Positions 1 to 64,000 of a stretch of DNA of 64,000 nt are shown piece after piece. The stretch's first letter is position 1; every line of letters starts with the position of its first letter. The stretch covers positions 4,650,001 to 4,714,000 of the forward strand of contig JANHCV010000001.1 in the NCBI GenBank assembly GCA_025594325.1, read 5' to 3'. The position numbers and the translations under genes were made by a program. Origin of the DNA: Blastocladiella emersonii ATCC 22665. Its lineage: Eukaryota; Fungi; Blastocladiomycota. The notes under the pieces are model-generated. The model was not told where the DNA came from, did not search any database, and saw only the letters and a list, made by a program, of their open reading frames with translations.

Positions 1-1161
1 CGAGAGGGTGCTCACGACGCGAAGCCGCGAAAGCAACCGCAGCGCGAGCAGCGCGTCGAGATGGGCCACGGTAAGCTTCGGCATATCGAGCGTCAGGTCG
101 CGCAGGCCGGGCATGCAGCGAGGCAGGCCGCGGCCAAAGACGGTAGCCGGTACGTTGAATGGCGGCGAGAGCTCGAGTGTGGAGAGGCGGCGGAAGGCAG
201 CGGGCGTGGGACCGTGAAGGGCGGGGAGCATCGAGGTGGACGGGAAGCTCGATCGGACGCGAAGCTGGCGCAGCGGCGCGACGTGGTTGAAGAGAACGTC
301 GAGAAACTGCGGCATCCAGTGCGGGCCCGGTGCGAGTTTGGCGGGCCCGAACGGCGAGCGAGCGGTCCACAGCATGTTGCGGTCGTAGAACTGGCCCGAG
401 ATGGTGATAGAGGTGATCTCGCGCAGGTTCGGGAACGCGCAGCCGCCGCTGCCACTCGACGTCGTCGAGGCGGCGTCTGTCCGCGATCTTGGAGAGCCAA
501 AGACGAGCTCGCACACGCGATCGAGAACAATCAAGTCATCGAACAGGATCCCCTGGGCGTCGGGTTGGCGTACGCCCGTGGACTCGTAGCTGCGCATGTT
601 GCGCTCGAGGGCCATGAGCTGGACGCCCGGCTGGGTGTGGGCGGTCGAGTGGATGAAGGTGAGGTGGCGCAGCGGCAGGTGCACGGGGAGCGGCTCGGCG
701 TCGAGGAGCGTCTCGAGGTGGGTGACGACGGCAGCGGGCGGCAGGGCCGAGAACGGGTTGGTGGCGGAGACGGGGCCCCAGCCGGTCGAGAAGGGCAGGG
801 CGGCGATCTTGCGGATAAACTCGACGAGCGAGTAGGCCTCGACGTTGCGCGTGGTGCCGACGTGGTCGCGCACGGCGGACGAGAGCACGCGGCAGGTGCA
901 GGCGAGCTCGTGCAGGTCCTTGGTCGAGGGGCAGCTGGTCGCGGCGACGTGGCGCACGACCATGGCGATCAGCTCGGCTGGGAGGCCCGCGAGGCGAGGC
1001 GCAGCGAGCGGTGGTGGATCGGCGGCGGCGGTAGCAGCAGGAATGGGAGAGTTGGGCGCGTCCTCGTCCATGTGCGACGAGGAGACGGGCGACTGGAGCG
1101 GCGTGGGGCCGGTCGAGTCATACTCGAGGCCGGCGTAGGCGTCGGCGTGCATTTGATCCAT
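1..1161 (-). CDS. F-box protein, possibly with degenerate LRR-like C-terminal region; runs off the window start
   Basis: Manual minus-strand translation from ATG 1161: MDQMHADAY...LAGLPAELIAMVVRHVAATSCPSTKDLHELACTCRVL, an F-box-like LP.E motif. It is not in the ORF track because the stop lies outside the window; the + ORF 61..1191 is its antisense shadow. Confidence 0.6.
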   Translation of the reverse strand, partial: MDQMHADAYAGLEYDSTGPTPLQSPVSSSHMDEDAPNSPIPAATAAADPPPLAAPRLAGLPAELIAMVVRHVAATSCPSTKDLHELACTCRVLSSAVRDHVGTTRNVEAYSLVEFIRKIAALPFSTGWGPVSATNPFSALPPAAVVTHLETLLDAEPLPVHLPLRHLTFIHSTAHTQPGVQLMALERNMRSYESTGVRQPDAQGILFDDLIVLDRVCELVFGSPRSRTDAASTTSSGSGGCAFPNLREITSITISGQFYDRNMLWTARSPFGPAKLAPGPHWMPQFLDVLFNHVAPLRQLRVRSSFPSTSMLPALHGPTPAAFRRLSTLELSPPFNVPATVFGRGLPRCMPGLRDLTLDMPKLTVAHLDALLALRLLSRLRVVSTLS

Positions 1162-2072
1162 GGTGTAGAGCCGTGCGGCGCTGATGCATAGAGTTTCGGG
1201 TTGCTTGCAGTGTCCGTGAGGGAAGGGAGAGCGTTCGTGAGGTGTGGGCGGGGGAGAGGGAGAGACCGGGCCGCGCAGCGGCAGCGCAAACGGCGCGTCG
1301 CCGCGATCGCCCTCGCCGCACGTGCGACCCGTGCGCGGCGCGACGCGTCGACGCGTCGGCTGTAACGCGTTCTGACGCGCGAGACAAGCCGCGGGCCCGC
1401 GAGACACTTGCGCGCGCGCTGACGAGCTCCTCGTCGGAAGCAAGAGATATGACCCTCGATCACTATCTCGATGACCGCATCCGTATCATCGGGGCGCGCG
1501 TGCCCTCATTTCGGGTCGGGATCTGTCGGACCGACGGTGGAGGCGAGCTCCTATCGTTGCCGCGGACATCACACTCGGATTAGACTTTCAGCAGTGGCGG
1601 TGGTGATGGCGGCGCAGCAGCAGCGTGTTGAAAACTTGAGCGTCAACGCGTGGTCCCTGTCGTCGACCGTCGACTCCATGAAATGATCCGCCACCGTATC
1701 GCACTCGGTGCACTTGCCGTGCACGGCGATTGACGAGGCGACCGTGTCGTGTGGTCCCTGGTCAGCTGGCGCCGCTCGCGCCGCGACGCCTCCCTTTCGT
1801 CCCTGCACTCGCGCGCGAGGGTGCTCGAGCGAGGCACCGACGCCGACGAGGATGTGCGCGTTCTTTGACAGCGCGACACGTATAAAGCCGCCATGGCGTC
1901 GGGCCTCTCCGGCGACGGTCAGCGACGACCGTGACTCGTGCCCCCGCTGCAGCCGCACTCGACCCGCTCCCCGCCGATCCGCCGCTGCAGCTCCGAACCG
2001 ACCGTCACGCGCCATCTCCGCCGACGTCACTGCCATTCGACTGCGTTATCAGCACTGTCGCCAAGCCACGAG

Positions 2073-3382
2073 ATGCCTGTCACGCCCGCCAAACCTTCGC
2101 GCTCGCGCGCTCGCCCGGCCTTTCTCTCCGGCGCCCTCAAAAGCCTCGCGTCCCTCACCGGCTCCTCGCTCTTCGGCTCCCGCATCGCCTCCTCGGACTC
2201 GACCAAGCCGACCTCGTCCACGGCCAAGCTCCGCGCCCTGTTCTCGCCGTCCTCCTCGTCAACTCGGCGCTCCATCAACCCCTCGCCCGCACCCTCGGCA
2301 TCCTCCTCGCCGGCGACCCTAGTCGAATCCGACTTTGACTTGCTCAACGACTCGGACCTCCTCTCCCCGATCGGCATCTCGCCCGCTTCCTCCTCTGCAC
2401 TACCCAACCCCTACACCGCCAACGCCATGTCGCACCAGGCCCGCATCAACGCCGTGCTTGGCGTCGTCGCCCACGCCCCGCGCGACGTCAAGGTCCCGAC
2501 GGACGCGACCGGCCGCGTCCTCACGCCGTCCGAGCTGTTCGGCACCAACGTCTTCGGCCTGCCGCAGCTGCAGAAGGCCCTCCCGAAGCCCGTCTACGCC
2601 CAGTTCATCAAGCAGGTCCGCGGCCGCCACACCCTCGACAAGCCCACGGCCGACGCGGTCGCGCACGCCGTGCGCGTGTGGGCCCAGGAGCGCGGCGTAC
2701 GTTGCCCATCCATGATCCTCGATATGATCGCGCCGACCACTCACTTTCGATTACGCCCTCGCGTAGGCCACCGCCTTCACGCACTGGTTCCAGCCGCAAA
2801 CGGGCTCGACGGCCGAAAAGCACGACTCGTTCCTGACCCTCAAGTACTCGGACTCGGGCGACTTTGCCTCCACCATCGACGCCTTCTCGGGCTCGCAGCT
2901 GCTGCAGTCCGAGCCCGACGCGTCCTCGTTCCCGTCGGGTGGCATGCGCACCACCTTCGAGGCCCGCGGGTACACGGTGTGGGACACGACGTCGCCCATG
3001 TTCCTGCGCGACGGGCCCATCAAGGGCACCACCACCCTCTACATCCCCTCGGTCTTCATCTCCTACAACGGACAGGCCCTCGACGAGAAGACGGTCCTGC
3101 TCCGCGCCAACGAGGCCCTCTCCAAGTCGGCCGTCAAGGTCCTGCGCCTGCTCGGCGAGAACGTGTCGCGCGTCTACACCACGCTCGGCATCGAGCAGGG
3201 GTACTTCCTCATCGACCGCAACCTGTACTCGCTGCGGCCCGACCTCAAGCTCACGGGCCGCACGCTGATCGGGTCGGTCCCGCCCAAGCACCAGCAGCTC
3301 GAGGACCACTACTTTGGCAAGATCCCGTCGCGCGTCCTCGCCACCATGTCCGAGGCCGAGCTCGAGCTGCTCAAGCTCGGCG

Positions 3383-3416
<34 letters not shown>

Positions 3417-4748
3417 GCAGCAGTTTGAGCTCGCGCCCATCTTCGAGGAGGCCACGGTCGCCGTCGACCACAACCTGCTCGTCATGGACGTGATGCACCA
3501 GGTCGCGCACCGCCACAAGCTCAAGATCCTGTTCCACGAGAAGCCGTTCAAGGGCATCAATGGGTCGGGCAAGCACTGCAACTGGTCCATGTCGACGGAC
3601 CAGGGCGACAACCTGCTCGACCCGACGGTTCGCCCCGAGACCAACTACCGGTTCCTCATCTTCCTCCTCGCCACGCTGCTCGGCGTCAAGCAGCACCAGG
3701 GCATCCTGCGCGCGTCCATCTCGTCCTCGTCCAACCTGCACCGCCTCGGCGCCCAGGAGGCCCCGCCCGGCATCATCTCGGCGTTCCTCGGCGAGCAGCT
3801 GACCGAGGTCCTCGACGCCATCGAGCAGAAGCGCGGCGTCAAGAACTTCTCGGTCCCGCACATGCAGACCATCAAGCTCGGCGGCACCGTCCTCGACCTC
3901 AAGGTGGCCGTGCTCCCCGAGATTGCCCGCGACCTCACGGACCGCAACCGCACCTCGCCCTTTGCCTTCACGGGCAACAAGTTCGAGTTCCGCGCCGTGG
4001 GCTCCAAGCAGTCGCCTCGTTCCCCGTCACGGTCCTCACCGCCGCCGTCGCCTCGGCCCTCGACCAGATTGCCAAGAAGCTCGAGGCCAAGATGGCCGGC
4101 AAGGCCATTGCCACCGAGGACGACAAGATTGCCGTTATCCGCGACCTGATTGCCGACACGCGCGCCATCCGCTTCGAGGGCGACAACTACTCGCAGGCCT
4201 GGTCGGACGAGGCCGAGAAGCGCGGCCTGCTCAACATCAAGTCGGTCCCCGAGGCCTACGCCCAGCTGCTCGAGCCCGTCAACGCCGACATGCTGACCAA
4301 GGCCACGGCCGTGTTCACGCACGAGGAGCTGCACTCGCGCTACCACGTGCTCGTCGAGCGGTTCACCAAGGACCTGCTGATCGAGGCCAACACCCTCAAG
4401 TTCATGGCCACCCAGACCATCCTCCCCGCCGTCTTCGAGTACCGCAAGTCGCTCGCCAACACGATCGCCGCGCTCAAGGGCATCGAGTGCGACGCGAGCG
4501 CCGAGGTCGCGGCCGTCGGCGCGCTCGCGTCGCACCTGAACGGGCTGCGCACGGCCGTCGACGAGCTCGACCAGGCAATCAACAAGGTCAACGCCGCGGG
4601 CGACGATCCGGTCGCACAGGCCAAGCTCGCCGACACGGCGCTGCTGCCCGCCATGGACGCGGTCCGCGTGCACGCCGACGCGCTCGAGCAGGTGGTTGCG
4701 GACAAGTTCTGGCCGCTGCCCAAGTACACGGAGCTGCTGTTCCAGTAG
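2073..4748 (+). CDS. glnA3: Glutamine synthetase type III; start ATG 2073 or 2427; intron 2697-2766; 1-nt frameshift at ~4015
   Basis: GSIII motifs [94 protein letters not shown]. The GTACGT...TAG intron restores the frame. Confidence 0.93.
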
Positions 4749-4868
4749 ACGTTGCGAAAGCGAGAGGCGAGTCTTTTTTTTTTTGATCCTGTACATTACC
4801 TATACATCTTTCGTCTCTTGTATCTTGCTTCGTTCATTTACACTTGCTGGAGCGTGCAGGCTGAGCTG
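4439..4868 (+). repeat. Left arm of ~430 bp inverted duplication (GSIII 3' CDS plus 3' flank)
   Basis: Reverse complement matches 5147-5575 with 4 substitutions and a T11/A10 length difference that I could see. Coordinate sums are 10014 and 10015. Confidence 0.95.
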
Positions 4869-5146
4869 AGAACCACGCGATTTTTCACGCGGCGTCTGGC
4901 GCGCAAGTGCTGGCCGCGGGACGCGCTCCAAGCCTTCATCACCTTTTTGATCAAGTTGGCCCCGGCCCGCCGCGTCGGTTGTCCTGGTCGCTTCTCGCTT
5001 GATTTAACGCCGGCCTAGTCGTCAGCATCAACAATCATGTCTAACGCCGCCCAGCTTATCCAGCATTGAATAAACGCGCCGTGGCCCGCTCAAGTTGGTG
5101 CGGTCGCGTCGCGTTCTCGCGCGTAGGTCCAATTGATCCGAGGTCA

Positions 5147-5575
5147 CAGCTCAGCCTGCACGCTCCAGCAAGTGTAAATGAACGAAGCAGGATACAAGAG
5201 ACGAAAGATGTATAGGTAATGTACAGGATCAAAAAAAAAAGACTCGCCTCTCGCTTTCGCAACGTCTACTGGAACAGCAGCTCCGTGTACTTGGGCAGCG
5301 GCCAGAACTTGTCCGCAACCACCTGCTCGAGCGCGTCGGCGTGCACGCGGACCGCGTCCATGGCGGGCAGCAGCGCCGTGTCGGCGAGCTTGGCCTGTGC
5401 GACCGGATCGTCGCCCGCGGCGTTGACCTTGTTGATTGCCTGGTCGAGCTCGTCGACGGCCGTGCGCAGCCCGTTCAGGTGCGACGCGAGCGCGCCGACG
5501 GCCGCGACCTCGGCGCTCGCGTCGCACTCGATGCCATTGAGCGCGACGATCGTGTCGGCGAGCGACTTGCGGTAC
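5147..5575 (-). pseudogene. Inverted partial copy of the GSIII 3' end (last ~100 codons plus terminator region), no start codon
   Basis: The minus strand reads [20 protein letters not shown]...KYTELLFQ*. An in-frame TAG lies just upstream. Three nonsynonymous changes versus the parent (N>D, A>V, K>N). Confidence 0.9.
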
Positions 5576-5915
5576 AGTACATTTTCCGGCTAACGTTCCG
5601 CGGCACGACCTGGTCGCGCGTCGAGTTGCGCCACCCACGTGTGTGGAGGCAGTCCCTGCAGCGATCTCCTCGTCGATCAGGGATTCGATCAAAACGCCAC
5701 ATTTCTTCGCGTCGAGTGACAAGTCGGCTGCTCGCTCGCGACTTCAGCTCACTCACACGGCCAATTCGGAGAAGACCAGTTTGTGACATAAGAACTGAAC
5801 GTGTTATATATGGTACTGATAGCAAATTTACAAGGCGGGCCCTACGGCCAGCCGGATCGGCACGGTTGTGGCGAAGCAGCACGCGCGGACCACGCGCTTG
5901 CGCTCAGCGCAACCA

Positions 5916-7601
5916 TTACGCCGACATCTTAAGCTCCTCCATGGCGTGACCCTTGCCGCTGAGGTGCTCCCAACCGGGAATCACGATCTCACGCTCGGGG
6001 TTGTTGACGCGCGAGTGCGTGCGGCCATACACGAAGTAGAAGGCGAAGGCGGCCAGGATCCAGATGGCGAGACGGAGCACGCCCATGGCGCCACCGACGG
6101 CAATGAGGGCGAGGCAGACGAGGGTGCCGAGGCCGGGAACAATGTAGGGGCCGAGAGGAACCTTGAAGGGGCGCTCGAGGTCGGGGCGCTGGACGCGTAG
6201 GACACCGGTCGACAGGCACACGAGGGCGAAGGCGAAGAGAGTACCGGACCTGAGGGGCGACAAGAAGAGAGATTAGCTTTGGGCTCTCGGTTTGTCGGAC
6301 GGACGAGTGTGAGAAGACACGTACGAAACCATGTGCGAGATGATGCCGATGGGAACGAAGGCCGCGATCGAGCCGCAAATGGCCCAGTTGAGCAGGATGG
6401 CCTTGTAGGGCGTCTTGTACGTGGGGTGCAGCTCACCAATCGAGGGCGGGAGAAGCCCGTCGACGGCAATGGTCATGAGGATGCGGGGCAGCGACATGAG
6501 ACTGACGAGGATGACCGAGACGAGACCAGCGAGCGCGCCCACGCTGATCGCGACCACGAGCCAGTTCATGCCGAGAGCCGAGACCGAGTCAGCGAGCGGG
6601 GAGCCCGACGTGAGGCCGCGGAAGTCGGTGATGCCGGTCAGGTTGAGCGAGACGAGAATGTAGAGGATGGTGCAGATGACGAGCGAGCCGAGGATACCGA
6701 TGGGCATGTCGCGGGCGGGGTTCTTGGTCTCCTGGGCCGTGGTCGAGACGGCATCGAAGCCAATGTAGGCGATGAAGACGAGGGTGGAAGCGTGGAAGAC
6801 ACCGCCGATGCCGTACTCGTGCTTGCCCGTCGGGTCGTCGGCGGCCGTGGGGATAAAGGGCGACCACCGGCTGGCATCGATGTACGAGAACGTAGCGAAA
6901 AGGAACGTCAAGATCACGATTAGCTTGGTTCCGGCCGCAAAGTGGTTGAAATTCGCGGAAGCGCGGGCGCCGAAGGTGAGGATGATCGAGATGACCGTGA
7001 CGACGAGGAAGGCCGGCAGGTTGATGTAGCCGTTGGTCGTGACGAAACCGGTCGCCTCCGAGTGATCCCAGGGCGTCATGGTCCAGGTCTCGGACAGCTT
7101 GACGTGGAAGGCCGTCTTGAGGAACTTCTGCAGGTACGAGGTGAAGCCCTGCGCGGCGAGGGCCGAACCGAGGAGGTACTCGAGAAGCAGGTTGCTCCCG
7201 CAGATGAAGGCGACGCTCTCGCCGAGCGCGGCGTAGACGTACGAGTACGCAGAGCCCGAGGCCGGGATGAGACTCGCCATCTCGCCGTAGCAGAGGCCGG
7301 CGAAGGCACACGCGACACCGGCGATGAGGAACGAGAGCACGATGGCCGGGCCGGCGAACTCGGCGGCCGCGTTACCCGTGATGACGAAGATACCAGTGCC
7401 TGTGGGATAGAGTCAAGGTCAGTGAGCGACTCGAATGGACGGTGGGTGGAGACCAGGTCGTGAGAACGTACCGATAATGTCGCCGACACCGATGAGAATC
7501 ACGTCGAGGGCGCCGAGCGTGCGCTTCATCTGCGTGCTGGCGGCCTCGGCCTGGTAGGCCTCGACCGACTTGGTCGCGAAGATGGTTTTCATCAAGCTCA
7601 T
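5916..7601 (-). CDS. APC-superfamily amino acid permease (cationic amino acid transporter/YfnA-like); introns 7471-7400 and 6324-6250
   Basis: MKRTLGALDVILIGVGDIIG|TGIFV, LCYGEMASLIPASGSAYSYVY, FIAYIGFDAVSTTAQETKNPARDMP, RPDLERPFKVP; multiple hydrophobic helices. Confidence 0.93.
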
Positions 7602-7978
7602 GATGGAGTGATGGGGGAGGTCGAGCGGGGGTCGATGCGAGGCAAGGGTCCGACTCGGAGAGCGAGGTGAAGAAGGGGCGCGAAGGGAGAGTGGTCGGGG
7701 CCCAGCCTCGGAGAGATACAGAGCAAGTCGAGGGAGAAGGGGGATAGGGTCTCTTTTGTATCGGTTCGCTGGCCCCCACGTCCGCTGCGAACGGCCATTT
7801 GAGGAGGCTTACCGACACGCGCCAGCCTGCGGGTGGCTCGAGGAGGTCACCGGGTCCAATCCGGCGCGTGAGCGGTTTTGCCCCATGACCTTCCGGGGCG
7901 CCGCCTGATTGGACGGTAGAAATTTCAGCCTTGCCATGTGCCCATGCGGTTTACCCACAAGCCTCCCTGCCTGGCGCC

Positions 7979-7986
7979 TGACTCAT
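7979..7986. promoter_or_regulatory. TGACTCAT Gcn4/CpcA(AP-1)-type site ~380 bp upstream of the amino acid permease
   Basis: Exact consensus in the intergenic DNA upstream of the permease ATG. Single site; function not shown. Confidence 0.3.
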
Positions 7987-9169
7987 GGCGCGGGACGCCT
8001 CGCCGCCGTCCCTCGAGTTCAGAAGCGGATTTTCCTTGCGGGCGATGGCCATGGTCACGGCTCCAACGTGGCCATCGTCCTTTCCACCATGGCCACGACG
8101 AGTCCGGGCTGGTGGCCACCTTCCGCTCCTCGGCCAGCTTCGAAACCTGGTCGTGGCCATCGGCGTGGAAACGTTGCTCCGTGTTGGATCAACGCGCCAC
8201 CTCGATTGACATGGGTGGTCCGATTGATTATTAGCGTCATATCACCGTGGCTTGCGACCCGCGTATATTTTTGGAAGGTCCCCAACCAAGTGATGGCGGC
8301 GCCAGGGCGGCGCGCATGACCGACTCCTGATCAGCTTTTCAATCACGCGCCGCGACGCGTCGCGTCGCCTCGTCGCCGATACCCGGCCGGAGGGTGTTAT
8401 CTCGAGGTTGCTGTATCGCTCGTTGTCGACCACCCGACTCGATGCTGCTCCCGGGAGCTGGTTTAGCTCGGCAGATGCTCGTGCTTGGCAACGCCACTCG
8501 CGCTGGCCACGATGGCCCTGTCGGTGGCAGGCCACCTTGCATGGTTCCGGACGCGTTTTTGCTCACGAGGTTGAACTGAATTATTCGCATGCGAGTGCAT
8601 CATCGATTCGGTTCGCCATTGCCAAGAGAACTATGACCAAGTAGAAGGCGATGGCCTCGCGGAGGAAGGCCACGCGTCGTCTTGGGCATCCTTCGAGCTC
8701 ACTTCACGATGGCCACGTCCGCACTGAAGACTTTGCGCCTCGATCAGGCCGACGATCACAGTCGATACATGACTTTTTTTTCGCTGCAGCGCATCACGTA
8801 TTTAGCAGCCATCTTGAATGAACTCCGCTGTTTACTCACTATGATTTAGACTCCTTCAAGAAATTGAGCGACTATGTTTCATCAAACAGACTGGTACAGA
8901 CTGATGATACTACCAAGGTAGAAAAGCTCAAACGTGCGGTGCGCTGGGAGCAGGGGTTTATTCTAAGAAGAGTGGGTGGCGCAAGACTTGGGAACCCGAT
9001 TCATTGGAGACGCGTCAAAGTATCATGTGAGCTCCGCGAGACGCGTCGCGATTTGTCTCGCGTCTCCCATCGCGAGAGAACGGCATGAGCCACCCTGCCA
9101 CCAACACTTTCCGGAATGAACCCGCTCGCACTCCTTGCAACCAAATCCATTCGCAAAGCATGATAGAAG

Positions 9170-12100
9170 ATGTCGAAACATGAATCAATAACCGTCGATC
9201 GAGCTGCGAGCCCGCCGGCGGGCGCCACGCCATGGTCCGGCGGTGGACACTATCACACACGGAGCAGCACAAGCCAGTCTGGGCAGCGGTCGCTCCTCGC
9301 GCGTCGCACTTCCCTCTTGAATCGCACAGCAAGCAACACGAGTAACGGGACCACCGCCACGGCGGATCGCGCCCAGGACGGACCGCCGCTACTCGGCGCG
9401 ATCCACTCCGGCACTCTGCATGGCAGCACGCGCGGGAGCTTCTCGGGGACTGGGCCGAGTACTCCTCCACCTCAGCCAGGCCCGTTCCCCAACCTGATTT
9501 GGCCCTCGACCGAGGACCAGTCTCGCGCGGTCCCCTCGCCGCGCGCGCTTTCAGAGCTTCGCGAGCAGTTCGTATCGGTACGTGACCACTCTCTGCTCTC
9601 GTTCGCCTCTGCTCGACTCGTACTGAATTAAGCAACTCGTTTCTCTAGAGCGACAACGATGGGTCTCCGCTTCTACCTGGCCCTGAATCTCTCGTACTCG
9701 TCGAGATCGATCCCATCGTAGGCGAGGAGCTCGTCCCCAAAGATACGCTTCAGCAATGGGACCCCTGCGCCCAGAACATCATCGCCTCGCTGACGGCTCC
9801 TCGTGTCGCCGTCGACTCCAAGGGTTCCGCCGTGGCGGACTACCGTCCATTGACGGACGCGAGCTCGGTGTCCTCTCAATCCACCGACCGCGACCTGCTG
9901 GGCCTCTGCCGCGACCACGAGTGGACGGAGCGACCGATCCCCGCGCACCGTCGTCCCGAAGCGCGCGTACGTGCCGTACCCGCGCCCGACGGCTGGATCC
10001 GCCTCAAGCTCCTCGAGTGCAACGTCATGGAGTCGCGCCAGCCAATTTTCCTGCAGCTCGCGCTTCACGACGAGACCAGCGGAGCCCAGCTCACGCAGGT
10101 CGTGCAGTTCGAGCTCAACACGCCGCACCACATGCAGCTTCTCGCGTCCTCGCGCGGCACGGCGCCGCACCTGCACGACACGCTCGCCTTCTTCCCGCTG
10201 TCGCTCGCGCAGCAGCCCGGCGTGATTCTCGTCGTGCGCGTCGACAAGGTGCTCGACAAGTCGTCGTCCTCGGACCGCGCGCAGTATGCAGCTGCGAGCG
10301 CGGCCAAGCTCGGCCTGTACCGCCAGTCGTGGGGCTACGCGATCGTGCCGTTCGGCCAGGTCACCTCGGGCCCGTCCGAGCTCCAGGTCCGCTCGATCAT
10401 GATGCGCAAGTCGCAGGTCCCGCTGCCGCAGCTGATCGCGGCCAGCTCGCCAACGAGCACGGGCGACGGTGCCTCGCCGGCGTCGCCAAAGGCGAGCCCG
10501 TGCGTGATCCGGTTCGAGTCGGCCATCGTCGACAACGAGCAGTCGCTCCCGCTCCTCTCGGTCCACGATCGCCTCGCTCGCCCGACCAGCACCGGCGCGA
10601 CCCCGGTGCAGGGCCTCGCGCATCACTTTGCGCCCGCCCTCGGCTCGGTGCAGCCGCTGTGCTCGTCCACCATCTCGCACTCGCTCTTCATCCGGCCGCA
10701 GCAGCTCGTGCAGAAGAAGGGCAAGGGTCGCAACATGACGTGCTGCGTCGAGGTGTGCAACCAGGCCATGGAACCAGTCGCGTCCATCGTCGGCCGCCCG
10801 CACGAGTCGGCCTGGAAGTCCAAGGCGTACACCAATGTCGCGTATCACGAGAAGGTAATTTCTTGAATCTCGCTTGCACAGTTCGTTGTCTCACGCCACC
10901 TCGGACTCTTGTCATTGTAGTCGCCGGTCATGGACGACGAGATCCAGTGCCGCCTGCTGCCGACTAGCGAGCCGCTCGTTCTGCGCTTCACCTTTTACCA
11001 CGTCAGCTGCAAGGACAAGCAGCCCGGCCAACTGGTGCGTCTCGGGTCGAGGTTACTCGAGGTGACTGGGCATGACTGACCGTCGCTCTCGTAGACGCTC
11101 GGCGGCTACGCGCACCTCCCGCTCCTGAACGCCGCCAACAAGTTCATCGACAACGGCGAGTACACGCTCCATGTCCACGTCGGCGATCCGCGCGAGTCAG
11201 GCCACCCTAGCCCCGACGGCGCGCACTCGTCGGGCAGCACCGAGTCGAGCAAGGACTCGTTCACGGTGGCCATCCACATCGAGAGCTCGCTCGTCGTGCA
11301 GGACCCTCACCTGGACGCGTTTGTCGCCGCGCCGCTCGAGCAGGCCGACCCGCTCGTCGTCCTCAACGCGCGCCTCGAGGAGCTCACCAAGTTCAACGTA
11401 CTCGTCCTCGATCGCGTGTTTGCGAAGCTCGGCCCGGTGGGCCCAGCTGGTTCGGCGCGAATCGTCGCGCACGACGCGGCCATGCGTGCTCTGCTTCACG
11501 TTTACCGCGTTCTCACGGACGATGCGGTTCGTCGCGGTGTCCCGGTCCCGTCTCTCGTCCACCGCTACGTGGCCACGATGCTCACGTCCGCGGACGCGCA
11601 CGCCGGCGTCACCAAGGCGTGGTGCACCATCCTCGAGACGTCCGCCCTCGCTCCGGCCTCGCCATCGACGGCGCAGTGGTCCGAGCTCGGACTCGGCGTC
11701 GCCGCTTCCGTGTTCGACTCGATCATCAAGAGCATGTCGATCGCGGCCAAGAGCTCGACGTGTGCCGAGCCCATCGACGTCGCAGCGATCCGTCGTCTCG
11801 TGTCGCTCATCTCGCCGCTCGGTGCGTTTCCTACTCAATCACTCCTCGCTCTTGCGCAAGCAAGAACTAACCGCGCTCCGTGTAGTTCACAAAAAGGCAT
11901 CCAGCGGCCTGAACATGGCCAAGGACTTGAACGTGTCGCTCGCGTACTTCATCCGCGACCTGGTCCCGCTGATCCCGATCGACGTGATCCTCGGCCTCGC
12001 CCGCCTGCACTCGAGCCCGATCGACGTAAAGAGCAACAGCACGCTGATTGCCCTCAAGTTCGACTTCCTGTCGATCCTGGCCGGCAGCGAGCACGCGATC

Positions 12101-15100
12101 CCGCTCGACGACATTGTGACGGACGTGGTCGCCTTCATGCAGCACCAGTCGGGCGACATTCGGTTGCTGGCGTGCTCGCTCATGCGCGACATCTTGGCCG
12201 TCCGCCGCGCGAGCGTTCCGCCGCCCATCATGCTCCACTTTGCAGACCTCGCCCTCGCACTGCTGCCGACGCTCACCCGGCCGACGTCGACTTCCGAGAC
12301 GCTTCTCCTGCGCACGGTCGCAATCACGGCGCTCCATTGCCTCGAGAAGCTCAGCTCGCTGCCGTGGACGACAGGCTGGCTCGAGTCCAAGTTTGAGCCG
12401 CTCGGCTGGATGCAGCGCCTGGCCATCATCGTCAACGACTTCCAAGTACGTCGCGCCGCTCCGTCGACCGCTCACGAAGCACGACTGATCTGGAACATGA
12501 GCACCTGTAGTACGCGTCCACGACTGCGCTCGTCGACCGGCTGACAATTGTTCAGCATCGAAGCCAAGTCGGCGGTGCCAAGGTGCGTCCATCACCTTGC
12601 CCACCCGCTCCGGCGATTCCTAACCCACGTTTCGCGCTGATTTCGTAGAAATTCCTCGAGGACTACTTCAAGACCGGCTCAACGGCGCTCATGCGGAACA
12701 AGCGGAGCAGCACCGGGCCCATCCTCATGAACCCGATGCCCGTGGCCGAGACGGCGAGCCAGGCGTCCAAGGTCGACGACCGGTCGATTGCCTCGGAGGT
12801 CGAGCTCGGGAACCAGGTCCTGCTGCGCGCGCTCGACGTGTGGGATGTGCTCGTCAAGCTCTTTGGCGAGAGCCACACGGACGCGCACCTCCAGTTCCTG
12901 CTGCAGGTGACGTGGGTGCCGATCTCGGACGAGGGGGTGATGCAGGTGCTCGGCCGCGTCATCAAGCTCATTGACAAGGACCCGGTCCTCGTGCTCAACA
13001 CGTACACGAACGAGCTCATCACGGCCATCCTGCGCAAGGCCAGCTCGGCGATCCCGGTCGTGCGCACCGCCGCCGGCCAGGTCCTGTTCGCCATGTTCCG
13101 CTCGTGCCACCGACTCCAGCAGTCGGCGGCCACGCCGGCCCTGCGCCGCGCCTTCGCCACGTTCCGGATCCACGTCACCGTGGCCATCGCGCAGTTCCAG
13201 GACGGCGGCCTCGAGAACATTGCCAAGTGCTGGGACGACATTGCCCTGCGGTGCGAGCACTGCAACGATCAGGCCTTCCGCGACACGGTGCGCGTCTCCA
13301 TGACTTGATCTCAGCGGTGATCGCTCACTCTGCTCCCGATGTAGATGCGCGCGTCGAGCGTGCTGCTCAGCGAGGTCATCCGCAACCAGATCAAGCTCGA
13401 GACGATCCCGGACCTCGAGTCGCGCCTCGACTGCTACCGCGAGATCGCGAACCGATACCATAACACGCCCGACATGCGGCTCTGCACGCTCGAGACTATG
13501 GTATGCGCCTATCCCAACCGGCTCGTTCGCGCCAATCTGACTCTCGTGTGGAACTGTAGGCGGGTCTCTACCGCGAGCAAGGGAACTATGTCGAGTCAGG
13601 CCTCGTGGAGCTTCATGCCGCGGCGCTCATCGCCGAGTACCTCGTCTCGCAGACGCCCAGGTACGTGGGACCCAAGGGCGCCAAGGACTTTGCCGCGTGC
13701 AACCCGAACGTGGCCGAGGAGGCTCTGCAGCCGTCAGTCAAGTCGGACGGCATCTTTTCGAGCGACGCGTTCTCGGAGGACGGGCTGCTCGTGTTCCTGA
13801 ACAAGGCCGTCGAGTCGTTCACGAAGGCCAGCTTCTTCGAGATGGTCAACGAGGTCAATAAGCTCGTGATCCCGGTGCTCGAGGCGCGCCGCGACTGGCA
13901 GGGCCTGTCCAACGTGCACCAGGCGCTGGCGACGACGTTCTCGACCCTCGTCGCGAAGCCCAACCGCATGATCGCCACGTACTACCGCGTGCGGTTCCTC
14001 GGCTCGGCGTGGGAGGAGAACAACGGCGTCGAGTTCATCTACCGCGAGAAGGGCGTCTGCGTGCTCCCCGAGTTCGTCTGCAAGCTCAAGGTAAGCATCT
14101 CCGCAGCTCTTGTGCCGCCGCATTGTCGCGCTAACCAACCACTGGCACTCTCGCGTGTAGGCCAGCTTCGCGTCACTCGGCAGCCGGTTCGAGGTGCTAC
14201 AGGACTCGGGCAAGATCGACGAGTCGAGGCTCGACGCGACGCGCGCGTACGTGCAGGTTACGCACGTTGAGCCCTACTTTGGGGACGCGGCCGTGTATCC
14301 GTCGGGGCCGCCGGCGTCCGTGTACGACCAGCATAACCGGCTCGCCTCGTTCCTGTACATGGTCCCGTTCACGGTCGGCGGCCGCGCGCACGGCGACATC
14401 GCGTCGCAGTACCTCCGCCAGGTGATCTGCCACACCGAGCGCCCGTTCCCGTACATCACGAAGCGGCTGCGCGTCGGCCGCCGCGAGGAGACGGTGCTCA
14501 ACCCGCTGCAAGTCAGCACGCAGGCGCTCAACGCGCGGTGCTCGCGGCTCAAGCAGCTGCTGCACGCGGTCCCCGTCGACGCCAAGTCGCTACAGATGGT
14601 GCTGTCGGGCTCGCTGCGGCCGCAGGTCAACTCGGGTCCGGCCGAGATTGCGCGCGTGTTCCTTTCGCCAACGCCGGCGCCAGGCCAGAACTCGCCCGTG
14701 TGCGCGTACAGTCCGGCCGACCTCGAGGAGCTCCGCGTCGCGTTCCGCACGTTCCTGCGGCTCAGCGAGGTCGGCGTCACGATGAACCGGCAGCTCATCT
14801 CGCACGGTACGTGTAATTGCTCTTGTTACCTCAGCTTCGTCGCTGACGCAGTCTGATCGTACAGATCAAGTCGGGTATCAGGAAGACCTCGAGAACGGCT
14901 TCCACGAGCTCTCCGAGCAGCTCCAGCCGCTCCTCCAGGCGACCTCGGCGCGGCAGAAACTCGCGCTCAAGTACGTGACCTTCTTCCTTCATCCGCGAGG
15001 TTCACTGCTGACTTGTTTCTGTTCGCCTAGCTCGGACATTGACGCGCCAACCAAGTCGGTTGTCGAGTTCCTTGGGTCGCAAGGCGACATTGCGAGTTTC

Positions 15101-15112
15101 TTGTTGAGCTAG
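9170..15112 (+). CDS. DOCK-family (zizimin, DOCK-C/D-like) Rho-GTPase GEF with C2/DHR-1 and DHR-2 domains; about 11 short introns
   Basis: Exon 1 is 9170-9577 and intron 1 is 9578-9648. DHR-1-like SPVMDDEIQCRLLP and TLGGYAHLPLL. DHR-2-like YREQGNYVESGLVELHAAALIAEYL, TYYRVRFLG, EFIYRE, YVQVTHVEPYF, LQMVLSGSLRPQVNSGP, DQVGYQEDL. No SH3 domain seen. Confidence 0.92.
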
Positions 15113-16397
15113 ACTATCAATGGATACACTGTATTGCTGAGTATCATGCAAAATCGCCGAGGTGACCCATGTCTCGCACCATCACGTGATAAATTGACGC
15201 GCAACGCGTGGTGCGAGACATTTTTCGAGCAAAGCGGACTCGAATCGCACAGGCTTCATCGAGCAATCCTCCTTCCCCAAGTTCGCTCTCAGAGCTCTAT
15301 GCAATCATAAACTCTTGGCACTAGCTGCAACCGACACTGCTCGACTGAACCCACCAATACATCACCATGGCTCCGCCGCTCGCGTCGTGGTTCTCGCGGG
15401 TCAACCGCATCCGCGGGACCATCTGGATCCTCAAGAACACGGTCATGCTGATCAATGTTCTATCGCTGGTACGGTTCAGCGAGCGGGCTGGCGGCTCAGG
15501 ACGGTGGGTAACACGGTGTAGGTCTCGTCGGTCGGGTTCTTTGCCGTGGGCATCTACGGCTACTCGGACAGCTCGGTCGTCGGCATCGTGTCCTCGTCGC
15601 TGCCGCTCGCGTGTATCATCCTCGGCATCATCGTAGCGCTCATCTCCCTCATTGGTACACGAACTCGTCGGAATCGCGTCGTCGCGACGGAGATCTGACA
15701 CTGCGACTTCCACAGGCGTGTTCTCGGTCGCAAACGAGTCGGCACTTTTCATCCGCGTCTACTTTGCGCTCCTGCTGCTCCTGATCCTCGCCGAGATCAT
15801 CATCGGCGGCGTGGCCTTCAGCCACAAGGACAACGTCGAGCTGTACCTGACGCAGGCGTGGACCAACGCCTACAAGACGGACAAGTCGACGATTGCGCGG
15901 CTGCAGGGGTTCTTCGGGTGCTGCGGGTTCCGGACCGTCGACGATATGGCGGTGCGCGACAAGTGCATGACCATGGTCCCGTGCTACACTAAGGTCAAGC
16001 AGCAGTTCCTGACGGGCCTTAACACCATGGCCACGGTCGCCGTCACGCTCGGCGTCATCGAGCTGTTCTGCCTCCTCGCCGCCGGCCTGCTCGTCTTCTT
16101 CTCGCGCCTGTCCGAGGACGCGCGCAACTCGGAGCTCCTCGAGGAGGCCCGCAAGCTCAGCCTCGCCGAGCAGGAGCGCGCCAAGTCGAAGCGGTACAAC
16201 TTCGAGACGCCGTTCGAGGACGGTGACGATTGAGCGCCGGACCGGTGGGCTCGCGATCACCATGGCCGCCGCCGAGCGGCCCCTGTTCATTTGTGATTCA
16301 TTCCTCCGATAACCAATACATCCACGTTCCCCAGATCAGATGTTTCTCGTTCAGCTTGCGGTACCGTGTAACGTGCTCTCACATCAAGGATCCGGCC
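9607..16397 (+). repeat. Left arm of ~6.8 kb inverted repeat
   Basis: Every ORF here has an identical mirror ORF with coordinate sum 35153 (e.g. 9832..10866 / 24287..25321 and 15652..16233 / 18920..19501). Boundaries were checked base by base. Confidence 0.97.
15367..16233 (+). CDS. Tetraspanin (copy 1); two short introns
   Basis: Four hydrophobic segments; large extracellular loop with GFFGCCGF (CCG motif) and two further Cys (RDKC...PC). Confidence 0.9.
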
Positions 16398-16574
16398 GAC
16401 GCGTCGAAGGCGAACGCGTGAAGTGTGCGCCAGCTCGCGTGCACTCGGGCGAGTACTGCCTCGCGCTGACTCAAGAACGACCGAGATCGAACAGCGTGTA
16501 CGAATCAAGCAAGTGGATCATCGCAAATCATGGTTTATTACACGTTCACTCTACGGGTATCAATCACACGCCGC

Positions 16575-18449
16575 CTACACGCGCTTGTTGCGCGTCGGCG
16601 ACGACGGGCGCTTCTGGTGCTGGCCCTGTGGCTGCGCCGACGTCGGGCGCGCATTGACAGCCGGGGTCGCCTGCGCCTGCTTCGTGACGGGCGCCGGCGA
16701 CGACGCGCGCTTGGCCTGGGGCGACGCGGGACGCGCGGCCGCGGGAGCCTGCAGCGGCTTGGCCTGGGGCGCCTGAGCTTTGGGCGCGGCGACGTTGCCG
16801 CCCACGACGGGGCGCCGCTGCTTGGCCGGGGCCGCCGCGGCCTGCTTCGCGGGCGGCGAGACGGGGCGGGCGGCGGCCTGGACTCCGGGCTTCGCGGCAA
16901 CCGGCGTGACCTTCTGCTGCTGCTGCGCGGCGGGAACAGCCTGCTTGGTGGGCGGCGACACGGGGCGAGCAGCGGCGTAGGCCACGGGCTTCGCGGCGAC
17001 CGGTGCGGCCTTCTGCTGCTGCTGGGCGACAGGAGCAGCCTGCTTGACGGGCGGCGAGACAGGGCGAGCGGCGGCCTGGGTCGCCGCTGGGACGGCCTTC
17101 TTGGCCTGCTGCGGCGCATTCTTCTTGGACTGGACCGACGGAGGCGCCGTGGCGGCAGCCTGCTGCTGCTGCTGCTTGCGGATCGGGGCCATCATAGTGT
17201 TGTACTGGTTCTTGGCCGCGGCGGCGAACTGCTGCGACGACGGGATGCGGGGGACGGGGAGCTCGGCCGCGAGCCACTGCGGGACGCGCTCCATGTCGAA
17301 GAGCCACGCGCCCGAGTGGAACGCGTCGTCGTGGTGCTCGGGTACGGGCGTCGCGCGGTACACGGTCGGCGGGTGGTTGTGCTTGACGGGGACGGGCGTG
17401 GCCGTCTTCGAGGATTTGCCGGCGAGCTGCTGCTGCTGCTGCTGCTTGGGCGCGGCCGAGACGGGCTTCGCGGTGGCCTTGGCCGCGGTCGTGGTCGTAG
17501 ACGCCGGGCGCGCGACAGGCGCGGTGGTCGGGCGAGCCGCGGGAGCGGGGGCCGGGGCGGCGGCGGCGGGCGCCTTGCCCTGGAAGTACTGCGGCTCGGC
17601 CGCGTACGCCGCGCGCTTCTGCTCCTGTTCGGCCTTGACCTTGGCCTGGTACACCTGCAGGTGGTTCTGGTGCGCGACGGCGGCCTGGGCGGTCGCGGGA
17701 CGCGCCGTCAGGAACTCGCCCTTCTGCATCGCGGCAAATTGCGCCTCGAGCATGGCGAGCATCGCGGCCGTAGCGGCCGACTGCGCGCGCACGGCGGGAG
17801 ACGGGGCGGGCGCGGCGGCCTTGGTCTGCTGCACCTGCTGCTTAGCGGGAGCCGCGGCGGGAGCAGGCGCGGCCGCCGTCTTCTGCTGCTGCTGCTTCTG
17901 CTGGACGGGCGCGGTGACCGGCTTAGGCGCCGGCGACTGCTGCTGCTGCTGCTGCTTGGCCGGCGCCGCAGCGGGGACGGGCGTGGCCTTGGCCTGCGAC
18001 TGCTGCTTCGGGGCCGGGGTGGCCGACTGCGCGCGCGCAGCGGGGGCCGCGGCGGGAGCCGGCGCAGCCTTGGTCTGCTGCTGCTTCTGCTGGAAGGGCG
18101 CGGCGGCCGGCTTGACCGACGACGACTGCGGGCGGGCAGCGACTGGGGCGGGCGCGGCGGCGGCGACCGTGGCGGCGGGGGTCGCCGACTTCTGCGCCTG
18201 CTGGGGCGACGCCGGGCGGGAGCCGGGCTTCTTGGCCTCCTGCTGCTGCTGCTGCTGAACGGGCGCGGCGGCGGCGGCCTGGGCCTGGGCGGGAACCGGC
18301 TTCGCAGCGGCAGCGGCGGCGGCGGCCTGCTTGGTGGCGGGCGCCGACGACTGCGGGCGCGCGGCGGCCTGGGTCTGCTGGCCCTTGGCGCTGTTCGCCT
18401 GGAGCGGGGCAGCCTTGGGCTGGGCGGACGAGATCTGGGTGCGGCCCAT
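16575..18449 (-). CDS. 624-aa intronless Gln/Ala/Pro-rich low-complexity repeat protein in the palindrome spacer
   Basis: Long ORF with GC3-biased codons, polyQ tracts, recurrent RP-x-S/T motifs and three ~34-aa ARPVSPP repeats. Short unique core HDDAFHSGAWLFDMERVPQWLAAELPVPRIP. Confidence 0.8.
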   Translation of the reverse strand: MGRTQISSAQPKAAPLQANSAKGQQTQAAARPQSSAPATKQAAAAAAAAKPVPAQAQAAAAAPVQQQQQQEAKKPGSRPASPQQAQKSATPAATVAAAAPAPVAARPQSSSVKPAAAPFQQKQQQTKAAPAPAAAPAARAQSATPAPKQQSQAKATPVPAAAPAKQQQQQQSPAPKPVTAPVQQKQQQQKTAAAPAPAAAPAKQQVQQTKAAAPAPSPAVRAQSAATAAMLAMLEAQFAAMQKGEFLTARPATAQAAVAHQNHLQVYQAKVKAEQEQKRAAYAAEPQYFQGKAPAAAAPAPAPAARPTTAPVARPASTTTTAAKATAKPVSAAPKQQQQQQLAGKSSKTATPVPVKHNHPPTVYRATPVPEHHDDAFHSGAWLFDMERVPQWLAAELPVPRIPSSQQFAAAAKNQYNTMMAPIRKQQQQQAAATAPPSVQSKKNAPQQAKKAVPAATQAAARPVSPPVKQAAPVAQQQQKAAPVAAKPVAYAAARPVSPPTKQAVPAAQQQQKVTPVAAKPGVQAAARPVSPPAKQAAAAPAKQRRPVVGGNVAAPKAQAPQAKPLQAPAAARPASPQAKRASSPAPVTKQAQATPAVNARPTSAQPQGQHQKRPSSPTRNKRV

Positions 18450-18755
18450 GGTGATGGATGCGTGTTACAGGTGGAGGGTGATCCGAACGAGCAGGTCGAG
18501 GAAGGGCGGGGAGGCGGGCTCGCTTTATACGCCGCGGCCGGCCGTACTGCATGCACCGAGTGTGTGTGTGGTGCTCGATCAAAAGCGTCTCCCGCACAGC
18601 TGACTGACTGGCAGTGCGGAGGCAGTCGGTTCGCTGCGGAGTGGCGTCGACGCGTGCACCGGCCGGAAACGTGACCGCGTCGAGTGTGAGACATCGTGTG
18701 AGACAGTCGTGTTACTTCAAGCCACTCGCACATCTGAACGAGCTTTTGATGTATT

Positions 18756-21700
18756 GGCCGGATCCTTGATGTGAGAGCACGTTACACGGTACCGCAAGCT
18801 GAACGAGAAACATCTGATCTGGGGAACGTGGATGTATTGGTTATCGGAGGAATGAATCACAAATGAACAGGGGCCGCTCGGCGGCGGCCATGGTGATCGC
18901 GAGCCCACCGGTCCGGCGCTCAATCGTCACCGTCCTCGAACGGCGTCTCGAAGTTGTACCGCTTCGACTTGGCGCGCTCCTGCTCGGCGAGGCTGAGCTT
19001 GCGGGCCTCCTCGAGGAGCTCCGAGTTGCGCGCGTCCTCGGACAGGCGCGAGAAGAAGACGAGCAGGCCGGCGGCGAGGAGGCAGAACAGCTCGATGACG
19101 CCGAGCGTGACGGCGACCGTGGCCATGGTGTTAAGGCCCGTCAGGAACTGCTGCTTGACCTTAGTGTAGCACGGGACCATGGTCATGCACTTGTCGCGCA
19201 CCGCCATATCGTCGACGGTCCGGAACCCGCAGCACCCGAAGAACCCCTGCAGCCGCGCAATCGTCGACTTGTCCGTCTTGTAGGCGTTGGTCCACGCCTG
19301 CGTCAGGTACAGCTCGACGTTGTCCTTGTGGCTGAAGGCCACGCCGCCGATGATGATCTCGGCGAGGATCAGGAGCAGCAGGAGCGCAAAGTAGACGCGG
19401 ATGAAAAGTGCCGACTCGTTTGCGACCGAGAACACGCCTGTGGAAGTCGCAGTGTCAGATCTCCGTCGCGACGACGCGATTCCGACGAGTTCGTGTACCA
19501 ATGAGGGAGATGAGCGCTACGATGATGCCGAGGATGATACACGCGAGCGGCAGCGACGAGGACACGATGCCGACGACCGAGCTGTCCGAGTAGCCGTAGA
19601 TGCCCACGGCAAAGAACCCGACCGACGAGACCTACACCGTGTTACCCACCGTCCTGAGCCGCCAGCCCGCTCGCTGAACCGTACCAGCGATAGAACATTG
19701 ATCAGCATGACCGTGTTCTTGAGGATCCAGATGGTCCCGCGGATGCGGTTGACCCGCGAGAACCACGACGCGAGCGGCGGAGCCATGGTGATGTATTGGT
19801 GGGTTCAGTCGAGCAGTGTCGGTTGCAGCTAGTGCCAAGAGTTTATGATTGCATAGAGCTCTGAGAGCGAACTTGGGGAAGGAGGATTGCTCGATGAAGC
19901 CTGTGCGATTCGAGTCCGCTTTGCTCGAAAAATGTCTCGCACCACGCGTTGCGCGTCAATTTATCACGTGATGGTGCGAGACATGGGTCACCTCGGCGAT
20001 TTTGCATGATACTCAGCAATACAGTGTATCCATTGATAGTCTAGCTCAACAAGAAACTCGCAATGTCGCCTTGCGACCCAAGGAACTCGACAACCGACTT
20101 GGTTGGCGCGTCAATGTCCGAGCTAGGCGAACAGAAACAAGTCAGCAGTGAACCTCGCGGATGAAGGAAGAAGGTCACGTACTTGAGCGCGAGTTTCTGC
20201 CGCGCCGAGGTCGCCTGGAGGAGCGGCTGGAGCTGCTCGGAGAGCTCGTGGAAGCCGTTCTCGAGGTCTTCCTGATACCCGACTTGATCTGTACGATCAG
20301 ACTGCGTCAGCGACGAAGCTGAGGTAACAAGAGCAATTACACGTACCGTGCGAGATGAGCTGCCGGTTCATCGTGACGCCGACCTCGCTGAGCCGCAGGA
20401 ACGTGCGGAACGCGACGCGGAGCTCCTCGAGGTCGGCCGGACTGTACGCGCACACGGGCGAGTTCTGGCCTGGCGCCGGCGTTGGCGAAAGGAACACGCG
20501 CGCAATCTCGGCCGGACCCGAGTTGACCTGCGGCCGCAGCGAGCCCGACAGCACCATCTGTAGCGACTTGGCGTCGACGGGGACCGCGTGCAGCAGCTGC
20601 TTGAGCCGCGAGCACCGCGCGTTGAGCGCCTGCGTGCTGACTTGCAGCGGGTTGAGCACCGTCTCCTCGCGGCGGCCGACGCGCAGCCGCTTCGTGATGT
20701 ACGGGAACGGGCGCTCGGTGTGGCAGATCACCTGGCGGAGGTACTGCGACGCGATGTCGCCGTGCGCGCGGCCGCCGACCGTGAACGGGACCATGTACAG
20801 GAACGAGGCGAGCCGGTTATGCTGGTCGTACACGGACGCCGGCGGCCCCGACGGATACACGGCCGCGTCCCCAAAGTAGGGCTCAACGTGCGTAACCTGC
20901 ACGTACGCGCGCGTCGCGTCGAGCCTCGACTCGTCGATCTTGCCCGAGTCCTGTAGCACCTCGAACCGGCTGCCGAGTGACGCGAAGCTGGCCTACACGC
21001 GAGAGTGCCAGTGGTTGGTTAGCGCGACAATGCGGCGGCACAAGAGCTGCGGAGATGCTTACCTTGAGCTTGCAGACGAACTCGGGGAGCACGCAGACGC
21101 CCTTCTCGCGGTAGATGAACTCGACGCCGTTGTTCTCCTCCCACGCCGAGCCGAGGAACCGCACGCGGTAGTACGTGGCGATCATGCGGTTGGGCTTCGC
21201 GACGAGGGTCGAGAACGTCGTCGCCAGCGCCTGGTGCACGTTGGACAGGCCCTGCCAGTCGCGGCGCGCCTCGAGCACCGGGATCACGAGCTTATTGACC
21301 TCGTTGACCATCTCGAAGAAGCTGGCCTTCGTGAACGACTCGACGGCCTTGTTCAGGAACACGAGCAGCCCGTCCTCCGAGAACGCGTCGCTCGAAAAGA
21401 TGCCGTCCGACTTGACTGACGGCTGCAGAGCCTCCTCGGCCACGTTCGGGTTGCACGCGGCAAAGTCCTTGGCGCCCTTGGGTCCCACGTACCTGGGCGT
21501 CTGCGAGACGAGGTACTCGGCGATGAGCGCCGCGGCATGAAGCTCCACGAGGCCTGACTCGACATAGTTCCCTTGCTCGCGGTAGAGACCCGCCTACAGT
21601 TCCACACGAGAGTCAGATTGGCGCGAACGAGCCGGTTGGGATAGGCGCATACCATAGTCTCGAGCGTGCAGAGCCGCATGTCGGGCGTGTTATGGTATCG

Positions 21701-24700
21701 GTTCGCGATCTCGCGGTAGCAGTCGAGGCGCGACTCGAGGTCCGGGATCGTCTCGAGCTTGATCTGGTTGCGGATGACCTCGCTGAGCAGCACGCTCGAC
21801 GCGCGCATCTACATCGGGAGCAGAGTGAGCGATCACCGCTGAGATCAAGTCATGGAGACGCGCACCGTGTCGCGGAAGGCCTGATCGTTGCAGTGCTCGC
21901 ACCGCAGGGCAATGTCGTCCCAGCACTTGGCAATGTTCTCGAGGCCGCCGTCCTGGAACTGCGCGATGGCCACGGTGACGTGGATCCGGAACGTGGCGAA
22001 GGCGCGGCGCAGGGCCGGCGTGGCCGCCGACTGCTGGAGTCGGTGGCACGAGCGGAACATGGCGAACAGGACCTGGCCGGCGGCGGTGCGCACGACCGGG
22101 ATCGCCGAGCTGGCCTTGCGCAGGATGGCCGTGATGAGCTCGTTCGTGTACGTGTTGAGCACGAGGACCGGGTCCTTGTCAATGAGCTTGATGACGCGGC
22201 CGAGCACCTGCATCACCCCCTCGTCCGAGATCGGCACCCACGTCACCTGCAGCAGGAACTGGAGGTGCGCGTCCGTGTGGCTCTCGCCAAAGAGCTTGAC
22301 GAGCACATCCCACACGTCGAGCGCGCGCAGCAGGACCTGGTTCCCGAGCTCGACCTCCGAGGCAATCGACCGGTCGTCGACCTTGGACGCCTGGCTCGCC
22401 GTCTCGGCCACGGGCATCGGGTTCATGAGGATGGGCCCGGTGCTGCTCCGCTTGTTCCGCATGAGCGCCGTTGAGCCGGTCTTGAAGTAGTCCTCGAGGA
22501 ATTTCTACGAAATCAGCGCGAAACGTGGGTTAGGAATCGCCGGAGCGGGTGGGCAAGGTGATGGACGCACCTTGGCACCGCCGACTTGGCTTCGATGCTG
22601 AACAATTGTCAGCCGGTCGACGAGCGCAGTCGTGGACGCGTACTACAGGTGCTCATGTTCCAGATCAGTCGTGCTTCGTGAGCGGTCGACGGAGCGGCGC
22701 GACGTACTTGGAAGTCGTTGACGATGATGGCCAGGCGCTGCATCCAGCCGAGCGGCTCAAACTTGGACTCGAGCCAGCCTGTCGTCCACGGCAGCGAGCT
22801 GAGCTTCTCGAGGCAATGGAGCGCCGTGATTGCGACCGTGCGCAGGAGAAGCGTCTCGGAAGTCGACGTCGGCCGGGTGAGCGTCGGCAGCAGTGCGAGG
22901 GCGAGGTCTGCAAAGTGGAGCATGATGGGCGGCGGAACGCTCGCGCGGCGGACGGCCAAGATGTCGCGCATGAGCGAGCACGCCAGCAACCGAATGTCGC
23001 CCGACTGGTGCTGCATGAAGGCGACCACGTCCGTCACAATGTCGTCGAGCGGGATCGCGTGCTCGCTGCCGGCCAGGATCGACAGGAAGTCGAACTTGAG
23101 GGCAATCAGCGTGCTGTTGCTCTTTACGTCGATCGGGCTCGAGTGCAGGCGGGCGAGGCCGAGGATCACGTCGATCGGGATCAGCGGGACCAGGTCGCGG
23201 ATGAAGTACGCGAGCGACACGTTCAAGTCCTTGGCCATGTTCAGGCCGCTGGATGCCTTTTTGTGAACTACACGGAGCGCGGTTAGTTCTTGCTTGCGCA
23301 AGAGCGAGGAGTGATTGAGTAGGAAACGCACCGAGCGGCGAGATGAGCGACACGAGACGACGGATCGCTGCGACGTCGATGGGCTCGGCACACGTCGAGC
23401 TCTTGGCCGCGATCGACATGCTCTTGATGATCGAGTCGAACACGGAAGCGGCGACGCCGAGTCCGAGCTCGGACCACTGCGCCGTCGATGGCGAGGCCGG
23501 AGCGAGGGCGGACGTCTCGAGGATGGTGCACCACGCCTTGGTGACGCCGGCGTGCGCGTCCGCGGACGTGAGCATCGTGGCCACGTAGCGGTGGACGAGA
23601 GACGGGACCGGGACACCGCGACGAACCGCATCGTCCGTGAGAACGCGGTAAACGTGAAGCAGAGCACGCATGGCCGCGTCGTGCGCGACGATTCGCGCCG
23701 AACCAGCTGGGCCCACCGGGCCGAGCTTCGCAAACACGCGATCGAGGACGAGTACGTTGAACTTGGTGAGCTCCTCGAGGCGCGCGTTGAGGACGACGAG
23801 CGGGTCGGCCTGCTCGAGCGGCGCGGCGACAAACGCGTCCAGGTGAGGGTCCTGCACGACGAGCGAGCTCTCGATGTGGATGGCCACCGTGAACGAGTCC
23901 TTGCTCGACTCGGTGCTGCCCGACGAGTGCGCGCCGTCGGGGCTAGGGTGGCCTGACTCGCGCGGATCGCCGACGTGGACATGGAGCGTGTACTCGCCGT
24001 TGTCGATGAACTTGTTGGCGGCGTTCAGGAGCGGGAGGTGCGCGTAGCCGCCGAGCGTCTACGAGAGCGACGGTCAGTCATGCCCAGTCACCTCGAGTAA
24101 CCTCGACCCGAGACGCACCAGTTGGCCGGGCTGCTTGTCCTTGCAGCTGACGTGGTAAAAGGTGAAGCGCAGAACGAGCGGCTCGCTAGTCGGCAGCAGG
24201 CGGCACTGGATCTCGTCGTCCATGACCGGCGACTACAATGACAAGAGTCCGAGGTGGCGTGAGACAACGAACTGTGCAAGCGAGATTCAAGAAATTACCT
24301 TCTCGTGATACGCGACATTGGTGTACGCCTTGGACTTCCAGGCCGACTCGTGCGGGCGGCCGACGATGGACGCGACTGGTTCCATGGCCTGGTTGCACAC
24401 CTCGACGCAGCACGTCATGTTGCGACCCTTGCCCTTCTTCTGCACGAGCTGCTGCGGCCGGATGAAGAGCGAGTGCGAGATGGTGGACGAGCACAGCGGC
24501 TGCACCGAGCCGAGGGCGGGCGCAAAGTGATGCGCGAGGCCCTGCACCGGGGTCGCGCCGGTGCTGGTCGGGCGAGCGAGGCGATCGTGGACCGAGAGGA
24601 GCGGGAGCGACTGCTCGTTGTCGACGATGGCCGACTCGAACCGGATCACGCACGGGCTCGCCTTTGGCGACGCCGGCGAGGCACCGTCGCCCGTGCTCGT

Positions 24701-25546
24701 TGGCGAGCTGGCCGCGATCAGCTGCGGCAGCGGGACCTGCGACTTGCGCATCATGATCGAGCGGACCTGGAGCTCGGACGGGCCCGAGGTGACCTGGCCG
24801 AACGGCACGATCGCGTAGCCCCACGACTGGCGGTACAGGCCGAGCTTGGCCGCGCTCGCAGCTGCATACTGCGCGCGGTCCGAGGACGACGACTTGTCGA
24901 GCACCTTGTCGACGCGCACGACGAGAATCACGCCGGGCTGCTGCGCGAGCGACAGCGGGAAGAAGGCGAGCGTGTCGTGCAGGTGCGGCGCCGTGCCGCG
25001 CGAGGACGCGAGAAGCTGCATGTGGTGCGGCGTGTTGAGCTCGAACTGCACGACCTGCGTGAGCTGGGCTCCGCTGGTCTCGTCGTGAAGCGCGAGCTGC
25101 AGGAAAATTGGCTGGCGCGACTCCATGACGTTGCACTCGAGGAGCTTGAGGCGGATCCAGCCGTCGGGCGCGGGTACGGCACGTACGCGCGCTTCGGGAC
25201 GACGGTGCGCGGGGATCGGTCGCTCCGTCCACTCGTGGTCGCGGCAGAGGCCCAGCAGGTCGCGGTCGGTGGATTGAGAGGACACCGAGCTCGCGTCCGT
25301 CAATGGACGGTAGTCCGCCACGGCGGAACCCTTGGAGTCGACGGCGACACGAGGAGCCGTCAGCGAGGCGATGATGTTCTGGGCGCAGGGGTCCCATTGC
25401 TGAAGCGTATCTTTGGGGACGAGCTCCTCGCCTACGATGGGATCGATCTCGACGAGTACGAGAGATTCAGGGCCAGGTAGAAGCGGAGACCCATCGTTGT
25501 CGCTCTAGAGAAACGAGTTGCTTAATTCAGTACGAGTCGAGCAGAG
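18756..25546 (-). repeat. Right arm of ~6.8 kb inverted repeat
   Basis: Reverse complement of 9607-16397; all mirrored ORF translations in the track are identical. Confidence 0.97.
18920..19786 (-). CDS. Tetraspanin (copy 2, identical to copy 1)
   Basis: Mirror of 15367-16233 within the inverted repeat. Confidence 0.88.
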
Positions 25547-25618
25547 CCGAACGAAAGTAGATAGACATACTGACACTGACAAAACCTCGCCGGGCATCAC
25601 AGCTCGCATCACGACCAT
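20041..25618 (-). CDS. DOCK GEF copy 2: exons 2 onward identical to copy 1, with a candidate different first exon (25618-25571)
   Basis: Mirror of 9649-15112 occupies 25504-20041. A GTATGT donor at 25570 and the AG ending at 25505 give a 66-nt intron, joining MVVMRAVMPGEVLSVS in frame (phase 0) to exon 2. The first exon is inferred. Confidence 0.7.
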
Positions 25619-25939
25619 AGCGCGCACGTTCAGGACCGCCACAACCCACTCTTCAGGCTGCAAGACGTACACGCGCAAGAAGTATGTGTTCACAAAACTC
25701 CGGAAACTGTTCAACCATCTGTTCGTCGCGCGAGCGGCCGAACTAAGTGGCTACGCCTTCGAAACTGGCGCCAAGTGGTCGTGTTGTGGAGCCGCCAACC
25801 TTCAAGAACGTGAACGTCCTGTCACTTGCGGTCCGCTGACACGGTTATACCTTTGGCGGCGCTGGTCTAGAAAGTAAGCCAGCTTCACTCTATGTTATTA
25901 ACGTGTAACATGACGTTGAGGTGGGACTGTCTCACGTTC

Positions 25940-26475
25940 TGCCAGGGCGCAGTCAACGACGCGGTCGAGAAGTTGATCTGTGCGTGGGCTGTGGCAGGCG
26001 GGCTGGCGGTCGTCGCGGCGATGCAGGAAGCCCCGGTCGTCGATAAAGACATGGCGGTGGATGGGCCAGCATCGTCAGCGCCGCGGAGGCGGCACTACTC
26101 ACTGCTGCTCGTCCTCAACCGGAGCCTCGCCAACGCGCATGACGCGGCCGTGCACGGGCTGCTCAAGTCCTGTAACGACCCACTGACCGTCGCCCTGGTC
26201 CTCAACGGGCTCGCCGCGGCATCTCCGCAGCCGCAGCTGACACGGCTCTTGCGCGGGTGACGTCGCTGTTGGATGCGCTCCCCAACTGGACCAACGCGCA
26301 GGCCATAGATACGGACTCAAACGAGGGCGCAGACCTCGACGCCGACGTCAAGTCCTTGCTCCCGCACGCCGCGCAGGTCCTGCTGCACATCCTGCAAAAC
26401 ACGCGCAACCTGATCCCTGTTGCGTGTCGTTCATGTGGCCACGACCGCGGTGATCAATCATCTGATCTCGCGTGA
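25940..26475 (+). pseudogene. Possible degraded gene fragment, product unknown
   Basis: Coding-like ORFs 25892..26260 and 26257..26475 abut with a frame change near 26255. No recognisable domain. Confidence 0.25.
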
Positions 26476-27075
26476 GCCGCCCGCAATCCCTCGCTCCCGC
26501 GCCGCCGCACCCCGCTGCGGCGCGCCCTGCTTTGTTATCCATTCTCCCCTCTCCCCGTCTTGGGTTCGGGGCCGAAGGCAGGAATAGACATCCCTGACTA
26601 CTTGTCTCCCGCCTCCTTCTGTCGGCATCAACAATCCCGGCGGCGCCGCCGCGCGTCCGCGTCAAGCTGCTGCGTCTCGCCACCGCGACACTTGAAAGGG
26701 TATGCAACAGTAATGTCAAGGCCTTCAGTGCCGCCAGGAAGCGTGTAGAATTCAGCGGGAAACAACTGCGTGGAGCGTATCACGCTGAGTGCTCCGTTTA
26801 TGCCGACGCCGAATCGCGCATGACCGAGAATCGCATCGCGTCCCGCGGTATGACTAGTGTACACCACCACAATTCCCGAAAATTGTGAATGCGGACCCAC
26901 AATTCGACATGCGATTGTGATTGCGGTTTGTGGAAAACCTGGAGGCGACGCGAGGAACGCGCTCACGTGCAGTCATGTGAGTGCTTAAGGACGACTTGAC
27001 GCGAGTGACAGGCAGAATCGGCACACGAGAGACTGACGGAGGGATGCCACAGAAAAGAAGGTGTGTACTCATTCA

Positions 27076-27867
27076 TCACACGTTAACAATATCGGCGAGC
27101 TCATCGATGTCAAGCTCCATCTGGTCCTCGCAACTGGCCGCCATGAAGGTGTCAGGATGAGGCATCTCGTCAAGCGAGATGGGGAGGGCGGCCAGATCGA
27201 AGGCCGTGGTTGACCGACGTCGAAGCGATCGAGGAGATGTTGGTGATGACGCGGTTTGCGAGGGCCGGGTGCGCGAGGCTGACGATGGGCGCCTCGAGTT
27301 CCAGGAGGGCGATGGGCTTGGAGCCCGCCTCGATGATCTGCGCCTGCTCGGCGTCCGACAGGGTCGAGAAGTCGTCCTTGACCGTGTTGCCCGAGACGAG
27401 GCCGAAGTCGGCGAGCTGGTGGTACACGTTGGCCTTGGACGGCCCGACCTCCTCAATGTCGTTGCCCCTGTTTCCTCGCCCGCGTCCTCCATCTCGGTGT
27501 CGCTGTCGGTCTCAATGCCGCACATCTCATCCTCAATCGGCGATATAGCCGCGGCCGCGACTGGCGGGGGCGCCAGCGTCGCAACGAGACGGCGAGGCTG
27601 CCGGCGGGCGCGCAAGGGCCGGCCGCCGCGCTTACTCACCGTGCGCAAAGCATTGCCGGCCACCGTGCTCCGAGAACGACGGCGAGGCCCGTCGGCGGGG
27701 AGTGCATTGGCGCTGTGTTCTGCACGCGGCGATGGTGAAGAGGACGAGCGTCGATGGTGCGCTCGACGGGCGCCGATGGCGAGCGTGGACGAGCGGGCAT
27801 CGCCGCGGCGGCAGCCCGAAGTCGACAGACAGCGGCGTTGGTTGTCGGGGAGGCGATCGAGTTTCAC
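27076..27867 (-). pseudogene. Acidic hypothetical gene with two compensating frameshifts (~27465 and ~27210)
   Basis: Coding-like codon usage switches from the frame of 27076..27867 into that of 27170..27427 (GNDIEEVGPSKANVYHQLADFGLVSG...) and back (TTAFDLAALPISLDEMP). Confidence 0.45.
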
Positions 27868-28201
27868 GACGAGCGTGCGCTCAACTCGGGTGAGCGGCAG
27901 TGCCGCGGCAGCTGGGCGACGAGGTCAAGATGCGTCTCACGTGATCGGTTGCTAGGCCCTTCGCCCCTCACCACATTCCGGCCGACAATTGTGATTGTGG
28001 CTACGTTCACTCAAATCTTTGTGTGCAATTGTGAGTTGCGATTGCGGTGGTGTACACTAGTTGCGCCGCATTCAAATCGCTGGGTGCTCATTGGTCCCGC
28101 CGCGCCGGCCCGTTTCAAATCTGACTCCGCGTCTCAGCTGGGGTTTCCCTCGAGCCAGCTCTGGTTGCTTTTTCTCTGCAAACGACAATATTCAACGACA
28201 T

Positions 28202-29533
28202 TTACGACGACGGCGAAGGCGAGCGCGACAGGGATCGCGACAGGGAGCGGGACCCGCCGCGGGCGGTCCGCGCGAGCTGGCGGCCGCGCTCGGGAAGCTC
28301 GTTCGGCAGCTCGCCCTCGTCGAGACTCTCGGCGCGCTTCGGGATGACACCGTCGGCCGACTTAGGTGGCGGCGACCGGGACCGAGAGCGCGACCGCGAC
28401 GAAGACGGAGCGCGCTTGACCTGCGGCGACCGGGACCGCGAGCGCGAGCGCGAGCGCGAGCGGGACGACGACGGAGCGCGCTTCGCCCGCGGCGACCGCG
28501 AGCGGGTCCGCGAGCGGGAGCGGCGCGGGGACCGGGACAGCGAGTGGGTACGTCCGACGCGCGGGCTCCGCTTGACGCGCGGGCTGCGGCTGCGCGTGCG
28601 GCTGCGGCCGCGGGACGCGACGCTATCGATACTGCTACTCCGCGCGCGGCGGCGGCGGGGCGGCGTGCGGCTGCGACTCCGGCTGCGGCTCCAGCTCGGA
28701 CTCTGCCCGCGTCCTCGCCCGCCGCGCGCGCGGCCGCGGCTGCGACTCCGGCTACGACTCCGGCTCGAGCTGTACCCGCGGCGACGACCACGCGGGTCCG
28801 CGTCCCTGATGCCGCGGGGGCGGGGCTTGAACCGGTCGGGGACCTTCTCCTTGACGTCTTCCCAGCGCACGCCGAGCTCGGCCTCGGCGCGGGCGAGGTC
28901 GGCGGCGGGTCGGCGGCCCTGGTCGATTTCGTCGACGACGACGGCGAGGACGGCGGCGTGGCGCGCGGTCTCGGCGTCGGCGCGCTTGAGGTCGCGCTCC
29001 TCACGCTGCGTGAGGCGGCGCGCCTCGCGGTCCTCGGGGCGCACGTACGCGTTGTCGAGGCCAAAGGCCGCGGCGAACCGCGCGTTCTCGGCCTGCTTGG
29101 CGATGGCCATCTGGTGCGACCCGCTCGGTGCGGCGGAGGCGGAGTTGCGGCCTCCCGACTGGAACTCGTCCGTCAGGCGCTTGCGCAGGGCGGCGACCTT
29201 GGACTCGATCTCGGCGGCTTCGAGTCTAGATATGGGGGTACAGAGTCAGCAACTGGCCGCAACACAAACTCCCTTGAGAGCGTACCCCTGGTCCTCGAGC
29301 TCCATCTCGAGCTCGGCGCACTTGACCTCGATCTGGCGCTTGCGGTCGTGCAGGAGAATGTCGGGGTTGGCCTGGCGCGGGGCGAGCATGTGGTGTGCGC
29401 GGTCCTCCATCTGGCGGTGCTCGCGCTCGCGCTCGGCCTCGCGGTTGCGCGGCTTGAGGAACGACATGTTGCGCTGCACATAGCCGTTGGTGCCCGACCC
29501 GCGCGCGGTCGAGAGGCCGATGCCGTTGTACAT
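28202..29533 (-). CDS. CWC21: Pre-mRNA splicing factor Cwc21/SRRM2-like with RS domain; intron 29285-29226
   Basis: MYNGIGLSTARGSGTNGYVQRN, ILLHDRKRQIEVKCAEL, EIESKVAALRKRL, HQMAIAKQAENARFAAAFGL; long RS-dipeptide tail. Confidence 0.93.
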
Positions 29534-29745
29534 GGTTGCGGGGGGTTTGGGTCGTTCTTTGGAGGTTGAGGTGGGTGAAGGGGAGAGGGAAGAATCGAGG
29601 GAGGGATCCGCGGCGGGCAGCCCGAGCGGAGCAACCGCCCTTGCCCGCGGAGCATCATCAGCTGTTGCAGCCTGACCTTCGCGTCGCTCATCCTAAGCCT
29701 CCCTCGTGCCCATCAACAGTTCAAACTACCATGTATACGTTCTCC

Positions 29746-31170
29746 TCACTGCAGCTCCGTGATCGCGAGCCCAAACTCGGTCCCGATCGCGACCTGGCGC
29801 AGCCGCTCGCCGGCGTCGGGCACGGTGAAGACGAGGTCCCACTTGGTGCGGCCCGTGAACACGCGGCGCGTCGTGTGCAGGGCGAGCTTGTGGTGGTGGG
29901 TGCTGACGAGCGTCCACTCGCCGTCGGGCGCCACGTTCGGCGGGAGGTCGACGGGCCGCCCGCCGGGCGACTCGAAGCCAAAGTACCGCAGCGAGCGTTT
30001 CGCGTTACCGGTTCCCGCGGCCGTGGGGTTGACGGCGGCGGGCGCCGACTTGCACGGGGTGAGGGCGAGGATCGACGACGTCGCGCACACGGCGGCGTCC
30101 ACGACGCGCACGGCGGCCGCGGCCTCGCCCGGCGCGGGCTTGCCAACGCCGACCGCGACGGGCGCCGGGATCCGGTCCTCGACCTTGCCCGTGCCGCACT
30201 GGCCGTACTCGGAGTTGCCCCACGCCCAGACGCCCGTAGCGCCGACGGCGAGCGTGTGGTCTGCGCCGGTCAGGATGCGGCCGATGGGGACGGGGAACGC
30301 GGTGCTGCCGCCCGAACCCGCGCGCAGGAGCGGGAGCCACGGCGTGAACGTGTTGGTATGCCCCTGGCCCGTCTGCCCGTCGGCCGACCACCCGGCGCTC
30401 GACACCTCGCCCGTCGCGTGCAGCAGCACCGTGTGGTCGAAGCCCGCGCGCACCTGGACCACGTCCGACAGCGGCAGCGGGACCGCGCGCCACGCCGAGA
30501 CGTGTGACGGCGTCGGCGCGAGGGATTGGCCGAAGTGGTTGCTTCCCGCTGCCCACACCTTGCCTAGACGTCGCGCGAGTGTGAGTTTGCGTCGTTGGGA
30601 GCGGGGTCAACCGAGCGTACGCGAGCCGGTCTGGTCCTGGATCAGGGCGAGCGAGTGCTGGCGGCCGAGCGACAGGCTGTGCACGCGGGTGCCTGCCGGG
30701 AGCGCCCAGTCATGGCGCGTCCACGCGAGCTTCTCGCGGTCCGCGTCGCTCTCGGGCGGCAGCACGCCTACAACACCGTCGTCGTTTGATCAGCGACGAG
30801 GCTGTAGAGCCGTCGAGCGACCACGCGCGCGTACCAAGCTGCCCGCTCGTGTTGAGCCCGAACGTGGCCAGCGTCTGCGTCGACTTGCCCTGCATGACCA
30901 TGCCGGCGTGCTTGCACCCGGCCTTGAGGAGGACCGGGTCCTACTCTCACCGCGCGCGCGCGTCAACTCATACTGCCCTCGAGACCGCGAGTTGACGATC
31001 GATCGAACCGCATCAAACGTGGCGAGGAGCGTCGGCTGTGGCAAGGTCTCAACAGCATTGCCGGCGCGTGGCGTGCCGTCGGCGGGCTGCTGGAACAGCG
31101 AGAAGTCGAAGCGGCCCCAGCCGTACAGGCCGTAGCGCGCGGAGCCGCGGGCGACCTTGGTCAGGGACAT
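29746..31170 (-). CDS. RCC1-repeat (RCC1/BLIP-II) protein, intron-containing
   Basis: RCC1 repeats: TFGLNTSGQLG, VWAAGSNHFGQ, QVRAGFDHTVLL, GWSADGQTG, GADHTLAV..VWAWGNSEYGQCG. Confidence 0.85.
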
Positions 31171-31509
31171 AATGGTGGTCGCGATGGCAGGACCCGGTTG
31201 CGGGTAGTAGTGTTACGTTGCAAGGTGTGGGCTATGGCGGGTGGAGGAGAGAGGCGGGGACGCGCGAGACATGGGCCGTCCGGCCGACGCGGTCGCTCGC
31301 GACGGCTGCGTGTTGATGATCAACGCGAGGCCGTCTCCGCGCGCGCGGCGCTGCTGCGCCACCAACAGGGGACAAGTCAAGAGGAGCTCAGGTAAGATTA
31401 CATTGAAGAAGGAGATATAGTGGCTGTAGCTGGGTGATCAAAAAAGGTAGGGTAGGGTGGGGGATACCCGCGACCGTCGGCCGCGGCGCGCGTACGAGTC
31501 GAGCTCGAG

Positions 31510-32322
31510 TCAGGCGGCCTGCCCGCCGCGCGGCTGGCGATGGAATCGGCCGATGCACCCGCGGGCGGCGAGGCCAGCGGCCGTGGACCGGTCGGCGGCC
31601 GAGCGGCGCTTGGTGATGGCGCCCGACGAGGACGAGGTGGTGGTGCGCGACTTGGACCGCGACCGCGCCGAGGTGGTGGCCGAGAGCAGGGCGGGCTCCA
31701 TGACGAGCTCCCACGGCCAGCGCGACGCGAGCGTGTTGGTGGGCGAGGCGGCGGCCACGTCGGCGGCGAGCGCGACAAACTCCTCGAGCAGCAGGCGCGT
31801 GGTGGCGAGCGAGGTCGAGTCGAGGTTGGCGAAGACGGCGGGTGCGGACGGTGGCGCGGCGGTCGTAGTGGTGGTGGTGACGGCGGCGACGAGGTCGGTC
31901 TCGGTCGCGCTGAGGTACAGGTCGACCGTCGACGCAAACGTGGGCTCCTCGAAGTCGGCAGCACCGGTCGCGGTCGCGGGGTGGTGGTGGAAGGACGCGT
32001 CACCGAGCTCCGAGTCCGTATCGTCACCGTCGTCGTCTGAGTCGGTATCGTCGTCGTCGCCGCGGTGATGGACGCCGCCGAGCGAACCGGCAGCCGCCGC
32101 GGGCGAGAGCGCAGCGATCGACGACTCGGGGACGGCCACGGGCCCGCACGCGCCGTCGTGCGACTCGGGCGACTCGGACAGCACGTACTCCCACTCCCAG
32201 TCCTGATCGGCGGCGGAGGAGGGACGCGGGATCGGGACGGGTTCCGCGGCGGCGGGCGGTGCGGACACGGCGGGGAGCACGGTGCTGACCCACGGGGCGA
32301 AGCGCGAGGCGAGCCACGACAT
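31510..32322 (-). CDS. Hypothetical acidic/Ala-Thr-rich protein
   Basis: ORF from ATG 32322 (MSWLASRFAPW) with GC3-biased codons and a D-rich tract. No family recognised; 3' end uncertain. Confidence 0.55.
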   Translation of the reverse strand: MSWLASRFAPWVSTVLPAVSAPPAAAEPVPIPRPSSAADQDWEWEYVLSESPESHDGACGPVAVPESSIAALSPAAAAGSLGGVHHRGDDDDTDSDDDGDDTDSELGDASFHHHPATATGAADFEEPTFASTVDLYLSATETDLVAAVTTTTTTAAPPSAPAVFANLDSTSLATTRLLLEEFVALAADVAAASPTNTLASRWPWELVMEPALLSATTSARSRSKSRTTTSSSSGAITKRRSAADRSTAAGLAARGCIGRFHRQPRGGQAA

Positions 32323-33584
32323 GGTTGGGGTTGCGGATTGTTGACGAAGTGAGGGAGGGGTGCGCCGCAGTCTAGTAGACGACGAGCGGCAGTCGTGGTG
32401 GTGGTGGTGGTGGTGCAAGAAAGCTACATGTGCGAGTGAGGGGAGCGTGCGAATGACACATTCGGGTCGGGTTCATGCGAGTCAGTCAGCATTTCTAGGC
32501 GTGGGGCGCGCGAACGTGTGCGGCGCGGCGGAAGGGCGGAAGGGCGGAAGGCAGCGTGGGGGACGCAGCGAGCAGCGCGACGGGGCACGGGTTGCGCCAT
32601 CGCGATGCACGCGCGGGCAAGTCCGGGGCGATGCGATCGGCGGGCAGCGGTGCGCGCAGCACCGCGCGCCGACGCGTGACGCGTTGCGCCTCGCGGGCCC
32701 TCGGTCACGCGCCGCGTTGCTCTCTCCGGCCCGCGACCCCGCCGACCACTCCCGCTTCCCCACACGGGCTGCAGGCTAAATTCGGCGTACCAGGGCAGGT
32801 GGGGTTCGGTCGGTTGTTCCCACTGTTGGTGTGTGACCGGGAGCTGCGGAACGGCGTCTCCCAGTCGAGTCGATGCGAAAAGTGTCTCACGCTCCAGGCG
32901 CAGTAGTGGTAGTCGTTGGCGACGGCGGCGGCGATGCGGCAGTGATGGTGATGATCGATGGAGTCGCGGTCGCCGGCGGGGACATGTCAAGAGCGGAGGG
33001 GAGGAGAGGTCGAGGAGGAAGTCGAGAGGGATGCGTGTGCGCGGACAAGGGCGCAACGACGAAACGGAGGGATGGGAGCGGGGCGATGGCCGTGCGTGGG
33101 AGGATGCTGAGCAGCGAGCGAGGGAAGGCGGGGGCTGCGCACACCTAAGTACGGCAGCGGCTCAGCCAGGGGTCCGCCGTCGCCCCGCATGGCTCCGTCC
33201 TGCCGGCCAGCGGCGAGACTCCCTTGTTGTCATGTGTGTCATCTGGGCGGCAGCCGACTCATCGCACGCGACCCGCGCTGCGCCACGCCGCGCCGCGAAT
33301 TCGGTCGCGTGAGCGCTTCTCTCCCGTCGCGCTGGCCCGCCTGACCTCCCGCGTGTCTCACGGCAAAGCCACCCGGGACGCCCCCACTCTGCCTCACCGT
33401 CTGTGAAACGGCCGCAGCAGCTATCGCGTGGGAGGAACAGTGTCTCACACGCTCGCTCCCGCGTGAATCCGGCGGCGTTATCGTGGTCGGCGATGGCGCG
33501 ACGTATGGCGTCAGTGCGAGACGGGAGTGGGTCCATTGCAGCAGTATATTACGATCGACGGCCGTGACCGAGCCCCGCCCGCGC

Positions 33585-34442
33585 TCAATCCTCGTCCCAC
33601 TCGGACGCGGCCGCGCGCGGCGCCTTGCTGCGCGAGTACATGGCGTCGACCGCGTCGGCGAGGTCCACGTCGCCGCTCGCTGCTCCTGGCTCGGCGGCCG
33701 AGGCTGAGGCCGAGGCGATGGTGCCGTTGCTGCCGCCTGACTGCTGGTTGAGGACGCGCTCGCCTAAACGCACGCGATAACGGAGGTCAGTCGACTTGGC
33801 ATGCGAGGGTGCCGCGGAGGAAGAGGCAGCGTACGCAGCAGCTCGTACATGACCGCCTGCGTCTGCTGCTCGAGCCGCGCCGCGCGCCGCGCGAGCTCGC
33901 GCTTGAGGTCGGCGTTGGCCTTCTTGGGCGCCAGCTCGGAGATATCCTGTCCAGGCGCACACACGTCGTTAGTTTCCCGCGGCCTTAAAATCACCTTCCA
34001 AAGTCCGTACCGCCATATCCGACTGCGACCGCTCAGCGCGCTCGCGCTGCTCCTGCGCAGACTGCGCGAGGATCGCCGTCGCGAGGTCCTCGACCGTGGG
34101 CACCTCAGTCAGCGCGAGGTACGCCGCGACGGCTTCGCGCTCGGCCTTTGCAATCGGGCCCTCTTCCCGTTCGCCATCCGCTTCGGCGTCGCCGTTGCGG
34201 CTCTTGCGGGTCTTTCGGCGGGGGCGCGGCGCATCCACCTCCATGGCGTCGTCCGCCTCATCATTATCATCGTTGAGTTCCCGGTCCTCATCATCCTCGC
34301 TCTCGTCATCGCTGGCGAGGTGGATCGGGTCGCCGAGAATCTCCGTCTTGAGATCCGCGAGCTTCTTGCGCCGCGCCGCCGCCGCCTGGAGCAGCAGCGA
34401 CGATGTCGCGGGCCGCGTTGCATCGACTGTCATTGGTGGCAT
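33585..34442 (-). CDS. CWF18: Cwf18/CCDC12-like splicing factor; two introns
   Basis: N-terminal AAAARRKKLADLK and C-terminal QDISELAPKKANADLKRELARRAARLEQQTQAVMYELLR, matching the LAP(K/R)K..DLKR motif of the family. Confidence 0.75.
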
Positions 34443-34574
34443 AGCTTCGTGGGTGGGTGTGCTTCGTGCTTCGCGAACGTGAGAGAGAGATCTTCGCCGA
34501 CCTGAACTGTCTCACCGCCTCCGCACCACGCTCACCTGATATCGCGACGCGCTCTTTATTCCCCTCCTCCGCCT

Positions 34575-37500
34575 TCACGCGTCGACGCCAAGCTGGTCCG
34601 CGTCGCCGCTGAGCCACACCTTGAGCGCGCGCTCGTACCCGGACGGCAGGTGGTCCGCGAACATGTTGCGGCGGACCAGCAGCTCGGCGAGCAGGTCGCG
34701 CGGCGTCGCCTCGATCACGGGAAGCACCACCGACCCGGTCCCGCGCGTCATGGGCCGGACCGCGGGCGGTTTCTTCTTCTTCACGGGCTTGGACTCGCCG
34801 CTGCTACTGCTCGACGCGCTGTCGGCCGACCCGCGCCGCGCTGGTGCCGTTGCAGACGACGACCCGAACCACCCGGAGAACGGCGCAAACGACGGGATCG
34901 ACGACGGCCGGCGCACCTGCTTTGGCGCCGCCGCCGCCGACTCTGGCGTCTCCTGCGCGGCCGCGACGCGGAGCTGGTCCACGCTCGCCGAATGCGTCAA
35001 CCCCATGGGCCTCCCCGCCGCGGCCGCTGCCGCCTCAGCGGCCGCAGGCTCCGTCTCGCCGAGCGCAATCTCCTCGACGAGCCGCTCGAGCGACCCGGCG
35101 GGCTCGTCGACGAGCCGCAGGTCGTCGACCAGGACGTCGGCGGGCGGGAGCGGGGAGAAGATCCCGACGCCGGCAGCGGCTGCGGCGGCTGCGGTCACGC
35201 TCGGCCACGCTGCGACGGGTGCGGGCGTGCCAGAGAGTGGGGCGACGCGCGACCGGCCCATGGCGGACGCCGAGTACGCGCCGGCGGCGGGGGTCGAGGT
35301 GATGGATGTCGATGAGCTTGCGGGGGAGCTCGTGAGCGGGATGGTGGCGGCGGTGGTGGGCGAGTCGGAGGGCGATGCGGATGATGCCGAGGTGGGTGGC
35401 GAGGTGGCTAGGGTGGCGGCCGCGACGTAGTGGATGTGGTAGATGGTGCCCGGGATATACAGCTGCGCGAGCGTCCTGTCAGTCGTCGTTCCCCACTGCG
35501 AACAGCGGGATTGTCATACCTTGGGGTTGACGTTGGTTTCGGTGAGGCGACGACGCGTCTACGCGGCCACCGAGGGTCAGCTCAAGTACCGTTCCACCAG
35601 CCGCAGCAGCACGCACCTCGGTGATCACATCAAACTTGTCCGCGAGCCGCGCCGCGACCTCGTCGTCCTTGGCCTTGGAGATGAGCCGCAGGATCTCGGC
35701 CGTGTGGTCCTCGACGAGCCCGACGGCCGTGAGGAGACACGTGCGGAGATCGACCACGGCGCCGTACGAGAGCCGACACACGAGGTCGTGCTCGTTGACG
35801 ACGGCCGTGATCAGCCCAGAGTACTCATCCGCCAGATTCGCCGAGCACACGGGCGGCGGCGCGAACGCATAGCAGTGGAGGTCGAGTCGGGGCACGAGTT
35901 CCTGCAGCGCGGGCATCAGGGTGTCGTTCAGCAGCATCGTGAGCAGGCACGCGGTCCCGGCACCGAGACTGTGGCCGACGACGACGAGGTGTTCGGGCCC
36001 GCGGTCGCGCACCCACGCGACGAGCTGCGGGGAGAGGACCGCGCTGAGCCACTCGGCGGCCACCTTCATCCCGCGGTGCACCATGCCGTCGCCGAACCGC
36101 ACGTACTCGCAGATCAGGTCCGTCACGGCGTCGACCGAGCTCAGCGTGCCGCGTATCGCGATCACCAGCGAGTTCTCGCGCCGGTCGTGCACCACGAAGT
36201 GCGACGGCTGGAATACCTCGCCGGTCCCGATCTCGGTCGACAGCCAGTCGCCCGGGTCGACGTGCGACAGGATCGCCGCCATGCTGAGCCGGTCGCTTGG
36301 GACCATGGACTTGCCAAAGTACACGAGGCCCATCCAGCCGTACGCGGCCATGGCGTCTACACGGGCATGAACGCGTCGTAAGGTGGCAGGCCCGCGGAGA
36401 TTCAGCGCAGTTGAGACGTACACTGCTTGTAGTGGAGCAGCGCCGCGAACAGGGACCGGTTGACAACGACCTGGTTAGACCGCGAGCTACATCACCACCG
36501 AGGTCAGTCACATCCCCGCCCCCACACTCACAAAAGCAAACAAACGTACATCGGATGCGCCTCGTAGTACCGCATCAGCAACAACACGCCGCAGATCCAC
36601 TCGGTGACCGAGACCGTGTCCATGCCCTGGCGGAACACGCCGAGGAGGCGGAACAGCTGGCGCAGCGTCTCGCGCGTGGCCTGCGACAGCGACAGCGCGC
36701 GCAGCGTGCCCTCGAGCAGCGCCTGGCTCACGCCGCTCACCTCCTTGGGGCTCAGCAGCCGCTGCACGGTGCGGTCCGGCTGCACGTGGTGCAGCGACTG
36801 GTGCTGGTACCAGATCTCGACCGACAGCGTGCCGAGGACTTTCGGGTCGCACAGGTACTCGGTGCACGGCGGCGGGTTGGTGGGAGGTTCGGCGGCAGTG
36901 GAGCGGTGGAGGAGCGACGACAGGTGGACGTGCGGCCGCCGCGACGGCGCGTGGTTTGGGTCGAAGATGGGCAGCACGCGCTTGACGGGTGCCGGCGCGA
37001 CGCCGAGCGGCAGGTCCGTCGCGGGCGCGAGGTCGGCGATGCGCAGCTCGGTCCGGCCCTTGAGCGTGTCCGATACGAACATGTGCGCGTTGAGGACGTC
37101 AATCTACTCCCCTCCCGCCAACACGAGTCAGCTCACACCGCGTCCCTCCACGCACAAGCGCCGCGCACCTGGATCGTCGAGAACAGCTGGGTATGATAAT
37201 CGACGCGCAGATCGAACCGGTCGCCCCACGCCCACCCAGCGACGCGCACCTCGCCCTTCCCCTCCACCCCACCCACCACGCGCTCGTCGTCGGGATCGTC
37301 GCGCACGAGCGTCGAGTACCGCTGCCCGCCGATCGCGACGCGCAGCAGCGGCGACCGGCACCGCACGCGGTCCGTGAACAGCTCGAGCCGCGCGAGCCGG
37401 ATGCGCAGCGTGCCGAGCGGCGGGAACGCGTCGGGCGCGCACACCGGAATGGGCGCCGAGGTCGGCTCCGTGCACACGGCCGACAGGATGGTGCCGCCCG

Positions 37501-37633
37501 CCGTCGAGGGACGTGGGCGCGGCGCGCGGCCGGGTGGAGAAAAGTGCGGCAGGACGCGCGCAGCGTCGGGGACGAGGATGTCCCGCGGCGGCTCTCGCGG
37601 CGGCGGCGCAGGCACGACGTTGGTCGATGACAT
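34575..37633 (-). CDS. Class 3 lipase (DAG-lipase-like alpha/beta hydrolase) with C2-like N-terminal region; multiple introns
   Basis: VIAIRGTLS..D..TD, VVGHSLGAG (GxSxG), CYAFAPPP, VNEHDLVCRLS, LYIPGTIYHI after intron 35519-35463, and C-terminal DHLPSGYERAL. Confidence 0.85.
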
Positions 37634-37833
37634 GATGGTGTATAGTGTTACAAGTCGGCGTGGTACATGGTTTTCGTTGAGTCTAACGTGCGCAGTCCAG
37701 CGGGAGAGAGAGGGAGCCGAGGTTGATGGCCGCGACTACATAGCGAGGGGCGTGGCGAAAACCTGCTCGTCGCTCGTCGCTCGTCCCCGCTCCCCCAGTG
37801 CGAAGGATCACATCACCACCACGAATCAACGCC

Positions 37834-39058
37834 ATGGGAAAGGACGCCGGCAAGAAGAAACAGCTGCGCGAGCAGCTCCGCGAGCGCCTGCAGCAGTCGG
37901 CCAAGGCCCCCGCGCCGGCGCCAAAGAAGAAGGGCGGCAAGGCCGCCGAGCCCAAGGCGGCTGCTCCCGCTGCCGCCGCTGAGAAGCCCGCGGCCCTGAC
38001 CAAGACGCAGGGCAAGAAGGCCGGCAAGAAGGCCGCCGCGCCCGCTGCCGCCGCACCCGCGAAGACGGCCGCTGCCGTCAAGGGGGCCGTGACGGCCGAG
38101 TCGGCGAAGAAGAAGAACAACAAGAAGAAGAACAAGAAGGTGGTCGTCAAGGCGCCCGTCAAGGGCGGCCACGAGGACGACGCGCCCGCCGCCGAGAACA
38201 TGGACCTCGACGTCGACGTCTCGGACGTGTCGGACGTGGCCCCGTCGGACCTCGACGTGAGCGGCAGCGACGACGACGACACGCCCATCGAGACGCCCGC
38301 GGCGGCGCCCAAGCTCAGCAAGATGCAGGAGGGCATGATGCGCCAGCTCGAGTCGGCCCACTTCCGCTTCCTCAACGAGCAGCTCTACACGACCGACGGC
38401 GCCACCGCGCTCCGCATGATGAAGGAGGAGCCGCACCTGTTCGATCTGGTACGCTCTCTGTTCCGTCGATGATCCCGGTCCACGGGCACTGACCGTCCGA
38501 CCCCTCCCTGTCTAGTACCACCGCGGCTTCCGCCACCAGGCCGAGTCGTGGCCCGAGAACCCCGTGCAGCGGATCCTGGCCGAGATCAAGGCGCACGTGC
38601 CGACGACGGCGACTGTGGTCGACATGGGTTGCGGTGACGCGCTGCTGGCGCAGGAGCTGAAGCCGCTCGGGTACACGGTGCGGTCGTTCGACCTGGTGGC
38701 CAAGCCGCCGCACGTCGAGGCCGCTGACATGGCCAGCGTGCCCGTCAAGGAGGGCCTGGCCGACGTCGTCGTCTTCTCGCTCAGCCTCATGAACACGGAC
38801 TGGGGCAAGGGCGCCGCCGAGGGATGCCGCGTCCTGCGCAAGGGCGGCATTATGAAGATCGCCGAGGTCGTGTCGCGCATCCCGAACCTCGACGACTTTA
38901 TCCGCTGCCTCGAGAAGCTCGGGCTCAACGTCGTCAGCAAGGATACCAAGAACCCCATGTTCGTCATGCTCACGCTCCGCAAGAAGGCCGCCGCCGTCGA
39001 CAAGCGTATCGCGGCCGAGTTTGAGCCTCTCAAGCCGTGCATCTACAAGAAGCGCTAA
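37834..39058 (+). CDS. RRP8: rRNA adenine-N1 methyltransferase Rrp8/nucleomethylin; intron 38449-38515
   Basis: AHFRFLNEQLYT, YHRGFRHQAESWPENPV, VVDMGCGDA, VVVFSLSLMNTD, LKPCIYKKR. Confidence 0.95.
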
Positions 39059-39250
39059 GCGCGTTTCCTTGACCGTAACATCTCGTAGATACACTCGTAT
39101 CCTAGTTATCCATGGTGGTTGATGTTTCACGGTTTTTGTATTCATTTCCCCTCGCACAGGGGAAGGCGGGATCATCACTCGAGGGAGAGGTAGGAGGAAG
39201 GAGGTGGGTAACAATCGACCAGGCGGTCACGGCCACGGTGGTCACGACCA

Positions 39251-40175
39251 TCAGTGGAAGGCCGTGTTCTGCAGCGAGTCGGCGTGGACGGGCATCTCGT
39301 TGCGCTTGAACGAGTTGAGCTCCTCGCGGATCTCCATCTTCATCTTGGGCGTGAGCTTGCGGAACGTCGAGTTTGTGTCGGGGCGGCGGTTGTACTCGGT
39401 CTTGCGGAACGTCGGCAGCACCTCGACCGACTCGTCGAACTTGAGCAGGCGCTCCGGCAGCTGGTCGGGCGTCGGGCGCGCCTGCAGGCGCGACTCGAGC
39501 GCGTCGCTCAGCTGCGCGCGCTTGAGCTGCTCGGCCGCCTGCGCCAGCGACGAGTCGATGTTCGGGTTGTCGGCGGCTACACGCAGACGCGAGAGTCAGC
39601 TCGTGGTCGCGGAGCGTCGCGCCGTGTCGCGTCAGCGTACCCTTGAGAATGTTCTTGTCCATGAGCTCCTGGCGCTCGGGCCGCTTCTTGAGGCACCCCT
39701 TGAGCGCCTTGGACCGCTCCGAGATGGACCCGGGCTGGTCGACCACGACGGCCGCGCCGCCCGCGGGCGCTGCGCCGCCGGCGCTCCCTGCACGCTGCAG
39801 CTGGAGGGCAATCGAGTCGGACGAGTCGACTACAGGACCACACAGAAGTCAGTGACCGAAGCCTCACACCACGACGCGACGCGTACCGCGAATGATGTTG
39901 CGGAGCTTGAGGTCGGCCTTGCTCGGGCGGCGCGCGATCCGGGCCGCGAGCCGCTCCTTGTCCTTTTCGCTGGTCAGGAGCGCGTTGGCCGCGTCCGTGG
40001 CCGCGGCCGCGGCATCCGTCGCCGCGCCGGGAGCCTTGGCCGGCTCAGCGGGAGCGGGGGTCTGCGCCGGGACGGGGGCCGCCACGACGGCGGCGGCAGG
40101 AGCAGCGGGCGCGGGGACGGCGGCAGTCGGGGCGCTCATGGTGGAGGTGGTGGTTGGCTTGAGTTCAGTAGCCAT
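39251..40175 (-). CDS. RPEL-repeat protein with Phactr/Bni4-like PP1-binding C-terminus; introns
   Basis: RPEL-like repeats LAARIARRPSKADLKLRNI, LKGCLKKRPERQELMDKNIL and LESRLQARPTPDQL. C-terminus KFDESVEV...EYNRRPD...LTPKMKMEIREELNSFKRNEMPVHADSLQNTAFH. Confidence 0.85.
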
Positions 40176-40812
40176 GCAGTGTAGTATGGGTAGCCGTTGT
40201 TGGAGAGAGTGAGTGAGGAGAGAAGAGTCGATATTGTCGCAGCAAGTCAGGTCGGGGAGGCGGGGGAGAGCGAGGCGGTGGTCTCGAGATGTGAAGGAAG
40301 GGAGGCAAACCGGCTGACAGAGTCGATGGCGGTCGAAGGTGGGCGACAGTCCGTCGTGGATCAAGCAGCACGCAGCGGCGAGGGCTGGGCGAGGGCCACG
40401 GCGGTGTGATCAGGCCGAAAATCGGCCTTTGTTTTCGTGCCACGACTTGGCGCAACTGACTGACCTGCTGTCGGCCTTCGTCGTCCGGGGAACACGGCGG
40501 CGGGCACGAGCGAAACAAGCCGCGCGCGACGCGAGACGAGACGCGTCGGTGTCTCGCACACGCGTCTCGCGTTTCACACGTGACGGCGGCGCGTGGTGCT
40601 GAGATCACATGACCGGTTGTCAGGCGACTTCTGGATGATTTACTAACTCTTTTGAGGGGGTTGGACATTTGACGGGGAGGGACAGGGCTCGCTGGGAATG
40701 GGACTACATTGATTGGAGGGGGGAGGGAGGGTTGATTGGGAAGGGGAGGGGCGAAATAAAAAGCAGGGCGGGGGAGGGTGGGGTAGGGTAGGGAGTCGAC
40801 ACAGGACGACGC

Positions 40813-42009
<1,197 letters not shown>

Positions 42010-42800
42010 GGTTGGTTACGTAGTTCGGGGCGGTCAGGGGCGAGCGCAGCAACAACGGGACAGGGAGCGGCGGCGCGGATGGCGGCCGATCGCTCAACTC
42101 GGCCAGCCCGAGCGCGGCGGGGAGCGACCGTGGAAACGCAAGTTTTGCGCATCACGTGGCCTCACCTGCCCCGCATCCGCGCTGAAAATCGCCTCCGCTT
42201 TTCGAGCATCGCCAGCCTCACGACTCTCTACCACGTCGATCCCGCTCCCTCAACTCCATGCAACGACCGCTCGTCCACGGGTGCGGCCCGTCCGCGTGCA
42301 CTCGGACGGGTTCCGCTCGAGGAGGCCGCGGCATCGCCGATCCCGCCGTCCCGGTCTCGTCTCCAACCCCGGAAGTTGCGATGTGCCGCCTTCATCAACT
42401 CCGACAGTTGCGTGATGTGAGGAGAGGGGAGCGACTGCTCGGGCAAACAGCGACGCGACCGTGTGGCGCAGCGCCCGGCATTGGACCCGTCATGAACGGA
42501 TATTAAAGGCTTTCTTTAGCCCTTGTCGCGGCTTGCCGGGCCTTCTGGACTGAAGCCGGCCCGCCTCACTCTGCTCTCATCTCTCCATTCATTTCACCCA
42601 CATTGCTGCGCTGCTGGACACGCACATCTCGTCGGACGAGATTCCTCTCTCCCCCCATTCCATCACCATCCAACCCATTCCCGTCACCACCTGCTCGCTC
42701 GCCGGCCGCCATCGCCTGCACTCGACCACCATCATCTACATCAACACCAACCGCCTCGTGTGAGGTCATAGACTGATTCCCGACCGCGCTCCACGACACC

Positions 42801-43583
42801 ATGGTCTCGTCATCCATGACCTCCAACTTCCCGCTCGCCGTGTGCTCGCTCGTACTGGCGCTGGCCGTGCTGCTCGGCACGCTTTCGCACACGCCGGGCG
42901 CCCAGGTCGCCGCTGCCCCGCTGCTGGGCATTGACCTGCCCATCATCGGTGGTGGTAACGACGGCGGCGGCCTCATCGGCGGCATCCTGCCCATCGGGCA
43001 GAAGCCCGCTCCAGCTCCGGCCCCGGCCCCCGCCCCCGCGCCAGCTCCCGCCCCCGCACCGGCACCAGCCCCCGCGCCAAAGCCGCCGACCACGACCAAC
43101 CCGCCGCCCGCGCCCAAGCCGACCAACGCGCCGGCGCCCTTGCCGACCGAGACCAAGAAGGACGAGCCGGCCAAGACCGAGACCAAGGCGGACCCGACTC
43201 CCACGAGCACGACGACGTCGGCGCACCCGTCGGATCCGACGCCGCCCATCATCCCGGTCCCCGCCGAGACGACGACGCGGCAGCAGGCGCAGCAGTCGGT
43301 GCCGACGGTGCTGGTCGGCAACGCGGCGAGCGCGGAGCGCGCCAGCAACAAGGACCTGACGACGGCGTCGCAGGCGCCCGGCATGTCGACCGAGTCGATT
43401 GCCCTGGTGGCGTCGCTGGCCGGCGCCGGGTTCCTCGGGCTGGTCGCGGGCGTCTGGGTGTTCCGCAAGCGCATGGTGCGGCCGTCCGAGGGGTTCAAGC
43501 AGAAGTTCGACCCCAATGCGACCGGGTTCCGCGAGCGTACCCGCGAGTCCGACAAGGACTTTGCGCGCGACCTGCGCCACTGA
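42801..43583 (+). CDS. Single-pass cell-surface protein: signal peptide, (PA)n and P/T-rich stalk, one TM helix, short cytoplasmic tail
   Basis: Hydrophobic N-terminus, (PA)n run, TM IALVASLAGAGFLGLVAGVWVF followed by RKR and PSEGF. Confidence 0.8.
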   Translation: MVSSSMTSNFPLAVCSLVLALAVLLGTLSHTPGAQVAAAPLLGIDLPIIGGGNDGGGLIGGILPIGQKPAPAPAPAPAPAPAPAPAPAPAPAPKPPTTTNPPPAPKPTNAPAPLPTETKKDEPAKTETKADPTPTSTTTSAHPSDPTPPIIPVPAETTTRQQAQQSVPTVLVGNAASAERASNKDLTTASQAPGMSTESIALVASLAGAGFLGLVAGVWVFRKRMVRPSEGFKQKFDPNATGFRERTRESDKDFARDLRH

Positions 43584-43797
43584 GCGCTGAGCTCAGCGCG
43601 CCCCTCTTCCATTATCCGTTGTGAATACACTCAACACGTCTGCATCCCCCTTCGTTTCGCGTTCAGCGCTCGGTGATGTCGCGCGGTGATCGCGGTCACG
43701 CTGTCTCGCGCCATCGCCACCACGCGATCCGACCGCCTCCTCGCCGGATCGCCGCGGGGCTCTCCCTCTCCTCCATGCATCAACCGCGATTCATGCA

Positions 43798-45774
43798 ATG
43801 GAGAACGGACGATCAACGCCCATGTATTCGACGTGGCGAGGCAACGGGAGCGCTGCTGGCCGCGACGGCGGCCTCGTGCGCACGCCGACCCCGGCCGCCA
43901 CGCACCCCATCGGCGGCGACGCCGACATGACTGACGCGCCGCCGCTGCACCACCACCAGCAGCAGGTCGTCGACGGAGCCGATCCCGACGAGGTCAAGTT
44001 TGTCTCGGAGCTATCCATGTCGCTGCAGTGTCCCATGTCCGTGCACCTCGCTCGCTCGCCCGCGCCCAACTCTGTCCTGACACCCCGCGCCGATCTAGCT
44101 GCTACGAGGTGTGCACCGAACCAGTCATCACACACGTGTGCCACCACTCGTTTTGCGCGTCGTGCATTGCGAAATCGCTCGAGCACGAGCCGTACTGCCC
44201 GCTGTGCCGGCGCCGGCTGCGCGCCGAGGACCTTCACCCGAACCTCGCGCTCGCTGGGCTCATCAGCGAGCTGCCCGTCTTCTGCAAGTTCAAGCGGTTT
44301 GGGTGCCCCGCCGTCGTGCGCTACGACTCGCGGGAACACCACTCGCGCGAGTGCGGGTTTGCGCCCGCCAAGTGCGCGTTGCACCGGTTCGGGTGCGGGT
44401 TCACGGGTACGCGCGTACTGCTGTCGCCGATGGTTATCAGAGTCTGACCTCCGAGGCCCCGTCTAGGTGCCGCGCAAGACGTGCAGCGACACGAGGCGAC
44501 CTCGTGCGTGTTCGCGGCGCTCCGCGTGTACCTCGAGGCGACCGAGACGCGGATCCGCACCCTCGAGGAGACGGTGCTGCAGCAGCAGGCCGAGATGGCG
44601 CGCATGAGCGTCGCCATCGCCAAGTACCCGCTTCTCGCGCGGTCCCTCGCCGCCGGGTCTGACGGCACCTCGAGCCCGCTGCCCATGGACGCGGTCGAGG
44701 ACGGCGAGCCTGCCGAGGTACGCCTTCCACTCCGCTCGCCCATCCAACCCGTCTCACTCGCCGTCAATACAGATCTTCCCGCTCGGCGACATCCAGTGCC
44801 GGCGCACGATCCGCGAGCACACGTGCGGTGTGGCGTCGGTCGCGTACCACGACGGGACCATCTACTCGGGCGCGCACGACGGCACCATCAAGGTGTTCAA
44901 CGCCGAGACGGGCACGCCGCTGCGTTCGCTCGCCGCGCACCGCGAGACCGTGTGGTCGCTCGCCGTCGACGCGCGCCGCCGCCTCTTCTCGGCGTCGCGC
45001 GACGGCACCATCAAGGTCTGGGACATGAGCCGCCCGCACACCGCGAGTGTCAGCAGCGGGACCGGGACCGGCGGTGGCGAGGACGGGCTAACCTCCAGAG
45101 TCCCGCTCCTCGACACGCTCACGTCGCACGCAGGCAAGATCTACTCGCTGGCCATCACCGACGACAGCACGCGCATGTACAGCGGGTCGGGCGACCGCAC
45201 CGTGCGGGTATGGGACCTCGCTGCCGCGTCCTCGCCGTCGACCTCGGTCCCCTGCATCGGCCTGTTCCAGGGCCACACGCAGGGCGTCAACGCGCTGTGC
45301 CTCGCGGACGCGTCGATCGCGGGCGGCGCGCTGCTGACGGCGAGCAACGACAAGACGGTCAAGGTGTGGGACCGCGCGACCGGCGCGTGCACGCGCACGC
45401 TGGCGCTCGCGGCCGAGGTGCTGGATGTCGCCGCGGACCCGGTCTCCGGGCTCGTGTTTGCGTCGACGTACGACGCGACGATTTCCGCGTTCGACCTCCG
45501 CGCACCCGCACCCGCCGTTGACCCGGCCTCGGACGCGCTCTCGGCGCCCGTGGCCGTCCTCGCGGGCCACAACTGGGAGGTGTGGCGTCTGCAGGTCGTG
45601 GACGGGGTCCTGTTCAGCGGGTCGTTCGACCACTCGATCAAGCGGTGGGACACGCGCACCTTCGAGGCCACGGCCACGCTCAAGGGCCACCGCGGGTTCG
45701 TGCACGCGCTCGCTGCCGGCCACGGGTCGCTGATTTCTGGGTGTGCGGACCGGACCATCAAGATCTGGAGCTGA
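43798..45774 (+). CDS. RING / TRAF-type zinc finger / coiled coil / WD40 protein (TRAF7-like E3 ligase architecture); introns
   Basis: C3HC4 RING (CPICYEVCTEPVITHVCHHSFCASCI...CPLCR), C..K..GC zinc fingers, heptad region, multiple WD repeats (HRETVWSL...DGTIKVWD, HNWEVWRL...FDHSIKRWD). Confidence 0.88.
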
Positions 45775-45821
45775 AGCGAGGGGATACATACCCATTAGTA
45801 TACGAACTGTATTCACTTAAC

Positions 45822-46655
45822 TCACTCGCCGTCCTCGTCGAGAATCGTGCGTGACCGCTTGTGCGACCGCTTCTTGTTGCTGCTGCTCGATGCCGCGGCA
45901 CCGACGCCTGGCGTCCCGGGCGCCGCGCCTGCACTGCTTGTTGGGACTGCGGCGATCCCGCCGCCGCCCGCAGCCGCGACAGCCTGCTTCTTGCGGTGCG
46001 ACGACGCTCCTCCGCCCGACGGCGACGCCGCGCCGGACCCCCCTGCTGCCGCGGCGCGCGCCGCGAGGACGGCCGGTGGGAGCTCTCCGTGCGTCGAGGC
46101 ACCATGCGCAACAGCGACTCCAACCCCGTCGCGCAGCTCCTGCAGGCGGCGCAGGGAGTCCTGGTAGGTAGTGGACGAGTTGGAGAAGATGCGGTCGCTG
46201 TTATCGGCGGGTCCACGCGTGCGGCGGCGCTCGGACCGCGCGCCGAGGTACCCGTCGAAGCCGCGCAGGATGTTGCCGCCCACGGCCGTCTCCTCGAGGT
46301 ACGAGCCCTCGAGCTGGTAGATGCGGTACTCGATTTCCATCTGTGCGAGGTGGGGAGAGTGAGTGGGGTCGGGGAGAGAGGGGCGGGGAGGGAGGGCAGG
46401 GCGTACCACGCTCTTGTCAATCTTCTGCTTCTGCCGGATCAGCTCGAGTAGCTCGGTCTCGGCCTCCTTAACAGCGGCCGCGGCCGCGTCGGCGGCGCCA
46501 GAGGTCGAGGTACCGGAGGCGGGGTCGGATGTTGGGGAGGGAGCACCCGCGGACTGTGAAGAGGGCGCTCGACGAGGTCAGCGACGACAGGGTGCGAGTG
46601 CCGGCGACGGATACGCTACGGAGGAAGCTGTTGCAGAGTCGGATCCCTTGGCCAT
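45822..46655 (-). CDS. EAF6: NuA4/Piccolo HAT subunit Eaf6 (MEAF6); two introns
   Basis: ELLELIRQKQKIDKSV|MEIEYRIYQLEGSYLEET..GNILRGFDGYL...RIFSNSSTTY. Confidence 0.92.
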
Positions 46656-46842
46656 GATGGTTGCATTCAGTTATTGAAGTTCATTCGATTCATGTGCTGC
46701 AGGGAGCAAGAGGGAAGGAGGCCAAGGCGCGCGGAGTCCTTGAGGCGCGGCGCGTCCACCGCCGCTCGCGGCCTTGCTCGCGGCCATGGCCAAGATTTTT
46801 TGCCGCAAAATGGCTGCAATGTACATTCCAAAATCATTGAGT

Positions 46843-48503
46843 CTAGTACTCGCGCTCCATCCCCTTCCCCGCGGCATACCGCGCCCAGTCCTCACCAAGC
46901 ACGACGCTGCGCAAGATTACGATCCCGCGGTGTCCAAAAATCGGGTGCGGGTCCGCCAACTTGGCCCTGGCCTCCGCGAGCGCAATCTCCTGCGTCGTCA
47001 TGCCCGACTGCTTCGCGGCCCGCAGCACGCGCAGCGTCGTGTGGAAGACGCCCTGGTCCCAGTCGTACCCGAGGTGCCGCTCGTGCGCGGGGTCCGACGG
47101 ACGGACGTAACCCGCGGCCTCGTCGGCGCACGCCACAATGCCCATGCGGTTCACCAGGAAGTCGGGCACGTACACGATGCCGCGTTGGGCGAGTAGGGGA
47201 GCGGTATGCTTGATGTCTACACAGTCCGGGTTGTGAGCGTGAGGACTCGGCAGAAGTCCCAAAAAGCGTACCCTGGAGCTGGTTGTTGGCCGCGCCACAC
47301 ACGACCTTGGCCTTGATCAGCGGGACCGTGGTCTCGTTCAGCCCGCCGCCCGTCGCGCACGGGCAGACGGCGTCGGCCTCGGGGAGCGCGAGGATCGCGT
47401 GGTCGCCGCGGTTCGCGAGCCGGATCTCGACGCGGTCTGCGGGGTACACGGTGCGGTCGACCCCGTCGACGTTGTGCGGGTTCGGGTCCGTGACGACGAC
47501 GCGCTTGACGCCCGCGAGATGAACGAGGTCGCGGACGAGGTTCTTGCCGACGTGCCCGAAGCCCTGCACCGCGACCGTCGCCTCCCGGAGCTTCAGCTTG
47601 CCCGCGGCTTGGCTCGCGTCACCCGGCGCCACGCCCTCCTGCTCCGCGAGAAACGCGAACGAGGCCTCGAGCCCACGCAGTACTCCGCGCGCGGTCGGGC
47701 CCGAGGGTTCGCCGGACCCGCCGAGCGACCGCGGGATGCACGTCGTGAACCGCGTGCGCGAGTACAGGTGCACCATGTCAAGGGCGCGCGTCCCGACGTC
47801 CTCGGCCGTCACGTAGCTCCCCTGCAGCTGGGTCATGAACTCGCCGTATTCCTCGAACACGACGCGCCGCGCCGCGGGCGAGGCGGTGGGGAGTAGGCCG
47901 GTGCCCGAGTTGCGCGCCATGACGCCTTTCCCGCCGCCGTGCAAGATCCCCGCGAGGGCGTTCTTCTGCGACATGCCGCGGCCCAGGCGCAGGCCGTCGC
48001 GGAGCATCTCCTCTACGCGCGCTCCGAGGTTAGCGGATCCGCCGCGAAGCAGCTTGTGAGGGGAAGCGCGTACCGACGCTCGCGTAGATACAGTTCCGCA
48101 CGCCGCCCGCGGCCGCGCCGCGCGTCGTGTTGTGGATCACGGCGCCCTATCCATCCCTCTTCCGTCAGTCGGCGCACTAGCACCACGCTCTGACCCTGCG
48201 TACCATGAGCGTCCGACTCTCGCGCCCAACCGCAATCACCACCGCCTCATGCCCATCCGCGTCGCCCCCCGCCTTCTCGTCCTCGATCAGCCAGTCGATG
48301 AGCGGCGCGACGACCGCGTGCGTCGCGTAGTAGGTGCCGTGGTCCGTGGCGCGCACGACAAAGGACGCGGGCAGGCCGGCGGGGGCCGGGTACGCGACGG
48401 TGGCGGCGAGGCGCGTCGGGACAAACGTCACGGCGGCCGCGTACACGCCGTGCGCGAGGAGATGGTCGACGAGAGCGGGCGGGTCCAGGGCGAGGAGGTC
48501 CAT
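46843..48503 (-). CDS. Glu/Leu/Phe/Val (ELFV) dehydrogenase, Leu/Phe/Val-dehydrogenase-like; introns
   Basis: AVIHNTTRGAAAGGVR, GMSQKNALAGILHGGGKGV, YVTAEDVGT, Rossmann VAVQGFGHVG, PCATGG, VCGAANNQL, YVPDFLVNRMG. Confidence 0.9.
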
Positions 48504-48736
48504 TGCAAGTTTGGTGGTTGGGGAGAGAGAGCGCGGGTCGGGTCGGGCGACGCGTTGATGAGGAGGGTCCCGGCGAGGGTGGAGATGACCGGATCAGAGG
48601 AATAATATGTATTTTTATCGTTCATTTGCGCAATTTTTTCGTCGTGTTTTTGTATCTTTTTTCCTTGTTGTTGGTGGGTGAGCAGGGCGGCGGTGGCCAT
48701 GGCCATGGTCACGACCAGCAACCGCGCGCGGTCACC

Positions 48737-51162
48737 TCACGTCGTGGACAGGGCGTCGCACAGCTCCTTGAACGCGTCGTTGACACAGCGCTTGAGCTCG
48801 GCGTACGAGACGATGAGGCAGTTCCGCTCGTCGGGCGACGTGAGCATGAGGAGTTCGGGGACGCCGACGTCGAGCTTGTTGAGGCACGTCACGACATGCC
48901 CGACGTCGACGATCGGGCGGCCGTACTGGTCGACCGGGTGGAACACGTAGTCGCGGAACAGCGTGATGAGGTACCGGTCGCCCGTCTCGGACCAGCGCGA
49001 CCCGAGGGCGAACTCGGTGCGGTCCGTGATGAAGTTGAGCTTCATCATGAGCCGCGCAAGGCGCCCGTTCTCGAGCTCGCGCGACAGCTCGTTCTCCATG
49101 CGGTCGACGTGCACGCGCACCGCGTCGAGCTCGAGCGCCATGTGCGGCCCGCACAGCGCAAAGATCTCGTCCGTCGACTTGGCCGGGTTCGGGTTCAGCA
49201 GGTAGTACACGACCCGCGTCAGCGCCGCCGAGTACCCCTTGAGCGTGTCCTGCACCTGCGACATGGTGTAGCTGCTGAGCGCCGACAGCTTGCCGTCGCC
49301 CGCCAGCACGATCAGCGCGTGCCCGAGGTGCAGGAAGTCCTGCTGCTGCACGCTGCTGTCGACGATCGTGTCGCCGGCCGTCGCCGCCGCGTTGCTCGCG
49401 ATGATGAAGTCGAGCGCGCCGACCGCGTTGATCCGCACGCGGTGCCGCTGCGACGGCGCAATGGCGCGCGCCGCGCGGCTCGACCCGCTCCCTGCGACCA
49501 CGGTCGGGACTGCCATGAGCACCTTGGACAGGCTGAAGGCGCGGATCGCCTGCCCCGCGGCGTGCACCGCGTGGATCGCCGACACCAGCTGCACAATGTA
49601 CGTCCACATCTGGCGCTCCGAGACGGGCCCGCCGACGGCGTTCGGGTTGTTCGCGGCCGCGGCAGCCGCAGCAGCAGCAGCGTTGGCGGAGGCTGCAGCC
49701 GCGGCGGCGGCCGCCGTGTTCTTGCCGCCGCTGCCGCGCTTGCCGCCCGAGCCGGCGTTCCCGTTGGCGTTCGAGGGCGACGACGAGTAGACCGAGGCCA
49801 TGGTGGCGGAGGACGGGAAGTAGTCGTAGACGAGGATCAGCGAGCTCTCGTTGCCGCCAAACGCCTTGGTGGTGAAGGCCTCGTGCAGGCGCACCACGTT
49901 CGGGTGGTGTACCTTGCGCCACGACTCGACGACCGAGCTCAGCAGCGACTCGTTGGGGAGGCGGTAGCCTAAGTCCATGGAGAATGTGAGCGATGCGTCG
50001 GGGTTTCGAGAACGAAGAAAAACGCACCGGCGATGCGGAGGAGAGCGTACACCTTGCCGTCCTCGGAGCTGGTCGCGCGATACCAGGCGCACGGGTAGCC
50101 AAAGTGGGTGCTGGGCTTGGGCGGCGAGGCGGGGTCGGCCGAGGGCTCGAGCGGGACGAGCGAGTGGAACTTGAGCAGCGAGGCCGGCAGCAGCTCGGCG
50201 TGCGCGGGCGCCGCGGGGCGGTACGCGTCCTCGGCGCGCTGCGTCAGCTCCTCGCGCAGGTGCTCGGCGACAAAGAAGTGGTGGACCGAGCGCTGCGCTT
50301 TGCCGCCGAGCGAGTAGGACACCTCGGGCTGCGCAAAGTAGTAGTGGTGGTCGAGCTACACACGCGAGGCAGGCGGGTGAGCACGAGTGGGAGGTGTGTC
50401 GGTGAATGCCAAAAGGTACCTGGGCGGGCTCCTGCGACGCGGTCGGGACCGAGAGGAGCATCGGGTAGTAGGCGCCGGGCGGGAGGCCGTACGCCGACTC
50501 GGGCCCGTCAAACTCCGAGTCGTACGCGTGGCCGTCGGCGGTGCCGGCCGCCGCGCCCGTGTTGAGCTCGGCGGGATCGACGTAGTCGCCCTCAACCGCG
50601 TCCTGCGAGGCAGCGAGACCGAGCGAGCCGACAGCGGCCGTGACCTCGTCGACGGCATCCCCGTTGCGGCGGGTGCGCGAGACGAGCGGCGAGCTCACGG
50701 TGCTCGAGGGCACGGAGCGGCTGCCCGAGGTAGCACCAGCAGCAGCACCGTTGGTGGCGGAGGCGGCGGGCTGGGCGCGCTCCTGCGAGGCGCTGCGGTA
50801 GTGCTCGTAGTGCTGCGCGGTGAAGACGCCCGGCGAGTAGGTGAGCGGGTTGTAGGAGGGCGAGTCGACGCGCAGCTGCTTGCGGTCGGGGCTGGCGACG
50901 GCCGAGGCCGGGTAGACGGACTAGCGGGAGGGGGATGGGATGACGGTGAGGCGAGGGCGCGCGGAACAAGGGCCGAGCGGGGCAGGGCAGGGAGTACACA
51001 CACCCCATCGTGGTTGAACGGGCAGCCGGTCGGCTCGTGCTTGCAGTAGCCGTACGAGATGACGTTGCGGCACTTGCGCGCGGCCGGGCCCGCAGCGGCG
51101 GCGGCCCCGGCGGTGGAAGTAGCGGGCGTGGTTGCGCCTGCGTGTGCACGCGCGCGGTTCAT
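48737..51162 (-). CDS. PAN3: PAN2-PAN3 deadenylase subunit Pan3; introns
   Basis: N-terminal CCCH finger (CRNVISYGYCKHEPTGCPFNH), pseudokinase region, and ELENGRLARLMMKLNFI...WSETGDRYLITLFRDYVFH. Confidence 0.95.
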
Positions 51163-52039
51163 TGCATGGTTTGTCGATTCATGATTCCATCATCGGGGAG
51201 ATCCATAGAAGACAGGGTCGGGTGCCCGTCAGTCTCCAGGAGGAAGGGGGCGGGGGTGGGCGGCGGCGTTGAGCACCTTTGGCGGGCGGTTTGTTCGGGT
51301 CGCTCATGCCAAGCGCGGGAGAGGGGGGAGGGCGGAGGTTCCTGGAGACGGTTGCAGGGTGTTTCCAGAGGTATGAGGGAGGAACATGCGTGTGGGTGGC
51401 ACAGCAGGGCGGGCAGGCAGGGGGCGGCGGAGGCGGCGGCCGCGCTCGCTCGCTGGCGGCTGCGCGTCGCCGTGCGAGGCAAATCGGGCGGGCTGAGCTG
51501 ACGGCGGTGGCAGCCCCGCCGCGTGCACATGAAATTCTCGCTCGAAACGCGTCGCGTTTTTGAGTTGCTGGGCCCGAGGCAGGCGCGCAGGCAAGCACGC
51601 AAGCGTTCCAGCGGCGATCAGGCCGGCCGGATCGAGATTGGCCCGGCCCGCGGATTAATCGCGGGCAGCGTTTCCCGCCGCCACAGGCAAGCGAGCGAAC
51701 AGGCATGGGAAGGCGGGCGCGCGGTGGGAACGTGCGCGGCGTCACGTCAGGAGGACGGGTTTTGCATCCCGTGGGCGCGTGGGCGCCGGTCGGTGCGACC
51801 AGCCGTGGGGACGGCCGCATCGCCCTCCTCGCTCTTGACGCGCAGGGAGGGAGAGGGAGTAGGCGAAACAGGTTGACCCGCGGCAGGCGCGCCCGCTCTC
51901 TCCCTGCCCCGGCCGCGCCAGCATCACTCGGCAAATCACTCTTCCAGCAACGGCACTCGGGCTCACTCTACGCCACGCACTCGCGCTCCCCTACTCGACC
52001 GCCGACCAACCCGACCCGACTGCATGCCGCTGGCCCGCC

Positions 52040-53913
52040 ATGGCCGGACCCGCGCCGCTGCACTTCCCGCCCTGGGCCGCGGCCTCATCGTCGTCGGCGT
52101 CCCTGGCCCGCGACGCTCGCCGGGCTACATCTCGCCCTCCGCTCGGCGCTGCGTGGAATGTCTACTACGGCCCGCCGCCGCGCGCGTGGATGCGCAGCGA
52201 CGTGCTGCCCACCAACGCAGACGCCGATGCCCACGAGGCGGCGTACGCGGCGGCGTGTCTCCCGCCCGTAACGGCTTCTCACGGCAACAACGGCAGGGCG
52301 GCGGGCTCGCCCACGGCGTCGGGGCTCGACCTGCTCGCCCTCGTGTCTGATCTCGGCGATGATGGCCTGCTCGAGCCCGTCCCCGACTGGGCCGCCGTCC
52401 CGCTGCACGCCCCCGCCGGTATCTCCACCACCGTGGCGTCGCCGCCGCGGCTCGCACCGCACCTGCAGAACTTCCACTACGGCCTCCTGACGCCCGCCTC
52501 GACGCCCAACGACCCGCCCACCGTCTGCATCTACTCGTCGTCCTCGTTCCCCGTGCACGATGCCGCCATCGTCGCCACGCTCGCTGTACCCGTTCCCGCC
52601 GCTGGCGGCGGCGCGGGCCAGACCGCGTGTAACCCGGCGCCGCACGACCCGGCGTCGTTCCTGTACCTCCCCGCGGACCAGCTCGTCCCCGCCGACCACC
52701 ACCACCACCACCACCACCACCAGTGGACGCCCGTCCAGTCGCCCGTACCGTCGTCTCGCTGGATCGGCGAGTACCATCACGTCGCGCCTGCCGACCTCGA
52801 CGCCCACGGCCGCGAGTACTCGGACGCTTACACCAACCGGCCGCTCTCGGTCCCGCCGACGACGACGACGCCGCGCCGCCACGTCCCGCGTCTCGAGGAG
52901 CAGGCCCTGCACGAGTTTGCCCTGTCGCCCGCCGTCCTGTGCTCGGCGTCGCCGCAACCACTGCCGCCCACGGCCCTCGCCACGCCGTCCTCGACGGCCT
53001 CGCCCACGGGCTTCGAGTCGCCGCCGCGCGTCGCGTGGCCGCACCTGGCTCCTGCGGCCCCGCTCGCGCTGCCGCTACCCCCACCACCGCGGCCTCGGCC
53101 ACGGCCCGTGCCCGCCCGCGCGCCGCTCCCGCGCTTCGCGTCGCCGACCCCGCTCGACCTCCTCGCGCGCACCGCCACCATGCTCCCGCCCGTCCTCCCG
53201 CCCTGGGTCTCGCGCATGGCCGCGCCGCCGCCGCAACCGTGCGCGCCCGCGCCCGTTCCGCTCGAGCCCACGGTCCCGGCAAGCAGCAGATACTTTGGCC
53301 CGCCGATCCCGCCCAAGTTCTTTGCGACCCTCGCCCGCCCCGCGGCGGCTACTCCGCCACCACCACCGCCGCCGCATTCGACGCCGCCGCTACCGGAAAT
53401 CGAGCCGTCGCCGCACCCACCCAAGACGTACGAGTGCACGCACTGCGACAAGACGTTTGCGCGCAAGTTCAACCTCGTGTCGCACATGCAGCGGCACACG
53501 ACCGGTACAGTTTCTTCTCCTCCTCCCGATCATCTCACGAATCACTGACACTGGCCCTCGCACGTAGTCAAACCGTACAAGTGCGCGCACTGCGACCGCG
53601 CCTTTGCGAGGAAACACGACTGCGTGCGGCACGAGCGCACACATAAGCGTGGTACGCGTCTTTCTTCATGGCCGTCGTGCATGGCCACGATCTCACGGTT
53701 TACCTGTCCAGCATAGCCCGACCCTTCTCGTGCCCGTTCTGCGAAGGGTTGTTCGCAAGGCACGACGCGCTCGCGCGGCACCTCCGCATCGAGGCGTCGC
53801 CCTGTGCGCAGCTCGCGCGGGCCGGCGGCGGCCATGGCCGCGACCTCGCGGGCGACGGCCGCGGTCACGGTGGCCATGGTCGCGCGAGCGAACTTGAGTC
53901 GCAGTCGCAGTAG
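52040..53913 (+). CDS. C2H2 zinc-finger transcription factor with three Crz1-like C-terminal fingers; two introns
   Basis: YECTHCDKTFARKFNLVSHMQRH, KPYKCAHCDRAFARKHDCVRHERTH, FSCPFCEGLFARHDALARH; long P/S/T-rich N-terminus. Confidence 0.88.
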
Positions 53914-53956
53914 CAGTTTTTCCACAACCAACCAACCATCAGCACAATACCTTCCG

Positions 53957-53988
53957 ATCCCATCCCATCCCATCCCATCCCATCCCAT
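53957..53988. repeat. (ATCCC)n pentanucleotide microsatellite, about 6 copies
   Basis: atcccatcccatcccatcccatcccatcccat, between two convergent genes. Confidence 0.9.
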
Positions 53989-54027
53989 GCCGTTCGATAC
54001 ATCTGCCCCATATTTATTCCACCCGAC

Positions 54028-56088
54028 TCACCCGCGCTTGGCTCCCCTGGCCGCCGCGGCCGCTCCCCGCCCACGAGGCGCCGCCGACCTTGCCCCAGCG
54101 CGTTTCGCCGCCTTACTCTCCGCCGCCGCGGCCGCGGTCGCCGACGCCGTGTTGAGCGCGGAATCGACCCACCGCGCGGCCTCGGCCGGCCCGCCGGGCG
54201 CCGGGCCCAGCAGCGTGCGGCCGACGACCAGGTCAATCAGCGCGGCGAGCGGGCGCGCGCGGATCTCGGCGGGCGTGATCGGTGGGACGGGGCCGGCGCG
54301 GACGGTTCCACTGGTGGTGGTGGAGGTTGGGGCGGGAACGGCGGTGGCGGGTGGTTGTTGCGCGGGAGCAGCAGCTGGAGCGGGGACTGGGACGGTCGGC
54401 GCCGGCGCTGGGTCCGCGGCCACGGCTGCCACCACCGGCTTACTCGCTGCCGTCGCGACAGGCACCGCCGCCGCCGCCTTCCGCTCCGCGGCAGCTTCGC
54501 GCAGATGCCTGAGGTACCGGACCCAGACCCCGACCCCGCGCGCGGTGCGCTGCCAGCGGCGGAGCAGACGGCGCGCGCGCAGCTGGGTGAAGGCGACGGC
54601 GTCGGCGAGGGCTTCGAGCCGTTGCCGGTCCGCGGCCGACGCGGACGTCGCGGTCGCTGAGGTCGGGTCGTGCAGCCAGTCGGGCGCGGCGGGTTGTGGT
54701 GAGGCGGAGGGGGGAGAAGGAGTGAGTGCGGCGAGGAGCGAGGGGCGGGTCAGGGTGCCGAGACGCGCGGGGTCGCTTGACGTGGCCTCGGTCATGGCGC
54801 ACAGCACGTCCTCGATGGTCTCGGCCGGGTCGTCGCTGCACAGCAGGAGGTCGATGAGCAGGACTAGCGAGTTCCACGGGAGCACGCCTACACTTACGAG
54901 ATCAGCGAGGATCCATCATTGCAAGCGTGAGCGCGTACCGATGAAGAAGACTCGGAGACACTGCTCCATACGGTCCGCCGACGCGCCCGCGTACGCCATC
55001 CCGGCAGCGCCCGCGAGATGGACGAGGTGCTGCCGCCGCGTACGCGTCGCGATCGACTCCAAAAGCCGCTCAAGGATGCGCGCGATGGCGCGGACCGCCG
55101 ACACGAGCTCGGCGACTGCGGCCGGGTCCTCGATCAGCGACAGCGGCTCGTCTTCCCTCTCCGCCGCCGTGGTCGGGAGCAGGACCGGGCCGAGCACCGC
55201 GCACAGCCGCGCGAGGAGACACTCGGGGCTGTTGCACGCGAACGCCGTGGCCCACAGGTCGGCGCCGAGCGGGAACACGTTTGCCGCACCGCGCGACCGC
55301 GATGTGGCGGCGGGTGGGAGCGTCGAGACCCACAGCGTCACGGCGAACAGGCGGTGGCACGCGGGCAGGTGCGCGGGCGCGAGGGACGCCGGGTACACGT
55401 CGCGCAGCGCGAGGTACACCTGCGTGAAGTGGGTCCCCGTGCGCCGCAGCCACGTCGCCACGTCCGACGCGCTCACGGGGAGCGAGGCGGAGACTGCGTC
55501 CCACGCGGCGAGCGAGGGTTCGGCGCTGCGGTCGGTTCGCACGGGGAGGACAGAGCGCCACAGGAGCGACCGGACCGCGGCGCCGTGCGTGCTCGTCGGG
55601 GTCGCCGCGAGCAGCTGTTTCTGCGCGACCGAGCACCGCAGGTCAGGCGGCAGCTGTGCAAGGAGCGCGTGCGCGGCGGCAAGGGCGAGCCTCTGGTGCT
55701 TCTACGGGTGAGGACTGGTGTGTTGGTCGGTGATCAGTCCGATCGCACTCCCAGCAAGGCAGCGACGCAAGCGTACCTCGTCGAGCGACATCTCGGCCTC
55801 GCTCGGCGCGGCGGGGGCGCCATGGGCCGCGTCGAACAGGACGCCGTCAACGTGCATCCGTGCGAGCGCCGCGAACCCGTCGGCGAAGCGCGTGCCCGCG
55901 AGGTCGAGGTACACGTCGCGCACCGGCAGCAGGATCGGCCCGCTCCCGAGGTTGCCGCGGCGGACCGACTCGGCGCGCTGCTGCAGGCTCCGCACCACGG
56001 CCTGCCACGGCGGCGACTCGGCGAGCGATGACAGGCACGCCTCGAGGCCTGGCAGTAGCGCGGCTTGCTGCTGGTTGGGGAGATTCAT
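54028..56088 (-). CDS. Hypothetical helical protein, about three introns
   Basis: Successive coding-like minus-strand ORFs 55702..56088, 54916..55542 and 54028..54885 separated by GT..AG segments. No family recognised. Confidence 0.6.
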
Positions 56089-56334
56089 GGTTGGTCGAGC
56101 TTTGGGGAGAGAGAGCGCGGTTCGGCAGCCTCGGAAGCGAGAGAAACGCGTCCCCGGCCGGCGACGCGTTTCGCACGTGTGGCGATCGGCCGCCGTGTCT
56201 CCGCCGCGCCGCGTGTTGGGGACCGCCGACGCACAAAGCCCGCTGCTCGGCCCGGATTCGGTCCTTTCTCTCCACGCACCCGCTTATCAAGCAATGTATA
56301 ATACTAGCTAGACCAACCGACACCATAAACCATC

Positions 56335-58827
56335 ATGCTCCACTTCCACCGCCACCTCGCCACCGCGAACCCAAGAGCCGCCGCTGCCGTCGCGCGGCGA
56401 TCGCTCAGCTCGCGGCGCCTGCCGTTCCTCTTCTCGCCGCACCTGGTCCCCGTGCAGGTGTGGGGCGCCAACACGGACGTCGGCAAGACCATCCTGTCGG
56501 CGGCCCTGTGCCGCGCCGCGTCTGAGACCAGCTCGCGCCCGGGCCCCGTGTGGTACCTCAAGCCGGTGCAGACCGGGTTCCCCGCCGACTCGGACGCCCG
56601 GCACGTCGCCGCACACGTCCCGCGGCTCGCGGGCGCCGAGGTCATCCACACGTTCCGCGACCCCGTGAGCCCGCACCGCGCGGCTGCCGACGAGGGCCGC
56701 GACGTCCCCGACGACCTGCTGCGCGCCGACACGGAGCGGTACCTCGCGCAGTTCTGGGACAAGGCCGTGCGCGAGGGCAAGCGCGGGTGGGCGTTTGTCG
56801 AGACGGCCGGCGGCGTGCTCAGCCCGTCGTGCACGGGCGCGCTGCAGGCCGACGCGTACCGGGCGCTGCGCCTGCCGGGCGTGCTGGTCGGCGACCCGAA
56901 GCTCGGCGGGATCGCCACGACGCTCGCGAGCGCCGAGGCCCTGTACGCGCGCGGGTACGACGTCGACGCCGTCGTCATGTTCGCCGGGTCGCACGCCAAC
57001 CACGACATGCTCGCGCGCCACCTCGGCGACCGCACCCCGGTCTTCACGCTTCCGCCGCCGCCGCCGCGCGCTGCCGAGGCTACGGAAGACCACCACGTGC
57101 TCGGCGAGTACTACGCGTCGATCGTGCACGAGCCCGCGATGCGCGACGCCGTCGCCGCGCTCGAGGACGCCCACGCGCGCCGCCGCAGCAACGCCGCGAC
57201 CCTCGCCGACCGCGCCCGCACCAAGATCTGGTACCCGTTCACCCAGCACACGGCGCTCGACTCGGGCGCCGCCCCGATCCAGGTCGTCGACTCGGCCTAC
57301 GCCGACGACTACCTCGTCGCCGCCCGCGTCCCGTCGCGCCGCGCCGAGGACGCGGGTTCGGCGAGTGCGCCGCACGAGCCCGAATTTGCCGGGCAGCGCC
57401 TGTTCGACGGGCCCGCGTCGTGGTGGACGCAGACGCTCGGCCACGGCAACCCGACCCTCGTCAAGGCGGCTGCTGCGGCCGCCGGCCGGTACGGCCACGT
57501 CATCTTCCCCGAGACGGCGCACGCGCCCGCCGTCGAGCTCGCCGAGCGGCTGCTCGAGCGCGTCGTGCCCGACTCGATGCGCGACAACGGCCGCGTCTTC
57601 TTCACCGACAACGGGAGTACGGCGACCGAGGTCGCCCTCAAGATGGCGCTGCACTGGACCCGCGTGCGCCTCAACGCCGATCCCAAGGCGGCGGCTGCCG
57701 CGCCCAAGAAGCTCAAGCTGCTCGGCACCATGGGCAGCTACCACGGCGACACCATGGGCGTCATGGACGCGTGCGCGCCCAGCGTCTACAACGCCACGGT
57801 CCCGTGGTACGACCCCAAGGGCCACTGGATCGACCCGCCCACGCTCGCGTGGTCGGCGGGGAAGCTCCAGGTCACGCTGCCGTGGGACAAGACGTCCGTC
57901 ACGCTCGCCGAGGGCACCAACGCGCACAAGACCGAGGCCCTGTTCGACGCCAAGCGGCTCGAGACCCCGCTCGCCGAGGTGTACGCCACGCAGATCCGCG
58001 CGTTCCTCGCGGCGCACGGCAGCGAGCTCGGCGCCGTGATGATCGAGCCCGTGATGCAGGGCGCCGGCGGCATGATGTGGATCGACCCGCTGTTCCACCG
58101 CGTGCTCGTGCGCGAGGTGCGGCGCGGCGACTGGAACCCGCACCGGCACGCGGCGTGGCAAGGCGACCTCCCCGTCATCTACGACGAGGTGTTCACGGGC
58201 ATGTGGCGGCTCGGCCCCGCGTCCGTCAGCCAGTGGCTCGAGTCGCCCGATATCGTGTGCTACGCCAAGTCCCTGACGGGCGGCATGATGCCCCTCGCCG
58301 TGACGTGCGCGACCGACGCCATCTTCCGCACCTTCCTCGGGCCCGACAAGGCGTCGGCGCTCCTCCACGGCCACTCGTACACGGCCAACCCGATCGCGTG
58401 CGCCGTCGCGGTCGCGACCCTTGACGCCATGGCCGAGACGGTCCCGCACTACGACCGCCACACCCACGCCGTCGCGAGCGTCTGGGACACGCCCGCCGGA
58501 AAGGCCCTTGTCGACCGCACCTCGCGCGTCCACGGCGTCCGCGGCGTTGTCGCCATGGGCACCGTGTTCGCCTTCGAGATCGCGGCGCCTGGGGCAACTG
58601 GCGGGTACAACGCCCAGGGACCCGTCGCGGACGCGGTCCGCCGCGTGCTCGCGGGTGCGCGCGCACGGGGCGTGTTCCTGCGCCCGCTCGGGAACGTCAT
58701 CTACCTCATGGCGTCCCACACGACGCCGCGCGAGGACGTGCTCGCGGCAGCGCAGGTCCTGGTCGAGGAGGTCGAGGCCGCGGCGCGCGTGCTTGTCGCG
58801 TCTCCTCAGAAGGCGCAGCAGGTGTGA
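56335..58827 (+). CDS. BIO3-BIO1: Bifunctional dethiobiotin synthetase / DAPA aminotransferase, intronless, probable mitochondrial presequence
   Basis: VWGANTDVGKT, YLKPVQTG, VETAGGVLSP, IWYPFTQH, DGPASWWTQTLGHG, YHGDTMG, IYDEVFTG, CYAKSLTGG, HGHSYTANP, LRPLGNVIY. Confidence 0.97.
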   Translation: MLHFHRHLATANPRAAAAVARRSLSSRRLPFLFSPHLVPVQVWGANTDVGKTILSAALCRAASETSSRPGPVWYLKPVQTGFPADSDARHVAAHVPRLAGAEVIHTFRDPVSPHRAAADEGRDVPDDLLRADTERYLAQFWDKAVREGKRGWAFVETAGGVLSPSCTGALQADAYRALRLPGVLVGDPKLGGIATTLASAEALYARGYDVDAVVMFAGSHANHDMLARHLGDRTPVFTLPPPPPRAAEATEDHHVLGEYYASIVHEPAMRDAVAALEDAHARRRSNAATLADRARTKIWYPFTQHTALDSGAAPIQVVDSAYADDYLVAARVPSRRAEDAGSASAPHEPEFAGQRLFDGPASWWTQTLGHGNPTLVKAAAAAAGRYGHVIFPETAHAPAVELAERLLERVVPDSMRDNGRVFFTDNGSTATEVALKMALHWTRVRLNADPKAAAAAPKKLKLLGTMGSYHGDTMGVMDACAPSVYNATVPWYDPKGHWIDPPTLAWSAGKLQVTLPWDKTSVTLAEGTNAHKTEALFDAKRLETPLAEVYATQIRAFLAAHGSELGAVMIEPVMQGAGGMMWIDPLFHRVLVREVRRGDWNPHRHAAWQGDLPVIYDEVFTGMWRLGPASVSQWLESPDIVCYAKSLTGGMMPLAVTCATDAIFRTFLGPDKASALLHGHSYTANPIACAVAVATLDAMAETVPHYDRHTHAVASVWDTPAGKALVDRTSRVHGVRGVVAMGTVFAFEIAAPGATGGYNAQGPVADAVRRVLAGARARGVFLRPLGNVIYLMASHTTPREDVLAAAQVLVEEVEAAARVLVASPQKAQQV

Positions 58828-59241
58828 AGAAGATTGGTTCAAGTAGACAATTTTTCTTGAAAATGATTCGCACGACATGCTACACTCGCTCCCCCGTCAA
58901 AGTAGCCCCATAGAGTTTCATGCCATGGGAAACTGCCTCGGAGATCGAGCGCATCAGGCTCGTACTCGCCGAGTACTGGCGAGTGATCTCCGTCGAGGTC
59001 CATGCCCGGCCCAGATACGCAGGCGGCCATCAGCCAACGCATCACACAGATCAAAGAGGCAAACGGCCAGAGCCTCGCGTTGTGCGGCAAGCTCGACGAA
59101 GCGCTGTTGCAGCAGCTGCTTCCAGGCCGGGCGACGGTCCATCTCGGGCTTCCGCCACTGCAAGGCTCAGCTGCTCTCACTGCCAGGTGCTGAATTTTGA
59201 CCGCAGATTGAACGGTTTTTCATGATTATGTATTGAGCTGG

Positions 59242-60467
59242 TCACACAGAAAGATTCCCCGTCGACGACAACGCGTCCGCCGCGCGCCTTCCCCCCTCGC
59301 CCTCGCCCTCGCCGTCCGGCCCCACGAGCCAGTCAACCGTGTCCGTGAGATCCGGGATCCGGCGGAGCAGCGCCATGCGGTTCTTGTACTCGACGTTTTT
59401 CCCGTGCGGCAGCGTGCGCGCGGGGCGGATGCGCAGGTCGATGAGCGACTTGATGTCGGACATGACGCCCTGCGGGAGCTGCCGCGACACGGTCTTGACG
59501 AGCGCGGCCATGGCCTCGCGCACGCCGCGGCCCGTCAGCGAGCTGACCTCAAAGTACTCGGCGCCGTGGTCCTGCGCCCACGCCTGCGCGTCGTCCGACG
59601 ACACGGCGCGTTTCGTCTGCACGGTGCGCGAGCCCGACCGCGCCTTGTCGAGCGGCAGGCCCATGTTTGCACCCCCGCCGCCGGTGCCTGCGGCGGCGGC
59701 CGAGGACGGGGTCAGTACGTTGACGAGGCCTGCCGTGATGTTGACCATGGACGTCGCGGCCGACGACGCGTTGCTGACGGGCTGCGGCGTCCCGTTGAAC
59801 TCGTCGGCGAGGTCCGCCTTGTTGGCCACGACGATCACGGGCCGCCGGAACTGGCCGTCCGTGTTGAGCAGGTGGAACGCCGCGATCCACGCGTTCAGGC
59901 TCGCGAAAGATGCGGCGTCGGTCACTACAGGCGGCTCCGTGAGACAAGGAAGGGATATGCTCGCGGAAGAGCGTGCCATCAAACAGCAGAATGAACGCAG
60001 TAGCGGACTCGGCCGACAGCCGCGCCGTCAACGCCATGGTCGATGCGTGGCCGGGCGGGTCCCAGAACTCGACGCGGACCGAGTAGCCGTGCACGGGGAA
60101 GTTGGCGGACTGGAAACGTTGCCGGTCAGCACATCGTTGCAACCGATACATGTAGCCGTCGCACCTTGAACACGACGATATCCGGCTTCACCGGTCCATT
60201 GTGCGTCGAGTACGGCTGGCCCGACGCGGTGCCCACAAAGTCGCTCTTTCCCGTGCCCGCGTCGCCGAGCACGATGACGCGGTACTCAAAAATGACATTC
60301 TCCTCTTCTTCCTGCTGCTGCGCGTTCTTCCCGCGCTTGCGGTTCCCGAGCCGCCCTTGCTGCCGGCCCGAGTCGTTGTTCTCGTCGCCCTCGCCCGCCT
60401 CGTAGTCGGCGGCAAGCGGCTCGTCTGACAGACTGCCGCGCTGGCTGTCGCTGTTCGAGTTATTCAT
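59242..60467 (-). CDS. Divergent Rab-like small GTPase; two introns, one GC-AG
   Basis: G1 GDAGTGKS, G3 WDPPGH, FDVTD..SF after splicing, G4 VANKADL, G5 FEVSS. No C-terminal Cys prenylation motif. Confidence 0.8.
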
Positions 60468-60735
60468 TGCAGAGTGTTACAGGTGACGTTTTAAGGAGAG
60501 GGTCGACGTACGAGGCTCGAAAGCAGGCCGATCCCAAAACGCGTCGAAACGCGTGGTCGCGTGAGATCGTGTGACCACGCGTTTCGTCTCCTGTCCCCCG
60601 TCGCGCGACGCGTCTCGCCCGCCCGCGCCACTCGCGAGACGCATCGTGCGACCTCTCATCGCTCGTCCAAACGCAAAACCTAACGAATCAAACGAACCCG
60701 CCCGTCCTGGCTCATTGCAACGCATCACCATCACC

Positions 60736-61714
60736 ATGTCCACCACCGCGTCGGCCACGCCGCAGCAGCTGCACTCGCTCGTGAAATACGACAACCCGCA
60801 GCTCGTGTCCAAGACGTCCTCGTCGTCGTCGGGCGCCGGGAGCCACGACAAGACGCCGCACAAGGCGGCCATCGGGACCCACGATGCCAAGGGCGGCAAT
60901 GGCGCGGGCGCCGGCGGGAACCGGCCGACGTCCCCGAGCAAGGCCAAGCTGCCGCCCGTCGATGATAAGGGCGGGCGCGCCAAGTCGCCGACACAGACCG
61001 AGGATATTCTCAACAGCATTCTGCCGCCGCGGTACGGTTCGGGACGCGGGGTCGCTTGGCGGTGCCGCAGGGACTAATTCCATTGCGTGTAGCGAGTGGG
61101 AGGAGACGGGCCAGCTGTGGATCCAGCGCGTGTCGAGCACACCGGCGACGCGGCTCGACGTCATCAACCTGCAAGAGCAGCTCGACCAGATGCTGCAGAA
61201 GCGGCAGGCGCGCGAGACTGGCATTTGTCCCGTGCGCCGTGAGCTGTACAGCCAATGCTTTGGTACGCGCGATGGGCGGCGATGCCTGATTCGTCGAAGA
61301 CTAACGCGAAGTTACACGCGTGTGTGTGTAGACGAGCTCATCCGCCAGGTGACGATCAGCTGCCAGGAGCGCGGCCTGCTGCTGCTGCGAGTGCGCGACG
61401 AGATCCGCATGTCAATTGCGGCGTACCAGACGCTGTACGAGTCGTCGGTGGCATTCGGGATGCGCAAGGCGCTCATGGCCGAGTGGGGCAAGGCCGAGAT
61501 GGAGAACGCCATCAAGTCGCTCGAGGACGAGAAGAAGGCGCTCGAGACGCAGGTGGCCGAGCTCAAGGCCAAGTGCGAGGCCATCGAGAAGCGCGAGGCC
61601 GAGCGCCGCGCCATGGACGAGCGCAAGCACGCTGAGGAGATCGCCTTCATGAAGAAGACAAACCTGCAGCTCAAGACGCAGCTCGAGGGCATCCTGGCGC
61701 CACAGAAGAAGTGA
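60736..61714 (+). CDS. DNALI1: Axonemal inner-arm dynein light intermediate chain p28; two introns
   Basis: SLVKYDNP, TEDILNSILPPREW, VSSTPATRLDVINLQEQLD, ARETGICPVRRELYSQCFDELIRQVTI, RGLLLLRVRDE, YQTLYESSVAFGMRKAL. Confidence 0.97.
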
Positions 61715-62004
61715 GAGCCGCGCGTCCTTGTCTTTTTATACGATGCATTCACGACTATTCTTGCTGCCCCGCGCGGTGCTGAGGTACTGACAGAGAAGAA
61801 CGTCCGCCCAGGGAACCCCTGGTCCGCCCGTGTCGAGAGGGGACGCGTCGCGCCACACCAGCTGATCATCACGTCAGCGGAGCGGTTGCGCCGGCCCGGT
61901 CGCTGAGCCGACTGTTCCTCGCATTCTCGCCTCTTTCCCTCCCAGCAACGACCGTATTCTGCCCTGTGTCTCATCGATAGCGCGACGAAACTCGCTGCAC
62001 TGCC

Positions 62005-63899
62005 ATGTCATCGACCAACGCCGTCCATCCCGCGGCATCGGCGGCGTCGCCCGGGACCGGCGGGCCCAAGGCAGCCATCGCCTCTCACGGCTCGGGCCAC
62101 CACCATGCATCGAGTTCGTCATCCGCCAACCGGCCACACCATGACCCCGCACACACATCCTACGAGCCGACGCAGGAACCCGAGGGTCTCATGGCGTGGC
62201 TCGCCGTGAACTGGCGGCTCGCGCGGTCGTTCCTGTGCACCCTGTACATTCTGACGGGCGCGGGCGTCATCTACCTGTTCTCGAGCTACGCGACGCAGCT
62301 GCGCGACCGGCTCGGGTGCTCGCAGCTGCAGCTGTCGCAGCTCGCGAGCTCGGGGAACCTCGGGGTGCGCTCCATCCGCCCCGCGAATCGCTACTCCCAA
62401 CGCTGACGCCCTGCCCCAACTCGGTAGCTCTACCTCGCCGGCCCGTTCATGGGCTTCTTCATCGACCGGTACGGCCCGCGGCCCATCGCCGTACTGAGCA
62501 CGCTGCTCATGTTCGCGAGCTTCGCCGCGGTGCGGCACGCGTACGCGGCAGCGCCGGACACCATCTCGCCCGACTCGGCCCCCGCGACGCCGCCGGGCGT
62601 GCTCGCCCTCTTCTACGTGTTCCTGGGCATCGGGTCGAGCGGCGTGACGCTGTCGTCGGTCGCGCTCAACGTGCGCTCGTTCCCGGCGGCGATCCGCGGG
62701 TTCGCGGTCGGCGTGCCCGTCTCCTTCTACGGGCTCTCGGCGTTCGTGTTTGTCCAGATCAAGCGCAAGTGGTTCGAGAGCGCCGACGAGCCCGTCGTGG
62801 GGATGCTCGGGTTCCTCACCGCGATCACGGCGTTTTTGGGGGTCGGGTTCGTCATTGCGGCGCTCGCTATGTGGGAGGTGCCCCGCACAGATGTCGAGGA
62901 GGTGAGCGAGGCCGAGGCGGCGGTGCTCGTCGACGACGAGGAGACGGTCGTCGGCGGTACGGTGGCCGACGAGTCGACTGTGGTCCCGACCGCGCGCGGG
63001 CTCGGCGAGTACCTCCGCCAGATCCGCAGCTGGGTCCTGTTCGCCGTGTTCTTCCTGGCCGCCGGCACTGGGCTCATGTACGTCACATTCCCGCTTCTAC
63101 TAAACGAAACTGACCCCCGCCGCCTCGTAGGGTGATCGGCAACATCGGCGCTGTCGTCCTCGCGCTTTCTCCGCGCGGCGCGCGGTCCACGGACCCGCTG
63201 GTGCAGGCGCGGCAGGGCACGCAGGTCGCGGTGCTGTCGCTGTTCAACGCGGCGGGCCGCGTCGTTTCGGGCATGGGCAGCGACCGCACGGGTCCCGCGA
63301 CGCGCCCGTGGTGGCTACTCGGGTCGCTGTCCGTCATGACACTGGCCTCGCTCTTCATCACCAGCGGCGCGCTCCCATCCTCCGGCTCCGACGCGTCGTG
63401 GGAGCTTCCGCTCGCCGTGACGACCGCCGTGATCGGGTACGCGTACGGGACTCTGTGGAGCCTGTGCCCGGCGATCGTCGCCGAGTGGATCGCGCCGGCC
63501 AAGTTCGGGTCCGTTTGGGGGTTCATGACGTGCGTGCCGGCCCTGTCGCAGCAGGTCACGAACACGGTGTTCGGTGCGCTCTACGACAGCCACCGCGGGG
63601 CCGACGGCGGCGAGTGTCACGGCACCGAGTGCTTCCGCGCCGCGTACGTGGTCACGGCGGCCATGTGTGTCGTCGGTGCCGGGTGCGCGCTCGTGCTCGC
63701 GCTCGGGTGGGTGCCCGGGTCGCGGCTCGGCGGAACGACGCGGTACGTTCCCGTTGCGGACGAGGACGAGCTCAGCGCGGCGGCGAGCAGCGGTCGGAGC
63801 GCGGGAGCCACGGCAGCGACGCAACGCGTCCCCGCGCCGTTCGTTACCAGCGAAAACGGCGACCGGTCGCCGCTGCTCGAGCCGCCGCGGCCCGTGTAG
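62005..63899 (+). CDS. MFS transporter, Mch1/nodulin-like family; two introns
   Basis: GVIYLFSSYATQLRDRLG, GFFIDRYGPR, NVRSFPAAIRGFAVG, SLFNAAGRVVSG.GSD, YGTLWSL.PAIV; many TM helices. Confidence 0.88.
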
Positions 63900-63943
63900 T
63901 CGGCCGGTGTCGTTTTTTGAATCTAATTTATTGTTTACTCCAA

Positions 63944-64000
63944 CTACCGCGCCTCGTCGGGAATGTACTCGGTGAGGTCGACGTCAAGCAGCGTCTTGAC
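63944..64000 (-). CDS. 3' end of a gene entering from beyond the window
   Basis: The minus strand reads VKTLLDVDLTEYIPDEAR* with coding-like codons; too short to identify. Confidence 0.4.
   Translation of the reverse strand, partial: VKTLLDVDLTEYIPDEAR

Follow-up and report, generated by a model that had tools for sequence, protein, structure and literature searches.

In the classical view, large palindromes whose arms are perfect are treated as peculiar to the sex chromosomes of mammals, and in Candida as substrates for rearrangement. Inverted duplications can arise when replication switches template or a break is repaired by fold-back, as in FoSTeS/MMBIR, DUP-TRP/INV-DUP and the inverted-repeat-mediated events of yeast. 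In plastid and herpesvirus-type genomes, recombination keeps identical inverted repeats homogeneous, and the unique segment that they enclose occurs in two orientations (flip-flop isomers). The palindromes described on mammalian sex chromosomes include P1-P8 of the human Y, 26 on the human X (PMC8327919) and others on the mouse X (bioRxiv 10.1101/800185). The human X study applied an 8-kb minimum arm length, with one 6.5-kb case admitted by orthology (PMC8327919). In the fungus Candida albicans, long repeats of 65-6499 bp form mostly inverted, ORF-containing pairs of high identity (Todd et al. 2019, PMC6591007), which serve as substrates for inversions, for changes in copy number and for loss of heterozygosity (PMC6591007).

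Here, a 16-kb nuclear locus of the water mould-like fungus Blastocladiella emersonii (strain ATCC 22665) is described which is a real, fixed inverted segmental duplication (palindrome). Structures of this kind are known already, chiefly from the sex chromosomes of mammals, but none has been described before in B. emersonii.

Structure of the palindrome and its support in reads

The palindrome lies 4.6 Mb inside a 5.1-Mb contig of the PacBio HiFi assembly GCA_025594325.1, in an analysed window of 64,000 nucleotides from which Ns are absent (Table 1). A first-pass annotation had placed the arms at 9607-16397 and 18756-25546 with a constant coordinate sum of 35153 and no net indel, and this is correct to the base: the perfect inverted run extends over 6791 bp with 0 mismatches and 0 indels, and the sum holds throughout both arms. 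The spacer of 2358 bp between the 6.8-kb arms, with its one gene, was likewise borne out by the base-by-base check and by the deposited annotation. An inverted repeat search of the window returned one inverted pair, 9589-16411 / 18742-25564. Comparison of the window with itself by blastn found no further arm copy within the window and, together with local alignment of the 1-kb flanks and the spacer halves, no inverted homology inside the spacer and no diverged homology past about 50 nt outside the arms. No tRNA or Rfam features were found at the arm borders. A separate palindrome of 433 nt, 5 kb away, has an arm divergence of 1.4%, as against 0 in 6791 for the 6.8-kb arms.

Table 1. Features of the palindromic locus, in window coordinates.
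Feature	Position	Strand	Remarks
Candidate left DOCK exon 1	9170..9577	+	136 codons, S/T-rich; outside arm; phase 0 at donor GTACGT (9578-9583)
Outer degenerate edge	9560..9606	+	Partner 25547-25593; 14/18 ungapped matches beside arm, 5-nt indel, then aligned donors and last exon-1 codons
Left arm, perfect	9607..16397	+	3' part of DOCK intron 1 to DOCK stop, tetraspanin gene, 164 nt past tetraspanin stop codon
Left DOCK body, exon 2 onward	9649..15112	+	DOCK-C2 (DHR-1) and DHR-2 lobes A-C; intron 1 = 9578-9648
Left tetraspanin gene, H9P43_001770	15367..16233	+	250 aa
Inner degenerate edge	16398..16411	+	Partner 18742-18755; 8/14 match
Spacer, unique	16398..18755		2358 bp, ~71% GC
Spacer gene	16575..18449	-	624 aa, Ala/Gln/Pro/Lys-rich, 33-aa (99-nt) repeats; one annotated gene
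Right arm, perfect reverse complement of left arm	18756..25546	-	Base-by-base check
Right tetraspanin gene, identical product	18920..19786	-	Annotation; identity from perfect arms
Right DOCK copy	20041..25618	-	16-codon exon 1 (25618-25571) outside arm; donor GTATGT 25570-25565; intron 1 to 25505; exon 2 from 25504

The assembly was built from about 185x HiFi reads with a mean length of 10.5 kb, exceeding one arm (the PacBio run is named in PMC9730499). Raw data were consulted as Logan k-mer contigs of three public runs (X1, HiFi-like; X2 and X3, short-read-like; k-1 = 30 nt), which collapse the arms and can drop variants, leaving room for rare differences between arms. In X1, the arm is a single collapsed contig of exactly 6791 bp, with its first base mapping to 9607 and its last to 16397, and with a depth of 255, which is 2.3x that of the spacer contig (112.5) and 1.8x that of other, unrelated long contigs (124-149). 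The spacer contig of 2418 bp (2358+30+30) covers 16368-18785, entering the arm by 30 nt at each end; X2 and X3 each independently yielded contigs beginning at 16368 and ending at 18785, and on the right-arm side the contigs of all three runs stop at 18785, 30 nt (k-1) into the arm. Arm depth is 70.6 vs about 23-36 in X2 and 8.5-9.4 vs 3-4.5 in X3. At the outer-right junction 25546/25547, every sampled 31-mer was found in X1, X2 and X3. Of the junctions on which the first-pass annotation had hung the reality of the palindrome (18755/18756 and 25546-25555), 18755/18756 and 25546/25547 are present in reads of the three runs, as is the other inner junction, and in place of the halved per-copy depth that it had named as a warning sign, the collapsed arm has about twice the single-copy depth.

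The assembly or amplification chimera that had been put forward as the main alternative is rejected, because the inner junctions and 25546/25547 occur in reads and the collapsed arm stands at about 2x depth. Perfect identity is suspicious in itself, and the assembly paper makes no mention of palindromes and tells of the manual removal of duplicated contigs, all of which would suit an artefact of assembly or library, be it a chimera formed by fold-back, a repeat that was collapsed or expanded, or polishing that made the arms identical. However, the arm was recovered as one 6791-bp unit at about twofold depth in independent k-mer contigs of three runs, the same arm end abuts the spacer at both spacer ends, words spanning the junction of right arm and right flank occur in every run, and a fold-back read would not yield a bounded arm joined on both sides to unique DNA 4.6 Mb inside a contig of 5.1 Mb; an artefact is considered very improbable. 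The same holds, slightly more strongly, for a diploid that has the arm in single copy and is heterozygous for an inverted spacer, the two versions having been mis-joined into a palindrome during assembly. A k-mer graph would then likewise put both spacer ends beside the inner end of the arm, and the removal of haplotigs by purge_dups implies that some heterozygosity exists, but such an inversion predicts equal depth of arm and spacer, whereas the arm is seen at 2.3x the spacer in X1 and at least 2x in X2 and X3; moreover, the spacer unitig enters the arms by 30 nt with no earlier branch, and the junction of right arm and right flank exists. Although the layout is formally TIR-like, the chance that a mobile element or composite transposon bearing the spacer gene has the arms as its terminal inverted repeats is negligible: the arms are made of host genes (DOCK and tetraspanin), there is neither a transposase nor a target-site duplication (the outer borders have no direct repeat), the relationship between the outer flanks is an inverted rather than a direct one, and no further copy occurs in the window, with the tetraspanin product found on a single contig.

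Gene content and the two first exons of DOCK

Pfam and the deposited annotation agree with the earlier assignment of a DOCK GEF and a tetraspanin to each arm, transcribed inward; in the annotation, each arm carries DOCK followed by tetraspanin, and the spacer one gene. Pfam matched the DHR-2 lobes A, B and C of the first arm gene at E 1e-16 to 1e-24, while DOCK-C2 (DHR-1) had its start below the cut-off on the ORF fragment, yet was called when the full product was used. Among solved structures, DOCK6/7/8 and DOCK9/10 come closest. The gene is predicted to encode a DOCK-C/D-like GEF of the Rho-family GEF type. The tetraspanin matches PF00335 at 58.4 bits vs a gathering cut-off of 32.1. A search of relatives for an orthologous locus turned up nothing but a Coelomomyces lativittatus tetraspanin with 56% identity, which lies on a contig of 2 kb.

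In the spacer gene, a separate TATAAA stands about 75 nt 5' of the ATG and an AATAAA past the stop. No Pfam family was found in its protein, and a homologue search with the 624-aa sequence was swamped by low-complexity words, to the extent that even the spacer protein itself was unrecovered. A longer plus-strand ORF of 714 aa (16530-18674) was set aside as a candidate for the spacer gene, being an R/G/L-rich antisense shadow of the minus-strand gene.

The arm border falls within DOCK intron 1, and the DOCK copies consequently differ in their first exon, which has 136 codons in the left copy and 16 in the right. Since the frame of the left exon 2 is open from 9649 with no ATG, the start codon cannot be within the arm. 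The candidate left exon 1 is missing from the deposited model, which begins at 9659, and the two deposited DOCK models, of 1565 and 1548 aa, disagree in where they start. The splice donors of the two copies align, GTACGT and GTATGT differing only at a degenerate position. Full-length DOCK relatives have 175-210 residues ahead of the part homologous to exon 2, and the left 136-codon exon shows weak collinear similarity to the N-termini of the full-length relatives P0003 and P0004 (BLASTP E = 0.012); when the N-termini of the relatives were compared with both flanks by tblastn, nothing significant was matched. From its length and these collinear weak motifs, the left copy with its long first exon looks ancestral. 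It is speculation that the spacer gene once had a 5'-UTR intron to which the right-flank donor belonged (promoter capture), against which stands the TATA box that the spacer gene has of its own.

The doubled dosage of both arm genes suggested by the first-pass annotation would apply in simple form to the tetraspanin alone, which is duplicated whole; the spacer isomers and read-through dsRNA that it also suggested may be further consequences of the palindrome. The DOCK copies are not simple dosage duplicates, because the arm border in intron 1 gives them differing promoters and first exons.

Age and origin of the duplication

The perfect arms are adjoined by short degenerate edges. At the outer edge, the 14/18 matches exceed the maximum of 13 in 37,636 null offsets, and an anchored 50-nt gapped alignment reaches about 47 nt (P = 4e-4). 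Another DOCK intron also begins GTACGTGACC, and since intron 5' ends resemble each other in the B. emersonii genome, some of the outer similarity may be generic, or may represent homeology at the place where a template switch happened. At the inner edge, the matches have a P of about 0.02 and the longer anchored 50-nt alignment is not significant (P = 0.24); all six mismatches are transitions, five of them in CpG of the left version. Diverged homology at this edge is only suggestive.

Short diverged homology directly beside the perfect arms favours, short of proof, the arm-to-arm gene conversion that had been proposed earlier, and an older duplication whose arms are held identical in this way is accordingly the reading judged probable here. 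The left DOCK copy would be the parental gene, because it has the long first exon, and the right copy a 5'-truncated duplicate set between the spacer and the right flank, where it would have gained a first exon of 16 codons and upstream DNA new to it, and kept a working splice donor. The duplication may then be older than perfect arms imply, with intrachromosomal conversion, in which a break in one arm is repaired from the other, keeping the arms letter-identical, and with a few tens of terminal bases on either side escaping conversion and diverging. The outcome would be two DOCK-C/D-type Rho-family GEF isoforms with a common body and different promoters and N-termini, alongside two identical tetraspanin genes. 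There is no sign of GC-biased conversion, since arm GC (0.60-0.66) is no higher than that of the surrounding sequence.

Zero differences and sharp borders are equally expected from a very young duplication, and the degenerate edges are short (14-47 nt). A very recent inverted duplication by template switch or fold-back, possibly within the 70-year-old culture line, would need no gene conversion; the arms would be identical for want of time to diverge, and the near-matches at the borders would be homeologous switch sites or the product of error-prone synthesis. The 0 differences in 6791 bp, the sharp borders and the lack of homology past about 50 nt all suit such an event, as does the history of the strain, in culture since 1951, and the alike intron 5' ends could have served as switch sites. 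However, about 25-30% divergence and a 5-nt indel in 47 nt beside a perfect block of 6.8 kb are hard to obtain from a single recent event, the donor site is kept in both copies, and the junctions occur both in short-read libraries of earlier date and in the HiFi library made later, so that a very recent origin is considered rather unlikely.

Implications

A read-supported case in an early-diverging, flagellated fungus carries the phenomenon of large perfect palindromes to a distant lineage, and the small, HiFi-sequenced genome makes conversion, flipping and origin measurable directly from existing reads. One GEF body under two different promoters and N-termini constitutes a clean natural experiment, in which the copy-specific first exons let the expression of each DOCK copy be read apart despite identical bodies. 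For users of the assembly, short-read mapping to the arm genes is ambiguous and the starts of the DOCK models are inconsistent. More tentatively, the locus may be one instance of a genome-wide habit, with dozens of inverted duplications that bear genes and have their cores held perfectly identical by unusually active arm-to-arm gene conversion. Were this so, sex-chromosome palindromes would have an autosomal counterpart in a fungus, and the palindromes would also yield paralogues with swapped first exons and promoters, like the two DOCK copies, as well as invertible gene cassettes.

Comparison with known systems

As in duplications formed by template switching or fold-back, an inverted copy lies near the original with a spacer between them, and two junctions are novel, with a short stretch of imperfect homology at a junction; unlike in those, no clean microhomology was found at the B. 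emersonii junctions. The identical inverted repeats flanking a unique segment resemble those of plastid and herpesvirus-type genomes, although these are small multicopy genomes and the B. emersonii palindrome is a single nuclear locus, known in one spacer orientation.

The likeness to the long repeats of Candida albicans is that of a fungal nuclear, high-identity, ORF-bearing pair, the arms exceeding the minimum of 65 bp for such repeats. In contrast to those, the host belongs to the phylum Blastocladiomycota and no rearrangement has yet been tied to the repeat, and unlike the distant repeat pairs of C. albicans, the short spacer (2.4 kb) makes this a true local palindrome.

Mammalian sex-chromosome palindromes differ in host, B. 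emersonii being a fungus with no known sex chromosome, and in gene content, with signalling and membrane genes in the place of testis gene families. The B. emersonii arm border also cuts a gene, so that the copies differ in their first exon, and concerted evolution is hinted at indirectly, by the diverged homology immediately outside the perfect arms. The arms, at 6.79 kb, are shorter than the 8 kb of PMC8327919, which is a size convention and not a mechanistic feature. Against the threshold of at least 99% arm identity in that study, identity is 100% over 6791 bp, and the unique spacer and protein-coding arm genes that it looks for are present. The B. emersonii locus thereby shares with the mammalian palindromes kilobase-scale inverted arms of >99.9% identity around a unique spacer, with protein-coding genes in both arms and spacer.

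Structure of the palindrome and its support in reads

An inverted-repeat search of 8000-27500 returned a single inverted pair (9589-16411 / 18742-25564). Base-by-base comparison at a constant coordinate sum of 35153 delimits its perfect part as 9607-16397 versus 18756-25546, that is 6791 bp with 0 mismatches and 0 indels, leaving a spacer of 2358 bp (16398-18755) between the arms. The window contains 0 Ns. The arm and spacer coordinates proposed in the first-pass annotation, and its claim of no net indel, were thereby matched to the base. When the window is aligned to itself (blastn), the only inverted homology besides the large palindrome is a small palindrome at 4439-5575.

The published assembly of B. 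emersonii ATCC 22665 was produced with the La Jolla Assembler from 605,547 PacBio HiFi reads (mean length 10.5 kb, ~185x), cleaned with purge_dups and by removal of duplicated contigs by hand, and polished with Pilon using 65-bp Illumina GAIIx reads (PMC9730499). Tandem duplication is discussed in the genome paper, and both 'inverted' and 'palindrom' are absent from its text (PMC9730499). Read support was taken from Logan contigs, assembled at k = 31 from the raw reads without use of the published assembler and aligned here to 13100-18950; they may lose variants and, as k-mer contigs, cannot show which way round the spacer lies between the flanks. The spacer is present in three public runs of the same sample (X1, X2 and X3), all from one strain. 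X1 is presumably the HiFi run because of its long contigs and high depth, and X2 and X3 are presumably short reads because their contigs are short and their depth is low.

The arm contig in X1 is exactly 6791 bp long at a depth of 255. The final 3298 bases match 13100-16397 with 0 differing letters and end at 16397, so that base 1 of the contig is 9607; this contig is both arms collapsed to one unit, with branch points that coincide exactly with the two arm borders. The spacer contig of the same run (2418 bp, or 2358 + 30 + 30; depth 112.5) spans 16368-18785 and is the spacer plus k-1 arm bases at either end. Unrelated long X1 contigs have depths of 124-149, and against these single-copy references the arm is 1.8x as deep as the other contigs and 2.3x as deep as the spacer. 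X2 and X3 each independently contain contigs starting at 16368 and contigs ending at 18785, with arm depths of 70.6 in X2 (other contigs ~23-36, spacer pieces 7-21.5) and 8.5-9.4 in X3 (spacer pieces 3-4.5). The outer-right junction (25546/25547) was queried with 60 bases in which all 31-mers cross it, and 3/3 sampled words were found in X1, X2 and X3. A heterozygous inversion of the spacer next to a single-copy arm is excluded because such a locus would give a 1:1 depth ratio, whereas the arm is observed at ~2x. The first-pass annotation had named junction support and arm depth as the test of its palindrome: the reads contain both novel junctions, and arm depth corresponds to two copies.

Genes of the arms, spacer and flanks

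Deposited gene models of the palindrome, converted to window coordinates, with the genes of the two flanks
Gene	Position	Strand	Product
Amino-acid permease, left flank	start 7601	-	
DOCK, left	9659-15112	+	1565 aa
Tetraspanin, left	15367-16233	+	250 aa
Spacer gene	16575-18449	-	624 aa
Tetraspanin, right	18920-19786	-	250 aa
DOCK, right	20041-25618	-	1548 aa
Unnamed gene, right flank	end at 27170		

Inward transcription of both arms, proposed from the sequence in the first pass, agrees with the deposited strands, and the proposed arm content of a DOCK GEF and a tetraspanin was confirmed by domains on ORF fragments. These comprise DHR-2 lobes A, B and C and the start of DOCK-C2 for the DOCK gene, and a Tetraspanin domain scoring 58 bits against a cut-off of 32. 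The closest solved structures to the DHR-2 fragments are DOCK6/7/8 and DOCK9/10. The arm DOCK is thus predicted to be a DOCK-C/D-like GEF, and its sequence is consistent with a predicted Rac/Cdc42-type specificity.

The spacer gene is a minus-strand ORF encoding a product that is rich in Ala, Gln, Pro and Lys and contains 33-aa repeats; a single database entry matches this product exactly, on contig JANHCV010000001.1 (5.14 Mb) of GCA_025594325.1 at ~4.66 Mb. With its own TATAAA ~75 nt upstream of the ATG and an AATAAA past the stop, the gene forms a self-contained unit. A longer ORF on the plus strand of the spacer was rejected as a gene, being an antisense shadow of the minus-strand gene. At 16817-17113 and 17850-18129 the gene carries tandem repeats of 99 nt (33 aa) together with further diverged repeats, which encode reiterated A-R-P-V-S-P-P-x-K-Q-A-like units. 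Searches for a family of the product found none and were saturated by low-complexity words. A tandem unit of 12-13 nt (GTGTGAGACAGTC, 2.3 copies) also occurs in the spacer at 18684-18712, ~45 nt from the right arm border.

Division of the DOCK gene by the outer border

The two deposited DOCK models share identical gene bodies and disagree at their 5' ends. The frame of exon 2 is open from 9649, right behind a polypyrimidine tract and AG at 9647-9648, and lacks an ATG, which requires translation to start in an exon further upstream. The perfect arm starts 42 nt upstream of this acceptor, i.e. within intron 1, and the donor and first exon are predicted to be supplied separately by either flank. 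On the left, a 136-codon S/T-rich ORF (9170-9577), which opens with an ATG one codon behind a stop, leads in phase 0 into a donor GTACGT (9578-9583). On the right, a 16-codon exon from the annotated ATG at 25618 likewise joins a donor GTATGT (25570-25565) in phase 0. The resulting intron 1 would be 71 nt on the left and 66 nt on the right, in keeping with the remaining introns of the gene (GTRNGT donors, CTRAC-like branch sites, ~70-90 nt). The deposited left start (ATG 9659) is probably a misprediction, because its reading frame differs from that of exon 2 and runs into a stop after 20 codons; the in-phase 136-codon exon with its GTACGT donor is a better candidate for the left first exon.

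A profile-free search with an exon-2 fragment recovered two full-length relatives, P0003 (1970 aa) and P0004 (1789 aa), which carry 175-210 residues ahead of the part homologous to DOCK exon 2. The left 136-codon exon is collinear with their N-termini via two short motifs (a GH-RT-SS...RTASN stretch and GPF..LI), with weak statistics (BLASTP E = 0.012); searching both flanks with the relatives' N-termini, as a tblastn control, gave nothing significant. Accordingly, the left DOCK is regarded, with moderate confidence, as the probable parental copy, and the right DOCK as a 5'-replaced duplicate.

Borders of the arms and the case for gene conversion

Local alignments of 1 kb found no homology beyond the arms. 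At the outer border, 14/18 of the first bases outside the arms match, compared with a maximum of 13 across 37,636 null offsets in the same flanks. With one 5-nt gap the alignment runs through both donors into the final exon-1 codons, ~47 nt in total (anchored alignment score, P = 4e-4), and the left and right intron-1 donors differ at the Y position only. At the inner border, 16398-16411 and 18742-18755 match at 8/14 positions (P ~0.02), and a 50-nt anchored alignment is not significant (P = 0.24). The six inner-border mismatches are exclusively transitions, and five coincide with a CpG in the left version; this looks as if CpG deamination had acted in one copy, although 14 bases are too few for certainty.

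A single very recent duplication event would account for the perfect arms. However, diverged edges of ~70-78% identity beside a perfect 6.8-kb block are not expected from such an event, and this arrangement, in which the degenerate edges span a few tens of bases, is the main ground for favouring an older duplication that would be continually homogenised by arm-to-arm gene conversion, with conversion unable to reach the extreme edges. The small palindrome, 5 kb from the large one, has 433-nt arms (4439-4871 and 5144-5575) around a 272-nt spacer. Its arms differ by 5 substitutions and 1 indel (98.6% identity), so inverted duplicates of the region do accumulate differences; at this divergence the large arms would show ~80 differing sites, against 0 observed. 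The argument for conversion is nevertheless weakened because the degenerate edges are short and because intron 5' ends resemble one another in the B. emersonii genome, another DOCK intron sharing its first ten bases with left intron 1.

Comparison with known palindromes and long repeats

Literature linking Blastocladiella nuclear DNA to inverted repeats was sought and none was found. In mammalian sex-chromosome palindromes, arms that are >99% identical surround a unique spacer, genes lie in both arms and spacer, and arm-to-arm conversion and spacer inversions occur (PMC8327919). The B. emersonii palindrome resembles these in form, although its arms are slightly under the 8-kb size convention applied to them (PMC8327919); its membership among palindromes of this type would be by form, the defining feature there being cross-species evidence. 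Its closest fungal analogue is the long repeats of Candida albicans, which are mostly inverted and ORF-bearing and drive inversions, CNV and LOH (PMC6591007).
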